Origin: Candidatus Micrarchaeota archaeon
GTDB taxonomy: Archaea; Micrarchaeota; Micrarchaeia; Norongarragalinales; SBBD01
Assembly: GCA_043803465.1 (NCBI GenBank)
Contig: JAZDKC010000074.1
Coordinates: 1-60,784 of the forward strand
Reading direction: 5' to 3'
DNA length: 60,784 nucleotides
Part shown: piece after piece, positions 1-60,784 of the stretch
How positions within the stretch are numbered: position 1 is the first letter of the stretch
Layout of the letters: the number at the start of each line of letters is the position of its first letter
Made by a program: the position numbers and the translations under genes
Notes under the pieces: model-generated
What the model was told of the DNA's origin: nothing
The model's database searches: none
What the model saw: only the letters and a program-made list of their open reading frames with translations

Positions 1-1
1 A

Positions 2-481
2 TTAGCCCAGCTGCACAGTTTCAATCCCCGCCTGCTCGAACAGCTCCTTCGTGAATTCGAACTCTTCCCGGTATTCCTCCCTATAATATAGTTCGCGGTA
101 AACTATTCGCTCGATACCCAGATTAGCCAGGATTTTGGCGCAGATTAAGCAGGGGAATGCAGTGGAATAGAGCGTCGCACCATTTACATTGATCCCATTT
201 CTCGCAGCAGAGATAATCGCATTCTGCTCTGCATGGATTGTCCGCACGCAATGGCCATGAATGAGCTTGCAGCCCGCTTCCGTGCAATGTGGCAGCCCCC
301 TTGCAGAGCCATTGTAGCCTGTTGCGAGCATGAAATGATCCCTTGCAAGGAGCGCACCGAATTTCCGCCTGTTGCAGGTTGCACGGGTCGCTATGGCGTC
401 AACCAATCTCATGAAATAGTGGTCCCAAGATTCGCGCGGCTCGTGCTTTTGCCCTTCCATGCGAACATTCTTTTCTGCCAT
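2..481 (-). CDS. dCMP deaminase (ComEB family)
   Basis: Zn motifs HAEQNA and PCLIC, plus ATC.RR..GA and TGYNG. Confidence 0.9.
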   Translation of the reverse strand: MAEKNVRMEGQKHEPRESWDHYFMRLVDAIATRATCNRRKFGALLARDHFMLATGYNGSARGLPHCTEAGCKLIHGHCVRTIHAEQNAIISAARNGINVNGATLYSTAFPCLICAKILANLGIERIVYRELYYREEYREEFEFTKELFEQAGIETVQLG

Positions 482-583
482 TTCAACCCACCCTCAATAA
501 ATAATATTGGCGGAATAGTAGGCGCGGGCACCATTAATAATGATTTTGGTAAAAACGGCCGCCCAACTACCAGCCCACGATTT

Positions 584-741
584 GACACATATAGGGGATG
601 ATCTAGAACCCCTTAGGTTCTAGTCATGCCAAGAAACTCTTGTTTCTTGAGCAACACATTTCCCCTGCTCGTGTTACGTAGGGCTCCACTCTACTAACAT
701 ACGAAGACATACGTCTTCGGCATGTCGCCTCCGCCCCTTTG
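584..741 (-). repeat. Long (158 nt) form of the GACAC/GTGTC hairpin element, directly after the kae1 stop
   Basis: Minus strand starts CAAAGGGGCGGAGGCGACATG, contains AACACGAGCAGGGG and several hairpins (CGAAGAC/GTCTTCG, CAAGAAAC/GTTTCTTG, CTAGAACC/GGTTCTAG), ends CCCCTATATGTGTC; followed by a copy of the kae1 3' end (567-583). Confidence 0.8.
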
Positions 742-1779
742 CTACCATCCAACGATTTCGGCATCAATCCTCGCCTTTTGGTTGTGCGAGGTGTCTTTCC
801 GATAGCAATTCGAGGCAAATTGGAGTGCGCCGGTTATTGTTATCATGCCCGCATTATCCCCCAATAATCCGAAGGGGGGGAAGCAACAGCCTATATCGTG
901 CTCCTTTGCCAATTCAATTGTCATCTCCTGCAACCGTTTATTCCGGTAATTCCCCCCGACTCCGATGATTTCCCTTTTTCTGGTCAAGGTGAGGGCACGT
1001 TCGGAAGCCTCAAGAAGCGCTGAGAACGCATATTCCTGCGCGGAATAGCAGATGTCGGAAATAGAATGCTTGGCAGGATTCAATTTTATTGCAGCTGTAA
1101 GCACACCGGAAAAGGATGCGTTCATCCCCTTGACGATATAGGGCAAATCGATGAGGTTTTTTCCATTAACCGCCTCGTTCATGACACCCACCGCATCAGG
1201 GGGCGAGAGCTGGAAATGCCTTCCAACGTGATCAAGAAAATTGCCCAATCCGATATCCAATGTTTCACCCAAAACCCGGTAATGCCTTTTCTTTTTCCCG
1301 TTTTCCAACACCATGATTTGCGTGTTCCCCCCTGAAACGTAAATAGCAAGCGGATCTTTGCAGCTGAAAAGGAAGCGCCCAATCTCGATGTGGGAAAGCG
1401 CATGGTTTACGGGCATTATGGGAATATTTTTTGAAACGGAGATGCTCTTTGCCGCAACATGGCCCAAATGGAGGCAATGCCCGATGCCCGGCCCGTAGGA
1501 ATAGCAAACAGCATCCAGATCCGAGAGCGTTATTTTAGCTTTTTCAAGGGTGGCATCCAAAATCCTATCAAAATTCTTCGCATGGAAATCAGCTAGCCTG
1601 CGGGGGATGAAGCCTTCCTTGAGGGAGGGGAACTTCATATCGGTTTCGGAAATGATTTTGGTGTTTTGCGGAGTAAGGGGGTGCGCCTTCGCTTTGCCCG
1701 CTGCTGAGAGGTCAACTTTGCTTTCAACAACTGCTGCGCCAAATGTATGTGCGGTACTTTCAAAACCAAGTATTAACAT
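742..1779 (-). CDS. kae1: tRNA t6A biosynthesis protein Kae1/TsaD
   Basis: ILGFESTAHT, GPG, NHALSHIE, YVSGGNTQ, GETLDIGLGN, DNAGMI; start moved to ATG 1779. Confidence 0.93.
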   Translation of the reverse strand: MLILGFESTAHTFGAAVVESKVDLSAAGKAKAHPLTPQNTKIISETDMKFPSLKEGFIPRRLADFHAKNFDRILDATLEKAKITLSDLDAVCYSYGPGIGHCLHLGHVAAKSISVSKNIPIMPVNHALSHIEIGRFLFSCKDPLAIYVSGGNTQIMVLENGKKKRHYRVLGETLDIGLGNFLDHVGRHFQLSPPDAVGVMNEAVNGKNLIDLPYIVKGMNASFSGVLTAAIKLNPAKHSISDICYSAQEYAFSALLEASERALTLTRKREIIGVGGNYRNKRLQEMTIELAKEHDIGCCFPPFGLLGDNAGMITITGALQFASNCYRKDTSHNQKARIDAEIVGW

Positions 1780-1823
1780 AATTGAAGTCACGCTGCGGAA
1801 ATTTAATAAACTTCTCAAATTAA

Positions 1824-1875
1824 GGGGGGTGGGGGGATGCTAACACGGGCAGGGGCAAAGCCCCCGGGAGGTGTC
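1824..1875 (+). repeat. Hairpin element copy in the divergent kae1/DP1 promoter region
   Basis: G-tract..GCTAACACGGGCAGGGGCAAAGCCCCCGGGAGGTGTC, with TTTAATAAA-containing copies at 1802 and 1877. Confidence 0.8.
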
Positions 1876-1939
1876 GTTTAATAAATTTCCGCAAATAATA
1901 CAATATCGATAGGGGGGAATTCCGGTTTTTTTCGAATTT

Positions 1940-3454
1940 GTGATAACCATGCCTATTGACAGGGCTCAAATTCTGCTCATGCTGAAGGAGAAGGAGCTGA
2001 TGGCATCCCCGGAGGCGTTGGACGCGCTAATCAATTCGGACAACCCCGAGGCGATAATTGGAGAGCTCGCAAAAAGGAATATCATTGTCGCTGATTTTGA
2101 GCAGGTGCACGACATCATTGAAAGCAGGGGGGTGGATGAGAAGGTCGTGCAGGTCGAGGTTCTGCAGGAAACGAGCTACAATCCTGCTGCAAAAGGCGTG
2201 GAGGCCAAGCTAAATCTGTCAATCCGGAACGATGTGACCGGAAAATCACGATGCACAGGCAGCGTGGATGATTTCGTGAGGTATTTCAATGACAGATACG
2301 ATAAGCATCGCAGGAGCCTGAGGGGGATGGCAACAAATGGAGGCGGGCTTTCAACCATTCGGGATGTGAAAAATTACCTCAAAAACAAGGAGGCGCGGAT
2401 CATCACGATGGTTTACGACAAGCGCATCACCAAAAACGGCCACCTGATGTTTGATGTTGAGGACGACCAAAGCACTGCAAGCGTATTGGTGCCGAAGGAC
2501 TCGCAGCTGTTCTACGAGGCATCGCAAATCCTCAATGACGAGGTGGTCGCATTCGATGTGTACCACTCGAACTCCTCGCTTCTTATCGCAAAGAATTTCG
2601 TGAGGCCCGGAAGGCTGCTTCAGGAGCGCACGAAAAAACTCATTGACGAGGATATTGGCATCGGCTTCCTTTCGGATTTGCATGTGGGCTCGAAATTCTT
2701 CATGCAGGAGAATTTCCAGAAATTCCTCGAGTTCATGAACGGGAAGGGCACTGCGGCGCAAAGGGAGGTCGCGGGCAAAATCAAATATTTATGCTTCGGA
2801 GGGGACAATGTGGACGGAATCGGCGTTTTTCCGGGGCAGGAAAAGCAGCTGGTCACAAAAGGGATCCATACGCAATACGAAATATTCTGCGAATTCATAA
2901 AGAACATCCCGGAGCATGTCGAGATAATCATTGCGCCCGGGAATCATGATGCGGTAAGGACTGCGGAGCCGCAGCCTGCGCTCCCGCAGGAGTTCTGGGA
3001 GGCACTGAAAGGCTATAGCAACGTTCATTTTGTCGGCAATCCATCCGCTCACAACGTGCATGGCTTGGAACTTTTGGTTTACCACGGCACTTCCCTTGAC
3101 GGGATAATTTCACACACGCAAATGTACAAGGACGGCTATATACATCCTGAAAAAGTCGCGGTAGGGCTTTTGCAAAGGAAGCACCTCGCCCCGCTTTACG
3201 GGGAGGATCCGTTGGTGCCAGAAGCGCACGATTTCATGGTGATAGAGGAAACGCCGGACATGTTCCATTTCGGGCATGTGCACAAGAATGGGCATATTGA
3301 GAATTACAATGGCACGTTGATTGTTAATTCGGGGACATGGCAGGATAGGACGGATTACCAGGTGAGGCTGGGGCACATGCCAACGCCATGCATCCTGCCG
3401 ATTTACAGCATGAAGAGCGGGAAGCTGCAGCACATTGATTTCAAGGGGGTATAA
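1940..3454 (+). CDS. polB: DNA polymerase D small subunit DP1 (proofreading exonuclease)
   Basis: OB fold plus phosphoesterase motifs SDLHVGS, GDNVDG, PGNHD, YHG, GHVH; adjacent to DP2. Confidence 0.95.
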   Translation: MITMPIDRAQILLMLKEKELMASPEALDALINSDNPEAIIGELAKRNIIVADFEQVHDIIESRGVDEKVVQVEVLQETSYNPAAKGVEAKLNLSIRNDVTGKSRCTGSVDDFVRYFNDRYDKHRRSLRGMATNGGGLSTIRDVKNYLKNKEARIITMVYDKRITKNGHLMFDVEDDQSTASVLVPKDSQLFYEASQILNDEVVAFDVYHSNSSLLIAKNFVRPGRLLQERTKKLIDEDIGIGFLSDLHVGSKFFMQENFQKFLEFMNGKGTAAQREVAGKIKYLCFGGDNVDGIGVFPGQEKQLVTKGIHTQYEIFCEFIKNIPEHVEIIIAPGNHDAVRTAEPQPALPQEFWEALKGYSNVHFVGNPSAHNVHGLELLVYHGTSLDGIISHTQMYKDGYIHPEKVAVGLLQRKHLAPLYGEDPLVPEAHDFMVIEETPDMFHFGHVHKNGHIENYNGTLIVNSGTWQDRTDYQVRLGHMPTPCILPIYSMKSGKLQHIDFKGV

Positions 3455-3642
3455 AAATGCAAAATCAGGGGGGTAGGCGGCAAAACGAGTGGGGAACCGA
3501 AGGTGCCCCGGAGGTGTCGAGCACATTGATTTCAAGAAGTTTTAATTTACGCAAAACGGGGAGGGGAGAGGCGACACGAGTGGGGAACCGCAGGTGCCCC
3601 GGAGGTGTCGAGCACATTGATTTCAAGGGGGTATAAAAATGC
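3429..3642 (+). repeat. Tandem array with 91-bp period: two hairpin elements (3468-3518, 3558-3609) and three copies of the DP1 3' end
   Basis: AGCACATTGATTTCAAG at 3429, 3520 and 3611; 32-bp identity between 3429-3460 and 3611-3642. Confidence 0.92.
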
Positions 3643-6600
3643 CAGAAGCCAGCGAGATGATGCAGAAATATTTTACCGAGCTTGAAGGGAAGTTCGCTGA
3701 TGCGTGGGCCATCGCATCAGAGGCCAGGAAGAGGCATCTCGATCCGGCGGACATAATTGAAACGAGGCCCGCAAAGAACATTTTCAGCAGGGTGGAAGGA
3801 TTGGTGGGGCCAGTTGGGGTCGCCGCCAGAATAGAGGAGATAAGCGAAGGGAAATCGAGGGAGGAGCTGGTATTCGAGATTGCCAGGGAAATCATGGATG
3901 AGTTGGCATACAAGCCGGCAGGTTATGAAAACGAGCACGAAAAAAAGGAAAAGCTAATAGAGCAGGCAATAAGGACCGGCCTCGCATTATTCACGGAAGG
4001 GGTTGTGAGCGCGCCCATCGAAGGGATTTCACAGGTGAGGCTGAAAAAAAACGCGGATGGGACGGACTTCTTGGCGGTATATTTTGCCGGCCCGATCAGG
4101 GGCGCTGGCGGAACAGGCCAGGCATTTTCAGTGCTGCTTGCGGATTTTTGCAGGCAACATTTGCACATCGGGAATTACAGGCCCTCGGAAACGGAAATCG
4201 AGAGGTATATCGAGGAATCGAACCTGTATGCGATCAAAACGCGCGCAGGCCAATATGTGCCAACTGATGATGAGATCAGGCATATTGTGACCAATTGCGC
4301 GGTATGCATCACCGGGGAGCCAACTGAGGATTACGAGATCAACGTGCACAAGGACACATACAATGTGGAGAGCAACAGGGTAAGGGGCGGAATGTGCCTT
4401 GTTGTTTCGGAAGGGATCTGCCTGAAGGCTGCGAAGGTTTTGAAAATCTCAAGGAAGCACAACATTCAATGGGATTGGCTTGAAGCGCTGATCAAGGTAG
4501 CGAAAAAAGCAGCTGCTAAAACCGAGCTTAGGCCCATGGAAAAGTACATAGATGAAATCGTCGCAGGAAGGCCGATTTTCGCATACCCGATGGCTAGGGG
4601 CGGTTTCCGGTTGAGGTATGGAAGGACGAGATTCACAGGAATCGCGAGCAAGGCAGTTCATCCTGCGACAATGGTCGCGCTTGATGAGTTCCTTGCTTTC
4701 GGCACGCAGATGAAAATCGAGCGGCCCGGCAAGGGCTGCATTGTAACGCCATGCAGTGCAATCGAAGGCCCGACGGTAAGGCTGAAGAGCGGCGAAGTGA
4801 GGAAGCTTGAAACGAAAGAAGACGCATACCTATTGAAAAACGAGATTGAAAGGATCATTTTTGTGGGCGATCTGCTGGTTAATTACGGCGATTTCCTCAA
4901 GGCGAACCATCCATTGGTGCCTTCCGCATGGTGCGAGGAATGGTATCAGCTGGAATTGGACGCTAAGGGCGAGAAGAAAACAATAGAGCAGATAAAGCAC
5001 ATGACAGCGGATGAGGCATTTGCGCTTTCCCAAAAACTGCAAGTGCCGCTTGCGCCGAGCTACACGTACCATTACCACGATTTATCCGTGCAGGAATTAA
5101 GGCAGGCCGCGGAATGGCTTTGCAGCGGCAAGCTGATAAAGGAATGGTTTGATTTGAGGGGATACAGGGTCGAGAAAGCAGAAGGCGCAAAAAACAAGAA
5201 GGAATTGCTCGAAAGGCTGTGCGTTCCCCACAAAGTAGAGGGCGAATTCGTGGTAATCGAGAAAAACAATGCGATCGCACTCCTGAAAACCTTGGGGTTG
5301 CTCAAGGATACCCTGACAATGGACTTTTTTGACAAGCATTATTCCAAGGAAAAGGAGGTTATGGAGCTCGTGAATGAGCTTGCGGGAATCAAAATACACC
5401 GGAAAGTGGGGATTTACATCGGCGGAAGCCAGGGACGGCCTGAGAAGGCAAAGGAGCGCAAGATGAAGCCGCCCGTGCACTCATTATTCCCGGTCGGCGA
5501 ATGGGGCGGGAAATCACGCGGGCTCGTGAAGGCAAAGGGATTGCTCAAGGAGAAGGCAAACGGGATGATTGAAGAGGAAATGGAGATTTCAATCTGCCCA
5601 ATCTGCGGGAAAAAGGTGCTAGGAAGGATTTGCGAAAGCTGCAATGAGCTTGCGGAAAGGAGGAGCAAGTGCCCCAATCCAAGGTGCAATTCAGTTGGCG
5701 GGGCAAGCCAGGAAAAGTGCATCAAATGCGGCTCGAACATGCAAAAATATGAGAAGCAGGTCGTGGGTTTTGTGGATGCATTTGAAAGAGCCGAGGCGAA
5801 GGTGAGTTTCAAGCCGGAAGAAGTGAAAGGCGTGCAGGGATTGATTTCAGCGACAAAAACCCCCGAAGCACTTGAGAAAGGGATCCTCCGGGCGAAGCAT
5901 GGCCTTTCCGTTTTCCGGGATGGCACTTGCAGGTTTGATGCAACAGAAATTCCCTCCACCCACTTCATCCCTTCGGAAATCAACATTTCAATAGAAAAAT
6001 TGCATGAACTGGGGTATGGGAAAGATATACATGGCAATCCGGTCACATCCTTGGACCAGGTAATCGAAATGAAGGCACAGGACGTCATTATTTCGGACTA
6101 TGCGGCGGAATATTTCATGCGGGTTTCTAATTTCATCGATGACCTTCTTGTTTACCAGTATGGCGCCCGCGCATATTACAACGCAAAGAAATCCGAGGAC
6201 CTGATCGGGAAATTGCTCATTGGGATCGCGCCGCATACTTCCGCCGGAATCCTTTGCCGCGTGATCGGGTATTCCAAAATAAGGGGCATAATTGCGCACC
6301 CGTACCTGCATTGCGCCGCAAGGAGGAATTGCGATGGCGATGAATTGTCGTATATTTTGCTGCTGGATGCATTGCTTAATTTCTCCAAATTATTCCTGCC
6401 CGAAACGCGCGGCGGGCAAATGGATGCATTATTGGTATTGACCACCATCCTCGACCCGAATGAAATCGATGATGGGGCGCATGCAATGGACTGCACAACG
6501 CAATACCCGTTGGAATTCTATGAGATGAGCCTTAGGCTTGCAGCGCCAAGCGAGGCGAAAATCGAAAAGGTTGCGGACCGGCTCGGGACGCAGGCGCAAT

Positions 6601-7070
6601 ATGAAAATATCAATTACACCCATTTCGCGAAATTAGAAGGCCCGATTGAAACAAGGTACGTCCAGCTCACCAACATGAAGGAGAAGGTGGACGCGGAGTT
6701 GGAGCTGATGGGCAAAATTGCGGCGGTGGATGTGAGGAACGCGACGGAGCGGATCATACTCTCGCATTTCTTCCCGGACCTGTATGGAAACCTGCGCAAA
6801 TTCTCGAAGCAAAAATTCCGGTGCGTCGATTGCGGCATGAAATTCCGGAGGGTGCCCTTGCAGGGCAAGTGCTTCAAGTGCGGGGGGAAATTGCTGCTCA
6901 CGGTGAACAAGGGCGGGATCACCAAATACCTCGAACTCTCGAAATCGCTGGTGGAAAAATACGAGCTGCCCGACTACCTGAGGCAGAGGCTGATGCTGAT
7001 CGAGAGGGAGATCAAGAGCATTTTCGAGGATGAAAAAGTCAAACAATTCAGCTTGAGCGATTATGCATAA
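3639..7070 (+). CDS. polC: DNA polymerase D large subunit DP2
   Basis: AGPIRGAGGT, GGFRLRYGR, RRNCDGDE, CxxC zinc modules; no intein apparent. Confidence 0.96.
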   Translation: MPEASEMMQKYFTELEGKFADAWAIASEARKRHLDPADIIETRPAKNIFSRVEGLVGPVGVAARIEEISEGKSREELVFEIAREIMDELAYKPAGYENEHEKKEKLIEQAIRTGLALFTEGVVSAPIEGISQVRLKKNADGTDFLAVYFAGPIRGAGGTGQAFSVLLADFCRQHLHIGNYRPSETEIERYIEESNLYAIKTRAGQYVPTDDEIRHIVTNCAVCITGEPTEDYEINVHKDTYNVESNRVRGGMCLVVSEGICLKAAKVLKISRKHNIQWDWLEALIKVAKKAAAKTELRPMEKYIDEIVAGRPIFAYPMARGGFRLRYGRTRFTGIASKAVHPATMVALDEFLAFGTQMKIERPGKGCIVTPCSAIEGPTVRLKSGEVRKLETKEDAYLLKNEIERIIFVGDLLVNYGDFLKANHPLVPSAWCEEWYQLELDAKGEKKTIEQIKHMTADEAFALSQKLQVPLAPSYTYHYHDLSVQELRQAAEWLCSGKLIKEWFDLRGYRVEKAEGAKNKKELLERLCVPHKVEGEFVVIEKNNAIALLKTLGLLKDTLTMDFFDKHYSKEKEVMELVNELAGIKIHRKVGIYIGGSQGRPEKAKERKMKPPVHSLFPVGEWGGKSRGLVKAKGLLKEKANGMIEEEMEISICPICGKKVLGRICESCNELAERRSKCPNPRCNSVGGASQEKCIKCGSNMQKYEKQVVGFVDAFERAEAKVSFKPEEVKGVQGLISATKTPEALEKGILRAKHGLSVFRDGTCRFDATEIPSTHFIPSEINISIEKLHELGYGKDIHGNPVTSLDQVIEMKAQDVIISDYAAEYFMRVSNFIDDLLVYQYGARAYYNAKKSEDLIGKLLIGIAPHTSAGILCRVIGYSKIRGIIAHPYLHCAARRNCDGDELSYILLLDALLNFSKLFLPETRGGQMDALLVLTTILDPNEIDDGAHAMDCTTQYPLEFYEMSLRLAAPSEAKIEKVADRLGTQAQYENINYTHFAKLEGPIETRYVQLTNMKEKVDAELELMGKIAAVDVRNATERIILSHFFPDLYGNLRKFSKQKFRCVDCGMKFRRVPLQGKCFKCGGKLLLTVNKGGITKYLELSKSLVEKYELPDYLRQRLMLIEREIKSIFEDEKVKQFSLSDYA

Positions 7071-7102
7071 TAATAAATTCAAGAACTGTGTGAATTAGCA
7101 AT

Positions 7103-8362
7103 ATGTTCAAGGAACTCGACATTCGCGGAAAATACCCGTCAGAAATAAACGAGCAGAAAATGCTCGCCTTAGGTTCGGCGTTATCCAAATCTGCCCCAAA
7201 ACTAATCGCAGGGATGGATTATAGGAAAAACAACCACTCGCTGTTTAAATCATTCGCAGGGGGATTCGGGAAGGAAATAGTCTTTTTGGGCAACGTGCCG
7301 ACTCCGGCGCTCGCATATTCGGCAATATCGTTCGGAGCAATGTTCACCGCATCGCACAATCCGTCAGAATATGCCGGTGTTAAATTTTTCAGGAATAAAA
7401 CTTATTTGGCAAAAGCGGAAATTGAAAAAATCAAATCCGAGTTTGAAAAAATAAATGATGAGTTCGGAAAAAATGAAGGAAGAGGGGGAAAAATTGCCTC
7501 TGCACCGAAAATCAACACTTCGGACGGCATATTGCTCATCAACAATTACCTGGATTCGCTGCCCGATGTCGAGGGCGGCATTTTCGATTTGTGCGGGGGT
7601 GCGGTCTGCGCGTTGAAGGAGCTTTTCCCAAGACGCATTTTCGATTCGCCGGATCCGGAATATGAAAAGCATTCGGCCGAGCCCAAGGATGATACGCTAG
7701 GGGCTTTGAAGAAGGAGACGGACTCCCACGATCTTTTGGGTTTCGCATTTGATGGCGACGGGGACCGATTGCAGATTGTAGACAACGGAAAATTGATAGA
7801 GGGGGATGTGACAGCCGCATTTGTTGCCGAAAATCACCTAAAGGGAAGCGACCGGATTGTGCTGAGCATCGATTGCAGGCAGGAGGTGTTTGATTTTGTG
7901 GATGATCTGGGATTGAAAGCAATCACTTCCAAAGTCGGGGATGCGTACGTAGTGGAAAAATCTCTGCAAGTTTCCGCAATCTTTTCCGCAGAACGCTCGG
8001 GCCACTTCACATTCTACAATCATGCGCCGAATTCGGATGGGATTTATGCCGCGGCAATCTTGTCAGAAAATAAAGCAGGCGAATTCTTCAAGTTCGCTAG
8101 GCAATTCAAGAACATAACCTATAAGGAGGAGCTATTTTACAAGGCGGATTTCGAAAAATTAAAAGAGCTGCTGCAGGAAAAAGCGGAGAAAATCGAGATA
8201 ATCGACGGAGTGAAAGCGAAATTCGAGAATTTCACGCTTTTGATCAGGCAGTCGACCACGGAGCCGAAAATCCGGATAAATTCGGAGGCAAAGACGGCGG
8301 AGAAGGCGAAGGAGGGCATGGGGCTTGCAAAGGAGGCAATTAATAAATGTAAAACGAGGTAG
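7103..8362 (+). CDS. Phosphomannomutase/phosphoglucomutase family protein
   Basis: TASHNP phosphoserine loop, FDGDGDR metal loop, RQSTTEPKIR. Confidence 0.9.
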   Translation: MFKELDIRGKYPSEINEQKMLALGSALSKSAPKLIAGMDYRKNNHSLFKSFAGGFGKEIVFLGNVPTPALAYSAISFGAMFTASHNPSEYAGVKFFRNKTYLAKAEIEKIKSEFEKINDEFGKNEGRGGKIASAPKINTSDGILLINNYLDSLPDVEGGIFDLCGGAVCALKELFPRRIFDSPDPEYEKHSAEPKDDTLGALKKETDSHDLLGFAFDGDGDRLQIVDNGKLIEGDVTAAFVAENHLKGSDRIVLSIDCRQEVFDFVDDLGLKAITSKVGDAYVVEKSLQVSAIFSAERSGHFTFYNHAPNSDGIYAAAILSENKAGEFFKFARQFKNITYKEELFYKADFEKLKELLQEKAEKIEIIDGVKAKFENFTLLIRQSTTEPKIRINSEAKTAEKAKEGMGLAKEAINKCKTR

Positions 8363-8368
8363 ACGAGT

Positions 8369-9574
8369 ATGGCAATTGAATCCCCAAGAAGGTTATTTAA
8401 GACTGCAAAGATCGAGGAAATGGCAGAGCAGGCGCGAATAAGCCCAAAGGTCGGTGCAAAGCCTTACGAAGAACGATCTATCGACATCACTAGGAAAGGA
8501 CGGACTGAAAAAGTTAATTTTTCAACAATTACAATTTACCCCCATGACATTCCTTTCGGGACTGCTCGCTGGCAGCGTTTCCGAGGATTCGCAAAAAAAC
8601 TATATTCTGAGCAAAACCTGAAGGATAATCAAAAATATATTGAAGGATTGAAAACGGATATCAATGCCGAAACCAAGAAAAATAATTTGCAAAGGGCAAA
8701 CTGGCTTAGGGGGGAACTGGAAAGTTCCTTTGCGTATAGGGAAAAAATCAAGGCAGGCCTCAAATGGCAGGGGGACAATCCAGAAAAGGCCGCCGAGTTG
8801 CGGGGGCTTGCGGCGAGAAGGCAGGAAGAAAAGCGGCTGTTGAAGGAAAATTTGCCGAATGACGTAAGAATGCAACGGGCGCTCCTTGCAAGGGTCTACA
8901 ACAAATGGAGAAAGACATTCAGGGGGAATATCGAGGACTCGAGCGCCAGAATCTCGTCGTTTGAGGGCAATACTGCCGGTTGGAAGGGAGCACCGAGCTT
9001 TTCAATAGAGGTCGCTTGGACGGGTGCAAAAAAGAATCCGCAGATTATCGGGCACTCTTTCACGCAGACAAAGAAAGGCGCAGGCACGTTGATTGAATAT
9101 TTTGCGGTTAATAGGGCATGGCAAAGATCGGGTGTTGCAGGCGTAATGATGAATAGGATCGAAAGGCGCACAGGAGAGCATGGCGAACGGCACCTGTTCT
9201 GGGAATATGAGCCTGAGGAAGGCGTCGGCATTTTAAACGCAATTGGGAGGCATTTCAGAACTACTGTGCAAAATTACAGGGATTTGAGCACTGAAAATGA
9301 GGAGGGCGTCAAAGGCGCGCAGTTCAGGGGCGAAGGCAAGGGAAGGCTTGCAGATCCCGTAAGAGCCGGGATTCCGATGCTTTTGGCCATCAGGGACATT
9401 AAAAATATAAGAAGAGTAATGACGGAGCGTGAGGCCAATGACGCTAGATATAAGATGATTTTGCACCTGCAGGATATTCATGGAGCGGATGTTAGGAGGC
9501 ACCTGAAAGCGATCGGCACATCCAAAGCGATAGATTCATTAGAAATGCTGCAAAGAATGAAGAAGCCCGCATAG
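8369..9574 (+). CDS. Basic orphan protein with a putative C-terminal GNAT domain
   Basis: IEYFAVNRAWQRSGVAGVMM resembles GNAT motif A (V..xxQxxGxA). Confidence 0.55.
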   Translation: MAIESPRRLFKTAKIEEMAEQARISPKVGAKPYEERSIDITRKGRTEKVNFSTITIYPHDIPFGTARWQRFRGFAKKLYSEQNLKDNQKYIEGLKTDINAETKKNNLQRANWLRGELESSFAYREKIKAGLKWQGDNPEKAAELRGLAARRQEEKRLLKENLPNDVRMQRALLARVYNKWRKTFRGNIEDSSARISSFEGNTAGWKGAPSFSIEVAWTGAKKNPQIIGHSFTQTKKGAGTLIEYFAVNRAWQRSGVAGVMMNRIERRTGEHGERHLFWEYEPEEGVGILNAIGRHFRTTVQNYRDLSTENEEGVKGAQFRGEGKGRLADPVRAGIPMLLAIRDIKNIRRVMTEREANDARYKMILHLQDIHGADVRRHLKAIGTSKAIDSLEMLQRMKKPA

Positions 9575-9592
9575 ATTAAACGGAAATAGAAT

Positions 9593-10729
9593 CTATTTCT
9601 TTATCGGATCCTTCCTTAGCCGTTCCAGAACAGCTTTTATAATCAGGGGCCATGCGATCGTGGCATCATCGAGCACCTCGGACCACATCCCGCCCTCATC
9701 CTTGGGAACAAATTTGCCCCAGGAGACGCCTTCGGAGTAAGTGCAGCCGGAAAGCCCGCCCCAATGAACCGGCTCGGGGCAGATCCTAACAGCATACTGG
9801 AAACGCTTGAAATATTTCGATTTCTCGCCTAATGCCTTCTCCGGAACGCCCGCCTTGATCTGCCTGAAAAATGCCAGATCGAGATACGGCCCGACCTGCT
9901 GCGCCCAATTCCTGGGAACGCCGCCGCCAATGGTGAAAATGCCCAGGCGATCCGCCTTGTAAACGTTGTTCGCGTAATGCTCCAGGTCCTTCATGCCATC
10001 ATAAAGGTAGGGCGTTTTTCCGTAATATTTCCGCACGCGGTTGTAAGAGGCAAAATCCAACCCCATTTCCGAATCGGAAAAGGCCGGGATGTAGAAGGGC
10101 ACGTTCTTTTCGAATGCGGATTTCAGGATCCCCTTTCCCTCGAATTTATTATGAAGGAACTTTCCAAGCTCACGAGTGATTTCATGGCTTGCAATCGGCT
10201 CCTTCGGATCGAATGTTTCCAGCACATCCTTGAAAAGCACGAATGCCTCATCCAGATTTACCTCCAATTCGAGCGTGTCATAAACCCTATCGTAGCCCGC
10301 ATAATACAATTTCTTGTCATCCATGTTAGATTCATATTTGAAGTGCTTCATGCCGGCCGATTCAACAAAGCCATGAGCAACGAGAGCGCCTGTTGAAATT
10401 ACCGCATCCACCATTCCCTCATCGATCATTTTGCAGATTACAAGCCCCATCTTCGCGACTGTCATCGCTCCCGAGAGTGTGAGCACCTTGAAGCAGCGCT
10501 TGTCCCTGACCATAGCTTCGAGCACATCAGCTGCCTCGCCGAGATTGCGGCCGCCGAATGCCGTGCCCTTCATTCCGGTGACCATCTCATCAAAATCGCT
10601 AATCTTATCAAGGTCAAGCGGCACAACCGGCTTTAGATGATGCGAATAGCCCGTGCCAAGGCCGACGGAGTTGCGCGCCTTCGGATGCGTAAGGATGTTT
10701 TTTTCTTTTTTTGCCCCCACAGGAATCAA
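9593..10729 (-). CDS. dys: Deoxyhypusine synthase
   Basis: GGGVPRN, GGLSGCTYSEGVSWGK (active-site Lys), DATIAWP. Confidence 0.9.
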   Translation of the reverse strand: MIPVGAKKEKNILTHPKARNSVGLGTGYSHHLKPVVPLDLDKISDFDEMVTGMKGTAFGGRNLGEAADVLEAMVRDKRCFKVLTLSGAMTVAKMGLVICKMIDEGMVDAVISTGALVAHGFVESAGMKHFKYESNMDDKKLYYAGYDRVYDTLELEVNLDEAFVLFKDVLETFDPKEPIASHEITRELGKFLHNKFEGKGILKSAFEKNVPFYIPAFSDSEMGLDFASYNRVRKYYGKTPYLYDGMKDLEHYANNVYKADRLGIFTIGGGVPRNWAQQVGPYLDLAFFRQIKAGVPEKALGEKSKYFKRFQYAVRICPEPVHWGGLSGCTYSEGVSWGKFVPKDEGGMWSEVLDDATIAWPLIIKAVLERLRKDPIKK

Positions 10730-10839
10730 ACTTAGTAGGAGCCGCTGATTTTTATCTTTTTGGGTGGAATCGGGCCGGATTCATATTTTGAAAAAGCGCA
10801 CAAAAGCAAGCTTTTTAACCGGGGAGGGGGTTATGTATT

Positions 10840-11322
10840 TTGATGCCGATGGGATTCTCCCTTTTACTTTCATTCATGCCGCTCCTTGGGATAATCCAGA
10901 CCCTCGAGGACCTGGGGTTCGTGTTCAAATTGGTCGTCTTCTCCTATATGGTTTTTTGGCTGTATATGAACTTGCGCGAGAATCCCATTCTTTTCGGGAT
11001 GGGCGTGATCATCGCGTCATTCTTTACGCTGGTGCAGCCGCTGCCGACAATAATCCTTGTGGTGATATTCGTGATATTCTTCACGATGGGCTACCACTTG
11101 CAGTTCCTCATACAGTTCGGGCTCTACCCGCTGCTTAGGATATTCGGGATTGAAATGGAGCATCCCGAGATGATCGAACAGCAGAAGATACATGGGATAG
11201 AGCAGAAGCTTCGGAAGGGCTTGGAAATCTCGGATGAGGAGGAGAAATTCATGGAGGATTTGCACAAACGGGAGGCGACTTACCAAAAGAAGATGCAGGA
11301 AAGGATGATGAGATATTCTTAG
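10840..11322 (+). CDS. Membrane protein with charged C-terminal tail
   Basis: Several hydrophobic helices; first of three co-oriented small membrane ORFs. Confidence 0.7.
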   Translation: MMPMGFSLLLSFMPLLGIIQTLEDLGFVFKLVVFSYMVFWLYMNLRENPILFGMGVIIASFFTLVQPLPTIILVVIFVIFFTMGYHLQFLIQFGLYPLLRIFGIEMEHPEMIEQQKIHGIEQKLRKGLEISDEEEKFMEDLHKREATYQKKMQERMMRYS

Positions 11323-11615
11323 TGATAAACATGGAATACTTGGTCCTGGGAATCGTTGACGACATCATATTCTGGGTGCAGTTCCTATGGTGGCTATGGC
11401 TATTCGTGGTCGCATATTTCCTTTATGCTTGGGCTAGGGATCATCTGGGATTTTCCCCCCTGCTCACGCTTACAGTCGCAGGGATATTGATTTTTTACCT
11501 GGTGTTCGAGCACCCGATTTTTGGCAGCATGGGATTGTTGCTGTATGGCTTGATTTACGGCGGGCTCCTGTTCCTGTTGCCTTTGGTATTGCCGTTTTTC
11601 AAAAGGAGGCCATAA
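11322..11615 (+). CDS. Small membrane protein
   Basis: About 3 TM segments; overlaps upstream stop; LYxxxRxx.......xxGxxI pattern similar to the previous ORF. Confidence 0.65.
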   Translation: MINMEYLVLGIVDDIIFWVQFLWWLWLFVVAYFLYAWARDHLGFSPLLTLTVAGILIFYLVFEHPIFGSMGLLLYGLIYGGLLFLLPLVLPFFKRRP

Positions 11616-11656
11616 GCGCAAAAAGGAAGGCTTTAAATCCAAGGAAAAATAACAGA

Positions 11657-12040
11657 ATGGTGATCGTTATGGGTGAAGTCAGGGAAATACTTCGGGCGTA
11701 CAAGGTCGCGCATAAATACCGCGAGGAATGGTATAATGTCAAATGGCGCCTTGTTGTGGTTGCGCTTTCAGTGCTATTCATCTGCTTCGTTTACTGGTAC
11801 CTTAACAGTTACAAGCCGTACGCATACTTCATCGAGGAGTTTGGGTTCTTGCTAAGCGACCGGCTGTTCTACTGGTTCATGATCGGCGCATTGTTCGGGA
11901 TAATCTCAGTCGGGCTCATTTTCGAGGGCGAATTCCTTTTGGGCCTTAGGAATATTGCAAAGGAGATTAACCAAACGGAGAAGGCGCTTATTGAAAGGGG
12001 AAAGCCGCCGGCAAGGAAGCCATCTAAAAGGAAGAGATAA
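11657..12040 (+). CDS. Membrane protein (2 TM)
   Basis: Two hydrophobic segments and a basic tail. Confidence 0.65.
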   Translation: MVIVMGEVREILRAYKVAHKYREEWYNVKWRLVVVALSVLFICFVYWYLNSYKPYAYFIEEFGFLLSDRLFYWFMIGALFGIISVGLIFEGEFLLGLRNIAKEINQTEKALIERGKPPARKPSKRKR

Positions 12041-12123
12041 AACCCTTTGGATGGATAAATAGACTGTTTGCAAACTTTAAACAAACTAATCCGTTTTTTC
12101 AGGATTGTTTGGAGGAGATTATA

Positions 12124-13290
12124 ATGGCAGTGCAGTTTGAATTAGAGCAGGACAAGGCGCTTATTGTCAAAGATCTGATTTCCGTGCAGGCGCTCGATCG
12201 GGGATATTTCGGGAAGGAGTCGCCGCTAACCAAGGCGCACCTGATTTTAATGCCCGAGGAGGCGCTTTACCTGATGGATGTGAGGGGCGCAACAGCAATC
12301 CACAAGGGAAAAAACGTATCCTTCAACAGGGTGGCTAGGGAATTCATAAACAACAAGAAATTCCTTGCGCGCTATTTCTGCTATCGGGATTGGAGGGACA
12401 GGGGGATCATTGCAAGGCCAATCGAGGAGGCCAAGGAGAATTACGGAAGGAGCCCGGTTGTGAAATACCCCTCGAAGGATTTTGAGTCCCCGAAAGTGAA
12501 TAGCAAGGCGCTATTCTTTTCTGATGACCTGATGAGCATCATCGACGAGGATGAGGAAGGCAGATTGCTGTATGAGGCCAATTGGTTTGGGCAATACGGC
12601 ACCTACAAGGCAAAAAAGCATGGCAGGTATTTGAAATTGGATGCATACGAAACGCTGTTCCTGATGAAGCACGGGAACATGAAGGCGAACATCGGAGAGA
12701 AAAAAATCATCAAGGAGTGCATGAAGAGGAGGAGTGATTTCCTCGCATTATATGAAGTGTATGAGGATTGGAGGATGCGGGGTTTCGTGGTCAAAAGCGG
12801 CTTCAAATTCGGGACGCATTTCAGGCTGTATTTCCCGGGCGCAGCGCCAACTCTTGCAAATGAGGAGTGGATGCATTCGAAGCACGTGATCCATGTTTTT
12901 CCGAGGAGCGCAAAAATGCTGATTTCCGAGTGGAGCCGTGCTATCCGTGTTGCACATGGCGTGAAAAAAACATTCATTCTCGCGATACCGGGTGAGAAGA
13001 AGCAGGCTGCGGGGGAGCTCGATTTCGTGCTGTATCACCGGAAAAAGGGCGGGTTGATTGAGAATCCCAAGGAGGATAAGCCGAAATTTGTCATGCTTGC
13101 ACTTAGCGAGGAGGAGGAGATCGGCGGCGAGGAGCTTTCTGAATCCATCCAGAAATCAAAGAGCTTCGGCCTCGACCTGATACTTGCGATCTGCGATCGG
13201 GAGAGCAGCATAACCTATTACAGGGTTAAGCGCATCGAGCTGCCCAAATCGAAATATGAGTATTATGAGATTGAATGGAAGCAACCATAA
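12124..13290 (+). CDS. endA: tRNA splicing endonuclease, multi-unit (probable epsilon2 type)
   Basis: EEALYL / YETLFL units, Y.DWR.RG, KSGFKFGTHFRLY..H..VAHGVKK catalytic unit, C-terminal DRESSITYY; ~390 aa. Confidence 0.88.
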   Translation: MAVQFELEQDKALIVKDLISVQALDRGYFGKESPLTKAHLILMPEEALYLMDVRGATAIHKGKNVSFNRVAREFINNKKFLARYFCYRDWRDRGIIARPIEEAKENYGRSPVVKYPSKDFESPKVNSKALFFSDDLMSIIDEDEEGRLLYEANWFGQYGTYKAKKHGRYLKLDAYETLFLMKHGNMKANIGEKKIIKECMKRRSDFLALYEVYEDWRMRGFVVKSGFKFGTHFRLYFPGAAPTLANEEWMHSKHVIHVFPRSAKMLISEWSRAIRVAHGVKKTFILAIPGEKKQAAGELDFVLYHRKKGGLIENPKEDKPKFVMLALSEEEEIGGEELSESIQKSKSFGLDLILAICDRESSITYYRVKRIELPKSKYEYYEIEWKQP

Positions 13291-13433
13291 GACCCAAGGG
13301 GAGGACCCCCTAGTTCTTATCAACTGCCCAAACCCCCTAATTGAGTTGCAAACCTGAACCGCGGGGGAAGCATCCCCCTCAGTTTGAAGGTCTTCCGGAT
13401 CCCCCTCTAATTTGATTTGCAAACCTGAACCGC
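13288..13433 (-). repeat. Two GGGGG-hairpin units with a 17-bp direct repeat between convergent endA and purD
   Basis: TTGCAAACCTGAACCGC at 13346 and 13417; GGGGGA-TGCT-TCCCCC and GGGG-TCCT-CCCC stems. Confidence 0.75.
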
Positions 13434-13465
13434 TGATTATACGGTAAAGCTTTCGTTTGAGGGCA

Positions 13466-14809
13466 TCAGAATCTTTTGGCCCTGCTCCGGAGCTCGGCGA
13501 TGTGATTTATCCGCTTCCGTATCAGTTCCTTGGTACCAATGTCCTTGCGATGGAAAACAGGGCCCTTGACCTGCCTCATTGTATGCTCGGCGATCTGCTC
13601 CGCCTCTTCAATGGAATCCGCAATGCCGACGCACGCAACAGCGCGCGAGGAGCCCATCCGCAATTTCCATGGCGAGGCCTCATCAAATTCCTCGACTGCC
13701 CCCAAATAATATTTCACGGATGAATTTGCGAGCTCGGAAATGTCGACAATTTCGCCCTTCTTTGGATGTTCGGGGTAGCCTTCGGGCACCGCATATTTGC
13801 ATACGGTCGCCTTCTCCTCGAATTGCAATTTGATCCTGCTCAAATGGCCGTTGGCAGCGGCATCGCATACCTCCACAAAATCATTCTTCAGGATTGGGAG
13901 AATATTCATGATTTCGGGGTCGCCAAAGCGCGCGTTGTACTCGATCAGCTTCACGCCGTCTGCCGTAAGCATGAAGCCGCCATACATTATTCCCCGGAAA
14001 TATTCATTCAGTTCTTCCTTCAAGGCAAACGCAACCTTGTGAGTCATATGCTCCGCTTGATTCAGGTCCGCTTTTGTAAGAAAGGGGAGCAGATGGTTTG
14101 CAGCGGAGTATGAGCCCATGCCGCCGGTATTGGGCCCTTTGTCGCCATCGTAAGCGCGCTTGTGGTCCTGCACAATCGGCGGGGATAGGACCGTCCTGCC
14201 GTCGGTGAAAAATTGCACGCTGAACTCCTCGCCCTCTAGCCGCTTCTCGATCACCACCTTGCTCTTTGCATTCAGGATTTCCCCGCAATATTTCAGCGCC
14301 TCGTCGATGGTCTTCATGTGCTCGCCAAACACCCTCACCCCCTTGCCGCCTGTGAGGCCATCGGGCTTCACAACGAAATCCTTCAGGTAAATCATATAAT
14401 CCTTGATTCCATCAATCGAATCGAAAACCTTGTGCTCCGGGGAGCCCTCGATCTCATAGCGGTCCATCAAGTTCCTAGTGAAAGCCTTGCTGCTCTCGAG
14501 CCTCGCAAGCGATTTCTTCGGCCCGAACGAGGGGATCTCTAGCTCTGCGAGCACATCCGCAACCCCGATGGCTATCGCATAATCTGGGGAAATTATCGCG
14601 AGATCCGGCTTCACTTGCTTCGCGAAATTTTTCAATGAGGCGAAATCATCCAATTTCCCTAGGCAATGCGACTTTGAGCGCCGGATAACGGAAGGGTTGG
14701 GGCTCTGTATGTACGAGTAGAGGTCCGCGTCGGCGCTTTTTTCTATTGCTTCCGCAAGGCAATCCGCCCTTGCAGTGCTCCCAAGTGCGACAAGCAGGAC
14801 CTTTTTCAT
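13466..14809 (-). CDS. purD: Phosphoribosylamine-glycine ligase
   Basis: VVKPDGLTGGKGV, QDHKRAYDGDKGPNTGGMGSYS, EYNARFGDPE. Confidence 0.95.
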   Translation of the reverse strand: MKKVLLVALGSTARADCLAEAIEKSADADLYSYIQSPNPSVIRRSKSHCLGKLDDFASLKNFAKQVKPDLAIISPDYAIAIGVADVLAELEIPSFGPKKSLARLESSKAFTRNLMDRYEIEGSPEHKVFDSIDGIKDYMIYLKDFVVKPDGLTGGKGVRVFGEHMKTIDEALKYCGEILNAKSKVVIEKRLEGEEFSVQFFTDGRTVLSPPIVQDHKRAYDGDKGPNTGGMGSYSAANHLLPFLTKADLNQAEHMTHKVAFALKEELNEYFRGIMYGGFMLTADGVKLIEYNARFGDPEIMNILPILKNDFVEVCDAAANGHLSRIKLQFEEKATVCKYAVPEGYPEHPKKGEIVDISELANSSVKYYLGAVEEFDEASPWKLRMGSSRAVACVGIADSIEEAEQIAEHTMRQVKGPVFHRKDIGTKELIRKRINHIAELRSRAKRF

Positions 14810-14857
14810 ATCAACCCACAATAATAATTACCGGCTAAACCTTTTTAACCAAAATGT

Positions 14858-16462
14858 TCATGCGATGTCCTTCCTATCAGCTGCTTGGGAGGATTTCCGG
14901 CCCTCTTCCTCCTCCGCCTTCACGATTTTCCTCTGCACTTCCTTCAGCTGGTTAAGGTAGTCCCTTTGCGCATTCCTAAGCGCCTGCTCTATATCAGTAA
15001 TGTGATGCTCCAGCTTAATGAGGGACATGTCGAATGTGATGAGCTTTTCGTTCACGGATTTCTGGTAGTTCGAAAGGTCGTTCCGGGTCAGGGCATTCGC
15101 GGAATGGGTCTTGATTGAATAAACCTCCTTCACCAAATCCCGTATCACGGCAGTATTGTCCTGCACATCAGAAACATATGCGTCGAGCTTCCTGTTCACT
15201 TTGGTCGCAGCCTCGTCGCCCCTCGACTCCAGCACCTTGAGCCTTTTTTCGAGTTCTGAGGACTTATCCTGCATCTTCCCCGCCCCGGTTTCCATTGCGG
15301 CAAGTTCCTTCCTGTTTTTGTCCGTTTGGGTTTTCAGGGGGTCCAGGTCCTTAATTTCAACAGCGATTTCCTCAATCATCTTTTTGTCGGATTGCCAGCG
15401 CTCGAGCCAACCCTCCAGCTTTGAGATCCGGGAATCAAAATCCTTCTTGTATACCGCGCTCTCGGATGAGATCATCTTCTCCAGCTCCTGGCGCATGCCA
15501 TCTATTTTTGCCTTCGCCTCCTCTGCGGTTGCGATTTTTTGGAGTATTTCCTTCTTGCCCTCCTCGACCTTATCCATGAGCTCATTTTGGATGTCCTCCT
15601 TCGCCATCCCCGCTTTTTCAATTGATTTGTCGACCTCGATTATTTTCTCATCAAGCTGATTGCCGTATTCCTTCAGATCGTTCTTGAATTTTAGAAAATC
15701 GGATTTGCTGGCCGCGCTCTCGATCTTCACCTTGAAAACATTGAATTCCTTCGAGATGTCCTTGAATTCACCATCGAGCTCCTTGAGCCTGTCGAACACC
15801 TTCTGGTATTCGTAGAAATGCTGCTGGAATTCGGCGAACATCGCCTCGACCTTGTCGGCGCGCTGCTCCATCTTTCCCTGCACCTGCATGGCGGTTGAAA
15901 GTTCCTCGCGCACCTCCTCGTTCAATTTCATGATGGTGTCCGCGCCCCGGATCGCCTCGGTGCGCTGGCGCAAATCCTTCAATTCCGAAACGAGCTTCTG
16001 CTGCATTGCGGAGAATTTCTCATCAACGGCCTGCTGTTCCTCGAGCTTCAGCTCTATTTTCTTTACAGCCTGCATCAGCCTCTCGGGCTGCACCATCGAA
16101 ATCAGTTCGGTTGCCTTCTCGGCCTGCATCTTGATGGTCGCGGCATCCCTTTCCGAATCAAGCACGGTTGCACGGATCTCGCCAATCTGCTCGGAAATTT
16201 TCGTGAACCGCTCGTCGGAAACCTGCTTTGCCTGCTTGATAAGTTCTATTTGCACTTTCAAAAGTTCCACATCCCGCTCCATCCGCACGAGATCCTTGTC
16301 CGCAGCCCCATATGGTTGCCGGCGGGATGAAGCCTCATCCGATTCGCGCGACTTTGCATCCTCCTCGTATTTTTCCTCGGAGGATTTCATCATCAGGTCC
16401 TCCTTCGCCTGCAGCTCCTCCTCTGTCGGCTCTTTTTTGAAAACCTTGTCAAATACCCCCAT
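14858..16462 (-). CDS. Long coiled-coil protein
   Basis: E/K/L-rich heptads over ~500 aa, no ATPase motif; MGVFDKVFKK amphipathic N-terminus. Confidence 0.8.
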   Translation of the reverse strand: MGVFDKVFKKEPTEEELQAKEDLMMKSSEEKYEEDAKSRESDEASSRRQPYGAADKDLVRMERDVELLKVQIELIKQAKQVSDERFTKISEQIGEIRATVLDSERDAATIKMQAEKATELISMVQPERLMQAVKKIELKLEEQQAVDEKFSAMQQKLVSELKDLRQRTEAIRGADTIMKLNEEVREELSTAMQVQGKMEQRADKVEAMFAEFQQHFYEYQKVFDRLKELDGEFKDISKEFNVFKVKIESAASKSDFLKFKNDLKEYGNQLDEKIIEVDKSIEKAGMAKEDIQNELMDKVEEGKKEILQKIATAEEAKAKIDGMRQELEKMISSESAVYKKDFDSRISKLEGWLERWQSDKKMIEEIAVEIKDLDPLKTQTDKNRKELAAMETGAGKMQDKSSELEKRLKVLESRGDEAATKVNRKLDAYVSDVQDNTAVIRDLVKEVYSIKTHSANALTRNDLSNYQKSVNEKLITFDMSLIKLEHHITDIEQALRNAQRDYLNQLKEVQRKIVKAEEEEGRKSSQAADRKDIA

Positions 16463-16471
16463 AATATCAAC

Positions 16472-16537
16472 TTACTTTAATGCTGCATTCGGATCAGGAT
16501 CAGTTTTGTCCAAAAAGGCCATGAACATATCCGCCAT
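16472..16537 (-). CDS. Possible 21-aa peptide MADMFMAFLDKTDPDPNAALK
   Basis: Open frame filling most of the gap between the giant gene and the coiled-coil gene; no homology evidence. Confidence 0.25.
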   Translation of the reverse strand: MADMFMAFLDKTDPDPNAALK

Positions 16538-16555
16538 CCCTTTTTTAAAAATAAT

Positions 16556-19500
16556 TTATGCGATGTCCTTCTTTTCCGCATCCGTCTTTGCATCCTTTCC
16601 GGCGGCTTCATCCGCTTTCTTTTCGCCCAAAATATCCCCGATCCCAAAATCCAGCATGTCAATCCGGGGAGAAGGCTTCTGGCCGGATTTCTTCCTCATG
16701 CTCTCTATCTTCTGCGACAGGGAGTCCAGGTATATTTCAACTATATTGAACGCCCCCTTCTTAACTTTATCCCTCGCGAGGTTGATTTCAAGCTCTAAAT
16801 CGAGCACATCATGGCCTTCCTGCCTAAGCTGCTCCATATCCGCCTCGAGCTTCTCGACCTTGTCATTATAGGTTTCGTATTGCGAGAGCTCCGTATCCGA
16901 AAGCCTCACAACATTGTGCAAAAGCGGCCTGAACGACACGAAGTACGGCTGGCCGTTGTTGTATTCGGAGTTCTGCACCATCCCCGAGCCGATGCTCTCC
17001 TTCACGATTGAGCGCGCCGAATCCTCCCCATATTTGAGCTTGAGCCTCTCCAGGTCGCCTTCGTATTTTGTTCGCATTTGGATTTCAGTTCCGATGTTGG
17101 CCTTGATTTCACCGACAAAATCGGAGAGCACCTGCGAAATAAGCAGCATGCCGACTCCCCACTTCCGGTATTCGCGGGCGCCCCTTTCAATCTGGATGAA
17201 GCCCTCGCCCCTGCCTCCGAATTTTGGAAGCAGGCGGTGAACCTCGTCGTATACGCAAAGCAGCTTCAATTGCGGGGATTCCGGAAGGCCCGCAGCAAAC
17301 ACCTGTTTGACGGTATTTGAAATGAAAGTTTCGTGATCCGCAAATGAAAGCTTGTTCATCACAAAAACGGTGATCTCGCCGGGCTTCATCAGTTTCTTGA
17401 TGTCTATTGCCATGTTAGGATCGCGAACAACGTAGATGTTGCCCTTGAACGCCTTCGCCTCATCCGTATTCATCCCGAAACGCCTGTAATTCAGGAGCAT
17501 GTCACGGTTCTTCTGGGCACGCAGGAAGCCGGTCCATTGCGCTGTCGGGTCGAAAACCAATACAGCAGTGTTCTTTTGCAGCGCCTCCTCGACAATCACC
17601 TGCGCCGCAACTGTTTTTCCGGAACCCGTTGCGCCAGCGATGAGGGTGTGCATCTGCAATTTGTCTATTGCGGCAAATGAGCGAACCTTTGTTTCGGCAA
17701 TAAGGCCCAGGAAGCCTGCACGCAGCCCTGGCTCGGGCAATTTGGTGAAGTCGACTTTCGCAACGTAGCGCCGCTTTGATTTCGTTACAGAATATTGGCG
17801 ATAATATGTGAAAATTGTTGCCAGCAATATGAGGAGCAGGGGAATGAATTGCCAGATTGAAATCATCCCAAACAGTTTGTTGCTCCAGAATGAGGTCTGC
17901 ACGCGCACGTAGGCTATTGCAGTGACGTCACGTTTTTTCAGGGTTTCGCCGACTGAATAATCGAATACGCCACGTATGACGAGCCTGCCAGTGTGCGCAT
18001 CGCTTGGGATCTTGATTGGCTTGATGCTATTATAGGTATTTTGCAATGTGATTTCCTCCTCTTGGGTCTGCTCCAGGACACTATCGGTAACCGGATCGAC
18101 CGCTTCCAAGTGGAAGATGCCTTTTATTTCGGACGCCTCGGCAAGATTGTAGATGTTTACCTCGACCCGAAGGGTTTCGCCGGGGTCGATTGTATCGACC
18201 AAAGGCTGAAGCCTCAAATCAAGCGAGCGCTCCTCCTTCCTGTCGAGCACCCGAACCGTTACCGGGATGGAAATCTTGCCAACCTCATTTTGGAGCTGCA
18301 ACTCCCCGTAATAGTTGCCGGTCTTGGCCTTATCCGGAATTGTGGCGAAGATCATCAGGTCTGTTTCATGCATCCTGTTGAGGCTGATCTGTTTTGAGCT
18401 CGCGGTTATGAAATCCCTTATGACACCGACAAGTGTTACGTTGATTTTCGAGGTCGCATTAAGCGTGTTCTTGATGTGCACGGAGGTTTGGCTGCTTTCG
18501 CCGGGGTAGAGCTCGAAAACTATGCTCTGCACGCCGGGCTCGAGGCCCATGTCCTTTGTCTTATTTTCCTGCAAAAGCTTTTTGAGCTCCTCAATCTGCT
18601 TGCTTACGTTATCCGTCGGGGCAGGAATGGGAGTTGGCGAGGCAGCCGGAGGCTGCGGAGGGGTATAGCCGCCGGTGCTGCCTACTGAGCCGCCGGATGG
18701 AGGATTGTAGGGAGGCAAGGTTGTGGGAGTGGGGGTCGGAACAGTGTATTGCACGAGCGCATACGCGACGGTCGTGTTGGCAAAAGCGGAAATCGTGCCA
18801 TTGATTGTGTTCCCGATGGTATTCAGGGAGGTGTTTTGCATCTGCGACCAGCTTTCCACGCAACTCCTTGATGCATACGTGTAGTTGTGGCAATTATAAA
18901 TGCGAAGCAGTGTTTCATCCGTAATAGTGGCCAGCAGGTCGGCATATTCAATTATCAGGGTGCCGTTCGTAGGCATGTTAGAAATTACCGCGAAGCCAGC
19001 TTTTGCGCCTAATATCTGCGAGGAAATATCCGAGCCCGAGAAGTTGTCGAGGGAGAGGAGGCTTTGGTTGATCGTGTTGAAATCCACCCTGTCCGCGGTG
19101 ACGTTATAGAATAGGAATTTGAGGTTGAGCTCGTACCATTTTGCCCTTAGTGATTTGTTGTAGGTACCGCTGCTATTTGTCGAGAATGCCTCATAATTGC
19201 TTTCAGAGGTATTGCGGACTGTGAAATTGACCACTATAGGATTGCCTTCGAGATTTGAAATTGTGCCGCTGAAAATGCGGGTCTCGTAGATTTCAAACGA
19301 CCCGGCAGAGGAATAATTCATGTTGCCGGTGGTGTCGTTAACGAAATAAACTAAAGAATAGTAGCCGAGGGCGGTTAAGTTGAACTGATTTGCAAACAGG
19401 TTGGTGCCGGGGTTGTACAGAAGCGTGTAGTTTGCCGCAGTAAGGTTGGGGAATGTGACCTGAACCGTTGCGTTTGCAAGTGCTAGGTTGTCGGTTGCGT

Positions 19501-22500
19501 TTATTGAAAGGGTTATGTTTTCATACCTTTCCGTGTCATTCGAATATTCCGCGATGATCTGGGGGGGAGTGATGTCCTTGTAGAAAATGTACCCAGAATT
19601 GGTGGTGTTTTTTACCAGATAGCTCGAGCCGGTCGAATAATTCGCACGAACTGTCAAATCATAATAGACCGCGTCCAGCAGGGCAGGCGCAGTGCATGCG
19701 AGCCGGGATTCGTTATCAAAGGTGGTGTTGCTCAGGAGAGGGCATTGGGTGGAATTGAGGAACATGCTCCAAGTCGTGTTGGATGTGGTGTTCTGGCCGC
19801 CAAAAATGAGGAGCACGGATTCGTTGATGATGTCTCCTGCGATTACTTGAAGGGGCGCGGTGATATTGACGACGCTCAATTCAACCGTGAATGAGCGGAA
19901 GGTAATATTGACGAGCTGGTAGGAGGAGGAGTTCTTCTCGGTAATATTGAGGCAGCCCACATAGAGATAATTATTGTCGGGGGCGGTGTAATTGATGCCG
20001 ATATCATATGATTGCGTTGTGTTGAGGTATTTTGAGGTGTTTACCAGATTGGAGAAATCGGTCATGTTGCCCGTAAGGTTGAAAGTGAAATTGAGGAACG
20101 CATCCCCGGTTCCATAGTGGGCGATGAGAGTCCGGTTATCGAGGCTATTTTCACCTGCGATTCCATCAAGAGTGAACAAATTGGTGTTTGCCGCCCAGGT
20201 GTTGTTGAACGGAACCGTCAGGTTGACAACGAAGGATTTGCTGTAGTTCCCCCCGGTTACGTTAACCGTGAAATTGCGGAAACCTGAATTCGCGCCGTAA
20301 ACAACGGAAATATTCATTGAAACGTTTGCAAGGCCATCAAGCGTCAGGTTTCCGGACGTGTGGTTGAAGGTAACGGAAAAGTTCGCGTAGTTGGTGCTTA
20401 AGGAAATGGTGTAATTAGTAATGTTGTCGTTTCCAACCGGAGTGATGGAGAACCATTCCGTTTGGTTGAAGCCGTGCGGGATTGCAAGCGATTGGTTTGA
20501 GGCGGTAACATTGAAATCGGGGTTGGAGGTGATGTTTATCGTGAGGTTCGGACCCCAAATCACTTCAATTGTCCCATTCGGCTGGGCCCAGGTGGCATTG
20601 GGTGTGAAGTAGTAAATCCCGAGTGAGCGCTGCCCTACGGTAATATTGAACGTGGTAAGGTTTTGGAGCGTTCCGTTGATGTAGGGAATTGTTGGAATGG
20701 CATTAAAGCTCCAGTTTGAAAGCGTGTCCGCTGCGCCTGCCTGGCGCGCGAACATCCCGGATAAATTAATAGAATAGGCACTCACCAAACCGGTATTATT
20801 CGCCGATAGGTTGAGCAACAAAGTTGAATTGATATTCCGTTGGGCGTTTGTGATATTGCTGCCGTTCCCCGACAGCGTCAAATTGGTAATGGTAATTACG
20901 GTGAAATAGAAGGAGGTCATGTTTTGTTGGCTGAGCGCATCCTGAACCTGGAAGGTCACGTTGAACCTGCCGCTCATGTTGGTCGCATTGTATGCAAGGT
21001 TGTAACTCTGCGCGTCCTGGCACGTGCCACCGCAGGCAGTGAACGGATTTAAGGTAAGGTTAAGTGCATTGTAGGTTTCATTGGTTCCGTCCGGCCGCGA
21101 GATGTTGAAAATCGCGGTGCTCGGATTCAGCCCGTAGGATTCATCATCGGTTGCGGTCACATTGAGCGTCACGGTTTGGTTGTATTCCACATAAGGGCGC
21201 TGGGCCGTATTGACATAGGTCGCCGCAAGACGGAATTGGGGGAAGGCATTTGTAATATTGAAGTATAAAACCGTAGAGTTGGAGGTTGGCACGCCGGAAT
21301 TGTTGGCCATCGTGATCTGCAGGGCATACCCGTCGGAATTATTTGAAAAGCCTGCTGCGACCTTGCTTATGGTGAATGAGGTGGTCGTATTCTTGGTTGC
21401 ATTCAGGAGGGTTGGGTTCGAGGGAACTACCGCCTGCGTGCAGAGGTCCTGGAAGTAGGGGTCGCCGCCGATGCAGCTTGCCCTTCCGCCGAAATCGCCG
21501 TACCCGATGTCAAAACTGAGGTTGGCGTTTCCGGTGTTGTTGATGGTGATCGTCCCGATTGCGCCCGATTCCGCCAACCCGAATTCCTTGTATTGGTCGC
21601 CAAACGGAAGGAAATACCAGGTGGCATTTTCAGGCACCTCAACAGAAATCCCTATTGTTCTATTCGCATTGTAGCCGGAAATGTTGATTTGCCCGGAGTA
21701 GTTGCCCGGAGGGGTGCCGAAGGGTACCGTGACATTGAATTGAACGGAATAGTTGACGAATTCGGTGATATTTTCTATGAAGGTGGTGTTGAAAGCCAAC
21801 CAGCTGCCTGGTAAAGTGGTCTCATTGTAGGAAATCATGAGGTTGACGAGCTTCACATTGCCGGTAGAGTTGATGTAAAATTCCGTTGCATTTGCGAATC
21901 CGTGCTGGATCGTAAGGTTGATAGTGCTGACGGCATCCAGCCGGGGCGTCACATTAACGGTCACGTTCACATAAGTCGCAACCCCCTCGTCGGAAACGAT
22001 TTTGATTATTGCGGAAAACACCCCCTCAATGAAATCCAATATGGTCACAATGATCTGCAGGACCGCCTCGGTCCCCTCGGTAATCGAGGTCCACGAGTTC
22101 GTCAGGGAATCCCACGCGGGATCAATTGAATCGAATGAAATCCAGCCGTCCGGAATTGTGCTGTTTTCGAGGGTCACAGACACATTTGTGACGGGCGCAT
22201 TGCCGGGATTGCTGATATTGGCCGCAAGCGTGGGGTTGGAGGTGAGGTTTTGGTCGGCAATAAGGACAGTTGGCGTTGCGGTAACTTGGGGTTCCGAAAT
22301 CACCATGATGTCTATGGATGTTGCGGTGGTGTTGGGGCCGTTGATGAGGTCATCCGCGGTTATGTTTACTTTGCCGGTATAGACGCCGGGGGTGAAGGGC
22401 GCAAGCGCTTGGATCATTACATCCAAATCGAAGTTCATGTTCGGGAAAAGGCCGCCGAAGTCATACGGATCGAATGTGATCCAGGCACCGTCCATCGTGG

Positions 22501-25500
22501 AGGGAACAAAGGAAATTGTGATGTTCGCGAGGTTGGTGTTCCCGGTGTTTGTAATGGTAACTAGCGTGGTGTTCATTTGGCTGAGGTTGCCGGTAATATT
22601 GATCAGGGAAACGCTTGCTGATAGGGTATGGGTCGACTGCACTATTACCGAGGAAGAATTGGAAATGGTCATGTTGGTTTGATTGTTGTTCCGGTAGGAA
22701 GCATTCCAGGTAACGGTGTAGCTAGATACCGGGAGGTTCGGAACAGTCACATTGAATGTCGCATTGCAATGCGAGTATGTCGGAACCGATGCCCCGCAGG
22801 TTGTGGAAAGCTTGTCAATAGAGGCCATCTGGCCTTTGCTCAAGTATGAGATCAGGGGTTCGAACATCGTCGCATTGTTCCTGTTCGTAAGCGTGACATT
22901 GATCAGGAACCATGTGGGTGGCGAGACAGTTTTAGCTGAGGCAAGAAGGCTTCCACGCGTGATCGCCTCCTCGAATGAGGTTTCGTAGAGTACCGATGCG
23001 GGTTCGTAGAATGCGGAATTATTCGTTGCTGTGATATTGACGGAATAATTGCCGCCGATGAGCTCTGAAGCGAATATGAAGCCGACAGTGCAATTGCCGT
23101 CGATAGTGCTGCAGCTCTTTGCAAGCGAGTAAGCTGAATTCAGATTTGTAAGGTTGACCGTTATGTTTGAATTCAGACCGTACAACGCGGTTGCGTTTAT
23201 TTCATTGAGGAAAGCGGTGACGCTTCCATTCGAGCCGAAGGTGATGCGGTATTTCATGTACCTTGCAGGCGTGCCGTTCAATACGGATCCTGCGCTGTTA
23301 GTGAGGTTTTCAAATGTGGAATAGGTGACATTGTCCTGTGAAATTGCGGCCTCGATCAAAAGAGTTGAATTCTCAACAACCACCGAATCCCAGCCCACCT
23401 TCCAATGCGTTTGCGCATTTCCCGAATCGAACCCCCGCTCGAAGATGCCCGAATTGAAGAATTCGGTGTCAGCAGGAGAATCGGAGAAGTTGAGGCTGAT
23501 GTTGTTTGAGTTGATCGTGATGTTCGTCCCGTTGCCGTAATTGAAATCAGCTTCTGCGGAATCGATGGTCAGATTGCTCAGGTCAAGGGACGCAAAAATC
23601 GCGGTTATGTTGGCATTTCCGAACCTGTTGTAGAATTGGGCGCGAGGCTTGTAATTCAGGGCGGTATTTTCCCAGAGCTGAACCTGTAAAGTTCCGTTCT
23701 CACCCAAATTGCCGGTCGTGTCATTTACAATAATAGTATAATTGTGGATGCCCAGGGGCTGCCCGGTGACGTTGAGATAACAATTGTTTCCTGATCGGGC
23801 CATGGTGAGGTTCTGGGAGGAGCCGTTGAGCCAATAGAGGATGCAATTGTTCGGATTCATTTCCGTAAAAGTCGCATTGACATAAACCCAATCGTAGTGA
23901 ATTCTGGAATAGTTTTCAGGAGTGGGAAAGACGGCGGTAATTTCCGAAGGATTAATGGTGTCGATGAATGCGCTTCTTGCGGATGTCTGGTTGCTGTTGC
24001 CTGCCGAATCGTTCAGGAAAACATAATACGAATATGCCCCTTCTGCAAGGGAGGTTTTATTCAGGAAGCATGCGTGCGCGTTGCAGGTAAGTGGCTCTGC
24101 AATGCTGTTCCAATAGAGCAATGCGGTGTGGAGGTTTGCATCCGTGTAGGAAGTGTTCACGTAAATCCAATTCCTTGAGAGGTTGATTTCATCATCCGGG
24201 GTTGGCAGGATATAATCCACCATCGGGAAGGTCGTATCGATCGTAAGGTTGAAAGTGCCGTTCCCTCCAATGTTTCCGGAGGAATCGTTCGCAAAAACCG
24301 TGTAATTCCAGATCCCATCCGCATGGCCGGTTATGTTCAGGTAGCAATTGTTGCCGGTCATGCCTGCGGTGATGTTGTAAACCGAGGTGTTGGCCCATTG
24401 CACCCAGCAGTTGTAGGGGTTGATTTCCGTGAAAGTGTAATTTATGTAAACCCAGCTATAATTGAGGAAGGAGTTGTTGGCAGGCGTCGGATAGATCGTA
24501 TTGATATTTGCGGGCGGATTGCCATCCATGCTGATGTAGAAAGTTCCGTTTTGTGCGGAATTGGCTGAAGTATCATTAACGATAATAGTATAGTTCCAGT
24601 AGCCGTCAGGTTGATCGGTCACATTCAAATAGCAATTATTGTTGGACCGGGTCATGGTGAGGTTCATCAGGCTCCCGTTATTCCATTGCAAAACGCACGC
24701 ATTCGGGAAAAGTTCCGTGAAGGTCGCGTTAACATAGACCCAATTCCTATAGGTGAAAGAGAGGTTTGCGAGAGTGGGGGAAACCATTGCAATGTTGGAG
24801 GGCGCAAGAGTGTCAACTGTGACAGTAAATGTGCCGTTCTGCGCAATATTGCCAGCCGAATCATTTACAATAATAGTGTAATTCCAAACACCGTCAGGCT
24901 GGCTTGTTAGGTTCACATTGCAAGTGCCGTCCAATCTTGCCATCGAATAGTTCGCGATCGATCCATTGTAATATTGCAGGGTGCATGCGCCGGGGTTGGG
25001 CTCGTTGAAGCTTGCATTCACATAGACCCAGCCGTACCCCCAATGGGAATTGTTTGAAAGTGTGGGCGATTCGGTTTTTATGCTGGAAGGCGGCAGGGTA
25101 TCAACAGTAACGGTGAATGTGCCATTGTAGCCGAGGTTACCGGCAGAGTCGTTCACGAACAAGGTGTAATTCCAGTTGCCGTCGGTTTGGCCGGTGATGT
25201 TGAGGAAGCAATTGGAATTGCTTAACGTTGCGGTAAGGTTGTAGGTGCTGGTGTTTACCCATTGCACCCAGCAGTTGAATGCGTTTAATTCCGTAAAGGT
25301 GTAATTAGCATACACCCAATTCCTGCTCGTATTGCTGCTGTTTCCAAGAGTGGGCCCGATAGTTTGAATGCTTGATGGCCCGGTCGAATCCACCCTCACA
25401 GTGCGATTTGCTGCAGAGAAGTTGCTGCTGGAAGGGATAGCATTATCGTAGCATTGCACGTTCCATAAATAGTCTCCGTCCGCTGCAAATGTGTAGCTGA

Positions 25501-28500
25501 TGGTGTTTGCGGAGTTGTTCAAAATGGCGGATTGGTTGAGCTGCGTGTACTCGAACGTTCCGGTGGCGTTGGTCCAAATGCTGCAATTATTGTAACCGCC
25601 GTCATCAACTGGCGCGTATGAGAAGGTAACCGTTTTGCTGCTGCTCGCCTGCAGATCATTGGGCGAGTTAAGGGAAATAGAGGGTAGTGCATTAAGGTAC
25701 AATATTACTGATGAGCTAGTGTTTAGCACGGAACTGTTGCTTGCCCTGTAACTAAGCAAGCCTACTGTTTTGGTTGCACTCACATTGTACGGGATGTAAC
25801 AGTTGATTCCATCATCGCTGCCGGTGCAACCCGGAACGTAGGCAGCCTCGGCAACTTGATCATACTCCTGAAGGACCTGATTCGCAATTCTGCCGTTCGC
25901 ATCTGAAGTGCCGCTTCCCATTGATGCGCCGGTAACATTCGCTATGTTTACGGAAGCTGATTGCACGGGATTATTCGATTGATCCCTCACAATTACACCC
26001 ATGAACCAGAAAACGGTCATGTTGTTTCCGGCCGTGCCATTCTTGGTGGTGGAACGGTTGAATGCGGTGTTGATGAAATGGCTGCCGGTTGCGGAGTTGT
26101 TCATGTAAATGTCGCCGTAGGCAAGCGAGATGTTGCCAAACGAGCTGTTGGTGAAATTCGTGTAGGTGGCGTTGTTGAGGAAGAGGTTGTATTGCGTGCT
26201 GTTTGTCAGATTGACACCGTTGAAAGTCGCATTAACCGTATTATTCAGGAAGATGCCATTGGTGAAATTCAATATTCGGCAATTGTTCGCCCGGAAATCG
26301 CGGAAACCGTTGCTGGCAATTCCGTAGCTATCTGCTGATGCGTTGCCCGAAATTTTGTAGCCGTTGCAATCGAGCTGGATGTTGTCCGCACCGATAGTAT
26401 AGCAGGTGCCTCTCGTTGTGCTCACATCCGCACTGAGGGAAAGATCGGTTGTGATGGTGCCGCAGGGGGATAATGTAAGGGTCAGGAGCCTATAGGAGGA
26501 AATGTCAAAAAGCTGGGAAACGGGCAAATAAGGCGAAAGGGTCGCTGTCAGGTTGTAGGAATTATACGTGGTATTGGCCGTGTCGTTGCCCGTGAATTCC
26601 GTGACTGCCTGGGTCGTATTGTAGCCGGTTGCGCCCGTCAAGCCGGTATACTGGGGGACGCCGGATGTAGAATTCCGGATCGTGATGTTCGCACCGTTAG
26701 CAGGGCTGTTGTCCTCGAAGCCGACGAAAATATCCACATTCCACCTTACGGTAAGATTGTTGTTGCCGCTTCCCCATCCGTATTTCCGGTTAGTAATCGA
26801 TAGGTTCTGAAGGAGGTTGTTCTGCGAGTTGGCTTCGGAATAAACCGAGTAATTGTTGCCGGAAGCCGGCAGGTAATTGAAAACCGAATTGAAAGCGTTG
26901 TTGTTCGAGCTCCCAAGGAAGTGGAGGCCGATTACCAATCCCCCAGTCCCGTTGCTGTTGTTCACAATTCCATCAAAATAAGATGAATTTACCAGGGTAA
27001 AGTTTGTGGACAGAAGCTGCAGGCCGAACGCGGAGCCCCTGCCGCCAAGGGTGCTGCCGTTGCCGCCCACACCTGCAGAGGAATTGCTGAAATTCGAGTC
27101 AAGTATGGTCGTATTGAGTGAGGAGTTGGAAATGAATAATGTCGAATTTCCCGCGTCGCCCCCAATCCCATACAAATTCACTGCGCCGCCTTTTGCACCA
27201 TCCCCGCCTGAACCGGCAATTACCTTCGATATATTGAAGCTGTTGAACCAGATGCTGTCGGAGGAGTTCAGTGCTATGCCTATCGCCGAACCTCCCGCGC
27301 CTCCTGCAGCGCCATTGCCTGCAGGAATATCATTGGCCGCACTCCCCTTGCCGCCGAATATCCCGGTTACTGAGTTATTGCTGAAGGTGTTGTTGCGGGA
27401 TGAATCCAAAATAATTGCGAACGCCTTTCCCCCAGCGCCTCCGGTGTTCGATGCTGCCGTAGTCTGGAAAGGCGCGCCGCCGTTCCCGCCGGAAATATTC
27501 ACGATCCGGTTGCCGGAAAAGGTATTATTGGTACCATTGACCAGGAAAATCCCGATTGCGCCGCCGCCGTTCTTTCCCGGCCTGCTGGAATCCGTACCTA
27601 CGGGACCCCTACCGCCGATCACTGTGGAAATGGCGTTATTGGTTATGCTGGAGTTGGTCAGATTTAAAAAGTAAAATGCGGTCGCATTCAGGCCAAACGA
27701 TGAATAATTGCCTCCAAATTGGCTGCTTACATTGTTGGAGGTAATGTTCGAATTGCCGCTCCAGTCTACGAGGATCGAGTAATTCCCATTTGAAATGAAT
27801 TTGTTGCCCCGGATTAGAAGCGTGTTAGCGGATCCGTTCACGTAAATCCCGGCATTCGAGTTGTTGGTCAAGGTATTGTTTGAAAGGTTGGCGATGTGCG
27901 AACCCGGAAGGAGCTCGATTCCGTTTGAGAAATTGACGAGATGGCAATTGGTGATGTTGACCCCGGTTACGCCGTTCACGACAATTCCGGAGCCGTTCTG
28001 CTGAGTACCGGTAATATTGAAGTTGTTGCAGTTGAAATTGATGTTTGAGGCCGAGATGGTGTAGCACGTGCCATTCGATGCGATGCTTCCGGGCAGGGTT
28101 GTGGAGGCAGCGATCGTGCCGCAGGGGACGACCGGAAGCACCATCAAAATGGTCTTCGAATCGTTGATAGGAAGCAAAGTCGAATTCACGGCGCCGGAAT
28201 AGGCGACGGTGAAATTGTAGATGCCGTAACTCGTATTGGAGCTGCTGTTGCCAATGAATTCGTTGGCTTCCTGCCAGTCCGTGAGGCCGTTGGCATCCGT
28301 TAGCATGTTGGTGAAGTTTGTGGCGCCAAAAGAGGAGTTTGTCATGTTCACATTTGCATTGACTATTGCGGTGCCTGCAGTGCTTCGGACGTAAATTCGG
28401 ACGTAGTCCCGGATCGTGACATTCCCGTTCGAGAAGCCTATCCGGCTGCGGTTGAATGAATTGTTCAGGAGGATGTTCGTGGATTGGTTGATATTGGTGA

Positions 28501-31500
28501 TGTTGATATCGAAGCCCCGCGGGGAGAAGTAAAAGAGGTTGCCGATGAAATTGTTGTATTTGGTCAGGTTCCCATTGGAAACCGAAGTGGTTGTCAGGAA
28601 GAGATTGGAAATTGTGCTATTTCGGAAGGTGTTGTTCTCTATCGTGTTATTGTTGCAGCCGTTCGAACCCGAAAGGCAGGAGATCTGCAGCGCATAATAG
28701 GAATTGTTGTTGAAGGTATTGTTGTATATCCTCGAGAAATTGAGGTAGCCGCCTGAAGTCGAGGAAAGGTTGACACCGACAGTGTTGTTGTAAAAGAAGC
28801 TGGCGGAAATGTTGTGGAACTGGCCGTTGCGGAGCATGATCCCGTTTGTGGAATTTGAGACGTTGGAGCCCAGCATGGTGAAATTATTGGCATCGATTCC
28901 CTGGACGCCGTTCGTGAAGTTCGTTATCCTGCAATTCTTGACGGTCACGTTGGTCCTGGAGCCGACATCCACGCCGATGCCGCTCCCGTTGCCGGTCACG
29001 AAATAATTGTTGCAATCGATGGCGATATTGTCCGCATTCGCGGTGAAACAGGTGCCTTGTGCGTTCAGGCTTACAGTCAATGCCGTCGAAGTGGCAATCG
29101 AACCGCAGGTGATTATTGGGAGTACCACCAATACTTCGGCGGATTGGTTCGTGGGATAGGTGGTCCAGTTGGTAACCCCCGAATAATTTGCGGTGAAATT
29201 GTAATTGGCAAAAGAGGTGTTAATGGAATTATTACCGAAAAACTCCGTAACCGCAACCCAGGCAGTATAGCCGTTTGCGTCCGTAGGGAGATTGCGATGA
29301 TTTGATGCGCCGCTGCTCGTATTGGTTATGTTCGCATTTGCGCTCTCAATGCCGGCCAGATTCGAACCGGTCACATAAACCCTGAAATAATCCTGGATTG
29401 TGAAGTTGTTGATCCCGCTGGCATATAGCATATTGCTGCGGTTGAATGAATTGTTTATGAAGTAATTGTTCCAGGAACTGGCGAAAGTGATATCCGAGCC
29501 GGTTGGGGATGAAATGATTATGTTGTTTGTGAAATTGTTGAACATAGTGTATTCGGGATTGCCGGCAGGCCCGTTCAGATGGAATCCCTTTGAACTGCTA
29601 TTCCTCACCGTATTGTTGGCAATGGTGTTGTTCTGGGCCCTTCCGCCTACGGCGGTGAAAAATTCGATGCCATCGGAATTGTTATCAAAAATATTGTTTG
29701 CAATGGTGTTATTTACATTATTACCAACAAAACTGAACAGGCCCAGGCCATTCGAATTATTGTAAATCGAATTGTTGGTCACATTAGAAAATGCATTGTT
29801 TTGCAATAAGACCCCATAAGTGGAGTTCCAAATCGAATTATTGGCAATAGTAAGGTTATTCCCTTCGCTGTCGATCCCGCGGTCGAAGGAGGATATGTTG
29901 CAATTACGGATGGTTACGTTGGAGTAAGACGTAATATCCACGCCGTTTCCCGTGCCATCGCCCGATATGGCATGGCCGGCACAATCCAAAACAATATTGG
30001 AGGAAGTAACGGTAAAACAGGTGCCATTCGCGAAAAGCGGAACTGCCAAAGTCGCAGAATATCCGAGGTTGCCGCAGACTGTAACCGGGATGATGATCGG
30101 AACGGCCTGGGAATAGTTGATCATGCTTAAGGTCGAATTCGTATAGCCGTTCCAGGTTGCAGTAACATTGTAATATGAATAATTCGTGTTAACCGAGTAA
30201 CTACCGATGAATTCGTTCAGGGGCACATAGGCAGTCAAGCCATTGGCACCCGTTATTTGGTCCGTATAATTGATTGCGCCGAAACTCGAGTTGGTTATAT
30301 TGACAAAGGCAGACCCAAGGCTGACGCCATTAGAACTGGTGACATTCACCCGGACATAATTCTGCAAGGTCATGTTCCCGGAAGTGAAACCGAGCCTTGA
30401 GCGGGTGAATGAATTGTTGAGGAAGATATTGGTAGAGAAGTTTACATCAGAAATGTTGATGTCGCTGCCGATGCTCGCATTGTAAAAAATATTGTTGGTG
30501 AAATTATTATCCGCTATGAGTTCCGGGTAACTGGAATAGCCAAGCAAATACAAGCTGGTTGTGCTGCTGTTGCGGAAGGTATTGTTTATGAATGAATTAT
30601 TCTGTATGTAATAAAGGGACGTTATAAACAGCTTAATGCCGATGCTGTTGTTCTGGAAAGTATTCGAAAATAACTTGTTTGAGCGGGTCAATGTGCCAAC
30701 CAAGCTCCACGACCTGAAGGTAATCGCGTCGTCATTGCCTGAAAAGGAGTTGTTTGAAAAATTGGAATGCCCAAGGCCGTAGAAAAATACCCCGCGGGTG
30801 CTATTTATGAAGGTGGAATTGATTACGCTTAAATAAGTATTATCCGAGTTGCCACCCACAATGCCCGACGAGAGGTTGATGAAGCTCGAATTGATAATAG
30901 TGACATTGTGGGCAGCAAGCATGTTGACCCCCGCGCCTGTGCGCTGATTGTGGTCGAATACGCTCGAATTGATCAATGCGAAATAGGAGGATCCGATATC
31001 CACGCCATCCGAATTATTGTAGAAAGTAGAATATTCCAGCGTGAAATTGTCAGAGCTGCGGCCATAGATGCCGTCGGTGAAATTCGAAATGACGCAGTTC
31101 TTCACGACGACGTTGTCGAAACCGTTGAGGTCTATTGCGGCACCGGAGCCGCTGCCCATAATTTGCTTGCCCTTGCAGTCGATTGTAACGTCGTTCGCCT
31201 GCAATGTAAGGCAGGACCCCCTTGCATCAAGAATTCCGGTGCTCAAATTGAAATTGCTGGAGACGTTGCCGCACCAATCTACGGTCTCGTTGCTGAATTC
31301 CATGTAGGTGTCCGTCCGATTCCAGAAGAGCGCTATGTTCGCGCAATTCTTCTGGATGGTGCAAGTCCGGAAGCCTAGCCTTTCGCCTGGGTAAAGGGTG
31401 GCGTTTTCGCCCGGGCCCATGGTCATAGTTGCAAAGGCGCCTATGAAGGCCTTGTAACAATCAATTGTGGTATTCGTGCGGTTGATTTCATAAACCGAGC

Positions 31501-33223
31501 CGGTGCTATTGTATTTCAAAAGGCTAACGGTGAAATTTGAGGATTGCCCGGTAACACCCTCATTGCCCTTGAAGCCCAGGTAAATGTAAATTGTCCCATT
31601 CACCAGTTCTTTCTCCAAACCGGCACTTTGATTGAATTGGGGGGTAAACCAGGTTTCGTTGAAGCAGGTCAGGGTTGTTGCATTCGATACATGGGTCCAG
31701 GGGTCGTTATTGGGAGTAGTAACTTGCAAGCTCTTGTTCAGAGTGGCGACATCGCTTGTGGAATTAGACAGGAACCATCGGATTTGGGACGCCGTATTGT
31801 TCGCATATGCGACCGCGTCACCAAAGCGGAATTCGAGGCGATGCGGCCCGGATGTGCGGACGGCGCTTTCCTCCGAGCCCTCGAGTTCGCAGGAATAGTC
31901 TGCAATGAATGCGGAGGTGCCATTGAAACTCGCGCCGGCATCCGCTTCGCCGCACTTGATGAATTTGAACTCCAGGTCATGGTCGAAGGTGGTGTTGTCA
32001 ATTGCAGTTACCGTAAGGGGGGCGGAGCCGGTTGTCGTGAACCGCACGGTCCAGTTGCCTCCGACTGCAGGGAAGCTTTGGAGATTCAGGATCGTGATAT
32101 TCACGCCCGCATAGCCGGAGAAGTGGTCCACCTTGAAATTGATACGGCCATCGGTTTCGGCGAATGCCGCGTCGATCATTTCCCATTTTGCGCAGAGGTT
32201 GGATGCGGCGTCGTAATTGGTGCAGGAAACAATCCGTTCGGTCTTGGAATTTGCCGGGAGGGAAATTAAGGCCTCCTCGAATTCCAGCGAGTTCAGTCCG
32301 ATGAAATCGGTTGTAAAGTAGCCTATGATGTTCGCCCTTTCCGATTGGAAGATGTTTGCAAATTTGGAGGGGGGCTCGCCATTGATATGATCGAGGCTTG
32401 TTGGGTCCCTGAGCCCCAGAATTTCAATGGAGGATCCGTCAAATTCCCCGGAATTCGATTTTTTCCGTTTATCCGAGGCAATGGAGAGCCCGAGGTCATA
32501 AACGGTTTCGTTCGTGCCATTTACGTTTTTCACCCGTTTTTTAAGCGAGGTGAATTTCAATTTTTTCAGATGCTTGAATTTTTCCTTCAGGATCCCCAAT
32601 TCCGGAAGCTCGGCGATGCGGCCGGTTTCGTTCAGATCGGTTTCATTTAGGGAAGTCTGATTGAGGCCGGTCTGGTTGAAAAACGATTCATTCAAAAAGG
32701 TGTTGTTGGAAATAGTCCCATTAAGAATGGTTTCATCCATCAAGGTTTGATTCGCGATTGTATCGTTCGCAATGGTTTGATTTGTGATTGATTCGTTCAT
32801 CCCGGTTTGATTGAGGAATGTTGAATTGGAAATCGTTTCGTTTGCGTCGGTCTCGTTCAGGATCGTTTGATTGACAATCGAATCGTTCGCGCCCGTTTGG
32901 TTGGAAATCGTTTCATTCGGGGAAATGGGATCGCCCGGTTGGGTCTGATTTTCCGAGGTCTGATTGGTCGCATTCGCATCGGGGAAATCAGCGTTTAGCT
33001 CAAGCAGGCCGGAATCGGTGAAATTCGAAAGGTTCGAAAGGGTAAAATTGAAGTCGGTAAGGTTGAGGAATTCCGGTGCAATGCTTGCTGTCGGGTATGT
33101 AAGATTCGTGGAGTTGGAGCTCTCGTTTTGGATGGTTTGATTGATGCTGTCAATAGTGGTTAAAGAGAGAAGTGAAAGCAGGGCTAATGCGAACGGGGCG
33201 AATAAGTAGACCTTGCCGCGCAT
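16556..33223 (-). CDS. Giant (~5,555 aa) membrane-anchored surface protein: beta-helix and Ig-like repeats, TM helix, cytoplasmic HerA/FtsK-like (DUF87) ATPase
   Basis: Signal peptide; NxT/S-rich region; C..I....V..DC.G beta-helix repeats; ~97-aa repeats at ~23.7-25.4 kb; P/T linker; TM ~17800-17865; Walker A GATGSGKT (17612-17635); VLVFDPT; Walker B CVYDEVH; RKWGVGMLLISQ. Confidence 0.88.
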   Translation of the reverse strand: MRGKVYLFAPFALALLSLLSLTTIDSINQTIQNESSNSTNLTYPTASIAPEFLNLTDFNFTLSNLSNFTDSGLLELNADFPDANATNQTSENQTQPGDPISPNETISNQTGANDSIVNQTILNETDANETISNSTFLNQTGMNESITNQTIANDTIANQTLMDETILNGTISNNTFLNESFFNQTGLNQTSLNETDLNETGRIAELPELGILKEKFKHLKKLKFTSLKKRVKNVNGTNETVYDLGLSIASDKRKKSNSGEFDGSSIEILGLRDPTSLDHINGEPPSKFANIFQSERANIIGYFTTDFIGLNSLEFEEALISLPANSKTERIVSCTNYDAASNLCAKWEMIDAAFAETDGRINFKVDHFSGYAGVNITILNLQSFPAVGGNWTVRFTTTGSAPLTVTAIDNTTFDHDLEFKFIKCGEADAGASFNGTSAFIADYSCELEGSEESAVRTSGPHRLEFRFGDAVAYANNTASQIRWFLSNSTSDVATLNKSLQVTTPNNDPWTHVSNATTLTCFNETWFTPQFNQSAGLEKELVNGTIYIYLGFKGNEGVTGQSSNFTVSLLKYNSTGSVYEINRTNTTIDCYKAFIGAFATMTMGPGENATLYPGERLGFRTCTIQKNCANIALFWNRTDTYMEFSNETVDWCGNVSSNFNLSTGILDARGSCLTLQANDVTIDCKGKQIMGSGSGAAIDLNGFDNVVVKNCVISNFTDGIYGRSSDNFTLEYSTFYNNSDGVDIGSSYFALINSSVFDHNQRTGAGVNMLAAHNVTIINSSFINLSSGIVGGNSDNTYLSVINSTFINSTRGVFFYGLGHSNFSNNSFSGNDDAITFRSWSLVGTLTRSNKLFSNTFQNNSIGIKLFITSLYYIQNNSFINNTFRNSSTTSLYLLGYSSYPELIADNNFTNNIFYNASIGSDINISDVNFSTNIFLNNSFTRSRLGFTSGNMTLQNYVRVNVTSSNGVSLGSAFVNITNSSFGAINYTDQITGANGLTAYVPLNEFIGSYSVNTNYSYYNVTATWNGYTNSTLSMINYSQAVPIIIPVTVCGNLGYSATLAVPLFANGTCFTVTSSNIVLDCAGHAISGDGTGNGVDITSYSNVTIRNCNISSFDRGIDSEGNNLTIANNSIWNSTYGVLLQNNAFSNVTNNSIYNNSNGLGLFSFVGNNVNNTIANNIFDNNSDGIEFFTAVGGRAQNNTIANNTVRNSSSKGFHLNGPAGNPEYTMFNNFTNNIIISSPTGSDITFASSWNNYFINNSFNRSNMLYASGINNFTIQDYFRVYVTGSNLAGIESANANITNTSSGASNHRNLPTDANGYTAWVAVTEFFGNNSINTSFANYNFTANYSGVTNWTTYPTNQSAEVLVVLPIITCGSIATSTALTVSLNAQGTCFTANADNIAIDCNNYFVTGNGSGIGVDVGSRTNVTVKNCRITNFTNGVQGIDANNFTMLGSNVSNSTNGIMLRNGQFHNISASFFYNNTVGVNLSSTSGGYLNFSRIYNNTFNNNSYYALQISCLSGSNGCNNNTIENNTFRNSTISNLFLTTTSVSNGNLTKYNNFIGNLFYFSPRGFDINITNINQSTNILLNNSFNRSRIGFSNGNVTIRDYVRIYVRSTAGTAIVNANVNMTNSSFGATNFTNMLTDANGLTDWQEANEFIGNSSSNTSYGIYNFTVAYSGAVNSTLLPINDSKTILMVLPVVPCGTIAASTTLPGSIASNGTCYTISASNINFNCNNFNITGTQQNGSGIVVNGVTGVNITNCHLVNFSNGIELLPGSHIANLSNNTLTNNSNAGIYVNGSANTLLIRGNKFISNGNYSILVDWSGNSNITSNNVSSQFGGNYSSFGLNATAFYFLNLTNSSITNNAISTVIGGRGPVGTDSSRPGKNGGGAIGIFLVNGTNNTFSGNRIVNISGGNGGAPFQTTAASNTGGAGGKAFAIILDSSRNNTFSNNSVTGIFGGKGSAANDIPAGNGAAGGAGGSAIGIALNSSDSIWFNSFNISKVIAGSGGDGAKGGAVNLYGIGGDAGNSTLFISNSSLNTTILDSNFSNSSAGVGGNGSTLGGRGSAFGLQLLSTNFTLVNSSYFDGIVNNSNGTGGLVIGLHFLGSSNNNAFNSVFNYLPASGNNYSVYSEANSQNNLLQNLSITNRKYGWGSGNNNLTVRWNVDIFVGFEDNSPANGANITIRNSTSGVPQYTGLTGATGYNTTQAVTEFTGNDTANTTYNSYNLTATLSPYLPVSQLFDISSYRLLTLTLSPCGTITTDLSLSADVSTTRGTCYTIGADNIQLDCNGYKISGNASADSYGIASNGFRDFRANNCRILNFTNGIFLNNTVNATFNGVNLTNSTQYNLFLNNATYTNFTNSSFGNISLAYGDIYMNNSATGSHFINTAFNRSTTKNGTAGNNMTVFWFMGVIVRDQSNNPVQSASVNIANVTGASMGSGTSDANGRIANQVLQEYDQVAEAAYVPGCTGSDDGINCYIPYNVSATKTVGLLSYRASNSSVLNTSSSVILYLNALPSISLNSPNDLQASSSKTVTFSYAPVDDGGYNNCSIWTNATGTFEYTQLNQSAILNNSANTISYTFAADGDYLWNVQCYDNAIPSSSNFSAANRTVRVDSTGPSSIQTIGPTLGNSSNTSRNWVYANYTFTELNAFNCWVQWVNTSTYNLTATLSNSNCFLNITGQTDGNWNYTLFVNDSAGNLGYNGTFTVTVDTLPPSSIKTESPTLSNNSHWGYGWVYVNASFNEPNPGACTLQYYNGSIANYSMARLDGTCNVNLTSQPDGVWNYTIIVNDSAGNIAQNGTFTVTVDTLAPSNIAMVSPTLANLSFTYRNWVYVNATFTELFPNACVLQWNNGSLMNLTMTRSNNNCYLNVTDQPDGYWNYTIIVNDTSANSAQNGTFYISMDGNPPANINTIYPTPANNSFLNYSWVYINYTFTEINPYNCWVQWANTSVYNITAGMTGNNCYLNITGHADGIWNYTVFANDSSGNIGGNGTFNLTIDTTFPMVDYILPTPDDEINLSRNWIYVNTSYTDANLHTALLYWNSIAEPLTCNAHACFLNKTSLAEGAYSYYVFLNDSAGNSNQTSARSAFIDTINPSEITAVFPTPENYSRIHYDWVYVNATFTEMNPNNCILYWLNGSSQNLTMARSGNNCYLNVTGQPLGIHNYTIIVNDTTGNLGENGTLQVQLWENTALNYKPRAQFYNRFGNANITAIFASLDLSNLTIDSAEADFNYGNGTNITINSNNISLNFSDSPADTEFFNSGIFERGFDSGNAQTHWKVGWDSVVVENSTLLIEAAISQDNVTYSTFENLTNSAGSVLNGTPARYMKYRITFGSNGSVTAFLNEINATALYGLNSNITVNLTNLNSAYSLAKSCSTIDGNCTVGFIFASELIGGNYSVNITATNNSAFYEPASVLYETSFEEAITRGSLLASAKTVSPPTWFLINVTLTNRNNATMFEPLISYLSKGQMASIDKLSTTCGASVPTYSHCNATFNVTVPNLPVSSYTVTWNASYRNNNQTNMTISNSSSVIVQSTHTLSASVSLINITGNLSQMNTTLVTITNTGNTNLANITISFVPSTMDGAWITFDPYDFGGLFPNMNFDLDVMIQALAPFTPGVYTGKVNITADDLINGPNTTATSIDIMVISEPQVTATPTVLIADQNLTSNPTLAANISNPGNAPVTNVSVTLENSTIPDGWISFDSIDPAWDSLTNSWTSITEGTEAVLQIIVTILDFIEGVFSAIIKIVSDEGVATYVNVTVNVTPRLDAVSTINLTIQHGFANATEFYINSTGNVKLVNLMISYNETTLPGSWLAFNTTFIENITEFVNYSVQFNVTVPFGTPPGNYSGQINISGYNANRTIGISVEVPENATWYFLPFGDQYKEFGLAESGAIGTITINNTGNANLSFDIGYGDFGGRASCIGGDPYFQDLCTQAVVPSNPTLLNATKNTTTSFTISKVAAGFSNNSDGYALQITMANNSGVPTSNSTVLYFNITNAFPQFRLAATYVNTAQRPYVEYNQTVTLNVTATDDESYGLNPSTAIFNISRPDGTNETYNALNLTLNPFTACGGTCQDAQSYNLAYNATNMSGRFNVTFQVQDALSQQNMTSFYFTVITITNLTLSGNGSNITNAQRNINSTLLLNLSANNTGLVSAYSINLSGMFARQAGAADTLSNWSFNAIPTIPYINGTLQNLTTFNITVGQRSLGIYYFTPNATWAQPNGTIEVIWGPNLTINITSNPDFNVTASNQSLAIPHGFNQTEWFSITPVGNDNITNYTISLSTNYANFSVTFNHTSGNLTLDGLANVSMNISVVYGANSGFRNFTVNVTGGNYSKSFVVNLTVPFNNTWAANTNLFTLDGIAGENSLDNRTLIAHYGTGDAFLNFTFNLTGNMTDFSNLVNTSKYLNTTQSYDIGINYTAPDNNYLYVGCLNITEKNSSSYQLVNITFRSFTVELSVVNITAPLQVIAGDIINESVLLIFGGQNTTSNTTWSMFLNSTQCPLLSNTTFDNESRLACTAPALLDAVYYDLTVRANYSTGSSYLVKNTTNSGYIFYKDITPPQIIAEYSNDTERYENITLSINATDNLALANATVQVTFPNLTAANYTLLYNPGTNLFANQFNLTALGYYSLVYFVNDTTGNMNYSSAGSFEIYETRIFSGTISNLEGNPIVVNFTVRNTSESNYEAFSTNSSGTYNKSLRAKWYELNLKFLFYNVTADRVDFNTINQSLLSLDNFSGSDISSQILGAKAGFAVISNMPTNGTLIIEYADLLATITDETLLRIYNCHNYTYASRSCVESWSQMQNTSLNTIGNTINGTISAFANTTVAYALVQYTVPTPTPTTLPPYNPPSGGSVGSTGGYTPPQPPAASPTPIPAPTDNVSKQIEELKKLLQENKTKDMGLEPGVQSIVFELYPGESSQTSVHIKNTLNATSKINVTLVGVIRDFITASSKQISLNRMHETDLMIFATIPDKAKTGNYYGELQLQNEVGKISIPVTVRVLDRKEERSLDLRLQPLVDTIDPGETLRVEVNIYNLAEASEIKGIFHLEAVDPVTDSVLEQTQEEEITLQNTYNSIKPIKIPSDAHTGRLVIRGVFDYSVGETLKKRDVTAIAYVRVQTSFWSNKLFGMISIWQFIPLLLILLATIFTYYRQYSVTKSKRRYVAKVDFTKLPEPGLRAGFLGLIAETKVRSFAAIDKLQMHTLIAGATGSGKTVAAQVIVEEALQKNTAVLVFDPTAQWTGFLRAQKNRDMLLNYRRFGMNTDEAKAFKGNIYVVRDPNMAIDIKKLMKPGEITVFVMNKLSFADHETFISNTVKQVFAAGLPESPQLKLLCVYDEVHRLLPKFGGRGEGFIQIERGAREYRKWGVGMLLISQVLSDFVGEIKANIGTEIQMRTKYEGDLERLKLKYGEDSARSIVKESIGSGMVQNSEYNNGQPYFVSFRPLLHNVVRLSDTELSQYETYNDKVEKLEADMEQLRQEGHDVLDLELEINLARDKVKKGAFNIVEIYLDSLSQKIESMRKKSGQKPSPRIDMLDFGIGDILGEKKADEAAGKDAKTDAEKKDIA

Positions 33224-33360
33224 AAACACCAAAACTGCAAAATTACCTCTAATAGAGGCATTTGGGTTACTCTTCCCGCCTTTAAAACCCCTCTGCCTAA
33301 AACCACTAGTTTATAATAAGAATAGTTATTAATAGTTAATAGCTTTATTGAGGTGAAAAG

Positions 33361-33669
33361 ATGGTATCAAGCTTTAGTTTGCCAAGATTGATGGAAGAGG
33401 AGATTGCCGCACTGGTCAGATCGGGCCATTTTTCAAGCAAATCAGATGTGGTAAAGGATGCAATGCGATTGCTTATGAAGAACCGGCCGAACCTTAGGCA
33501 CGCCGCTGCAATTGAGCTGATGAAAGAGGGGAAAATCAGCGTGGGAAAGGCTGCCGAAGTGGCTGAAATATCTGTTGAAGAGCTGCAGAAAATGATGGAG
33601 CACCACAAGGTTTTCAGGGAGACGAAGGCGGACAAATCCGACTTGGAGAGAATTACTGAAACCGGATGA
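33361..33669 (+). CDS. RHH + UPF0175-type antitoxin-like protein
   Basis: LVRSGHFSSKSDVVKDAMR and GKISVGKAAEVAEIS. Confidence 0.75.
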   Translation: MVSSFSLPRLMEEEIAALVRSGHFSSKSDVVKDAMRLLMKNRPNLRHAAAIELMKEGKISVGKAAEVAEISVEELQKMMEHHKVFRETKADKSDLERITETG

Positions 33670-33675
33670 TCTTGA

Positions 33676-34152
33676 ATGGAAATTGTCATTGATTTGGGAT
33701 TGCTGCACAAGCTGGTTTCGGTTGAGATGATCAGCAGCCTGAACGAATTGTTCGGCGAGCCTTCCTGGATCATCGCGCCGTCAGCTGCAACCAAGTTGAA
33801 GCGGGAGAAAAAGGAAACGAGGTTCAAGCATATTCATATCGCCAGCAGGAAATTGCATTATAAGGAGAGGGAGCTCGTTGCAAAAATGCGGGGAAAATTT
33901 TTCATGCTCTCAAAGGAGGAGCTGGAAGGGATCGCGATTGCAAGGAATCGGGGCGTGATCTATTCCACCAACGAGGAGGCTGCGAAGCTGGCGTGCAGAG
34001 GCCTGGAGGTAAGGTACATGACATTGCCGATGCTGCTTAAGGCGCTTTGGGCGAAGAAAATACTCACTAAAAAGGGCGTGTGGGAGATAATCGATAAGAT
34101 GGATAGGGCCAATTTGGCAAAATTTGAAAAAGTTGAAAAGATTTTCGAGTAG
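33676..34152 (+). CDS. PIN-like (DUF3368-type) protein, apparently degenerate
   Basis: IVIDL, LSKEELEGIAIA, STNEEAA..AC..L.V; paired with UPF0175. Confidence 0.65.
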   Translation: MEIVIDLGLLHKLVSVEMISSLNELFGEPSWIIAPSAATKLKREKKETRFKHIHIASRKLHYKERELVAKMRGKFFMLSKEELEGIAIARNRGVIYSTNEEAAKLACRGLEVRYMTLPMLLKALWAKKILTKKGVWEIIDKMDRANLAKFEKVEKIFE

Positions 34153-34160
34153 AATTCAAT

Positions 34161-34490
34161 TTACCCGAAAATCGAGCCCAGGCCTGCCGCTGCCGAATCT
34201 TCCTCGGCCTCGATTTGCGAGATGATTTTTTCCCTCTCCTCACCGTCAAGCTCCTTTGCTGTCAGCAGCACATTGAGCTTCTCCTTGAGCTTTGCGACAA
34301 GTTCGGGGTCCTCAGCCTTGAAGAATAGCACATAAAAGCCGCCCTTCATCCCGGCTGCCTTGCTGTCCTTGAGGGTATAGCCCACAACTGCAAATGAATC
34401 CTTCTCATACGGATTTGCGGCTACAATATCCTTCAGCTTGCCGTATTCCTTCATTTCCACCAGGTAAACGCATTTTTGCATCTTAATCAC
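34161..34490 (-). CDS. Hypothetical protein
   Basis: Plausible codon usage; acidic EEDSAAAGLGSIFG tail. Confidence 0.7.
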   Translation of the reverse strand: MIKMQKCVYLVEMKEYGKLKDIVAANPYEKDSFAVVGYTLKDSKAAGMKGGFYVLFFKAEDPELVAKLKEKLNVLLTAKELDGEEREKIISQIEAEEDSAAAGLGSIFG

Positions 34491-34567
34491 CGTTAATGAT
34501 AATTGTAGGGTGTTTTACTCTTCCCAAGAATATTAAATGTTTGGGGAGTAATCAAAGCCGGGTAAAT

Positions 34568-35662
34568 ATGAAATTCACAAACAAGCAGGTGCTGGTGCAT
34601 TATTTCGACGGGAAGACGAAGGCGAGGCTGGAGGAGCCCGCAAAATACGAGCAGTTCTTCAAGATGGACAGGCTTTACGGCGAAACCAAGAAAACCGGGG
34701 AGAGGGGCTGGATATATGCGAATATCACGAACAAGGACCTCTCGGCATACATCACCCTCGGCTATGATGATTTCCAGCGGTACCTTTTCCATGAGCTTAG
34801 GTACAAGGGGAAAACTTACAAGCTGGGGGAGGGATTTTGCAACAACACCACGAAATTCGGGGAAGGGAAATTTTCAATAAAAGAAGGCGAAAGGGAGGTC
34901 GAATGGAGGGGAATGCCTTCCGAATATGAGATTTCCGCGAAATTCATGAAGAAGGGGCCCACAAGCGAAGGCGAGCTCAGCCTTACATATAAATTCGAAA
35001 AAATATCCGAGGAGACCGGCAGGAATAAATGCGTCTTCAATGAATATGGCCAGATTTTCGCATACTGGATGATTTCGCCTGCAAAAGGGACCCTTGAAAT
35101 CGAGGGGAAGGGGGATGTTTCACTTTTCAAATTGGGGGAGGCGGAGGAGCTGATCGGAAAGAACATTGCAAGCAATTTCGGGTATAATGAGAACATACAC
35201 ATGCGGGCGCCGATGATTTCCGAAGGATGGCATTGGAGTGTTCTTGATTGCTACCAGGATGACGACCAAAAAATCGAGAAAATAGTTAGCTTCATGAATT
35301 TCTTCTTCAAGAAGGGCAAAATCAACATCCCGATTTATGCACAGCTGCTTTCATGGGACCCTGCAACCGGCGAGGGGGAGCTGTATGAAGAGCCCGAAGT
35401 GAAATTGAAATGGGAATCGCCAAAAACGCCGTTGCTTTCCGTGAAAACGAAGGATGGGAAGGTGGAATTGAAAATTTCGCCAAAATATGAAATAGATATC
35501 CATTCCATCAGGGGAACCAAACTTGCAAACCTCATCCTGAAGACGGATATAGACTATAACACCTATCCGTGCAACGCGGAAGTGGTGATTGAAGGGAAGA
35601 AGTACAATGCGATCGGCTCATCGGAGATAACCGGCGAGGGAAGGACGGGGTATTGGCTTTGA
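34568..35662 (+). CDS. Hypothetical beta-rich protein
   Basis: Long ORF; AKGTLEIEG, GYNEN and WHW features loosely like AttH/tocopherol-cyclase barrels. Confidence 0.65.
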   Translation: MKFTNKQVLVHYFDGKTKARLEEPAKYEQFFKMDRLYGETKKTGERGWIYANITNKDLSAYITLGYDDFQRYLFHELRYKGKTYKLGEGFCNNTTKFGEGKFSIKEGEREVEWRGMPSEYEISAKFMKKGPTSEGELSLTYKFEKISEETGRNKCVFNEYGQIFAYWMISPAKGTLEIEGKGDVSLFKLGEAEELIGKNIASNFGYNENIHMRAPMISEGWHWSVLDCYQDDDQKIEKIVSFMNFFFKKGKINIPIYAQLLSWDPATGEGELYEEPEVKLKWESPKTPLLSVKTKDGKVELKISPKYEIDIHSIRGTKLANLILKTDIDYNTYPCNAEVVIEGKKYNAIGSSEITGEGRTGYWL

Positions 35663-35746
35663 TTGCATAAATCATCGGATTGCCAATATTTAATAAATTT
35701 GCCATTTAAAACAATAATTGCCAATTTATGGCGAAAAGTGGTAAAT

Positions 35747-35998
35747 ATGGAAGCACTTGGCTGGGTTCGCGGAAGGATTGACAATTACGGCAGGGTACTG
35801 ATCCCTCGAAGGCTAAGGGGAGGCTTTGCGAAAGATATACTGATAACAAGGACGGAGGACGAAATCCGCATCAGGCGCCGAACCCATGGCAGCTTTCGGA
35901 AATGGATGGGAAAATTGAAAATCGATGTCGGCGATGTCAAGAGTATTGATGACGTCATAGCCGAGGACGCTGAACAGGAGGCATTTGGGGGGGATTAG
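35747..35998 (+). CDS. AbrB/MazE-type antitoxin
   Basis: GRIDNYGRVLIPRRLR; directly upstream of a PIN toxin. Confidence 0.8.
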   Translation: MEALGWVRGRIDNYGRVLIPRRLRGGFAKDILITRTEDEIRIRRRTHGSFRKWMGKLKIDVGDVKSIDDVIAEDAEQEAFGGD

Positions 35999-36418
35999 AT
36001 GATAGCAGCAGACACGAATGTACTAATTTATTACATGCTCGACCAGCCACAAGGCTCGAATACCTCGGTCAAAAAAATCATCCGGGAAACGAAGGAAAAG
36101 CTCACAGAATTGTTCGATAAAAAAGAACGCATAGCACTTCCGATGCCGGTATTGATCGAATTCGCCAATTTTGCAAAGAGACGGACAAGCAAGGAAACAT
36201 GCAACCAAATAATCGATTCGCTGATCGCGGACAAAAACTTCGAATTACTGCCGGTTTCCCAAAAAAGCGCGGAGGATGCGATGAATCTTGCAAATAGGAC
36301 CGGAACTGATTTTTCCGATGCCTTGATTTGCATCACAATGCAGGAGAGTGGAATCAAAAGTATTTTTACTTGGGATTCGGACTTTGAAAAATTCAAAGAG
36401 ATAGAGATAATTAGGTAG
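35999..36418 (+). CDS. vapC: VapC PIN-domain toxin
   Basis: DTNVLI, E, DFSDALI, IFTWDSDF. Confidence 0.88.
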   Translation: MIAADTNVLIYYMLDQPQGSNTSVKKIIRETKEKLTELFDKKERIALPMPVLIEFANFAKRRTSKETCNQIIDSLIADKNFELLPVSQKSAEDAMNLANRTGTDFSDALICITMQESGIKSIFTWDSDFEKFKEIEIIR

Positions 36419-36427
36419 GTGATCGGA

Positions 36428-36820
36428 ATGGCCATAGTTGAAATTCAAAGCCCGGAAAAATTCAGAAAATTGGTGGCCTCCGGCAAGCCCCTCGTGGTTA
36501 AATTCGGCGCGACATGGTGCGGTGATTGCAAGGAGCTACAGCCCCATTTCGAATCGAATGTCGGGCTATTGGAAGAGGCAGGAATTACAGTCGCTAGGTT
36601 TCATTTGTCCCATGAAAGGAAAGAAGTTGAAGGTGGAGGAAAAAAAGCCGTTTACCCAACAATGGATCACGAAGCATTGAGGAAAAAATACGCACCGGAC
36701 GGATTTCCGACAGTAGTATTCATCCGGGAAGGAAGGGTATTTTTATCTTCTCTTGAGGACAACAAGCAAACTCTGGGCCATTTCGTGACAAATGTGCTCC
36801 AACGGATGAAGAAATCATAA
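36428..36820 (+). CDS. Thioredoxin-family protein
   Basis: KFGATWCGDC and GFPTVVF cis-Pro loop. Confidence 0.85.
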   Translation: MAIVEIQSPEKFRKLVASGKPLVVKFGATWCGDCKELQPHFESNVGLLEEAGITVARFHLSHERKEVEGGGKKAVYPTMDHEALRKKYAPDGFPTVVFIREGRVFLSSLEDNKQTLGHFVTNVLQRMKKS

Positions 36821-38413
36821 TTTCTTCTCCATATAAACTCCTTCCAGCGCATAACCCCTTTTTCGGTAATATTCGCGCACGCCCACTCCTGAAATAATCA
36901 GCATCTTTTTCGCGTCGAATTCCTCTTTTGCGATGCGTTCTGCCTGCGCAAGTAGCTGCGTGCCATAGCCCTCGTGCTGGACGGGGTCGAATTTGCCGGT
37001 CCCTTTTTTGCCGAGAGGAATTTGCTCGCCATATACGTGCAATTCGCGGATTCCAAAAGCACGCCCATCCATTTGCGGCATGAACTGATGATTTGAATTT
37101 TTCCTTAGGCGGAGGAATCCCATCAATGCGTCATTGGTTTTATCCTCGAAACTCAGAAAGATTTCTTTTCCTCCCGAAGCATCGTACTCCCTGCGAATTA
37201 GCTCTACCGCATCATAGTCGGGCGTTATCTTCTCTTTCAACATTTTAATGCCAATCTCCCTGCATCTGATGCATCTGCACTTTACCTTTTTCTTTTTCAA
37301 TATTTCGGCAACAAGCTCGCGCAGGTTGCTCTTTTTCACTCCGTCGGCTATCAGGTTGGCGGGAATGTCGCGGTTTATGCGCATGATGCGGCACCATTCG
37401 GGCACGAACCGTTTTGCCTCTGCAATCACTTCCGCTGCCTCATCTGCAGTATAGGGCGTATAATCGCCCTTTTTCCACATCTCATAAAGCTCGGTGCCGG
37501 GCATCACCAAAGTGGGGTAGATTTTGAGCATATCCGGCTGGAATGAGGGGTCGGTGAATAGTTTTTTGAAATAGCCGACATCCATTTTCGGGGTTGCGAA
37601 AAGCCCGGGCATCATATGGTAGCAAATTTTCAGCAAGGAATCCTTGCATCTGCGGGTAGCATCGACAACTTGCTCCAAATTATGGCCCCGCTTGCTCTTC
37701 AACAATATTCCATCGTCCAGGCTTTGGACCCCCAATTCTATTCTCGTGGTTCCGAACTCCAGCAATTTCGAGAGCTGTTCTTCCGAGCAGAAATCGGGCC
37801 GGGTTTCGATGGTCAGCCCGATCACGCGGTGTTTTGCGGTTTCGTTGAGCTTGATTGCATTTTCCAATGAATCCGACCTTTTTTCATTGAACGCATCATA
37901 CGCGCCCTTGATGAAATCCGCCTGATATTCATTCGGAAGTGAATTGAGCGTGCCGCCCTGGATGATTAGCTCGTTCTTTTCAGCCGTATGCCCGATAATG
38001 GAGAATTGATGCAGCCGTGCTTGCACCTGTCTGAAGGGATCGAAATCGTTTTGCTCTGCCCGCCTTGCAGCGGGCTCCTTGCCGGTGTAGGATTTGGGGG
38101 AATTGAAGGCGGGACCGCCGGGACAGTAGATGCACCTGCCGGGGCACGGAAGCGGAGCGGTCATTATGGCGATATTCGAGATGCCCGAAAGAGACCTGAT
38201 GTGCTTGATTTTGAGCGCTTTTTTCATTGCAGGCGTAAGTAGCCCAAGCGAATCCAACCTGCCCAATATTTCAGGGTTCTTGATTGCCCGAGATTGCTTG
38301 TATTTGCTTGCCAGTTTGTTCTTCAGGCGTAAAAGCTCCTGCGGGGTAAGATCGGGATTTTCCAGAAGCTCTTCGTAAATTTCGGCAATGATTTTGTTGG
38401 TGGTTTCACTCAT
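36815..38413 (-). CDS. elp3: Elp3 tRNA uridine(34) modification radical SAM/GNAT enzyme
   Basis: CPGRCIYCPGG, SYTGKEP, ETRPD, LKIYPT, RELHVYG, QHEGYG, ISGVGVREYY. Confidence 0.95.
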   Translation of the reverse strand: MSETTNKIIAEIYEELLENPDLTPQELLRLKNKLASKYKQSRAIKNPEILGRLDSLGLLTPAMKKALKIKHIRSLSGISNIAIMTAPLPCPGRCIYCPGGPAFNSPKSYTGKEPAARRAEQNDFDPFRQVQARLHQFSIIGHTAEKNELIIQGGTLNSLPNEYQADFIKGAYDAFNEKRSDSLENAIKLNETAKHRVIGLTIETRPDFCSEEQLSKLLEFGTTRIELGVQSLDDGILLKSKRGHNLEQVVDATRRCKDSLLKICYHMMPGLFATPKMDVGYFKKLFTDPSFQPDMLKIYPTLVMPGTELYEMWKKGDYTPYTADEAAEVIAEAKRFVPEWCRIMRINRDIPANLIADGVKKSNLRELVAEILKKKKVKCRCIRCREIGIKMLKEKITPDYDAVELIRREYDASGGKEIFLSFEDKTNDALMGFLRLRKNSNHQFMPQMDGRAFGIRELHVYGEQIPLGKKGTGKFDPVQHEGYGTQLLAQAERIAKEEFDAKKMLIISGVGVREYYRKRGYALEGVYMEKKL

Positions 38414-38454
38414 CCAAATTACCTTCCAAAAAAGGAATATCCAGAAAGCCCCCC

Positions 38455-38790
38455 CTAATGCTCCTTAGGATAGGTAAAGATGCCGGCAAAAAGCAGCACC
38501 AATGCGAGGATCCCGTCTATCAATGAGGTCAGCATATAGGAATTGCTCATGGCTGCAGCAGTCTTATCAATCAAAGCACGCGCATCAGCGGATGATTTGG
38601 CGATTTCAGCTTCGGTTTGGCCGTAGCTCCGGGCATACTCTTCTGACGCAACAATCTGCGCCTCTGCGATCGGCTTTGCGATCTCGGTTTGCGCGTTGCT
38701 TACGACCATCGAATTAAGCTGGTTCACGGTAAGCGCTGCAAATGCGACGCCCAGTAGAATCAATGCCATGCCAATTGCCTTCATGTTCAT
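38455..38790 (-). CDS. Small 2-TM membrane protein
   Basis: Hydrophobic N- and C-terminal helices. Confidence 0.7.
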   Translation of the reverse strand: MNMKAIGMALILLGVAFAALTVNQLNSMVVSNAQTEIAKPIAEAQIVASEEYARSYGQTEAEIAKSSADARALIDKTAAAMSNSYMLTSLIDGILALVLLFAGIFTYPKEH

Positions 38791-38834
38791 TCCATCCCCA
38801 CCTCGTTTATTACAAAACTCTCACAAATATATAA

Positions 38835-38906
38835 AGCCCCCGGCGAGGATTGCACTCGCGACCTTTCGCTTACAAGGCGAACGCTCTACTACTGAGCTAC
38901 GGAGGC
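38835..38906 (-). tRNA. tRNA-Thr(UGU), intronless, CCA not encoded
   Basis: GCCTCCGTAGCTCAGTAGTAGAGCG-TTCGC-CTTGTAA-GCGAA-AGGTC-GCGAG-TGCAATC-CTCGC-CGGGGGCT cloverleaf. Confidence 0.93.
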
Positions 38907-38953
38907 ACGGTTATTATGGGCAAAAGAATGAATAAAAAAGGATAAGAAGAGAA

Positions 38954-39799
38954 ATGGATTCCAATTATTACATAATTTATGCAAAAGAGCTGATTATTCT
39001 GAAAAAGCCAATAATTGTCATTATTCTGCTAATTGCCTGCGTTTTTGCCTTAGGCTGCCTCGAGTCAAGAACCGAAATGTCACCACCGTCGCCCTCGCCA
39101 ACAGGGGGGCTCTCGAAATGCGAGAGGATGCAGGATTTGAACGAGCGTTCCGCATGCCTGCTTGAGATGGCAAGCTTCAACGATGATCCGGGATTGTGCG
39201 CAAAAATGCCAATAATTTATACGGCAGATGACTGCTACGCGTATTTTGCAAACAAGAGGGGGGATGAGAATTTCTGCTACAATATCCAGGGCGATCTGAA
39301 AGCAGATTGCATATCGAAAATCGCGTTGGGAAAGCAGGATTTTGGCCTTTGCAGCGAAATTGAAGACGAGGGGAAAAATAAGGAATGCATGGAAGAAATC
39401 GGGAAATCGCAGCCGGATTTATGCGGCAAAATGCCTACAGCTGCGGAAAAGGATGATTGCATGTTCAAGGCGGCGACGCAAAACAACAGCACGGTGCTGT
39501 GCAACAGGATCCAGAACCCCGATGCAATATTTCGATGCCTGCTTTTCGTATCCCCCGGCGAAATCACAATGGATCTGTGCAACAAGACAACTAGCCCGGA
39601 TCCGAGAGTGGATTGCTACAAAAATAGGGGCATTTACGCGGGCGATTTCAGTGCGTGCATGATAATAAATGACTGGCTGGTGAAGGGCGAATGCCTCAAC
39701 CAGCTCGCAATCATGACGAAGAACGCGACCGTGTGCAAATCGCTTGATTCGGAAAAGAAAACGAATGCGTGCATTGAGGCAGTGAACAAGGCAGGATGA
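38954..39799 (+). CDS. Secreted/lipoprotein with ~25-aa Cys-pair repeats
   Basis: FALGC lipobox-like signal; repeated C..I......C....A....D...C; exact start uncertain. Confidence 0.75.
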   Translation: MDSNYYIIYAKELIILKKPIIVIILLIACVFALGCLESRTEMSPPSPSPTGGLSKCERMQDLNERSACLLEMASFNDDPGLCAKMPIIYTADDCYAYFANKRGDENFCYNIQGDLKADCISKIALGKQDFGLCSEIEDEGKNKECMEEIGKSQPDLCGKMPTAAEKDDCMFKAATQNNSTVLCNRIQNPDAIFRCLLFVSPGEITMDLCNKTTSPDPRVDCYKNRGIYAGDFSACMIINDWLVKGECLNQLAIMTKNATVCKSLDSEKKTNACIEAVNKAG

Positions 39800-39842
39800 T
39801 TGATTTCGGATTTATTAGAGATATTTAATTTTAGGAACCCTT

Positions 39843-39886
39843 GACACCTAGGGAATACGAATCCCCCATCGTGTCGCCTTGCCCCC
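39843..39886 (-). repeat. Hairpin element after the phosphoesterase stop
   Basis: GGGGGCAAGGCGACACGATGGGGGATTCGTATTCCCTAGGTGTC, followed by a copy of the gene 3' end (39815-39842). Confidence 0.9.
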
Positions 39887-39888
39887 TC

Positions 39889-40677
39889 TTAGAGATATTT
39901 TATCTTTGGAAACTCCTTGACGCCGCCTTCCTCATCGATCACTGTTGGAACGAATTCATCGATGTTGCAATCCTTTAGGATCGGCGACACCAGATCGTTG
40001 TCATAATGGCCGGAAACAAGGTCCGTGCCAGATGCAAGCGGGGATAAGGAGGGGAGTACCAGCAGCTCCTTCCGGTTGAATTCGCCCCTAAGCGCGCAAT
40101 TGTATTTATGGGGCACATTTATCTCATCGCGCAGCGAAACAGCGGGGTGCACATGCCCGATCACAAGGGTTTTGTATTCCTTGAATTCCGGAATATCGCC
40201 GTATTCCTCCAATTTCTTGTGCCCGTGGACGAATAACACGCCCTTTTCGAAAAAATAGTCGTGCATTTTCAGGTTCTGGTTGCGCAATATCTTTTGCACG
40301 TAATTGTCATGGTTTCCGCGCACCAAAATCAGCTCGATTTCCCGCTTCTTGAAAAAATTAAGCAATTGCAGCACTTCATCCCATTCCTGCTGCAGCGGCT
40401 TTGAGAATTCGTGCTTGAGATCGCCGTTGATCAGGACGCGTTTTGCCTTGGTTCCCTTGAGCATCGCCTCAAGCCGTTCAATAATTATCGGGAATTGGGG
40501 GGCAGGCACCTCGATGCCGATATTATGAAGCACCGCCTCATGCCCCATCTGAATGTCGGAAACCGCAAGCAGCCCAAGCTCTTCGAAATAAACCCCGCTT
40601 TCCTTGAGGACCTTGATTTTTGCACCTTCCCTTTTTTTGAAGAAATTATCGATTCGAGAGCGCATATCCATTTTCAA
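39889..40677 (-). CDS. Lhr-associated metallophosphoesterase
   Basis: SDIQMG, NGDLKH, RGNHD, VHGH, GHVHP; downstream of lhr. Confidence 0.88.
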   Translation of the reverse strand: MKMDMRSRIDNFFKKREGAKIKVLKESGVYFEELGLLAVSDIQMGHEAVLHNIGIEVPAPQFPIIIERLEAMLKGTKAKRVLINGDLKHEFSKPLQQEWDEVLQLLNFFKKREIELILVRGNHDNYVQKILRNQNLKMHDYFFEKGVLFVHGHKKLEEYGDIPEFKEYKTLVIGHVHPAVSLRDEINVPHKYNCALRGEFNRKELLVLPSLSPLASGTDLVSGHYDNDLVSPILKDCNIDEFVPTVIDEEGGVKEFPKIKYL

Positions 40678-40689
40678 CCCGAATTGCCA

Positions 40690-43317
40690 TTATTCATCCC
40701 TTATTTTGCCAATCCTTTTTAGCACCAATGTGTGCAGCTGCTCTAAAATTGCCTTCCTATCCGTAAGAAGGACCACATCCGAAATTCCCTGGGTGATCAG
40801 GAGCTGCGCGAATGGCGAGGGAAGGTCATATGAAGGAAGGACGGTCACTTGAAGCTCTCCATCCTTGAGCCATTTTTGCACGACCTGCGCGTTTTTCAGG
40901 TCCATGTGGTCCTCGAGGATTTCTCGGAAGGTTTCCGTTATAACAGGAAAATCGGGAAGCCGGCTAGAAATGCCAAGCATTATGTGCGCGCTCATCTGCT
41001 GCTTCCCAACAGAGCGCTTCCGCCCCAAATAGTTGCGCAAAATCATCAAAGACCTCACGGCAACATCGCGGAATTTGCGCTTAAGGGTTTCGGTTTGCTT
41101 GATTGCCTCTTTGGCCTCCTCTTCTAAATTGAGATTGGCAACCAGGAAGAGCTCCTTTTTGATCTCGACGTTGATCGCACGGCTCATTGTAAGCACGAAA
41201 CCGTTGTCATTTAAGGAGATGACTACATTGCGGTTGATGCGATGCGAAATCCTTGCGGCAAGCACTTTCGCAAGCACCTCGTTCACGCGCCTGCCGAACA
41301 ATGAATGGAAAATGAAATGCCTTTTCCCCTCGGAAAGGAACTCCTCGATAATGAGCTGCTTTTCAGAGTGGAAGGTATGGCTGCGCAAAAGGTTCAGGAA
41401 TGCCATCTGCTCGGCAAAATAATCGTAAATTACAATTGCCGCATCCTCATTGCAATGGCAGCTCTTTTGTATGAATGCGAGCGCTTCCACCCTGCTCTTG
41501 TTGCGCAGCATCTCGCCAAGTGTGCCACGGAACCTGCTGATTGCGGATGCAAGATCGAAGCTTAAGGGAAGCATCTCGGAAAACCATTGGGGTATCGTGG
41601 GCTTTTGGCCCTCGGCAAGCGAAACATACGCATTCATGCCTTTCGCATATTCATAGCCATAGGTTTTCCCTCCAAGGACGAATCGGTCGCCCTTGCGCAA
41701 TCGCTCAAGGAAATCCTCCTCAATGTTGCCTATGTGCCGTCCAAGCGGAAGAAGGAGGACGGAAATGGAAACCGAATCGGGGATGGTGCCGATATTGGTC
41801 GCATATAGCACGCGCAGCAATTTGCCGCGCCTTCCGAACTCCTGCGCAGTTTCATCATACCATATTTTGCCGTAAACGCGGTATTTTTCCAGGGAGGCGT
41901 AGCTGCCCGAAAGGAATAGGAGCACGCTCCTGAAATCCTTTTCAGCCAAATTGCGGTAACAATAGCTCTGCCTCACGAGCTTGAGTGCCTCTTCGAATTT
42001 CCATTGCCTCTCAACGGCCATGCCGATCACGTGCTGCGCAAGCACATCAAGGCAGTTCTGCGGTATCTGCACACGGTCGATGTGGCCCTTGTAGGCCTCC
42101 TGGAGCATCACACCCACCTCAACCAGGTCATCCCGGTCCAGCGCGATCATTTTGCTTTCGGAAATTTTGTAGATGTCATGCCCGCTCCTTCCAGTTCGCT
42201 GCAATGCGCGCGAAACGCTCTTGGGCGAGCCCATTTGGATCACGAGGTCTATGTAGCCGATATCGATTCCAAGTTCTAGGCTGGTGGAACTCACGACCAC
42301 TTTCAGCTCGCCGTTTTTGAGCTTTGTTTCCACACCCTTGCGCTCTTCCCTCGAGAGGGAAGAGTGATGCGCTTCAATGCGGTCGAGGTAATTTTTCGGG
42401 AAATATTCCTTCAGATGATGCACCAAGCGCTCGGTTCCGCTGCGGGTGTTGGTAAAAATGAGCGTGGTGCGGTGAAGCTGTATCAATGCATCGAGAATTT
42501 TGTAAGTGCGCCTTAGCATCTCATCCTGGGCGGTATGGATCAGGTCGGAAGATGGGGAGAGCAGCTCCAGTTTCATTTCCTTCGCATACTGCGCATTCAC
42601 AATTATGCAATCCTTTGGCTTGCCATCGCAATAGCCCGTGAGGAATTCCGAAATTTGATCAAGCGGCGCAATTGTCGCGGAGAGGCCGATGCGCGCGATT
42701 GGCAGCTCATTGAGGTTTTGCAGCCGTTCCAATGAGAGCGAAAGGTGCACGCCGCGCTTTCCGCTTGCGAGTTCGTGTATTTCATCCACAATCACCCATT
42801 TGACCCATTTGAAATTCTCTATGAATTTCGGGGCGGAGAGGATTATCGCAAGGGATTCCGGCGTTGTGATCAGGATGTGGGGGGGGTTGCGGGCCATTCT
42901 TGCCCTTTCCGAGGGGGTGGTGTCGCCGGAGCGCATTGCAACCCGGATGTGGTGCTCCTTTCCGCTTTTTTTCCTGCGGATCCCCTCAATTTCGGAAAGC
43001 GGGCCATTGAGGTTCTTTTCAATATCAGCTGCGAGGGCGCGCAGGGGGGACACATAGATGCAATAAATCCGGTCCTCGAGGTTCCCCTTTTCCGCGAGCC
43101 CGACCAGCTCGTTGATGATGCTCAGGAATGCCGTTAGCGTCTTTCCCGAACCGGTTGGGGCGGAGATCAAGACATTCCTGCCCTCGTGGATCAATTTGAT
43201 TCCGTATTTTTGGGGCATCGTAAGTTCTTTGAAATTCGAGAACCACTCCCGCACATTGGGGTTCAGGATGGAGAGCACTTCTTCTTTGGTATTTTCCTTT
43301 GACGCATACTCGGCCAT
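40690..43317 (-). CDS. lhr: Lhr-like SF2 helicase
   Basis: APTGSGKT, DEIH, GLSAT, AHHSSL, SLELGID, QRTGRSGH, IGTIPD. Confidence 0.93.
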   Translation of the reverse strand: MAEYASKENTKEEVLSILNPNVREWFSNFKELTMPQKYGIKLIHEGRNVLISAPTGSGKTLTAFLSIINELVGLAEKGNLEDRIYCIYVSPLRALAADIEKNLNGPLSEIEGIRRKKSGKEHHIRVAMRSGDTTPSERARMARNPPHILITTPESLAIILSAPKFIENFKWVKWVIVDEIHELASGKRGVHLSLSLERLQNLNELPIARIGLSATIAPLDQISEFLTGYCDGKPKDCIIVNAQYAKEMKLELLSPSSDLIHTAQDEMLRRTYKILDALIQLHRTTLIFTNTRSGTERLVHHLKEYFPKNYLDRIEAHHSSLSREERKGVETKLKNGELKVVVSSTSLELGIDIGYIDLVIQMGSPKSVSRALQRTGRSGHDIYKISESKMIALDRDDLVEVGVMLQEAYKGHIDRVQIPQNCLDVLAQHVIGMAVERQWKFEEALKLVRQSYCYRNLAEKDFRSVLLFLSGSYASLEKYRVYGKIWYDETAQEFGRRGKLLRVLYATNIGTIPDSVSISVLLLPLGRHIGNIEEDFLERLRKGDRFVLGGKTYGYEYAKGMNAYVSLAEGQKPTIPQWFSEMLPLSFDLASAISRFRGTLGEMLRNKSRVEALAFIQKSCHCNEDAAIVIYDYFAEQMAFLNLLRSHTFHSEKQLIIEEFLSEGKRHFIFHSLFGRRVNEVLAKVLAARISHRINRNVVISLNDNGFVLTMSRAINVEIKKELFLVANLNLEEEAKEAIKQTETLKRKFRDVAVRSLMILRNYLGRKRSVGKQQMSAHIMLGISSRLPDFPVITETFREILEDHMDLKNAQVVQKWLKDGELQVTVLPSYDLPSPFAQLLITQGISDVVLLTDRKAILEQLHTLVLKRIGKIRDE

Positions 43318-43408
43318 AAGGCTCAGCTTTGATGGGCAAAAACAGCGGGGTAGGTTTGTGGCTTATCAGTAATATATTACTTCTGTTTAATCCCGCCATA
43401 TGGAAGGA

Positions 43409-44878
43409 CTAATGCTGCTTCCGCGCTTTTTCATCATCGTCCTTCTCAAGGATCATTTCAGCGTAGTATTTGCGCATGAACAGGTTCACATCCTCAATTT
43501 TCGTGACCTTGTTCTCGACCAGGTAGGAAAGCATTTTCCGTCTTTGCGCAATCTCGGCGGTCACCTCACTTGGCGACCTGGCGGTCACGCGCGCGAGCTT
43601 TTCAAGTGATTGCGAGGGCAGGTTGGTTTTTTCCGGTGCGAGATGCTCGTAGTTGAACCTGTAAAGCTCATTTTGCGTGACCACATTGTCGAGCCAGTCA
43701 AGCTCTGCAATCTGGGTCACCCGCCTCACAAGGCCGTCCTTCTTTGTGTAAATCCTATGCTGCACCAAAACTATATCAACAAGCGGGATCAGGTTTGGCG
43801 GCACATTCATCGGGAAGTTCTCAAGCCGCTGGATCGTATCCTTCGCATCCTGGGCATGCAATGTGGCAAGCATGCCGCGGGAGCCGATATTCATGGCGGT
43901 AAATAATGGATGCGCTTCACTGCCCCGAACCTCCCCGATGATCAGGCGGTCGGGCCGCATACGAAGCGAATTCTTCACAAGCCCTTCCAGATCCACATGC
44001 TCCGTGGTTTTTGTGGCAACCCAGTTTTCCATCCCATACAGGCTGATTTCCCTAGTATCCTCCATGCTCACGATCCTTTCGGAGGGGGGGATGAAGCTGC
44101 TTAGGGCATTGATCGTGGTGGTTTTGCCGCTTGCGGTTTCACCCACAATCAACAGGTTCATGGGATGGAGCCGGAAGCCTTCGATCATGACCCAAAGGAA
44201 TGCGGCGATGTCCAGGTTCATGGTGCCGTTTATTATCAAATCGATCACGGTCATGGGCTGCTGCTTGAATTTACGGATTGTCAATGTGACCTGATCAACT
44301 GCCGGCGGGAAGAGCACATTCGCACGGCTGCCATCCGGCATCCGGATGTCTTCGGTTGTCCTGCGCTCATCCGGGAGGATTTGCTGGAGCAATTCGAGCA
44401 TGTGCTTCTCATCCCGAAATTTCAGGTTGGTTTTGCACATCCCCACTTTCCTGTGGAAAACGTAAATATCGTACGGGCCGTTGACCATTATTTCCTCGAG
44501 CTCATCATCCTCGAATAAAGGCTCAAGCAGGGCAATCCCAAACATCCGGGAAATCAGCTGCTGCACCATCAGCTTCTGCGAGACCGGATCCGGGAGCACC
44601 TGCGAAAAAAGCACAATCAGCTGCTCGCGCATCTTCCTGCGTTCCTCCGTCGGCAACGGCTTGCCGATTATGCCTTGATCAAAGCCGGATAGGAATTCCT
44701 TGAAGAAGCGCTCCTTTTCCTCGAGCTTGTAGGTGCGGCTGAAATCCTTCAATTGGGTTTTTTGCGAGATCAGCTTGATGAAGTCATTCATGATGTATTC
44801 GAGATCCGCCGAGAGCGGCTTCTCCTCGATGACGTAATTGGAAAAAGGGTAGTCAATTTCAACGCGCGCTTCGTACAT
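43409..44878 (-). CDS. TadA/CpaF/VirB11-family secretion ATPase
   Basis: EEIMVNG, GETASGKTT, EDTRE, LRMRPDRLIIGEVRG; true start likely ATG 44878. Confidence 0.9.
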   Translation of the reverse strand: MYEARVEIDYPFSNYVIEEKPLSADLEYIMNDFIKLISQKTQLKDFSRTYKLEEKERFFKEFLSGFDQGIIGKPLPTEERRKMREQLIVLFSQVLPDPVSQKLMVQQLISRMFGIALLEPLFEDDELEEIMVNGPYDIYVFHRKVGMCKTNLKFRDEKHMLELLQQILPDERRTTEDIRMPDGSRANVLFPPAVDQVTLTIRKFKQQPMTVIDLIINGTMNLDIAAFLWVMIEGFRLHPMNLLIVGETASGKTTTINALSSFIPPSERIVSMEDTREISLYGMENWVATKTTEHVDLEGLVKNSLRMRPDRLIIGEVRGSEAHPLFTAMNIGSRGMLATLHAQDAKDTIQRLENFPMNVPPNLIPLVDIVLVQHRIYTKKDGLVRRVTQIAELDWLDNVVTQNELYRFNYEHLAPEKTNLPSQSLEKLARVTARSPSEVTAEIAQRRKMLSYLVENKVTKIEDVNLFMRKYYAEMILEKDDDEKARKQH

Positions 44879-44912
44879 GAATTGAATAAGCAGAAGTGGT
44901 TTAAAAAAGTGA

Positions 44913-45168
44913 GCAACGCCTCCGGGGGACCGGTTGCCCCTACTCGTGTTGCCCCTACCCCTTCTGATTTTGAATACCTTTATAACCGGCAACTCCCAAA
45001 ACAATAACGCAGTCTTCCAGATAGCCGGGGAGCTAAGGGATTCGACACCCACAGGGGAATGGCTTCCCCTCCACGTGTCGCCGCCACCCCTTCCGATTTT
45101 GAATACATTTATAACCGGCAACTCCCAAAACAATAACGCAGTCTTCCAGATAGCCGGGGAGCTAAGGG
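44913..45168 (-). repeat. 129-bp period duplication: two hairpin elements (44913-44961, 45044-45090) plus a duplicated SRP promoter/5' end
   Basis: 83-bp repeats at 44957-45039 and 45086-45168, 2 mismatches. Confidence 0.92.
45108..45114 (+). promoter_or_regulatory. TATA box of the SRP RNA gene (duplicated at 44979)
   Basis: TTTATAA ~24 nt upstream of the predicted RNA 5' end. Confidence 0.7.
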
Positions 45169-45416
45169 TTCCTTACAATCGCCAATCCCTTTGAGGCGAG
45201 TGAAAGCTGCGGGAAGGGTGGGAAGCGTTTCTTCAGCCCGTTGCGGTGCCGTCGAAGCGTTGCCTTGCGTTATGCGTTTACCTGTGAATGAGCCAGGCCG
45301 GAAGGAGCAACTATAAACGGACAAATGCATGCTCGCAAGACACAACGTGGAGGCGCCGGAGCGGACTTAGCTGAAGGGAAATTTCCAATTCGACCCGCTG
45401 CGCGCTGGGGGGCTGC
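45138..45416 (+). ncRNA. ffs: Archaeal SRP (7S) RNA
   Basis: Helix-8 motif CCAGGCCGGAAGGAGCA; Alu-like GCCGGGGAGCTAAGGGTTCCTTACAA; terminal helix GCAGTCTTCCAG/CTGGGGGGCTGC; ~280 nt. Confidence 0.88.
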
Positions 45417-45521
45417 ACTCACTAACACTGCGGAGAAGGTGTATCCCAAGTCGCGTTACCTTCATCCCTGCCTACATCTGCGAACCGGATATGCTTTAAT
45501 TCTTATTATCTGAATAATCCT

Positions 45522-46238
45522 ATGCAGTCATTGCCCGCGCCCTACCAGACATTCAGGCATTATCAATTGCCTCCGATTGCAAGGGAGCTCTATACCGAAA
45601 TATCCAGGCTATCAAAAATCCCCATCGTGCGTTTGACTCCGATGAACCTCCATCCTACGAGGGAAAACCAGTATGAGGTAAAGGCCCATACCGTTGCATT
45701 TCAAAAGGGGGTGAACGAATCCTTCCTGAGGCATGAGCTGATACATTCCGTATTGTTCCTAGCAAACGATATGCATATGCGCGAGTCTATGGGCGAGCTT
45801 CCGACCTTGGGTTTCATTGAGCCGATCGCGCAGATATTCCATCCTCCAAGCAGGAGAATTACGGACGACTATTACAGCGAGATCCAGTTCCCCAACGAGC
45901 ACCCCGTAAAATTCGATGAGAAGCTTTCGAAAGCGCAATTTCGCGTTCATTCTAAACGGATTTCCCTTGTTTCGAATTTCTATTTGAGGCGGGGACCGCA
46001 AGCGTTCCTACTATTAATGACCCGTCCGATAACCGAGATTATGGCCCTTCAGTCGTGGGAGGAAAGGATGATTAGGGGAGCGCTGCTTCCAAAGAAAGCA
46101 TGGGGAATAACAAAAAAAGGCCACGAAGCGCTTAGGCGGGTATTTTCGAAGGAAAGGTTGGCACGGAGGTTGAAATCAATCGAAATGGTCAGGGAAATGG
46201 AAGACACCGGCACGAAATATATAAAAGGGCCCGCATAA
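45522..46238 (+). CDS. Orphan protein with an HExxH motif (putative Zn peptidase)
   Basis: FLRHELIHSV with downstream Glu (GFIEP). Confidence 0.55.
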   Translation: MQSLPAPYQTFRHYQLPPIARELYTEISRLSKIPIVRLTPMNLHPTRENQYEVKAHTVAFQKGVNESFLRHELIHSVLFLANDMHMRESMGELPTLGFIEPIAQIFHPPSRRITDDYYSEIQFPNEHPVKFDEKLSKAQFRVHSKRISLVSNFYLRRGPQAFLLLMTRPITEIMALQSWEERMIRGALLPKKAWGITKKGHEALRRVFSKERLARRLKSIEMVREMEDTGTKYIKGPA

Positions 46239-46302
46239 AATTCAAGAAGCTTAAAAAATTCACAACTCCTAGCATTTTCAACTTAGTACTTGAGGGATAA
46301 AC

Positions 46303-47217
46303 ATGGTCAGGCATCTAATAGGAATGGGCGATCTTTCGCCGCAGGAAGTCGGGAAAATCATCGACAAGGCGATCGAGCTCAAGAAAAACAAGGAGAAGTA
46401 TTATCACGAACTCGATCATAAGAGCCTGGTGATGCTTTTCGAGAAAACCTCAACGAGAACAAGGCTTTCATTTGAAATAGGAATGACGCAGCTTGGAGGG
46501 CACGCGGTCAATTTCACCGGTTCGCAGCTTTCTGCCGGGAAGGAGGATATCGCGGATACGGCAAGGACTATGGCCGCTTACGCGGACATCGTGATGGCGA
46601 GGGTGTACAAGCATAAAACTGTGGAGGACCTGGCCAAATTTTCAAAAGTGCCGATCATAAATGCCCTATCCGAAATAGAGCACCCTTGCCAGGCGCTTGC
46701 GGATATCATGACGGTAAAGGAAACCAAGGGCTGGAAAAACGTGAAGGTCGCACATGTGGGCGACGGCAATAACGTATGCAATTCGCTTATGCTCGCATGC
46801 GCGATGGTCGGAATTGATTTCTCGACCGCAACCCCGGAGAAATATCCTCCGAATCCAGAACTTGTGAAGAAAGCGGAAGAATATGCGAAAATATCCGGCA
46901 GTAAAATCGAAATCTCCAATTCCCCCCAAGCATCCGTGAAGGACGCGGATGTGGTTTACACCGATGTCTGGGTTTCGATGGGGGAGGAGGGCATGAAGGA
47001 CGAGAAAATGGGGGAGTTCGAGGGATTTCAGGTGAATGCGCAGCTGATGGAACTCGCTAAAACGGATGCGGCGTTCATGCACGATATGCCGGCGAACAAG
47101 GGAATCGAAGTGACGCGGGAGGTCTTCGAAGGGAAGCAGTCGGTCGTGTTCCAGCAGGCGGAGAACCGGATGCATGCGCAGAAGGCGCTGATGTTGTTCC
47201 TGCTAGGAAAAATTTGA
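46303..47217 (+). CDS. argF: Ornithine carbamoyltransferase
   Basis: FEKTSTRTRLSF, HPCQALAD, GDGNNV, YTDVWVSMG, QAENRMH. Confidence 0.95.
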   Translation: MVRHLIGMGDLSPQEVGKIIDKAIELKKNKEKYYHELDHKSLVMLFEKTSTRTRLSFEIGMTQLGGHAVNFTGSQLSAGKEDIADTARTMAAYADIVMARVYKHKTVEDLAKFSKVPIINALSEIEHPCQALADIMTVKETKGWKNVKVAHVGDGNNVCNSLMLACAMVGIDFSTATPEKYPPNPELVKKAEEYAKISGSKIEISNSPQASVKDADVVYTDVWVSMGEEGMKDEKMGEFEGFQVNAQLMELAKTDAAFMHDMPANKGIEVTREVFEGKQSVVFQQAENRMHAQKALMLFLLGKI

Positions 47218-47233
47218 CTTTTTTTCGCGGTGT

Positions 47234-48163
47234 TCAGCCCAGTTTGGTCACGATGAAAGCGGAGGGGTAGTGATTATCCCTGCGAAAAAGGGGGTCCTTG
47301 GACCGAATGACCTTGGCCCGGGCTATATGGACCTTTCCTGTTTTCATCAATATCTTCAGCTGGGGAATCAGGAATTCTTCGTTGCGTGAGAAGAATACCA
47401 GTTTTCCGCCTTTTTTAAGCAATTCAAGGTAGTGTTTTACCGAGTCTTGCAGTTTATTCTGGGCGGTTAAATAGTCGTGGGTGCCCTTGTCAACAAGCAG
47501 GTCTACGGTCCCGGGTTTGATGCCGGTATCCCATGCAAGCCCTATTTGGAAGCGGACGTTGTTTTTCTTGCCCGCATGAGTAAAGCCGCGCAATAAATCG
47601 CGAATGCTATCCCGGTATTGCTTTAAACTTCCTATCCCCAAAGGCGATTCAGCCCGAGCAACCCTCCACTTCGGGCGATGCGGCAAAAACCCGAGATCTT
47701 GACGTCCACTCACCATTTTGCCATTAATTTTATTAGTAAAATTGCCTATGCTGATCAGGCGCCCATACAGAGAATGCAGGCCTGTTGGGGTGGCACGGGC
47801 GTCCTTCCTGCCCTTATTAGACTTCGCGGCATCTTGACGCTTCAAATTCCGTATCTCCTCAGCGAGCAATTTCTTCAACGCCTCCTCAATAGATAACCGG
47901 ATGCCCTGAGGTTCTACGACAGTCAGGTTTCGACTCCTCACTTCCTGCGCAATAAAGAACGGCAATGGGTCCTTCCAAACATGTGCGCCGGAGCCCACGT
48001 ATACGACTTTTGACCGCCAGGCAAGGAGTCCTTTGAGAATATCGAGCAGGGGCATGTCGCGGTCCTCATGCACCCAGCCGGGTTTGAGGGGGTTGCTTTC
48101 AGCGTACTTCCTGCGCAGCTCCGCTTTGTCCGCTAAAGGGCTCCTTTCGCTTCGCTTGTTCAT
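47234..48163 (-). CDS. Basic orphan with a putative class I SAM methyltransferase fold
   Basis: VVYVGSG motif I; VDLLVDKGTHDYL; LLKKGGKLV. Confidence 0.55.
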   Translation of the reverse strand: MNKRSERSPLADKAELRRKYAESNPLKPGWVHEDRDMPLLDILKGLLAWRSKVVYVGSGAHVWKDPLPFFIAQEVRSRNLTVVEPQGIRLSIEEALKKLLAEEIRNLKRQDAAKSNKGRKDARATPTGLHSLYGRLISIGNFTNKINGKMVSGRQDLGFLPHRPKWRVARAESPLGIGSLKQYRDSIRDLLRGFTHAGKKNNVRFQIGLAWDTGIKPGTVDLLVDKGTHDYLTAQNKLQDSVKHYLELLKKGGKLVFFSRNEEFLIPQLKILMKTGKVHIARAKVIRSKDPLFRRDNHYPSAFIVTKLG

Positions 48164-48179
48164 TGGGCATACCTGCTGA

Positions 48180-48998
48180 TCAGTTGATTCCGGAGCTGCC
48201 CGGCAGCATCTGGAGCAGCTGTTCGTACGCGAGCTCGACCCCGTCGGCGCCGAGCTTGTGGATTATTGATTTGGCGACCTCCTTCTTTTCAATATCGCCG
48301 GGAATAATCGTCACCTTCTTGATCATTGCACGGGAGGAATGCATGAAATCAAAATAGCCGGGCACGACCGAGAGCTTTTCCACGTTGTTTATGCGTTCCA
48401 TAAGCATCATCAATTTCAGTTCAATGTTCTTGAACCATTTCTTCTCGCCCTTGATCATGAACCCGCCTTTCGGAACATATTCGCCTGTCGAATATTTGCT
48501 GACATGCTCCTTGTCCGTATAGAAAACATCGGCGACATTGATTCCCGCTTTCCAAGCCGAGGAATAGCATGCTGCGAATTGGGCCGCTTCCTTTAGGGAT
48601 TGGCCTTTTGCGCTCAGTCCATTCTTGAGTATCACGGCTGAAGCGCCATGGATGTCGGCGTGGAAGAACAAATCATTAGGCTCGAAGTATTTTGAGAAGA
48701 GGATGTCGTTTTGCTGTGCATCCCTTCCTGCGATCACAAGAAGCCCTTCGGAGGTAAAGAAGGTGTGGAATTTCTGGTACCATTCGCGCTGCTCAAGAAT
48801 GCGGATTTTCTTCTTGAAATCCTCTTTTTCCTTGTCTTGCGAAAATTTCAGGCGGTTCTTCTCGCTGTCGAGCTCCTTTTGAGTTCTCGCAATTTCCTTC
48901 TCGAGATTTTCCTTCCTCCTTTTCGCACCCTTGGACCTGCGGAAGAGCTCCTGCGCGTTCTCATTTGGGGTTTTCGTTAGGTCTAGCTCTACTTTCAT
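48180..48998 (-). CDS. NFACT-R (Rqc2/NEMF C-terminal) domain protein
   Basis: IAGRDAQQND, FHADIHGAS, AACYSSAWK, GEYVPKGGFMIKG. Confidence 0.88.
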   Translation of the reverse strand: MKVELDLTKTPNENAQELFRRSKGAKRRKENLEKEIARTQKELDSEKNRLKFSQDKEKEDFKKKIRILEQREWYQKFHTFFTSEGLLVIAGRDAQQNDILFSKYFEPNDLFFHADIHGASAVILKNGLSAKGQSLKEAAQFAACYSSAWKAGINVADVFYTDKEHVSKYSTGEYVPKGGFMIKGEKKWFKNIELKLMMLMERINNVEKLSVVPGYFDFMHSSRAMIKKVTIIPGDIEKKEVAKSIIHKLGADGVELAYEQLLQMLPGSSGIN

Positions 48999-49039
48999 TG
49001 CAAATCAGCTCCATTAATTGAAGTAAAGTTAACTTAATT

Positions 49040-49783
49040 ATGCTTTTAAATATGGCAACATATCAATTTTGGGATGTTCCCATGGAATTCAACTTGGACC
49101 TGATGAAAACGCTGTTCCCCCAAAGCGGGAAGCCGATGCACATGCTCAAATGGGGCTACCCCGAATCGCGGTACACAGCACCGGTCGGGGATATTGAAAA
49201 GAAAATCCCAATCCTCAAGAAGAGCTGCAAATTTTCTGGAGGGGGGGAGTTTATGGAGGAAGTGCATGCGAAGGAATACGGGCAGGGGGTTTTTGCTTAT
49301 TTCGTAGTGAGGACCGATAAGAAGACCGAGCAGGAGTCGATGTTTGCTGATGCTTATATGCTAAGGGAGGATGATAAGCTGGGGTTTGATGTGCAGCAGG
49401 CGTTCAAGATCTCGGAGGACCTCGATAAGATGGGATATAGGCATGCGTTCGACCGAGAGATCATCGTGTGGAGCTTCCGATCAATCGCAAAAACCGTGAA
49501 CGCGTTTTCAGTTGCGGATTTCGGCGATTTCATCGAAGTAGGATTGCCCGCAACGAAAATGAAAAGCATGCGGGATTTGGATGAGAAGTGGGTCTTTCCG
49601 TTCTTTGAAAGGCTCGGGATCAGGAAGGAGGAGGTGATCCCGACTGATTTGCTCACGCTGCAGCTCATGACAATGCTCCAGGCACAACAGGAAGCGGATG
49701 CGCAGCCAAAGGGAGGGGAAGCGAAGGGGAGGGGGGGGAAAGTGCTCGGAATGGGCGGCGGGCAAAAAGGCAACTTGTTCTAA
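49040..49783 (+). CDS. Degenerate CYTH-like domain protein
   Basis: LDKMGY....R..W, V.DFGDFIEV, F..LGI pattern of CyaB/CYTH, but no ExExK. Confidence 0.45.
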   Translation: MLLNMATYQFWDVPMEFNLDLMKTLFPQSGKPMHMLKWGYPESRYTAPVGDIEKKIPILKKSCKFSGGGEFMEEVHAKEYGQGVFAYFVVRTDKKTEQESMFADAYMLREDDKLGFDVQQAFKISEDLDKMGYRHAFDREIIVWSFRSIAKTVNAFSVADFGDFIEVGLPATKMKSMRDLDEKWVFPFFERLGIRKEEVIPTDLLTLQLMTMLQAQQEADAQPKGGEAKGRGGKVLGMGGGQKGNLF

Positions 49784-49792
49784 GGGGAGAAA

Positions 49793-51322
49793 ATGTCCTA
49801 TAAAAAGTACAACTGGAGCATAATCGCCTCCGACATCAATTCGCCGTTCTTCCGGAATTACATCTGGATAGGCTCGTTCTACAAGCAGGCGGAAATATTC
49901 GGCATAACTAGGGCGAAACTCGGGATATATTCGGCAAAAAACCAGATCGCATATGTAAGCGACATGGATTCATGGGAGCAGGCGCATCAGGGGCTGAGGC
50001 TTAAAATTGAGCAGGACTGCCATTTTCTGGATAAGCTGATAGATAGGACGAATGCAACGGGGGAGGCGTTCAACAGCTGGAGCGAAAAAAGCATCTGGAA
50101 GAGGGATTTGAAGAAACTCGAAAATGCCGAATTGATTGGATTGCTCAATGAATTCTCGGATAAGCAGGCGGAGATGTATGCGCTAGGCACTGCCATTCCA
50201 ATAATGGATTTCCAGGGGTTCGCATTCGTGGAGGGGAATCTGCAGAAATTCCTGAAAGAAAAGGTGCCTGAGGGGAAATATGCGGAATTCTACAAAATTT
50301 TTACCGAGCCAACTTACAATTCCTTTTCGCAGGACCAGGAGGAGGGCCTTTTCAAATTGATGGATAAATTTTTTGGAAAGGGAGATTGGAGGAAGGACGT
50401 GCTGAAATTCGATTTGGAGGATCTAAACCGGAAATATCCGGATTTCGCGACGGATTTGAGAAGGCACACGGAAAAATACGCATGGGTATATTATGCGTAT
50501 GCCGGCCCGGCATTCAAGGAGGAGCAGTTTTTGGAGTTCATAAGGGATTATTTGGTCAAGAAAGTCGAACCAGGGAAAAAGCTTAAGGAAATCGCAAGAA
50601 GGAAAAAGGAATTCCTAGTTGCAAAGAAAAAGCACATCAAAGCCCTAAAACCGGATGCGTTCAACCATGCGATCCTGAATCTTGCGGGCAAGGTCGTATG
50701 GGGGAAGCCGCGCAGAAAGGATTATCAGAGCCGTTCCTATTATCATTCGGAAAAATTGTTGATTGAAATCGGCAGACGGTTGGGGTTATCGTTAAACCAG
50801 GCCAGATCTGCGCCATTCGATGTGCTGGAAACGGGGCTTCTTGGAAAATCTGTCGATAGCGATTTGTGCAATAAGATTTTTGAGAAGCATTTGGTGCTGC
50901 CGAATGATGACGGAAAAATCTCCATACTTATTGGGAGGGAGGCTGATGAGTTTTTTGAGAGGGTGCCAAAACCCGTTGAAAATGTAAAACTGCATGCAAG
51001 CAGGGAGTTTCTGGGATCGTGCGCTTGCGCGGGTTTTGCGAAAGGAAGGGTAAAAATTATCAACCTGCCAGGCGACATGGAAAAGATGGAATACGGGGAT
51101 ATCCTGGTTTCCAAGGCGACTACGCCGCCGATTGTGACTGCGATGAAAAAAGCTGCCGCAATTGTGACTGATGAGGGCGGGCTCACGTGCCATGCGGCGA
51201 TTGTGAGCAGGGAGCTGAATATTCCGTGCGTTGTGGGGACGAAAATCGCGACTGCTGTGCTTAAGGATGGGGATCTGATTGAAGTTGATGCAACGAAAGG
51301 GCTAATTCGAATAAAAAAATAG
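49793..51322 (+). CDS. Helical domain + PEP-utilising swivelling phosphohistidine domain protein
   Basis: GDILVSKATTP, TDEGGLTCHAAIVSRELNIPCVVG; no ATP-grasp domain. Confidence 0.85.
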   Translation: MSYKKYNWSIIASDINSPFFRNYIWIGSFYKQAEIFGITRAKLGIYSAKNQIAYVSDMDSWEQAHQGLRLKIEQDCHFLDKLIDRTNATGEAFNSWSEKSIWKRDLKKLENAELIGLLNEFSDKQAEMYALGTAIPIMDFQGFAFVEGNLQKFLKEKVPEGKYAEFYKIFTEPTYNSFSQDQEEGLFKLMDKFFGKGDWRKDVLKFDLEDLNRKYPDFATDLRRHTEKYAWVYYAYAGPAFKEEQFLEFIRDYLVKKVEPGKKLKEIARRKKEFLVAKKKHIKALKPDAFNHAILNLAGKVVWGKPRRKDYQSRSYYHSEKLLIEIGRRLGLSLNQARSAPFDVLETGLLGKSVDSDLCNKIFEKHLVLPNDDGKISILIGREADEFFERVPKPVENVKLHASREFLGSCACAGFAKGRVKIINLPGDMEKMEYGDILVSKATTPPIVTAMKKAAAIVTDEGGLTCHAAIVSRELNIPCVVGTKIATAVLKDGDLIEVDATKGLIRIKK

Positions 51323-51354
51323 TCAATCTGATCGGCAATATCAGCAAAGCTAAA

Positions 51355-51777
51355 TTATGCGGCAATTGTTTTCGCGGCCTTCTCAAGCAGCTTCACACCG
51401 GTTTTCGTAATAATTCTTCCGGCCTTGCCTTTCTTGACCAAACCCGCTTTTTCCATCTGCTGCATGGCCAATCTGATAACCTTCCCGCCAGCTTTGCGGT
51501 GGTGCGCCCGCCCAACTGTATGCTGCGTCCTGCCGCCGTATTTCTGCTGCAGCCTGCGCACGCCGATCATGGGGCGCTTTGCAATCAGGAGAGTGCGCAG
51601 AATTGATGCGCACCTCTTGAAAAAGAAATCCTCGTCCTCGGGGACACGCTCGTTGTGCGAGCCGCTTTTTACCATCAAAACCCAATCCGGCGCCTTGATT
51701 TCGGGAATTGATTTGAGTTCCTTCGCAGTGGCATCAACCAGCTTGTTCGCAGACACTTCCAAACTCTTCATTGTCAT
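51355..51777 (-). CDS. rps19e: 30S ribosomal protein eS19
   Basis: PDWVLMVKSGSHNER.P, RCASILR, KYGG, GKVIRLAMQQMEKAG. Confidence 0.93.
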   Translation of the reverse strand: MTMKSLEVSANKLVDATAKELKSIPEIKAPDWVLMVKSGSHNERVPEDEDFFFKRCASILRTLLIAKRPMIGVRRLQQKYGGRTQHTVGRAHHRKAGGKVIRLAMQQMEKAGLVKKGKAGRIITKTGVKLLEKAAKTIAA

Positions 51778-51850
51778 AGATAATCTACCTAAAAATAGAA
51801 AATTAGGACTACTTTTGAGGAAAATAAGATATTTAAAGGCTTGTTTTAGG

Positions 51851-52309
51851 TCACAAATCGTGCTTTTCCCAAAGCCGCTCGTCCATCGCATGGGTCCAAT
51901 GCTTCAATTTTCCATTAATCATGAATGCTGGCTGCTCGCCGTATTTTTGCCGGAGCAGGTGGTAGCCGAATTCGTGCGCCAGATCGATAACGAATGCCAA
52001 TGGTTTTCTGGCAAGCTGCTCTTCAATATGGAGGACTCCGGGTTCAATATTGATGGTGGCATAATTTCTGGCGCCCGCCCTATTTTGGACTTCATTTTCC
52101 TTGACGAATTGCACCTTCAGGCCATGAAGTTCCGCCATCATCCTGATTAGCGCCGCAACTTCGTTCTTCTGGCTTTTGGGCTTGATTTCCCCCTCATGAA
52201 TCTGGCGCCTTAGGAGATGCAGCCTCTGGAGGACCGGGCTGCTGTGGTAAACCGCCTTGATTTTCAGTAGCGCATCGCGAGCCTCCGGGCTCAGTTCTTC
52301 GGCAGTCAT
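51851..52309 (-). CDS. Orphan with an ImmA/IrrE-like AHEFGYH motif
   Basis: FVIDLAHEFGYHLL; ATGA overlap with the rpp21 stop. Confidence 0.55.
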   Translation of the reverse strand: MTAEELSPEARDALLKIKAVYHSSPVLQRLHLLRRQIHEGEIKPKSQKNEVAALIRMMAELHGLKVQFVKENEVQNRAGARNYATINIEPGVLHIEEQLARKPLAFVIDLAHEFGYHLLRQKYGEQPAFMINGKLKHWTHAMDERLWEKHDL

Positions 52310-52599
52310 GCTTTTCGCCTGGAATAAGGATATTTCTTTTCTGCCTTGCAATTATTGCAGATGAAAATCACAGCTTTTTTGGAGGGCGCGATCCTGACCT
52401 TGAGCGTTTTTCCGTGGATGAAAATCGTGCTGCATTTCTTGCAGAAGAGTTTTGAGCCTAACGGAATCCTGTGCCTCATGGCGATTCGCCTGGCTAATTG
52501 CACATACCTTTTCGAGAGCGCCTTGTCGGAATCGTAGATCTCGGCAGCCATTTTGAGAAGCTTGCCGCACCTCCTCGAAGCAATCTGGTCCAGGTTCAT
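52306..52599 (-). CDS. rnp4: RNase P protein Rpp21
   Basis: RYVQLARRIAMR, FCKKC, C.NC....YP. Confidence 0.9.
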   Translation of the reverse strand: MNLDQIASRRCGKLLKMAAEIYDSDKALSKRYVQLARRIAMRHRIPLGSKLFCKKCSTIFIHGKTLKVRIAPSKKAVIFICNNCKAEKKYPYSRRKA

Positions 52600-52715
52600 A
52601 AAATTCACGAAATTTGCGATGCGTCCAGGGCATGGCGTTCAGCTGAAAAAAATAAATTCCGACCGACTCAAAGGTCATTCATAATTCCGAAAATGCCCGA
52701 TTCGCCGGAACAGCG

Positions 52716-54269
52716 TTAATGCCTGAAGTGCCGAATGCCGGTCGTTATCATCGCGATCTTGTGCTCGTCGGCAGCCGCAATTACCTCCGAATCCCTAATG
52801 GAGCCGCCGGGCTGTATGATTGCAGCTATCCCTGAGCTTGCGGCAAAATCAACCGTATCCCTGAATGGGAAGAATGCCTCTGATGCCATCACAGCGCCCT
52901 TGACGTCAAATTTGGCGCGCTTTGCCTTTTCAATGCATATCTGGCACGAATCCACACGGCTTTGCTGCCCCGCTCCGACAGCTAGCAGCTGCTCATCCGT
53001 TGCAAAAACAACGCAATTGCTCTTGATGTGGCCCATGAACGTCCACGCGAATTCGAGCGCCCGAAGCTCCTTCCCGGTAGGTTGCCTCTTCGTGACAATT
53101 TTGAATTTCTTCATGTCGAACTCCTTCTCCAAGTAATCCGGGCTTTGCACGAGCATTCCGCCGGTGATTGAGACGCGCTTTTTCTCCGCATAAATATCCG
53201 AAACCATGAATTTGCCAGAGGCCATCACGCGCAGGTTCTTCTTGGTCTTGAAAACCTCAAGAGCGGCCGCATCATATGCGGGCGCGACGACTATTTCCAT
53301 GAAATTCTTGATCATTTCCTCCGCAGTTGGCTTGTCGACCTTTTTATTGAATGCAACTATGCCGCCGAATGCGGAAAGTGAATCAGCAGCGTATGCCATT
53401 TTGAATGCCTCGAGCGGGGTTTTCGACCTTCCCGCTCCAGTAGGGTTGGTGTGCTTGAAGACTATCGCGACTGCTTCGCGCTCATCGCGGAAATGGTGTA
53501 TCAGCTCGAGCGACGCCTGGATGTCGAGAATATTGTTGTAGGAAAGCGCCTTGCCATTGAGCTTTTCGAGATCCCCATAAGTGAGGGGCGCATCCGCAAA
53601 ACTATAGCTCGCTGCCTTTTGGTGAGGGTTCTCGCCATATCGAAGGTCTTGTATCTTCTTGAGGTGGATAAAATCGGATTGCGGGAATTCCGCATTCTCT
53701 AATATTTTTCCGAGGTAATTTGCAATTGCGATGTCGTAGCCGGCAACATGATTGAATGCTTCAGCGGCAAGCTTTTTCCGGGCCTCAACGTCAAGCTTCC
53801 CGTGCTTCAGCTTTGCCGCAATGTCATCATACTGTTGGGGCGAGGTTATCACAACCACATCGTGGAAATTCTTTGCAGCTGCCCGGACTAACGCAGGCCC
53901 GCCGATATCGATTTGCTCCACTATCTCATCTAGCTTGTCGGTTTTTTTGATGGTTTGCTCGAATGGGTAGAAGTTCACGCAAACAAGATCGATGGCATAT
54001 TCGGATGCGATTGCAGCATGCTCAAGTTTATCCCGCCGGTACAATATTCCGCCATGGATCTTGGGGTGGAGGGTTTTTACCCTGCCCTCGAGAACCTCGG
54101 GTGAGCCGGTGAATTCGGAAACATCCTTGACCGGAAGCTTTGCATCCCGGAGTGCTTTTGCGGTATTGCCTGATGCAAGCAGCTCGTACCCCAAGGTATG
54201 GAGCGCAGTGGCGAAACGCACAATGCCCTGCTTGTCATGCACGCTCAGAAGCGCGCGTTTTGTTGCCAT
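52716..54269 (-). CDS. purH: Bifunctional AICAR formyltransferase/IMP cyclohydrolase
   Basis: GRVKTLHPKIHGGIL, IDIGGP, LRYGENPHQ, SEAFFPF, GIRHFRH. Confidence 0.96.
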   Translation of the reverse strand: MATKRALLSVHDKQGIVRFATALHTLGYELLASGNTAKALRDAKLPVKDVSEFTGSPEVLEGRVKTLHPKIHGGILYRRDKLEHAAIASEYAIDLVCVNFYPFEQTIKKTDKLDEIVEQIDIGGPALVRAAAKNFHDVVVITSPQQYDDIAAKLKHGKLDVEARKKLAAEAFNHVAGYDIAIANYLGKILENAEFPQSDFIHLKKIQDLRYGENPHQKAASYSFADAPLTYGDLEKLNGKALSYNNILDIQASLELIHHFRDEREAVAIVFKHTNPTGAGRSKTPLEAFKMAYAADSLSAFGGIVAFNKKVDKPTAEEMIKNFMEIVVAPAYDAAALEVFKTKKNLRVMASGKFMVSDIYAEKKRVSITGGMLVQSPDYLEKEFDMKKFKIVTKRQPTGKELRALEFAWTFMGHIKSNCVVFATDEQLLAVGAGQQSRVDSCQICIEKAKRAKFDVKGAVMASEAFFPFRDTVDFAASSGIAAIIQPGGSIRDSEVIAAADEHKIAMITTGIRHFRH

Positions 54270-54325
54270 ATTGCAAACGCAGCCCTGCCTAACCGTTAAG
54301 TTTATAAACCTGATTGCAGTAGAAA

Positions 54326-54368
54326 TGTCACGACAATGTCATGACAATAACAAAAGGTTGTCATGCGA
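54326..54368. promoter_or_regulatory. Three TGTCAYGACA-like palindromes next to the TATA box (54301)
   Basis: TGTCACGACA 54326, TGTCATGACA 54337, TGTCATGCGA 54359. Confidence 0.6.
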
Positions 54369-54424
54369 ACGAACGCACAACAAAACCCGCCTGAATAGAA
54401 ACGCAATGGAGGTTTAAAAGAGTT

Positions 54425-54898
54425 ATGGAGAACAAGGAAGAATTCGCCAAAGTCACGGAAGAATTCCAAAGGTTCCAAGAGCAGGTGAACAACCCGGTTT
54501 TCATAGCCACATTGATGCACAAACTAAGCGAGGAGCGAAGTTCCACCAATTTGCTGTTCAAGGAATTGAACCAGAAGCTGGATAGGCTTTTGGCGCTGGA
54601 GGACAAAATCAAGGCGCTGGAACAAAAGCTCGAAACCGCAAGCACAAAGGCGGCAACACCCATTGCGACACGTGATGCATTGCTTTTACCGAAAATTGAC
54701 GAGACAATCCTGAATTACGTGCAGAAAAAAGGCAAGGTTTGCGCCGAACAGGTGCAAATGAAGTTCAAGTACAAGGGAACGAACGCAGCCTCTTCGAGAT
54801 TGAATAGGCTCGTGAAGGAAGGCGTTCTTAGGAAGCAACAGGTAGGCAGGAAGGTATTCTTCCTTCCGACCCAGCTTTTCTTTCCGAAAGAAAAGTAG
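54425..54898 (+). CDS. Coiled-coil + winged-HTH protein (putative regulator)
   Basis: ILNYV..KGKV.A..V.......NAASSRLNRLVKEGVL.K..VGRKVFF. Confidence 0.75.
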   Translation: MENKEEFAKVTEEFQRFQEQVNNPVFIATLMHKLSEERSSTNLLFKELNQKLDRLLALEDKIKALEQKLETASTKAATPIATRDALLLPKIDETILNYVQKKGKVCAEQVQMKFKYKGTNAASSRLNRLVKEGVLRKQQVGRKVFFLPTQLFFPKEK

Positions 54899-55067
54899 GG
54901 TCGTTACAAAAGAAAGGAATTTGAGTTGAAAATAAAGGTAATTTCGGAACAAAATTGACACCATAGGCTTTGATAACCTAATTTAAAATGAAAAGCCGAC
55001 GGTTCAACCCACATGGGGGCGCTTCGGCGCCCCCACCCCTCTTTTATGACCCTAGAGGGAGGAACGC

Positions 55068-55166
55068 ATGAACCCGATTCCATGGATACGGCTGGGGCAG
55101 CTTATAGTTGTGATTGCGTTAATTGCCGCGCTATACTGGATCCTGGCAATTATCCTGAAATTCTGA
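55068..55166 (+). CDS. 32-aa single-TM peptide MNPIPWIRLGQLIVVIALIAALYWILAIILKF
   Basis: GGAGG 5 nt before ATG; hydrophobic helix; below the ORF-track size cutoff. Confidence 0.65.
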   Translation: MNPIPWIRLGQLIVVIALIAALYWILAIILKF

Positions 55167-55379
55167 TTCACGGAATGGCGGATGTGCCAGGCGGACCCGG
55201 CTTCCGGAACCGGATTTTCAAAAATCGGCCCACTGTTTGACAATTTCTCCGTCGCAATACGGAAAAAAAATAAAATATCGGAACCGATATGGGGAAAAAT
55301 TTTACGAGAGAGGATTATGGATTTTCAGGAAAAACCGCCATTTTCGGTTTTTTTTACGAGCGCCGCAAAAAGCTTTATA

Positions 55380-55459
55380 TATCCATCTATAGTATGTACT
55401 GCAGGTTTGAAATACAACCTATAGTATCCGAAGAGGCGCAAAATACCAACATTTAGTAC
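55380..55459. promoter_or_regulatory. Three NrdR-box-like operators with 32-bp spacing
   Basis: TATCCATCTATAGTAT 55380, ATACAACCTATAGTAT 55412, TACCAACATTTAGTAC 55444. Confidence 0.75.
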
Positions 55460-55488
55460 CCCTTACGCCTTTTTTTGCGGTGGTTAGA

Positions 55489-55959
55489 ATGCGATGCCCG
55501 TACTGCACACATATGGAAACGAAGGTTCTCGATTCAAGGGATGCGGAGGACCTGGCGGTTACAAGGCGCAGAAGGGAGTGCGAAAAGTGTGAGAAGCGTT
55601 TCACAACATATGAGCGGGTGGAATTCCTGGACTTGGTTGTCAGGAAGAAGGATGGCAAGACCGAGCCCTTTGACCGAAAGAAGATTGAAACGGGAATGCT
55701 CAAGGCGTGCGAGAAGCGGCCAATAAGCCGGGAGAAGATCGAGGAGCTCGTGGATGAGATGGAGCGCGACATCCGCAAGAAGGAGGGCACAGAGATCCCA
55801 ACACAGGAGATTGGGGAGCTTGTTATAGAGAAGCTCAAGAAGCTCGACAAGGTCGCATACATCAGGTTCGCAAGCGTGTACCGTGAATTCACGGACCTGA
55901 ATGAGTTTGAATCGGAAATGAAGAAATTGCTCAAGAAGAGCGAAAGAGTGGAGAAATGA
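55489..55959 (+). CDS. nrdR: Transcriptional repressor NrdR
   Basis: MRCPYC..TKVLDSR..RRRECEKCEKRFTTYE, ATP cone, VAYIRFASVYREF. Confidence 0.95.
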   Translation: MRCPYCTHMETKVLDSRDAEDLAVTRRRRECEKCEKRFTTYERVEFLDLVVRKKDGKTEPFDRKKIETGMLKACEKRPISREKIEELVDEMERDIRKKEGTEIPTQEIGELVIEKLKKLDKVAYIRFASVYREFTDLNEFESEMKKLLKKSERVEK

Positions 55960-56081
55960 AATGGCAAATATGAAGGGGTAAGGCGACACGATAGGGGAAA
56001 CGTAGTTGCCCCTCAGGTGTCATGAAGAAATTGCTCAAGAAGAGCGAAAGAGTGGAGAAATGAAATGGCAAATATGAAGGG
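55918..56081 (+). repeat. Perfect 60-bp duplication of the nrdR 3' end around a hairpin element (55975-56021)
   Basis: 55918-55977 = 56022-56081; element GGGGTAAGGCGACACGATAGGGGAAACGTAGTTGCCCCTCAGGTGTC. Confidence 0.93.
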
Positions 56082-56182
56082 ATTCGTTGGAGTTCAGGCA
56101 TTTTGCAGCGGAAATTGGGGGCCAGGTCCATGTTAATAAATACAATAATTCAGCAAATTCACGCACAGGGGGGTGATATTGC

Positions 56183-58903
56183 ATGCCGGAGAAAAAGATT
56201 GTTTATTTCAACGTACCCGCAGGTGGAAATGACATGAGTGGAAACGGAAGCAGCACCATCATAAAAATCAAGAAGCGGGACGGAAGGATTGTGGCATTCG
56301 AAAAGGACATGATCACCATCGCAATTTGGAAGGCTGCGAAGGCAGTCGGAGGGAAGGACAAGGCGCTTGCAATTGCGCTGACGGACACGGTGATAGACCA
56401 GCTTGAAAAGCAATTCAGGAACGGGGAGGTGCCCGAAGTCGAGGATGTGCAGGATATTGTAGAAAAAGTGCTGATCGAGGGCGGGTATGCGAAAACCGCG
56501 AAGGCGTACATCCTCTACAGGCAGCAGCGCGCCGAATTGAGGGAGGAAAAGAAGCGCGTGCTCGACAAGGAGGAAATCGACGAGGTCGACAAGAAATTCG
56601 ACCTGAATGCGCTTAGGGTTTTGAAGGCGAGGTATCTGCGGAAAAATGACGAGGGCAAATTGATTGAAACACCAAAGCAGCTATTTACGAGAGTTGCGAT
56701 CCACACCACATTGCCCAACCTGTTCTATGATCCGCGTGTGTTCGATTTGAAAGCAGGCCAAAAGGAGCAGCAAAACGAGGACTTCGACGCCGCATCCTAT
56801 GATGATAAATTCTCAATTGGCAAATACCCCCTGAACCGATACCACCTGGAGGGCTTGAAACGCATTTACAATAGGATGAACAGGCAGCACACGATGCGGA
56901 TGCCGCTAAGCAAATTCATGGAGATGGCGGGGAAGGGCGAGTTCAATAATTACGAAAAGGAAATCGACCTGAATTACGATTTGATGGTCAGCAAGAAATT
57001 CATGCCCAACACTCCCGCAATAGCGAATTTCGGCAATTCCCTGGGGATGGGCTCAGCATGCTTTGTAATCGGAGTCGATGACTCCATTGAAAGCATCATG
57101 GAAGGCCTGAAAAACACCGCCATTGTCTTCAAATCGGGCGGGGGGATGGGCTACAACTTCTCGAAACTCCGGCCGGAGGGCGATTTCGTCAGCACAACTT
57201 CAGGAATTGCAAGCGGGCCAATCAGCTTCATGCGCCTTTTTGACACGATGACCGAAGTGATCAAGCAGGGCGGGATCCGCAGGGGCGCAAACATGGGCAT
57301 CCTCAACAGCAACCATCCGGATATTGAAAAGTTCGTGAAGGCAAAAGAGGGCAACAAGGCGCTTAGGAATTTCAACATTTCAGTGCTGCTCATGCCCGAT
57401 TTCTGGGAATACTATGAGAAGGATGAGCCGTATCCGCTGGTTAACCCAAGGACCAAGGAAGTTGTGCGCACAGTGAACCCGCGCAGATTGTTCGACATGA
57501 TCGTTTATCAGGCCTGGGAATCGGCTGAGCCGGGGGTAATTTTCTATGACGCGGTCAACAAGTACAACCCCTTCCACGAGCATCTTGGGCCGATAGTCGC
57601 AACCAACCCGTGCGGCGAGGTGCTGCTTTACCCGTACGAATCATGCAATCTTGGAAGCATCAACGTGTGGGCATTTGCAAAGGAGGACGAGAATGGGAAG
57701 GCTTATTTCGATTGGGAAGGGTTGAAGGAAACAGTGACGCAAACAACCGAGTTCCTCGACAATGTAATGGATGTGAGCAGGCACCCGCTGCCGCAATTTG
57801 AGGAAATGACCCTCGCAACAAGGAAGGTGGGGCTTGGCCTTATGGGATTTGGCGATTTGCTTTTTGAGCTGCGCATCCCATACAACTCGGAGGAGGGCCG
57901 CAATTTTGCGGAAAAGCTGATGGAATTCATCAACTACTGGAGCAAATTCAAGAGCATCGAGCTTGCAAAGGAAAGGGGCGCATTGCCCTTCTACAGCAAG
58001 AGCTTCTACCCCCAAGGAAAGCTGCCGCTTGCAGGCGCGTATTTCCACAATAAGCAGCTTGACTGGAATAAAATTTCCGAGGATGTGAAAAAATACGGGA
58101 TCCGGAACGGATTCACAACAGTAATCGCGCCGACCGGAAGCATATCAATGATTGCAGGCTGCAGCTCCGGGATCGAGCCCATTTATTCGCTCGTATTCGA
58201 GAAGAATGTAAAGGTCGGATCCTTCTACTATGTTGACGGCGCATTTGAGAAGGCAATGAAGGATGAAGGCCTATACGATGAGAAATTGATGGCCGAAGTT
58301 AACGAGAATGGCGGCACCGTGCAAACCATCGCATACATCACGCCCTCCCTGAAAAGGGTATTCGTGACGGCAATGGACATCAAGCCGGAAGACCACATCC
58401 GCATGCTCGCTGCTTTCCAGAGATGGACCGATTCATCGATCAGCAAAACGAACAACTTCCCGGCTGACGCCACAGTGGATGACATGCGCGAGAGCTACCT
58501 GCTTGCATACAAGCTCGGATGCAAGGATGTGACAGTTTTCAGGGACTCTTCAATCAAGGACCAAGTGCTTGTCGCGCCTGCGAAAAAGGCGGTGCCGCAG
58601 CAGCAGAACGCGGATGCGGAACGCCGCAACACCCCCTCAAGCAAGCCCCAAACAATTGATTCCGCAATCTCTCCGGCAATCACACCCGAATCATTATTGC
58701 AAAAACATGAGACAACCATGAAGGTGATGGCGCAAAGTAACATTGCGGCTGCAGCGTTTGCGGCGCAGAACGCGCCGTTTGCAGACGTGCAGTTCGGGGA
58801 CAAGGGCATAAAGGAATGCCCCGCGTGCGGCTCCGAGCAGCTGGCCAAGAAGGAAGGATGCCTTAATTGCAGTGAGTGCGGCTGGGGCTATTGCTCGGCT
58901 TAA
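56183..58903 (+). CDS. nrdJ: Class II (AdoCbl-dependent) ribonucleotide reductase with ATP cone and C-terminal Zn ribbon
   Basis: ATP cone, PNTP, SACFV, RRGANM, TNPCGE, APTGSIS, SISKT, CPAC..CSECG. Confidence 0.93.
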   Translation: MPEKKIVYFNVPAGGNDMSGNGSSTIIKIKKRDGRIVAFEKDMITIAIWKAAKAVGGKDKALAIALTDTVIDQLEKQFRNGEVPEVEDVQDIVEKVLIEGGYAKTAKAYILYRQQRAELREEKKRVLDKEEIDEVDKKFDLNALRVLKARYLRKNDEGKLIETPKQLFTRVAIHTTLPNLFYDPRVFDLKAGQKEQQNEDFDAASYDDKFSIGKYPLNRYHLEGLKRIYNRMNRQHTMRMPLSKFMEMAGKGEFNNYEKEIDLNYDLMVSKKFMPNTPAIANFGNSLGMGSACFVIGVDDSIESIMEGLKNTAIVFKSGGGMGYNFSKLRPEGDFVSTTSGIASGPISFMRLFDTMTEVIKQGGIRRGANMGILNSNHPDIEKFVKAKEGNKALRNFNISVLLMPDFWEYYEKDEPYPLVNPRTKEVVRTVNPRRLFDMIVYQAWESAEPGVIFYDAVNKYNPFHEHLGPIVATNPCGEVLLYPYESCNLGSINVWAFAKEDENGKAYFDWEGLKETVTQTTEFLDNVMDVSRHPLPQFEEMTLATRKVGLGLMGFGDLLFELRIPYNSEEGRNFAEKLMEFINYWSKFKSIELAKERGALPFYSKSFYPQGKLPLAGAYFHNKQLDWNKISEDVKKYGIRNGFTTVIAPTGSISMIAGCSSGIEPIYSLVFEKNVKVGSFYYVDGAFEKAMKDEGLYDEKLMAEVNENGGTVQTIAYITPSLKRVFVTAMDIKPEDHIRMLAAFQRWTDSSISKTNNFPADATVDDMRESYLLAYKLGCKDVTVFRDSSIKDQVLVAPAKKAVPQQQNADAERRNTPSSKPQTIDSAISPAITPESLLQKHETTMKVMAQSNIAAAAFAAQNAPFADVQFGDKGIKECPACGSEQLAKKEGCLNCSECGWGYCSA

Positions 58904-58918
58904 AATTGGTGGTTTTTT

Positions 58919-59338
58919 ATGAAATCCGCTTATGCTTTTATTCCTATTTTAGCCCTTTCGCTGCTTCTGCTTGGCTGCACCCAAACAAATCCGCAAACAG
59001 AGGGCGCCTCAATTTCAACTGTGACCGCACAGCCGATAAAAATCAATGTGGTAATTTACGACGGGGAAAGGAATCTGTCGCAGCAAATTGATGCGGAACA
59101 GGGAATCAGCGCGCTTCGGGCTTTCCAAAAAGTGGCTAACCTCACGATTAAGCAATATTCTTTTGGTGCCTACGTATCAGCCGTGAATGGCCTTGCTGAA
59201 AACAAGGGGAACAACGGAAAATATTGGCAATACTATGTGGATGGGAAGCTACCGATGGTGGCAATAGACAATTACTTGATCAATTCGAGCGCAAAATTGG
59301 AGTTCAGGTACGAGATTCCGCAGCCCGAGATAAAGTGA
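58919..59338 (+). CDS. DUF4430/transcobalamin-C-like lipoprotein (putative cobalamin binding)
   Basis: LLGC signal; FGAYVSAVNG..YWQYYVDGK. Confidence 0.75.
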   Translation: MKSAYAFIPILALSLLLLGCTQTNPQTEGASISTVTAQPIKINVVIYDGERNLSQQIDAEQGISALRAFQKVANLTIKQYSFGAYVSAVNGLAENKGNNGKYWQYYVDGKLPMVAIDNYLINSSAKLEFRYEIPQPEIK

Positions 59339-59342
59339 TGGA

Positions 59343-59888
59343 ATGAAATTGTTCAATCCAATAAAATTCCTGCTGGGGCTTTTTGCCGTAATCCTGATCA
59401 GGCTCATCCAGATGCCCTTGCCCAATTTCGAGCCCATAATGGGCGCCATGCTCCCGTTTGCCAAAAAATACGGCAGGCTGGCAGGCTTCATTTTCGCTTC
59501 CCTAGCCCTTGCCTCGTTTGATCTCATTTCCGGCAGGCTGGGGATGTGGACGCTATATTGCGCTTTGACATACGGGCTTATCGGAATCGCAGCAGGGAAA
59601 TATTTCGGAGCGGAAAAAAGGCGCCGGATGAAATATTATTTGGGATTCGGGGCCATCGGCACCGTTTTCTATGATGCAGCAACCGCTTTGGTTTTCGGAT
59701 GGCAATTTGGGCAACCGCTGGAAATGACCATTCTCGGACAGATCCCATTCACGATTTACCATCTGATGGGATCAACGGCATTCATTCTGGTTCTGACGCC
59801 GCTAGTCAATAACTACATCGTGGAAAATCCGATGCTCGAATTGAATCTGATGGGGGAGCCGGCCAGAAACAATTACCATTACAAATAG
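59343..59888 (+). CDS. ECF transporter S-component-like membrane protein
   Basis: R..P.PNFEPI motif, ~6 TM, PF..H; next to DUF4430 and nrdJ. Confidence 0.7.
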   Translation: MKLFNPIKFLLGLFAVILIRLIQMPLPNFEPIMGAMLPFAKKYGRLAGFIFASLALASFDLISGRLGMWTLYCALTYGLIGIAAGKYFGAEKRRRMKYYLGFGAIGTVFYDAATALVFGWQFGQPLEMTILGQIPFTIYHLMGSTAFILVLTPLVNNYIVENPMLELNLMGEPARNNYHYK

Positions 59889-59897
59889 GCAGTTTAC

Positions 59898-60473
59898 TCA
59901 AGTTTTGGGATGCTCGTGTTCCTTGTGCTCGTCCTTATGCTCCGGCTTATGCTCTAGTTTTATCGCCGCAGCAGGCTCCTTCCTGTCCATCAGCCCGCCT
60001 TCCGCTTTAAGGTCGATCACAATGTCCGCGGTATTTTTCAGTGCTGATGAAAAGTCCGGCTCCGTGCCCACGATTATCGTGTCCCTGCCGTGCTCCTTTG
60101 CTTTTGTTAAAACCGGCTTGAAGTCCGAATCGCGCGAAACTATCGCAATGGTATCAATGTGCGGCGAAAACATGTACTCGGATGCATCCAAGGCAAGCGC
60201 GACATCCACATCCGACGGAACGATCACCACCTCATAACCCTGATTCGTGACCGCCTCTATTAGCTTATCCGATGCGAACTGGTCCAGGAACACTTTCGCA
60301 ACCTTGATTTTGCCGTATTTTTGCAGCTTTTTCTTGACCTTGTCAAGGTCAATCCCCAGCTCCTTGCGGATCATGTTGGGGCCGTCGACCAACACAGCTA
60401 TATTTTTCTCCTTGGGTTTCTTGACCATATCCTTTATCTGGTCAAGCACATTAGGCATTGCCATTTTGACCAC
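59898..60473 (-). CDS. NYN domain protein (TIGR00288-like)
   Basis: VDGPNM, DVDVALA, SRDSDFKP, SALKNTAD. Confidence 0.88.
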   Translation of the reverse strand: MVKMAMPNVLDQIKDMVKKPKEKNIAVLVDGPNMIRKELGIDLDKVKKKLQKYGKIKVAKVFLDQFASDKLIEAVTNQGYEVVIVPSDVDVALALDASEYMFSPHIDTIAIVSRDSDFKPVLTKAKEHGRDTIIVGTEPDFSSALKNTADIVIDLKAEGGLMDRKEPAAAIKLEHKPEHKDEHKEHEHPKT

Positions 60474-60563
60474 CTATCGAAATAATCGAAGTTATACGCG
60501 AATTGAAATAATATGAACATTATGCGGCGTCATAATTTAAACCTGAGGGTCGATTAATCCAGT

Positions 60564-60784
60564 ATGACCATTTACGAATTCATCAATAGGCTCTCCATCA
60601 GGACCGTTAGCCAATTTTCAAGCGAACGGTATTCAAATGCGCTCAAGGACAAGCGCCTAAGGCCGGCATACGAGCAGAAAACCCTCGTGCAATACCTATC
60701 CTTACCCGAATGGGGAAGGTCGGAACTGGATGCAATGATCAATAAGGCAGTAATGATGTTGGGGGAATTGAGGGTAGAAAAAAA
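60564..60784 (+). CDS. Partial hypothetical protein (runs off the window)
   Basis: Open frame from ATG 60564 to the window end. Confidence 0.45.
   Translation, partial: MTIYEFINRLSIRTVSQFSSERYSNALKDKRLRPAYEQKTLVQYLSLPEWGRSELDAMINKAVMMLGELRVEK

Follow-up and report, generated by a model that had tools for sequence, protein, structure and literature searches.

The phosphoesterase gene end and its duplicate

The stretch of DNA analyzed here (the window, 60,784 nt) is contig JAZDKC010000074.1 of a Candidatus Micrarchaeota archaeon (GCA_043803465.1; hereafter G000), whose genome of 1.4 Mb is represented by a metagenome assembly of 91 contigs with a completeness of 90.7%. Its minus strand carries a gene for a calcineurin-like metallophosphoesterase, with the gene of an Lhr-type helicase (40690-43317) directly upstream. 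Each of the 10 other genomes from the taxonomic family of G000 has an orthologue of the phosphoesterase, and the C-terminus of the protein (...GGVKEFPKIKYL) is conserved. This ORF represents the functional gene, of which the end was duplicated. The features of the locus, and of related loci in the window, are collected in Table 1.

Table 1. Positions in the window of the duplicated gene ends and of members of the hairpin element family.
Feature	Position	Strand	Evidence
Two tandem family members (3457-3518, 3548-3609)	3457..3609	+	R1 50.5 and 64 bits
Displaced downstream copy of the phosphoesterase gene end, 28 nt, starting immediately 3′ of the hairpin base	39815..39842	-	Sequence and alignment
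Two-stem hairpin core: 5-bp outer stem, internal loop, inner stem	39843..39878	-	Covariance model, fold, family covariation
Short G-rich left arm, from stop codon to hairpin	39879..39888	-	Aligns to conserved left-arm columns of family alignment A2
Upstream (in-gene) copy: last 10 codons and stop (GTC...TAA)	39889..39921	-	Contiguous with gene body; alignment to the displaced copy
Metallophosphoesterase gene, 262 codons (first listed start)	39889..40677	-	ORF list; Pfam Metallophos E 1.2e-9
Two tandem family members (44915-44975, 45044-45104)	44915..45104	-	Covariance model; flank comparison
Upstream copy of exact 60-nt repeat at NrdR-like gene end	55918..55977	+	60/60 identical
Second family member in window, 80% identical to the phosphoesterase-site element	55960..56021	+	BLAST E 1.3e-5; R1 57.3 bits
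Downstream copy of exact 60-nt repeat	56022..56081	+	60/60 identical

On the minus strand the gene ends with GTC AAG GAG TTT CCA AAG ATA AAA TAT CTC TAA, and a second version of this stretch, AAGGGTTCCTAAAATTAAATATCTCTAA, follows after a spacer of 46 nt (39888-39843). Alternatively, the repeat may be taken to begin with the final GTC of the spacer, and the displaced copy then spans 39815-39845. The two copies differ by three substitutions (CCA/CCT, AAG/AAA, ATA/ATT), all at third codon positions and all synonymous, so that P, K and I are kept and the last six codons and stop of the displaced copy read PKIKYL*, as the initial annotation had noted. They differ further by two single-base gaps (GAG/G-G and TTT/TT-) that leave the displaced copy out of frame at its start. 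The 2-nt deletion near the junction reported earlier is thus correct as to the number of missing nucleotides and is better described as two separate 1-nt gaps. The ungapped core of the repeat (39815-39837 versus 39889-39911) shows 87% identity at a spacing of 74 nt.

When the final 36 nt of the gene were aligned locally with the 128 nt that follow, the score was 38, a value that none of 5000 shuffled controls attained (mean 12.4, sd 2.1, maximum 27). Across the whole genome, only 11 of 1829 long open-frame ends scored at least 38 against their own downstream 128 nt. At the level of DNA sequence, the duplication of the phosphoesterase 3′ end around a small inserted element, as first proposed in the initial annotation, is confirmed as real.

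A family of hairpin elements at gene ends

The spacer between the two copies consists of a left arm and a hairpin that, together with the adjoining gene end, are recognized by the covariance model R1 (39843-39900; 41.8 bits, E 3.3e-13). The predicted RNA fold of this hairpin has an energy of -16.2 kcal/mol with the expected stems formed. A BLAST search with this region revealed a second copy in the window, just after an NrdR-like gene, and the genome as a whole contains 50, 59 or 76 copies according to pattern, nhmmer and covariance-model searches, respectively, scattered over 38 contigs. The family consensus (alignment A2, 46 copies) is tripartite: it comprises an A-rich stretch containing stop codons, the G-rich left arm, and the hairpin, whose outer and inner stems measure 5 and 7 bp and whose internal loop is 4x4. 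The stems are paired in 94% of 549 pair cells, and 93 cells are changed on both sides, compared with 32±5 in shuffled alignments (0/500 as high) and far lower values in slid controls. Elements are 46-70 nt long and contain no ORF.

The copies are found preferentially at gene ends: 34 of 54 lie directly after the end of a same-strand ORF, a situation found for 28% of random positions, and 31 of 54 then meet the end of a convergent ORF. At two sites of the genome (C56, about 12521-12559, and C48, about 6560-6597) the right end of the element abuts a sequence that by eye resembles a tRNA; targets may perhaps not be gene ends alone.

Matches to the covariance model were obtained in every one of the 10 other genomes of this taxonomic family, with 5-74 per genome, and in the other families of the order the model gave just one or two weak matches in 7 of 50 genomes. 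An exact 22-letter pattern was found in 36 stretches from 8 assemblies among 185,579 species genomes; six of these assemblies carry Micrarchaeota or Norongarragalinales in their titles and two only 'archaeon', and viral contigs gave no match to the pattern. By these searches the element family is confined to one taxonomic family of Micrarchaeota. In Rfam 15, no family matches the element at its gathering threshold in the window, and nothing better than E 5 was obtained for 39700-40000; the sole match in the window is a tRNA-Thr. The family is undescribed, and a literature search that left most subscription journals outside its scope found no description of such a hairpin family in Micrarchaeota.

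Duplications flanking the elements

Flanking duplication is a trait of the family. In G000, a repeat of the left flank begins within 8 nt of the last base of the hairpin at 23 of 50 copies, and 29 of 37 elements in other assemblies are flanked in the same way. The repeats measure 18-83 nt in G000 and 14-108 nt in the other assemblies. Their right junction is always at the hairpin base; their left junction is variable, with the upstream copy ending 0-68 nt before the hairpin. The initial annotation had pointed to a resemblance between GGTGTC at the element end and GGCGTC in the gene as junction microhomology. This is no rule of the family, because no excess of microhomology was found over 24 duplications: the 6 nt preceding the upstream copy and the element end agree on average at 1.54 of 6 positions, versus 1.55 of 6 at control positions (P 0.54, n=24). 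The first base of the repeat at the hairpin base is a purine in all 12 clean junctions (9 G, 3 A), which may reflect a weak target or joining preference.

Nine of the 23 duplications in G000 show no codon difference in the assigned frame; eight of these are fully identical and one has two non-coding differences in 83. The remaining 14 differ, with 35 synonymous and 12 non-synonymous codon differences, and an independent set from other Micrarchaeota assemblies gave 41 and 17, for reading frames that were assigned automatically and are in some cases plainly wrong. Frames set by hand gave 12:2 at a small zinc-ribbon gene (C60) and 5:1 at C42. The 35:12 ratio exceeds both the synonymous fraction of 0.21 expected from random changes (P 4e-15) and that of 0.40 expected if one copy is constrained and the other decays freely (P 2e-6). 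Both copies therefore appear to carry changes that arose under coding constraint. The synonymous recoding reported at the phosphoesterase gene (3/3) is hence real and general to the family. Of the model proposed earlier, in which the element itself carries a recoded gene end, the duplicated end and the synonymous excess stand; the carriage of a recoded end by the element is at most a possibility, as nine duplications lack any codon difference, and passage of an occupied allele between diverged lineages by recombination would produce the recoded pattern equally well. By quarter of the repeat, counted from its start, the differences number 12, 18, 24 and 18, with a lower density in the first quarter.

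Divergence of the repeats is unrelated to that of the elements they flank. The age of an element, taken as its distance to the nearest other copy, does not correlate with the divergence of its repeat (rho -0.01, n=23); the repeats around two mutually identical elements have diverged, and the element at the NrdR-like gene, with its exact 60-nt repeat, differs by 20% from every other copy in the genome.

Occupied and empty phosphoesterase sites

The initial annotation suggested a comparison with orthologous empty alleles, and this comparison established KEFPK[IL][KR]YL* as the conserved functional end in relatives. The phosphoesterase site is empty in the congeners G002, G003, G004 and G006 and in the metagenome contig L017. 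In these alleles the gene ends with ...GGVKEFPK[IL][KR]YL and a stop, followed by unrelated DNA, and the end sequence is held once. The same site is occupied in the congeners G001 and G005, and the G005 version is also present in an independent metagenome contig (L016). Metagenomes scanned with alignment A1 yielded only three close loci (L015-L017) and a more distant one (L018), and a scan with the phosphoesterase protein alone found no relative.

The three occupied sites have both junctions in common. In G001 and G005, the downstream copy starts at the K codon after GGV, as in G000, and the left arm starts at or directly after the last sense codon. The in-gene copy of G001 lacks the native TGA, and the stop is supplied by the left arm (...YLQ stop). 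The two copies differ by one codon in G001 and by seven codons in G005, six of them synonymous. The displaced copy of G005 reads AAG GAG TTC CCG, which is the form of the empty allele of G004 and is one codon away from those of G003 and G006, and its in-gene copy differs from this form at all four codons. G000 and G005 have TTT CCA of their in-gene copies in common, along with a rare element subtype. In G000 and G001, each genome's own two copies are more alike than either is to any copy of another genome. Within the genus, the phosphoesterase protein tree has the form of a star, and in such a tree one old insertion with losses looks the same as repeated entry.

The element of G005 also holds a nested insert of ~57 nt, located between the outer and inner stems (L008). 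This insert is a second structured repeat, with three copies in G000 (C28, about 3595-3700; C42, about 32716; C60, about 7725).

Other gene ends

The NrdR-like gene (ORF 55480-55956) is predicted from Pfam to encode a zinc ribbon and an ATP-cone, and its end lies within the exact 60-nt repeat. Neither the repeat nor a family element is present at this gene end in five of six congeners; in the remaining one, G003, there is a different composite element whose copies show six synonymous differences and one non-synonymous difference. The insertion in G000 is, by this comparison, a young event. An exact repeat at a gene end that is without the repeat in five of six congeners implies that the event can copy resident sequence.

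At the gene of an RNA polymerase subunit, the end is occupied in three of the seven genomes of the genus (G000, G003 and G006), with three different junctions, and is empty in the other four. All eight codon differences at this gene end are synonymous. This gene end was evidently struck recurrently and independently in three species. A thiolase-like gene is occupied in both G000 and G002, with the same left junction, right junctions that are 9 nt apart, and different element subtypes. The protein identity of 96% between these two genomes was considered as a sign of recent exchange of the thiolase gene; the DNA is uniformly ~82% identical across the region, which indicates simply a conserved protein. 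A 391-codon gene (C33 in G000) has a family element in G000, and in G002 a different hairpin element with a duplication of its own. In the latter (L102), a hairpin outside the family lies between a copy ending in GDMDYVFKL and a stop and a copy ending in GDMEHVFKL and a stop, which suggests that the habit of duplicating gene ends extends beyond one sequence family.

Two tandem arrays are present in the window. The array at 3457-3609 is located between the genes of the small (1940-3451) and large (3639-7067) subunits of PolD, as assigned by Pfam, and the same 32-nt segment follows each of its members (32/32). In the array at 44915-45104, the same 83-nt segment precedes each member (81/83 identical). 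The latter array follows a 78-codon ORF and lies upstream of a gene for a type II/IV secretion ATPase; the true start of the long predicted ORF at 43409-45133 is probably downstream of the tandem elements.

Search for a mobility enzyme

Profile searches of the G000 genome gave no match to PF01797 (Y1_Tnp), PF07282 (TnpB zinc ribbon), RVT_1, PF00589 (Phage_integrase, tyrosine recombinase), Cas1, rve or IS110, each of which matched in the control genomes. No enzyme able to make staggered breaks 14-108 nt apart was found among the mobility families searched. The only DDE_Tnp_1 gene of the genome (C17, 8790-10000; L168 1790-3001, minus strand) encodes 403 codons and is IS5-like, with NCBIfam scores of 111 bits for IS5 and 27 bits for IS1634 that are both below the cut-off. 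It is not flanked by element ends and has no matching termini. Its 3′ end carries a hairpin element with a diverged repeat, and the gene was rejected as the mover of the element, being without matching termini and itself one more target. Stand-alone DUF559 nuclease genes were likewise rejected as partners, as those in relatives do not adjoin elements.

Comparison with known systems

REP and REPIN sequences, associated with RAYT (Y1) proteins, and other palindromes derived from IS200/IS605 are small GC-rich extragenic hairpins that occur in many copies after gene ends. Their stems show compensatory changes, they require a Y1 transposase, and their insertion leaves the target without a long duplication. 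The present family resembles them in size, structure and position; an origin of this kind was rejected, given the lack of Y1_Tnp and TnpB matches in its own genome and the presence of long duplications. Integrative elements that enter gene 3′ ends, such as prophage e14 in icd of E. coli, also leave a duplicated end with synonymous differences, and are of kilobase size, encode an integrase and use one fixed attachment site. An integrase-type element was dismissed on the basis of the zero matches to PF00589, a search that covers tyrosine recombinases, and of repeats that are gene-specific at every locus. As insertion sequences, IS1634 and IS1549 are autonomous: they encode a DDE transposase, have inverted ends and generate variable target duplications of tens to hundreds of bp. 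The long and variable duplications are a likeness, whereas the only DDE_Tnp_1 gene here is IS5-like. A MITE would have terminal inverted repeats like those of an autonomous insertion sequence and a target duplication of fixed length, 2-10 bp. It does not agree with a single hairpin with an asymmetric left arm or with variable repeats of 14-108 nt, and no insertion sequence whose ends match the element was found.

A long target duplication upon insertion has been described for restriction-modification gene units (Furuta et al. 2010, PMC2853133, where Nobusato et al. 2000 is cited). The direct target repeats exceed 30 bp, vary in length, arise without a transposase and in some cases overlap a gene 3′ end, all of which recalls the present family. 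The insert there is a several-kb gene set that is sporadic and has no defined terminal structure, whereas here it is a tiny, structured hairpin of a family with a precise right end and repeats that are often synonymously diverged. As with those units, the repeat at the phosphoesterase gene (28-33 nt) is single in the five empty sites and no mobility gene was found, and at the NrdR-like gene an exact 60-nt repeat is accompanied by a single gene end in five of six congeners.

The architecture also resembles that of the mORFs, mobile endonuclease ORFs that create gene hybrids in fungal mitochondria (atp6 of Allomyces; atp6, atp9, cox2 and nad3 of Glomus; PMC3630166). In these hybrids a foreign C-terminus enters together with an endonuclease ORF and displaces the native C-terminus, giving the order of gene body, in-frame C-terminal copy, element and displaced second copy that is found here. 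There, too, the two copies differ far more in DNA than in protein, and interlineage transfer is invoked. The mORFs are ~1 kb long and encode their own endonuclease, whereas the hairpin element measures 46-70 nt, lacks an ORF or an identified nuclease, is present in ~60-76 copies per genome at many gene ends, and is often flanked by exact duplications. An endonuclease encoded by or linked to the element, as in an mORF, was not found: the element has no ORF, and the stand-alone DUF559 genes of relatives, the nuclease family searched, do not adjoin elements.

Four further candidates were set aside. The copies are too dispersed for a CRISPR array (38 contigs), and neither an Rfam CRISPR match above threshold in the window nor a Cas1 match was found. 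A diversity-generating retroelement, which would bring a reverse transcriptase and restrict the differences to template adenines, is inconsistent with the zero RVT_1 matches and with differences of A/T, G/A and A/T at third codon positions. The internal loop of the hairpin is 4x4 by inspection and does not form the two bulges 4 bp apart of a bulge-helix-bulge intron, and no known RNA family of Rfam 15 other than tRNA-Thr reaches its gathering threshold in the window.

Origin of the duplicated gene ends

The best explanation for these data, and in our judgment a probable one, is insertion with long variable target duplication combined with the exchange of occupied alleles by recombination. A small non-coding element would have inserted at the very end of the phosphoesterase gene and duplicated ~30 nt of its target. 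The primary event would be of the kind proposed for the whole family, with breaks on either side of a stretch of 14-108 nt that are subsequently filled in by machinery not encoded by the element; a DNA-processing activity of this kind is suggested by the precision with which the right end coincides with the hairpin base, and by duplications that are long and variable. The copy joined to the gene would serve as its working C-terminus and stop, so that the gene stays whole, and the displaced copy would be a relic whose decay has begun with the two 1-nt deletions. The synonymous-only differences would have been imported from alleles that evolved as coding sequence, and would not stem from mutation of a dead copy. 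With two repeats in place, the element is bordered on either side by sequence homologous to one gene end. Ordinary homologous recombination could then carry an occupied allele into a diverged lineage whose allele is empty, one crossover lying in the gene and a second in the displaced copy or past it. The outcome would be an in-gene copy from one lineage and a displaced copy that is in part from the other.

An alternative that we consider unlikely is the entry of the element together with a replacement gene end from another lineage, in frame, with the native end pushed downstream as in a homing cassette. The synonymous-only differences at many loci agree with such a transfer, for which fungal mitochondria offer a precedent (Beaudet 2013, PMC3630166). 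At the phosphoesterase gene it would account for the displaced copy of G005, whose form is common to three of the five empty alleles and departs from the in-gene copy at four third positions, as well as for the TTT CCA and rare element subtype that link the in-gene copies of G000 and G005 and for the stop codon that the left arm provides to the in-gene copy of G001. The pattern of a foreign in-gene and a native displaced copy fits G005 at this gene and is mixed at the C57, C33 and RNA polymerase gene ends, with synonymous sites near saturation between the species compared. Against this route, the copies in G000 and G001 resemble their own partners more than the copy of any other genome, nine of 23 duplications have no codon difference, and the repeat is identical over 60/60 positions where five of six congeners lack it. 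A separate cassette would, moreover, be needed for each gene end, for an element that has no ORF and for which no nuclease partner was found. Recombination of occupied alleles is favored over this route because it needs no nuclease, allows for exact repeats within a population, and fits the lower number of differences in the first quarter of the repeat.

The favored scheme has difficulties of its own. No enzyme for the staggered breaks was found among the families searched, and at the other gene ends compared neither copy is consistently nearer to relatives, a pattern that favors no direction of exchange. The uniqueness of an element also does not track the divergence of its repeat, a mismatch that would call for gene conversion between elements or for sources that were not sampled. 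The three occupied phosphoesterase sites could represent one old insertion, in which case the good preservation of the displaced copy would need explaining.

Very unlikely, in our view, is a local origin without mobility at the phosphoesterase locus, in which a resident hairpin provokes a tandem duplication by polymerase stalling, by slippage or by ligation of an unprocessed hairpin flap during replication or repair, and the second hairpin is then lost. Arrays of flank and element do exist (3457-3609, 44915-45104 and C30), as do second units broken inside the 5′ stem (C21 and C33), and a constant right junction at the hairpin base would be in keeping with this route. It leaves unexplained, however, the identical or near-identical elements at unrelated gene ends, the empty orthologous sites beside occupied ones with different junctions, and the synonymous excess; slippage also predicts junction microhomology, and none was found. 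Plain target duplication followed by ordinary mutation, with purifying selection on the in-gene copy and neutral decay of the displaced copy, agrees with the two frame-breaking deletions at the phosphoesterase gene and is highly improbable, as ~40% synonymous differences would be expected and 35/47 and 41/58 were observed in the frames as assigned, along with 8/8 at the RNA polymerase gene. The stitching of two strain variants of the gene end via the repeated element is conceivable for a metagenome assembly of 91 contigs and is nevertheless barely credible, given that a single short read is longer than the entire 107-nt structure, that the same architecture occurs at the same gene in two other species and an independent metagenome contig and in 29 of 37 elements of other assemblies, and that exact 60-nt repeats are not derivable from strain variation.

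It is possible, if rather doubtful, that the hairpin family represents a new kind of enzyme-less, homing-like mobile element. If so, the element would, through the duplication of the end that it enters, equip itself with homology to this end on either side. Any DNA piece with gene end, hairpin and gene end could then take the place of an empty allele in a diverged lineage by ordinary recombination, despite different downstream neighbors, and the recoded duplicates would be scars of transfer that directly record interspecies gene flow in uncultured ultra-small archaea. If the proposed reading holds, DPANN archaea with small genomes carry an abundant mobile element (~1 per 20 kb) without a recognizable transposase. 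Its targets are gene ends, the genes themselves stay unbroken, and recombination between lineages is recorded in dated scars that can be read from the sequence. Few ways are known by which tiny non-coding elements spread, and this would be a further one. It would also account for a class of puzzling orphan gene tails, by which gene callers and phylogenies can be misled, and would make gene flow accessible in organisms that resist cultivation. New here are the allele series of the phosphoesterase gene, the hits at the RNA polymerase gene in three species, the replicated synonymous excess, the lack of junction microhomology, the absence of seven mobility-enzyme families, and the restriction of the element to one taxonomic family.

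Other features of the window

The region between the phosphoesterase gene end and the tRNA-Thr gene (38835-38906) contains a cysteine-rich ORF of 281 codons on the plus strand (38954-39799) with no Pfam match. In G003, G004 and G005, a sequence resembling a tRNA by eye follows the phosphoesterase gene after ~110-200 nt, a distance that leaves no room for this ORF. The minus strand further holds a single open frame of ~5558 codons (16559-33232), which includes NosD/beta-helix and Ig-like domains and, near the C-terminus, a P-loop ATPase region similar to HerA/FtsK. Its predicted product resembles a surface protein of giant size that has an unusual ATPase tail.

Follow-up and report, generated by a model that had tools for sequence, protein, structure and literature searches.

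How can a short hairpin come to lie within the first few tens of nucleotides of a single-copy RNA gene, flanked by two copies of that gene's promoter, and leave the gene working? This question is raised by the SRP RNA locus of a Candidatus Micrarchaeota archaeon, which is found on contig JAZDKC010000074.1 of GenBank assembly GCA_043803465.1; the whole stretch of DNA that was analysed (positions 1 to 60,784, that is 60,784 nt) is referred to here as the window.

A seed-and-extend comparison of the locus with itself aligns 44951–45039 with 45080–45168, the two copies being alike at 85 of 89 bases (four differences) with a period of 129, and a separate repeat search gives 124-nt copies at 44916–45039 and 45045–45168 that are 88% alike at the same spacing of 129. 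Each 129-nt unit consists of a hairpin region, which is strongly divergent between the units, and a block that carries a TTTATAA box (44979–44985 in the upstream copy, 45108–45114 in the downstream copy) and the conserved start of the SRP RNA (about 45009 and about 45138, respectively). Within each 89-nt block 21 nt are the extension of a hairpin element, and the purely host part amounts to 68 nt (44972–45039 against 45101–45168) with a single difference, so that the length of the duplication is 68–89 nt depending on where the left boundary of the element is drawn. The four differences between the copies are without periodicity, as expected for non-coding DNA, and are too few to say more. The first-pass annotation had proposed a duplication of 83 bp containing the SRP promoter and a 5′ fragment of the gene; the length lies within the range found, and each of the direct repeats does contain a TATA box together with ~31 nt from the start of the SRP RNA. 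A second element at the locus and the 21-nt extensions within the repeated block had no place in that account.

Starting from the left, the locus holds E2 (44915–44971, minus strand), an older, decayed element recognised by pattern and by its matching extension, which comprises a hairpin remnant (44915–44950) and a 21-nt extension (44951–44971). This is followed by the upstream copy of the host block (44972–45039, plus strand), a full promoter with a stub of the SRP 5′ (Alu) domain at about 45009–45039, which measures ~31 nt when counted from the base ~26 nt past the TATA box and ~26 nt by the Rfam start. Next comes the inserted hairpin element E1 (45040–45100, minus strand), recognised by its inverted repeat and made up of four filler bases (45040–45043), the hairpin itself (45044–45079) and an extension (45080–45100) whose outermost ~6 nt may stem from the duplicated host or from E2; its last four bases, at 45097–45100, form a TTTT run downstream of the upstream promoter's stub. 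The downstream, working copy of the block (45101–45168, plus strand), delimited by the sequence and the repeat searches, carries the promoter and the first ~31 nt of the SRP RNA and runs on into the gene body. The 36-nt hairpin at 45044–45079 has a single exact occurrence in the window, where 100 shuffles lead to an expectation of none. By the canonical strand of its family, which is the one ending in GGTGTC, E1 lies on the minus strand and is antisense to the SRP gene, and the sequence past its GGTGTC reads as the SRP 5′ end in reverse complement, in agreement with the earlier reading of what follows GTGTC.

The SRP gene itself is identified by a covariance match to Archaea_SRP (RF01857) at 45143–45411 on the plus strand (cmscan), which covers the full model (1–317) at 74.9 bits (E 1.1e-16), a score below the curated gathering score of 96.5 bits; that of a metagenome relative is also sub-threshold at 85.8 bits, and at the curated Rfam thresholds the sole RNA match in the window is a tRNA. 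The match is single in the whole genome (1.4 Mb, 91 contigs), and in congeners the same SRP gene adjoins the same ATPase gene. An 801-nt query comprising the ATPase 5′ end, the intergenic region and the SRP gene matched 26 of 31 genomes, this one included, at the DNA level (E ≤ 0.001), and most matches outside the genus fall in the SRP part. Archaeal promoters follow a spacing rule between TATA box and start, by which the box at 45108–45114 places the start near 45138. This position coincides with a motif conserved in all congeners, and on these two grounds the gene is drawn at 45138–45411 (plus strand).

The SRP gene is expressed in some population with exactly this sequence, because a 170-nt contig from a groundwater RNA library is 100% identical to 45146–45315 (word depth 442). 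A search of sequencing runs found none with more than 0.15 of the sampled words. In four runs the only contigs matched were of the size of the SRP gene (45146–45414), with none over 44700–45131, and they are uninformative on the duplication and on whether the upstream promoter is transcribed. As the downstream copy is still joined to the gene body, the single SRP gene is whole and expressed, and the upstream copy appears to be a relic, with an intact-looking promoter and a 31-nt stub that would run into the antisense hairpin and the TTTT run. That the upstream promoter fires through this hairpin is a reasonable prediction, as its TATA region is intact with one change beside it. A promoter and terminator scan of the bacterial type returned no terminator and one sigma-70-like site, from a bacterial model that is uninformative for an archaeon.

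To the left of the two elements lies a gene for a type II/IV secretion-system ATPase (43409–44878, minus strand; Pfam T2SSE, E 1e-35). The open reading frame runs over 43409–45133 on the minus strand and has 574 aa with a TTG start; the protein that begins with the ATG at 44878 is 85 residues shorter, at 489 aa. This ATG is kept in five congeners, similarity is lost upstream of it, and a metagenome homologue aligns from residue 1 of the 489-aa form (tblastn). The 85-codon extension (44879–45133, minus strand), which had been called spurious at first pass, is indeed so, being a frame that no stop happens to interrupt across the two elements and the upstream copy of the promoter. A metagenome scan with the ATPase gave two loci, both from more distant relatives, and no strain-level variant of the SRP locus.

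Congeners provide a view of the locus without E1. In the closest of them (G002), whose SRP gene is 91% identical, a single segment (L002 1752–1825) aligns to both copies, at 88% and 91%. This genome has one promoter block, no E1 and the same neighbours, and carries a G5/C5 hairpin where E2 lies, whose homology to E2 was judged by eye only, blastn giving no alignment. G002 is therefore an empty site, and since it has one block and lacks E1, the element and the duplication arrived together; the comparison bears out the duplication as first proposed. A plain SRP promoter without an element is also found in G004, G005, G006 and G008 and on one metagenome contig. We consider there to be little doubt that E1 is a recent insertion of a non-coding palindromic hairpin of ~55–60 nt, placed ~31 nt into the SRP gene together with a 68–89-nt upstream duplication. 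E2, the older family member, seems already to have sat beside the promoter before E1.

A sister species (G003) has an element in the same region, here a long multi-hairpin member of the family that lies in the same orientation as E1 after about nt 11 of the SRP gene, with a second, older promoter copy upstream of it; the two promoter copies are 0.60 alike over 55 nt. The extension of this element is nearly identical to that of E2, and it may, with some uncertainty, be orthologous to E2 and have retained its relic. In either case the SRP 5′ region was hit at two different places in the genus, near nt 11 and near nt 31.

The family to which these elements belong has, in the minus-strand reading, an extension of ~21 nt ending in GGC, a two-tier stem that starts with GACACG or AACACG, and a right end of GGTGTC or GGTGTT. 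About 40–55 copies are present in the genome (a loose pattern gives 58 matches, and the extension is recognisable in 39), and in the 31 strict matches the outermost stem pair is G-C in 19, A-T in 12 and mixed in none. Among 201 genomes sampled from the class the strict pattern occurs in nine, all in the window's own family (eight of its eight other genomes and this one), and a reversed control pattern had no matches in the same 201. GTAG stands before the stem in most subtypes, E1 having GTGG instead. The extension varies with the hairpin subtype, and that of E1 resembles E2's in its left part and E1's own subtype in its right part. The fold of E1 stands out against shuffled sequences (z −2.9 and −4.0), whereas that of E2 does not (z −0.6 and 0.1), as expected of an old copy that has decayed. 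A half-site scan for long arm-bounded elements, noisy at the two mismatches allowed, returned only multi-hairpin variants of 90–120 nt and no gene-carrying element.

About half of the family copies are flanked by duplications of 23–89 nt, and near-identical copies are found at unrelated loci. At 25 loci hand-picked from the seed-and-extend output (flank match score 14 or more), the copy after GGTGTC starts 0–5 nt past the hairpin in nearly all cases, and the other copy ends anywhere from 47 nt before the hairpin to 8 nt inside it. Full elements keep about 22–25 nt of extension, and some are truncated on the extension side where the host resembles the extension (C40, window 55985). At five of the family's loci the repeat takes in the extension as well as the first arm bases, and its second copy is followed by another element or remnant, a layout that the SRP locus shares. 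Only 11 of the 39 copies follow a co-oriented open frame of at least 100 codons, against 157 of 2000 random places, which is an undercount as many target genes are short. It had been claimed in the first-pass annotation that the family also hits ncRNA genes and 5′ ends, and this is supported by the separate SRP insertion in G003, by a copy on contig C28 that duplicates the start of a protein gene, and by copies at operon junctions and tRNA ends; because of these targets a pure terminator role does not fit, as had been argued there.

Several other copies of the family were recorded in the window and in the rest of the genome. At window 3429–3642 two family hairpins are interleaved, at a period of 91, with three copies of a 32-nt operon junction (gene stop, TATA-like box and start of the following gene); the outer two junction copies are identical, and the middle one has diverged with the stop codon at its end retained. 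At window 55918–56081 one element of 44 nt, its extension truncated, lies between the two copies of a perfect 60-nt direct repeat; since the repeat takes in the end of a gene and the beginning of the one after it, both genes are intact and their stop/start junction is preserved. Two further copies lie at window 1842–1875 and 39843–39875 (minus strand), the latter duplicating the last seven codons of a gene with three differences, all synonymous. At C72:18613–18648 a gene is lengthened in frame, close to its end, by the 93 nt (31 codons) of an element and a 32-nt repeat, and the hairpin is apparently translated. Hairpins also abut two tRNA genes (C56:12446–12556 and C42:2278–2408): the GGTGTT end of one directly adjoins the first base of a tRNA-Arg, so that any promoter would be shifted away by about 60 nt, and another touches the last base of an intron-bearing tRNA-Thr in antisense orientation. 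Long variants of 90–120 nt, with several hairpins and a separate small hairpin ahead, are found at window 584–675 (minus strand), C42:32640–32765 and C40:350–480; the SRP insertion of G003 belongs to this kind, and these variants might represent either a structured RNA or the form from which the short elements derive. The window also holds, at 23600–33100, a long coding sequence with internal repeats, among them one with a period of 288 nt, which probably encodes large repetitive surface proteins.

One target can be followed through the genus. At the end of a zinc-ribbon gene an element and a second gene end are present in four congeners, the elements being of four different subtypes, and the site is empty in three others. 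The two copies have the amino-acid states of their own lineage in each of G000 (the present genome), G005 and G006; in G001 (L024) the copy before the hairpin is the genus-typical end and the copy after it gives a different, longer C-terminus, which, to judge from the sequence, looks like a swapped gene end.

Where the duplicated block is coding, the two copies differ almost only synonymously, and these differences include stop-to-stop and ATG-to-GTG changes. The tests of this pattern used 12 of the 25 hand-picked loci, each with at least two differences; seven loci with none, four with one, the non-coding SRP locus and, inadvertently, C30 (two differences) were left out. The modal codon-position class takes up 45 of the 61 differences, against a simulated mean of 32.6 (sd 2.2), and none of 20000 simulations reached 45. 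Minimised over all six frames, the number of non-synonymous codons is 8, beside 46 synonymous ones. The mean non-synonymous count is 28.4 under random changes and 23.1, with a minimum of 11, under a model of one constrained copy and one neutral relic; in neither case did any of 3000 simulations come down to 8. Counts in the longest open frame (24 synonymous, 36 non-synonymous) are meaningless, given the antisense and read-through frames at C40, C60, C33:46759 and the SRP locus. For the family, the synonymous pattern rejects a local duplication whose spare copy then decayed freely (0 of 3000), and since purely local duplication does not predict this pattern, a switch to a diverged homologous chromosome, an import or a later conversion is needed.

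The search for a mobilising enzyme covered the 90.7% of the genome that is estimated to be present, in which profiles for Y1_Tnp, Phage_integrase, the TnpB zinc-ribbon domain, RVT_1 and Cas1 had no match; neither the reverse transcriptase expected for target-primed reverse transcription nor the Cas1 integrase expected for CRISPR-like or casposon integration was thus found. The sole DDE transposase gene (C17:8739–10000, L035) encodes 403 aa with an N-terminal zinc ribbon and fits IS5 best, at 111 bits (cut-off 140), scoring 27.4 bits on IS1634 (NF033559; cut-off 100). A family hairpin lies 16 nt past its stop, and no ends like those of the hairpin were found around the gene. Inverted ends, as in a MITE of a DDE insertion sequence, are present in the element, but the duplication is long and variable and the sole DDE gene has no matching ends. 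Y1 genes occur in 5 of the 11 genomes of the window's family; among six surroundings scanned none had a flanking hairpin, and the four that were aligned have conserved ends of their own, unrelated to it. The element-bearing congeners G002, G005 and G006 have no Y1 match.

Several explanations of the SRP locus have to be weighed against this evidence. Two tandem units with a period of 129 could suggest plain slippage of a 129-nt unit (E2 plus the block) followed by divergence of the hairpins, which we hold to be very improbable: the host part differs at one of 68 positions, yet E1 and E2 are of different subtypes with an identity of 0.69, E2 ranking 28th of 38 among the relatives of E1, and both have closer relatives elsewhere (E1 in C48:8485 and C40:16909 at 0.87, E2 on other contigs at 0.85). 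This contrast between host part and hairpins indicates that E1 came from elsewhere in the family and is not a copy of E2, on which ground tandem slippage is rejected; other loci, moreover, consist of block, element and block with a single element. An artefact might be suspected in a metagenome-assembled genome of 91 contigs with 3.6% contamination, and is hardly credible here, as direct repeats around a unique hairpin require real molecules that span the joints, the two copies differ, and the same architecture is seen at 20 or more loci in this genome and in independently assembled congeners. It also seems improbable, if to a lesser degree, that a dedicated transposase or nuclease of a novel or trans-acting kind, either IS1634/IS1549-like or a RAYT-like HUH enzyme, recognises the hairpin and cuts the target 24–89 bp apart. 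The perfect covariation of the outermost pair, the near-identical copies at unrelated loci, the Y1 genes in part of the family and the GTAG ahead of the stem in most subtypes, which recalls the GTAG-tagged REPs described in the parts of PMC3733652 drawn on here, would all suit such an enzyme. Against it stand the lack of Y1, tyrosine-recombinase, TnpB, RT and Cas1 genes in this genome, a sole DDE transposase that falls far below the IS1634 cut-off and has no hairpin-like ends around it, the relatives' Y1 genes with their unrelated ends, and the three congeners that carry elements without a Y1 match.

The main rival explanation is that SRP-promoter DNA bearing E1 was imported from a related chromosome, with a homologous joint in the SRP gene and an illegitimate joint between GGTGTC and nt 31, so that the working promoter copy and E1 would be foreign and the relic copy and E2 resident. 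Import fits the family-wide pattern best, the synonymous-only, stop-to-stop and ATG-to-GTG differences being those of two orthologous alleles; the host block is joined to E1 and to E2 in the same way, and the C-terminus that follows the hairpin in G001 departs from the genus-typical gene end before it. The relic promoter of G003 is also closer to four of the five congeners (0.65, 0.69, 0.60 and 0.49) than the working copy is (0.55, 0.55, 0.42 and 0.42), a comparison over 55 nt that rests on about five bases of difference. At the SRP locus itself, however, the copies differ at one of 68 host bases and neither is marked as foreign, E1 and E2 are of different subtypes and hence not simple alleles, and a reason would be needed for the transferred DNA to end at a hairpin; we rate import as rather unlikely for this insertion.

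The best explanation as a whole, to which we would give about an even chance, is the insertion of a hairpin with duplication through copy-in by template switching. For the manner of its arrival, namely template switching without a dedicated transposase, our confidence is somewhat short of even, and we infer the following course only tentatively. A growing DNA strand that copies the region would reach the extension of the resident E2 and switch, via homology of the extension, to a GTGG-type family member elsewhere; it would copy that hairpin to the fixed GGTGTC end, where synthesis would stall, and re-priming on the original or a homologous chromosome ~74–82 nt behind the point of departure would lead to the block being copied again. 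Switching of this kind would explain the fixed GGTGTC joint and the variable, sometimes truncated left joint with its short homologies, as well as the variable repeat length and the common order of new element, block and old element. Inspection of the family loci found no consistent short homology at the return joint. The genome is incomplete, and an enzyme may be unassembled, novel, or supplied by a host or virus, which sets a limit on the case for template switching. If re-priming takes place on a diverged homologous chromosome, import and template switching could be one process.

In comparison with known systems, the locus shares features with several. IS1634 and IS1549 make long target duplications of variable length, as is the case here, and are autonomous elements of 1.5–2 kb with a DDE transposase, unlike the present element, which is 55–60 nt long and non-coding and for which no such transposase was found. 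Palindromic elements with coding potential, termed MJRE, have reportedly been described in Methanocaldococcus jannaschii by Suyama, Lathe and Bork in 2005; the likeness to these archaeal repeats is one of description, with no sequence relation shown. Literature searches found no description of repeats such as ours in these archaea. Insertion with long target duplication, which is said to have been described by Nobusato et al. in 2000, resembles the present case in that an insert lies between long variable direct repeats that both align to one empty-site sequence; here the single segment of G002 aligns to both copies, and the repeats range over 23–89 nt across loci. The difference is that we are dealing with an archaeal family of 55–60-nt hairpins, with tens of events per genome and one fixed joint. 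The sections of Furuta et al. 2010 (PMC2853133) used here describe inserts in bacteria that are mostly restriction-modification gene blocks. From the rRNA-gene survey of Lim et al. 2012 (PMC3457768) the relevant excerpts report a 21-nt insert in a 16S rRNA gene with 270-nt repeats, and state that the long-target-duplication mechanism was ‘not yet’ recognised for short DNAs.

A further likeness is that to the REP and REPIN sequences (PMC3733652, PMC3337134), which are short, G+C-rich imperfect palindromes with many copies at gene ends, with GTAG before the stem as in most of our subtypes, and with some copies in frame inside genes and some that supply stop codons. Unlike these, our family has an archaeal host, E1 has GTGG rather than GTAG, no RAYT gene with flanking hairpins was found, and REPs have not been reported to carry long flanking duplications. 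In homology-facilitated illegitimate recombination (PMC3240628), as outlined in the part of that paper drawn on here, incoming DNA is joined at one end by homology and at the other illegitimately during bacterial transformation or conjugation, and the account there includes no hairpin at the illegitimate end and no link to a recurrent element. Like the arrangement seen here, such an event would leave a displaced resident copy beside a foreign one.

Small palindromic repeats are usually seen as terminators, mRNA stabilisers or dead transposon relics. To what is known of this family the SRP locus adds a target that is an ncRNA gene struck at its 5′ end, the duplication of a promoter, a clear-cut empty site and an independent second hit, as well as grounds for holding that the new hairpin E1 is no copy of its neighbour E2. 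An essential single-copy RNA gene would have been entered without harm because its promoter and 5′ end were copied along, and the clean empty-site comparison allows insertion and duplication to be tied to one event. The separate hit in the sister species makes the SRP promoter more than a one-off target, and the locus offers a non-coding test case for a family whose synonymous-only coding pattern is puzzling. Gene callers will give false N-terminal extensions at insertion sites of this sort. A wider and rather speculative idea, which we think unlikely to hold in full, is that the hairpins serve as portable end-points of a transposase-free process of copying and rejoining, be it template switching or one-sided recombination between related chromosomes. 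If this is true, gene ends and promoters would be moved between lineages of small archaea, each hit gene being left intact beside a spare copy, and if the process is driven by the host, it would be a new route to duplicate promoters, alternative gene ends and small antisense-hairpin transcripts in streamlined archaeal genomes.

Follow-up and report, generated by a model that had tools for sequence, protein, structure and literature searches.

The window analyzed here, a stretch of 60,784 nucleotides, lies on contig C74 of a Micrarchaeota genome (G000) that comprises 1.4 Mb in 91 contigs and is 90.7% complete. An intact nrdR gene on its plus strand (55489-55959; 156 aa) was identified from the list of open reading frames and from Pfam matches to Zn_ribbon_NrdR (2.2e-19) and ATP-cone (2.2e-26); its stop codon is TGA at 55957-55959. 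The closest relatives of this NrdR among named records belong to Candidatus Norongarragalinales and Micrarchaeota MAGs, and neither a 27-mer from the gene end nor a 26-mer from its interior has an exact match in the scanned metagenome contigs. Downstream on the same strand is a gene for the large subunit of ribonucleotide reductase (56183-58903; 906 aa), which contains the Pfam domains Ribonuc_red_lgC, ATP-cone, and Ribonuc_red_lgN.

Between these genes, the end of nrdR is present twice. A repeat search of the window identified identical 60-mers at 55918-55977 and 56022-56081 on the plus strand (100% identity, starts 104 nt apart), confirming to the nucleotide a perfect duplication that an earlier note on this DNA had described. 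By an arithmetic estimate, about 1e-27 exact repeats of this length are expected in a sequence of 60.8 kb, and the pair is not due to chance. Each copy consists of the last 13 nrdR codons, the stop codon TGA, and 18 nt of spacer. The shared ending ...CAAATATGAAGGG continues into GTAAGGCGACAC, part of the inserted element, in the upstream copy and into ATTCGTTGG, the native spacer, in the downstream copy. The latter is a relic of the nrdR tail, made up of 42 nt of gene end, including a second TGA at 56061-56063, and 18 nt of spacer; the reductase gene begins 120 nt past this second stop codon. The relic begins between two codons, its first triplet being the in-frame ATG of residue M144, and is preceded by AGGTG. 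Relic tails, such as this 13-codon fragment starting with ATG, may be miscalled as small genes.

The two copies are separated by a 44-nt insert (55978-56021, plus strand) that occurs once in the window, allowing for up to 3 mismatches. It is a copy of a hairpin element (covariance model, 59.3 bits, E 1.1e-12), and the model match (55971-56021) takes in the preceding G-tract; the proposal of an element insertion flanked by the duplicated nrdR end is thereby borne out. A two-tier hairpin is predicted by DNA folding at 55985-56021 on the plus strand (-9.1 kcal/mol, z -2.9). In the predicted fold, the outer stem pairs GACAC (55985-55989) with GTGTC (56017-56021), and the inner stem pairs 55993-56001 with 56005-56013, with one A.G mismatch, around a GTA loop at 56002-56004. 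The hexamer GAAGGG, which ends both repeats, is also found at the start of the 5' arm (GAAGGGGTAAGG) in four further members of the subfamily, in agreement with the earlier observation that the duplication runs into the G-tract of the element. Because this hexamer belongs to both the repeat end and the 5' arm, the left junction at nrdR lies within a 6-nt overlap.

A promoter and terminator scan of 55300-56300 found no candidates with its consensus patterns, which are exclusively of bacterial type. By eye, the spacer that leads from the relic nrdR tail to the reductase gene contains a AATAAATACA box at 56133-56142, as does the G005 spacer (locus L003). This box may serve the reductase gene as a TATA-like box of its own, in which case the insertion may leave reductase expression undisturbed. 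Upstream of nrdR, CTATAGTAT is present twice (55387-55427, copies 32 nt apart), in a position and at a spacing that we take to resemble those of paired NrdR boxes. If the two copies are such boxes, nrdR would be self-regulated.

A family of hairpin elements in one lineage of Micrarchaeota

Places matching a loose pattern of the insert ends number 31 in the 1.4-Mb genome. Twenty-five aligned copies share a common plan: a G-tract; TAGRG, TGGCG, or TAAG; GCGACAC; three unpaired nucleotides; an 8-bp stem; three to four unpaired nucleotides; and GGTGTC. The outer stem GACAC/GTGTC is invariant across these copies, while the sequence of the 8-bp stem changes from copy to copy, and compensatory changes are found in 7 of the 13 consensus pairs. 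The core of the element (G-tract, TAGRG, GCGACAC, variable stem-loop, and GGTGTY) spans 45-51 nt. A longer form of about 69 nt has the 5' extension TAATTCGCA-N-AAATTAAGG, and the longest forms (about 95-130 nt) contain one or two additional hairpins. The element lacks terminal inverted repeats, and its palindrome is internal. The heptamer ATTCGCA was rejected as a general spacer motif, with 397 occurrences compared to 98-433 for shuffled heptamers; it is part of the long element form.

A covariance model built from the 25-copy alignment was used to search G000 at E<=0.01 and identified 65 matches, six of them inside the window: 3468-3518, 3559-3609, and 55971-56021 on the plus strand and 39843-39889, 44915-44964, and 45044-45093 on the minus strand. 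Near-identical copies at unrelated loci define subfamilies. At the gathering threshold, the only match of Rfam 15 in the window is to tRNA, with none for the element, and permissive Rfam searches with the element gave chance-level matches (best 21.4 bits, compared to a cut-off of 63). The elements lie preferentially at gene ends: a co-oriented open reading frame stops within -60 to +25 nt at 31 of the 57 best copies (17.6% of random sites), and an opposite-strand frame stops near the element 3' end at 25 of these 57 (18.2% of random sites).

Model matches are present in all ten other genomes of the same taxonomic family (4 to 54 each, E<=1e-4), and of 30 genomes that represent other families in the order, one has a single weak match. 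On these sequence searches, the element family appears to be confined to one family of Micrarchaeota.

Gene-end duplications are a trait of the family

The 200 nt behind each of the 65 matches in G000 were aligned to the 350 nt before it, and a flank repeat was counted where the score was at least 24 and the start lay within 6 nt of the element 3' end. Flank repeats are present at 29 of the 65 copies, compared to 6 of 2,000 random sites. They range from 20 to 94 nt in length and from 78% to 100% in identity, and this genome-wide table upholds the earlier statement that duplication lengths vary, unlike the fixed duplications of DDE transposases. In the congeners G003, G005, and G006, repeats were identified at 31 of 73 loci. 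Six of the 29 duplications in G000 are perfect, the nrdR pair being the longest of them, as are 8 of the 31 in the congeners (14 of 60 overall). The nrdR element had also been described as the youngest insertion and as a sign of recent activity. This view is not supported by the six perfect duplications among 29 or by the closest sibling of the element in its own genome, which is only 84% identical; since copies in another species (G005) reach 90%, there is no sign of a recent burst.

A few of the repeats span gene starts, and the downstream copy is then the working one (C6:15034 and C59:25093). Tandem arrays of the order repeat-element-repeat-element also occur. Such an array is found in the window at 3429-3642, where a 32-nt gene tail is followed by the element at 3468-3518, a tail copy at 3520-3551, a second element at 3559-3609, and a further tail copy at 3611-3642. 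The outer tail copies are identical (32/32) and the middle one is 69% identical; the last copy contains an SD-like GGGGGT together with the start codon (ATG) of the gene that follows. On the minus strand at 44915-45168, the elements 45044-45093 and 44915-44964 are arranged in tandem, each behind a repeat unit of 83-124 nt, on the 5' side of a 587-codon open frame. These units are identical at 81 of 83 positions over their aligned part. Also on the minus strand, the element at 39843-39889 is located within a duplication (39815-39911) of 23 nt of the upstream gene tail (PKIKYL*), with three differences, all synonymous. Separately, many families of diverged direct repeats are present at 20000-33000, including a 117-nt unit that occurs five times at 23670-25214 (four at 288-nt spacing), which suggests very large repeat-domain genes.

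The two junctions of the element differ in character. The right junction is sharp: when tabulated across four genomes, as the earlier note had advised, it reads GGTGTC or GGTGTT followed by a purine in 59 of 60 cases. The left junction is loose, lying anywhere between positions -57 and +12 as counted from the model start.

Presence and absence between genomes

The hairpin is absent behind nrdR in G001, G004, G005, and G006, and the nrdR tail is single in these genomes. In G003, the long form has inserted independently behind nrdR, and the repeat there spans 39 nt, with six differences that are all synonymous by eye. The relic tail there is followed by AATGGCAAA...TATGA. The earlier suggestion that a CAAA-n-GGG motif may be a pre-existing target signal holds in part: the G003 orthologue keeps this sequence behind its own nrdR tail, and because it resembles the spacer of G000, a portion of the motif is native spacer.

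Thirty of the relatives' 73 loci could be placed syntenically in G000, and no model match is present at 23 of these 30. At 12 duplicated loci of relatives, G000 has a single copy that is colinear with the relative's downstream copy and its flank. Some gene ends are occupied in several species. The end of a zinc-ribbon gene contains an element in four of seven congeners; the subtypes differ, and the repeat starts at the same codon in three of them. Different subtypes at the same gene end across species fit repeated targeting better than simple allele transfer. At two places in G000 (C62:10837-10917 and C73:7811-7848), only a G-tract and a TGGAG- or TAAG-like stretch follow the stop codon, and relatives have a full element with a duplication there. 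A hairpin once present may have been lost there, with these stretches as its footprints.

Repeat copies diverge like alleles of functional genes

Where the two copies of a gene end differ, the differences are predominantly synonymous. Within the repeats of G000, 31 codon differences are synonymous and 10 are non-synonymous (open reading frames of at least 60 aa, some of them doubtful); within those of the relatives, the counts are 37 and 4 (frames of at least 100 aa). The combined fraction (68 of 82) compares to an expected 0.40 if one copy were constrained and the other neutral (p=1.7e-15). A 61-nt pair in G003 (L126) contains 14 differences, with 11 of 12 changed codons synonymous. The zinc-ribbon gene shows two-step codon changes (AGA to CGG and TTG to CTT) and a swap of the stop codon from TGA to TAA in G006 and G005. 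The downstream copy in G006 has been shifted out of phase with the element by a 5-nt deletion, and its differences are still synonymous and it retains species-specific residues. Because diverged duplications differ almost exclusively at synonymous positions, a simple duplication of a target on the same molecule followed by decay would not account for them. The copies differ like alleles of functional genes, suggesting that at least one of them was imported or overwritten through homologous recombination with a diverged lineage; judged from these sequences, at least one copy in each diverged pair is derived from a functional allele of another lineage. The nrdR copies in G000 are identical and have no differences that bear on a donor, and the event there is therefore either recent or took place between the same or nearly identical strains.

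Taken with the flank repeats and the junctions, this pattern leads us to prefer repair-mediated insertion, one of the routes that the earlier note had raised. We consider it about evenly balanced, between right and wrong, that this is a small, non-coding, non-autonomous hairpin element at which gene ends become duplicated by DNA-level recombination or repair, accompanied by the exchange of diverged alleles. The mobility itself, the order of events, and the route through DNA repair are what we infer. The invariant 3' end of the element (GGTGTY, then a purine) would be joined to the host gene 20-94 nt farther upstream, and its G-rich 5' arm would be joined at or just behind the stop codon, at nrdR through the 6-nt overlap GAAGGG. 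Where the copies differ, one or both would have been overwritten or imported by homologous recombination with a diverged lineage. The outcome at nrdR would be an intact gene, an element in the spacer, and a useless second gene end behind it, and neither reverse transcription nor a fixed staggered cut would be the source of the duplication.

Alternatively, a cassette of gene tail plus element could move into the corresponding gene of a different strain or species, with homologous recombination on the left and a join at the element 3' end on the right, a miniature of integrative elements that supply a replacement gene end. In this case, the upstream copy would be the new arrival, and the downstream copy would be what was displaced, the native tail. 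This reading has an appreciable, though clearly a minority, chance of being correct. It accounts for the synonymous-only divergence and for the two-step codon changes and stop swap at the zinc-ribbon gene (G000, G005, and G006), and it is consistent with the occupation of the same gene ends in several species (nrdR in G000 and G003; the zinc-ribbon gene in four of seven congeners). It also fits a mosaic pair in G003 (L145), whose copies are identical for the first 42 nt and only about 60% identical over the remainder. The downstream tail of that pair (KKMEEVRKKYG*) matches the type seen in the nearest relatives of G003 and runs on into native flank. The upstream tail (RKLAEISKKYAQ...) matches the type of a different clade; it no longer has a stop codon of its own and ends in the element's 5' extension, so that both the tail and the element-derived extension upstream are of foreign type. 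However, elements at the same locus are of different subtypes between species, one of them with a different junction, and at 10 loci the single orthologous copy in G000 is about as distant from the upstream copy as from the downstream one. The two nrdR copies are identical, no integrase match (PF00589) was found in G000, and the first copy at any new locus would be left unexplained.

Search for a mobility enzyme

Apart from one gene, the transposase, recombinase, and integrase families searched for have no clear representative in G000. There are no matches to Y1_Tnp (PF01797; the control search was positive in 6 of 14 known genomes), TnpB (PF07282), rve, or IS110, and DUF559 is represented by a single borderline domain of 20.6 bits inside a 1274-codon frame. 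Among tyrosine recombinases, Phage_integrase (PF00589) also has no match in G000, while the control was positive in 14 of 14 genomes; an Xer-type recombinase may be missing from G000 or may be unassembled. Among 889 open reading frames within 2 kb of elements, no recombinase-like family recurs. The sole recurrent family there has seven members, which are putative PEP-utilising mobile-domain proteins on the reading of a C-terminal motif. Since G000 is 90.7% complete and in 91 contigs, a partner enzyme may be unassembled, or it may be supplied by the host or a virus.

The exception is a gene with a DDE_Tnp_1 domain (PF01609; C17:8789-10021, minus strand). Members of the IS1634 family generate long and variable target duplications, and a transposase of this kind acting in trans with widely and variably staggered cuts could have produced true target-site duplications that later became unequal through recombination with other alleles. 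The length and variability of the repeats, the 14 perfect duplications among 60, and the presence of this gene in G000 are all in its favor, and yet we regard this origin as unlikely, with a small but real chance of being right. DDE_Tnp_1 was found in only 7 of 11 genomes that contain the element, and in 9 of 30 that do not. The element-bearing genomes with no such match include G002, an assembly of 7 contigs (91% complete) in which the element model has 16 matches. The TTTATGTGCA repeats that flank the transposase gene have no relation to the element, of which one copy (8725-8773) is itself inserted among them (C17:8600-10100). Further, the element has no terminal inverted repeats, and the codon phase of the junction described below would be unexplained.

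Codon phase of the junction and remaining explanations

In 27 of 36 cases (12 of 16 in G000 and 15 of 20 in relatives), the junction between the element and the downstream copy falls between two codons of the host gene. This fraction departs from a null of 1/3 (p=3.8e-7), from a null of 0.385 that allows for the purine (p=9.5e-6), and from nulls of 0.5 (p=0.002) and 0.55 (p=0.011), the last corresponding to a junction that always requires R-W-G. The distance from the upstream to the downstream start has no preference modulo 3 (10, 16, and 10 cases for remainders 0, 1, and 2). The possibility that the element and downstream copy together form a small gene was rejected, as an in-frame start (ATG, GTG, or TTG) in the stretch from the last in-frame stop to the downstream copy is lacking at 39 of 60 junctions; it is also contradicted by the zinc-ribbon copy of G006, which is out of phase and still differs synonymously.

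A blind route of DNA repair does not predict a codon-phased junction. Because 27 of 36 junctions lie on a codon boundary while the distance between copies has no such preference, we also put forward a translation-linked step, in which the gene tail would be copied from, or cut at, the ribosome-phased end of an mRNA. This could take the form of RNA-templated break repair or of ligation of an element RNA to a co-translationally cleaved mRNA. We think such a step quite unlikely to be the explanation.

It is improbable that the hairpin is a non-mobile signal of the host (a 3'-end, processing, or protein-binding site in RNA or DNA) whose repeats arose by slippage or break repair at a fragile structure. 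The position just behind stop codons (31 of 57 copies, compared to 17.6% of random sites), the strong structural covariation, and the tandem repeat-element arrays would be expected of such a signal. However, the element differs in presence between species at 23 of 30 syntenic places, subfamilies of near-identical copies are located at unrelated loci, there is no Rfam match, and a local origin would not give allele-like divergence.

Target-primed reverse transcription of a SINE-like RNA, a mechanism proposed in the earlier note, could produce a fixed 3' end with a variable 5' extent (-57 to +12) and variable duplication lengths, although the size classes could equally be subfamilies. The search for reverse transcriptases does not support it: RVT_1 (PF00078) was not found in any of the 11 element-bearing genomes, including assemblies of only 7 and 8 contigs, and the two of 30 other genomes that have RVT_1 lack the element. 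With no 3' tail on the element either, we consider this mechanism very improbable. That reads or strain variants were joined around the hairpin by a metagenome assembler is suggested by the fragmented state of the G000 bin (91 contigs), and is extremely improbable given that the same architecture is found at 60 loci in four separately assembled genomes, the repeats are direct rather than inverted, and the downstream copy is colinear with native flank.

Comparison with known systems

None of the known systems compared here matches all features of the element. Integrative elements that supply a replacement gene end, such as e14 in icd of Escherichia coli and islands that target tRNA genes, are kilobases in size and use a tyrosine integrase at a defined crossover site, and their gene copies differ mainly at synonymous positions. 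The present element resembles them in that the host gene is whole, a second 3' end flanks the insert, and the direct repeats diverge mainly at synonymous sites, and differs in that G000 has no integrase match, there is no cargo (44 nt between the nrdR repeats), and repeat length varies by locus. REP and REPIN sequences are short extragenic palindromes with a GTAG-containing 5' part, which are associated with RAYT (Y1 HUH) transposases and are not known to make flank duplications. The hairpin shares with these the GTAG-containing conserved 5' part, the dozens of copies, and the location behind gene ends, but G000 has no Y1_Tnp match and the element has flank duplications.

Unlike a classical MITE, the element has no terminal inverted repeats matching a parent IS, and its repeats of 20-94 nt are not a short duplication of fixed length. 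It is unlike an IS1634-type derivative in that the DDE transposase domain was found in only 7 of 11 element-bearing genomes, unlike elements derived from IS200/IS605-TnpB (PATE, omega RNA) in that G000 has no TnpA or TnpB match and flank repeats are present, and unlike a non-LTR or SINE-like retroelement in that no RVT_1 was found in the 11 genomes with the element. Among archaea, the palindromic elements MJRE1-3 of Methanocaldococcus jannaschii, reportedly described by Suyama, Lathe and Bork in 2005, are similar small palindromic repeats in another phylum, a likeness drawn from description only. Palindromic YPAL/RU-2 elements of Yersinia are said to have been the subject of work by De Gregorio et al. 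in 2006.

As summarized by Delihas 2008 (PMC2229807), YPAL/RU-2 is a small non-autonomous palindromic repeat of 168 bp without TA ends, with target duplications of 3-26 bp and with filled and empty sites between species. It differs from the element here, in a comparison by description only, in being bacterial and in its shorter duplications, and gene-tail copies with synonymous divergence are not among the features given in that summary (PMC2229807).

Insertion with long target duplication, as outlined by Furuta et al. 2010 (PMC2853133; see also Nobusato et al. 2000, reference 37 therein), is accompanied by direct repeats of 30 to >400 bp that are single in the empty genome; the inserts are described as having no transposase or integrase, and the repeats often overlap gene 3' ends. 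The nrdR locus shares with the system outlined there a repeat of more than 30 bp, an insert with no mobility gene, and a single copy in empty genomes (nrdR of G001, G004, G005, and G006). The insert of that system, according to the same outline, is a kilobase-scale restriction-modification gene unit present once, whereas the element here is a non-coding hairpin of 45-130 nt with about 60 copies per genome, an invariant 3' junction, and allele-like divergence of its repeats. In the portions of the literature covered, on Micrarchaeota repeats, M. jannaschii palindromes, and long target duplication, this element family is not described, and it is apparently new.

Implications

Small palindromic repeats are common, and how most of them move is obscure. 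With about 60 junctions per genome, the present family imposes three constraints on a mechanism: an invariant 3' junction followed by a purine, variable gene-end copies that diverge like alleles, and codon phase. The recombinase and reverse-transcriptase families searched for were not found in the genome of the window, except for one DDE gene whose distribution is uncorrelated with that of the element. If the codon phase reflects the mechanism, it would indicate a route of DNA change that involves translation, and a translation-linked route, if true, would be a form of mobility or gene conversion that needs neither a reverse-transcriptase gene nor a transposase. If the duplications record recombination between diverged lineages, these elements would be natural markers of gene flow in DPANN archaea, in which DNA exchange is otherwise hard to detect.
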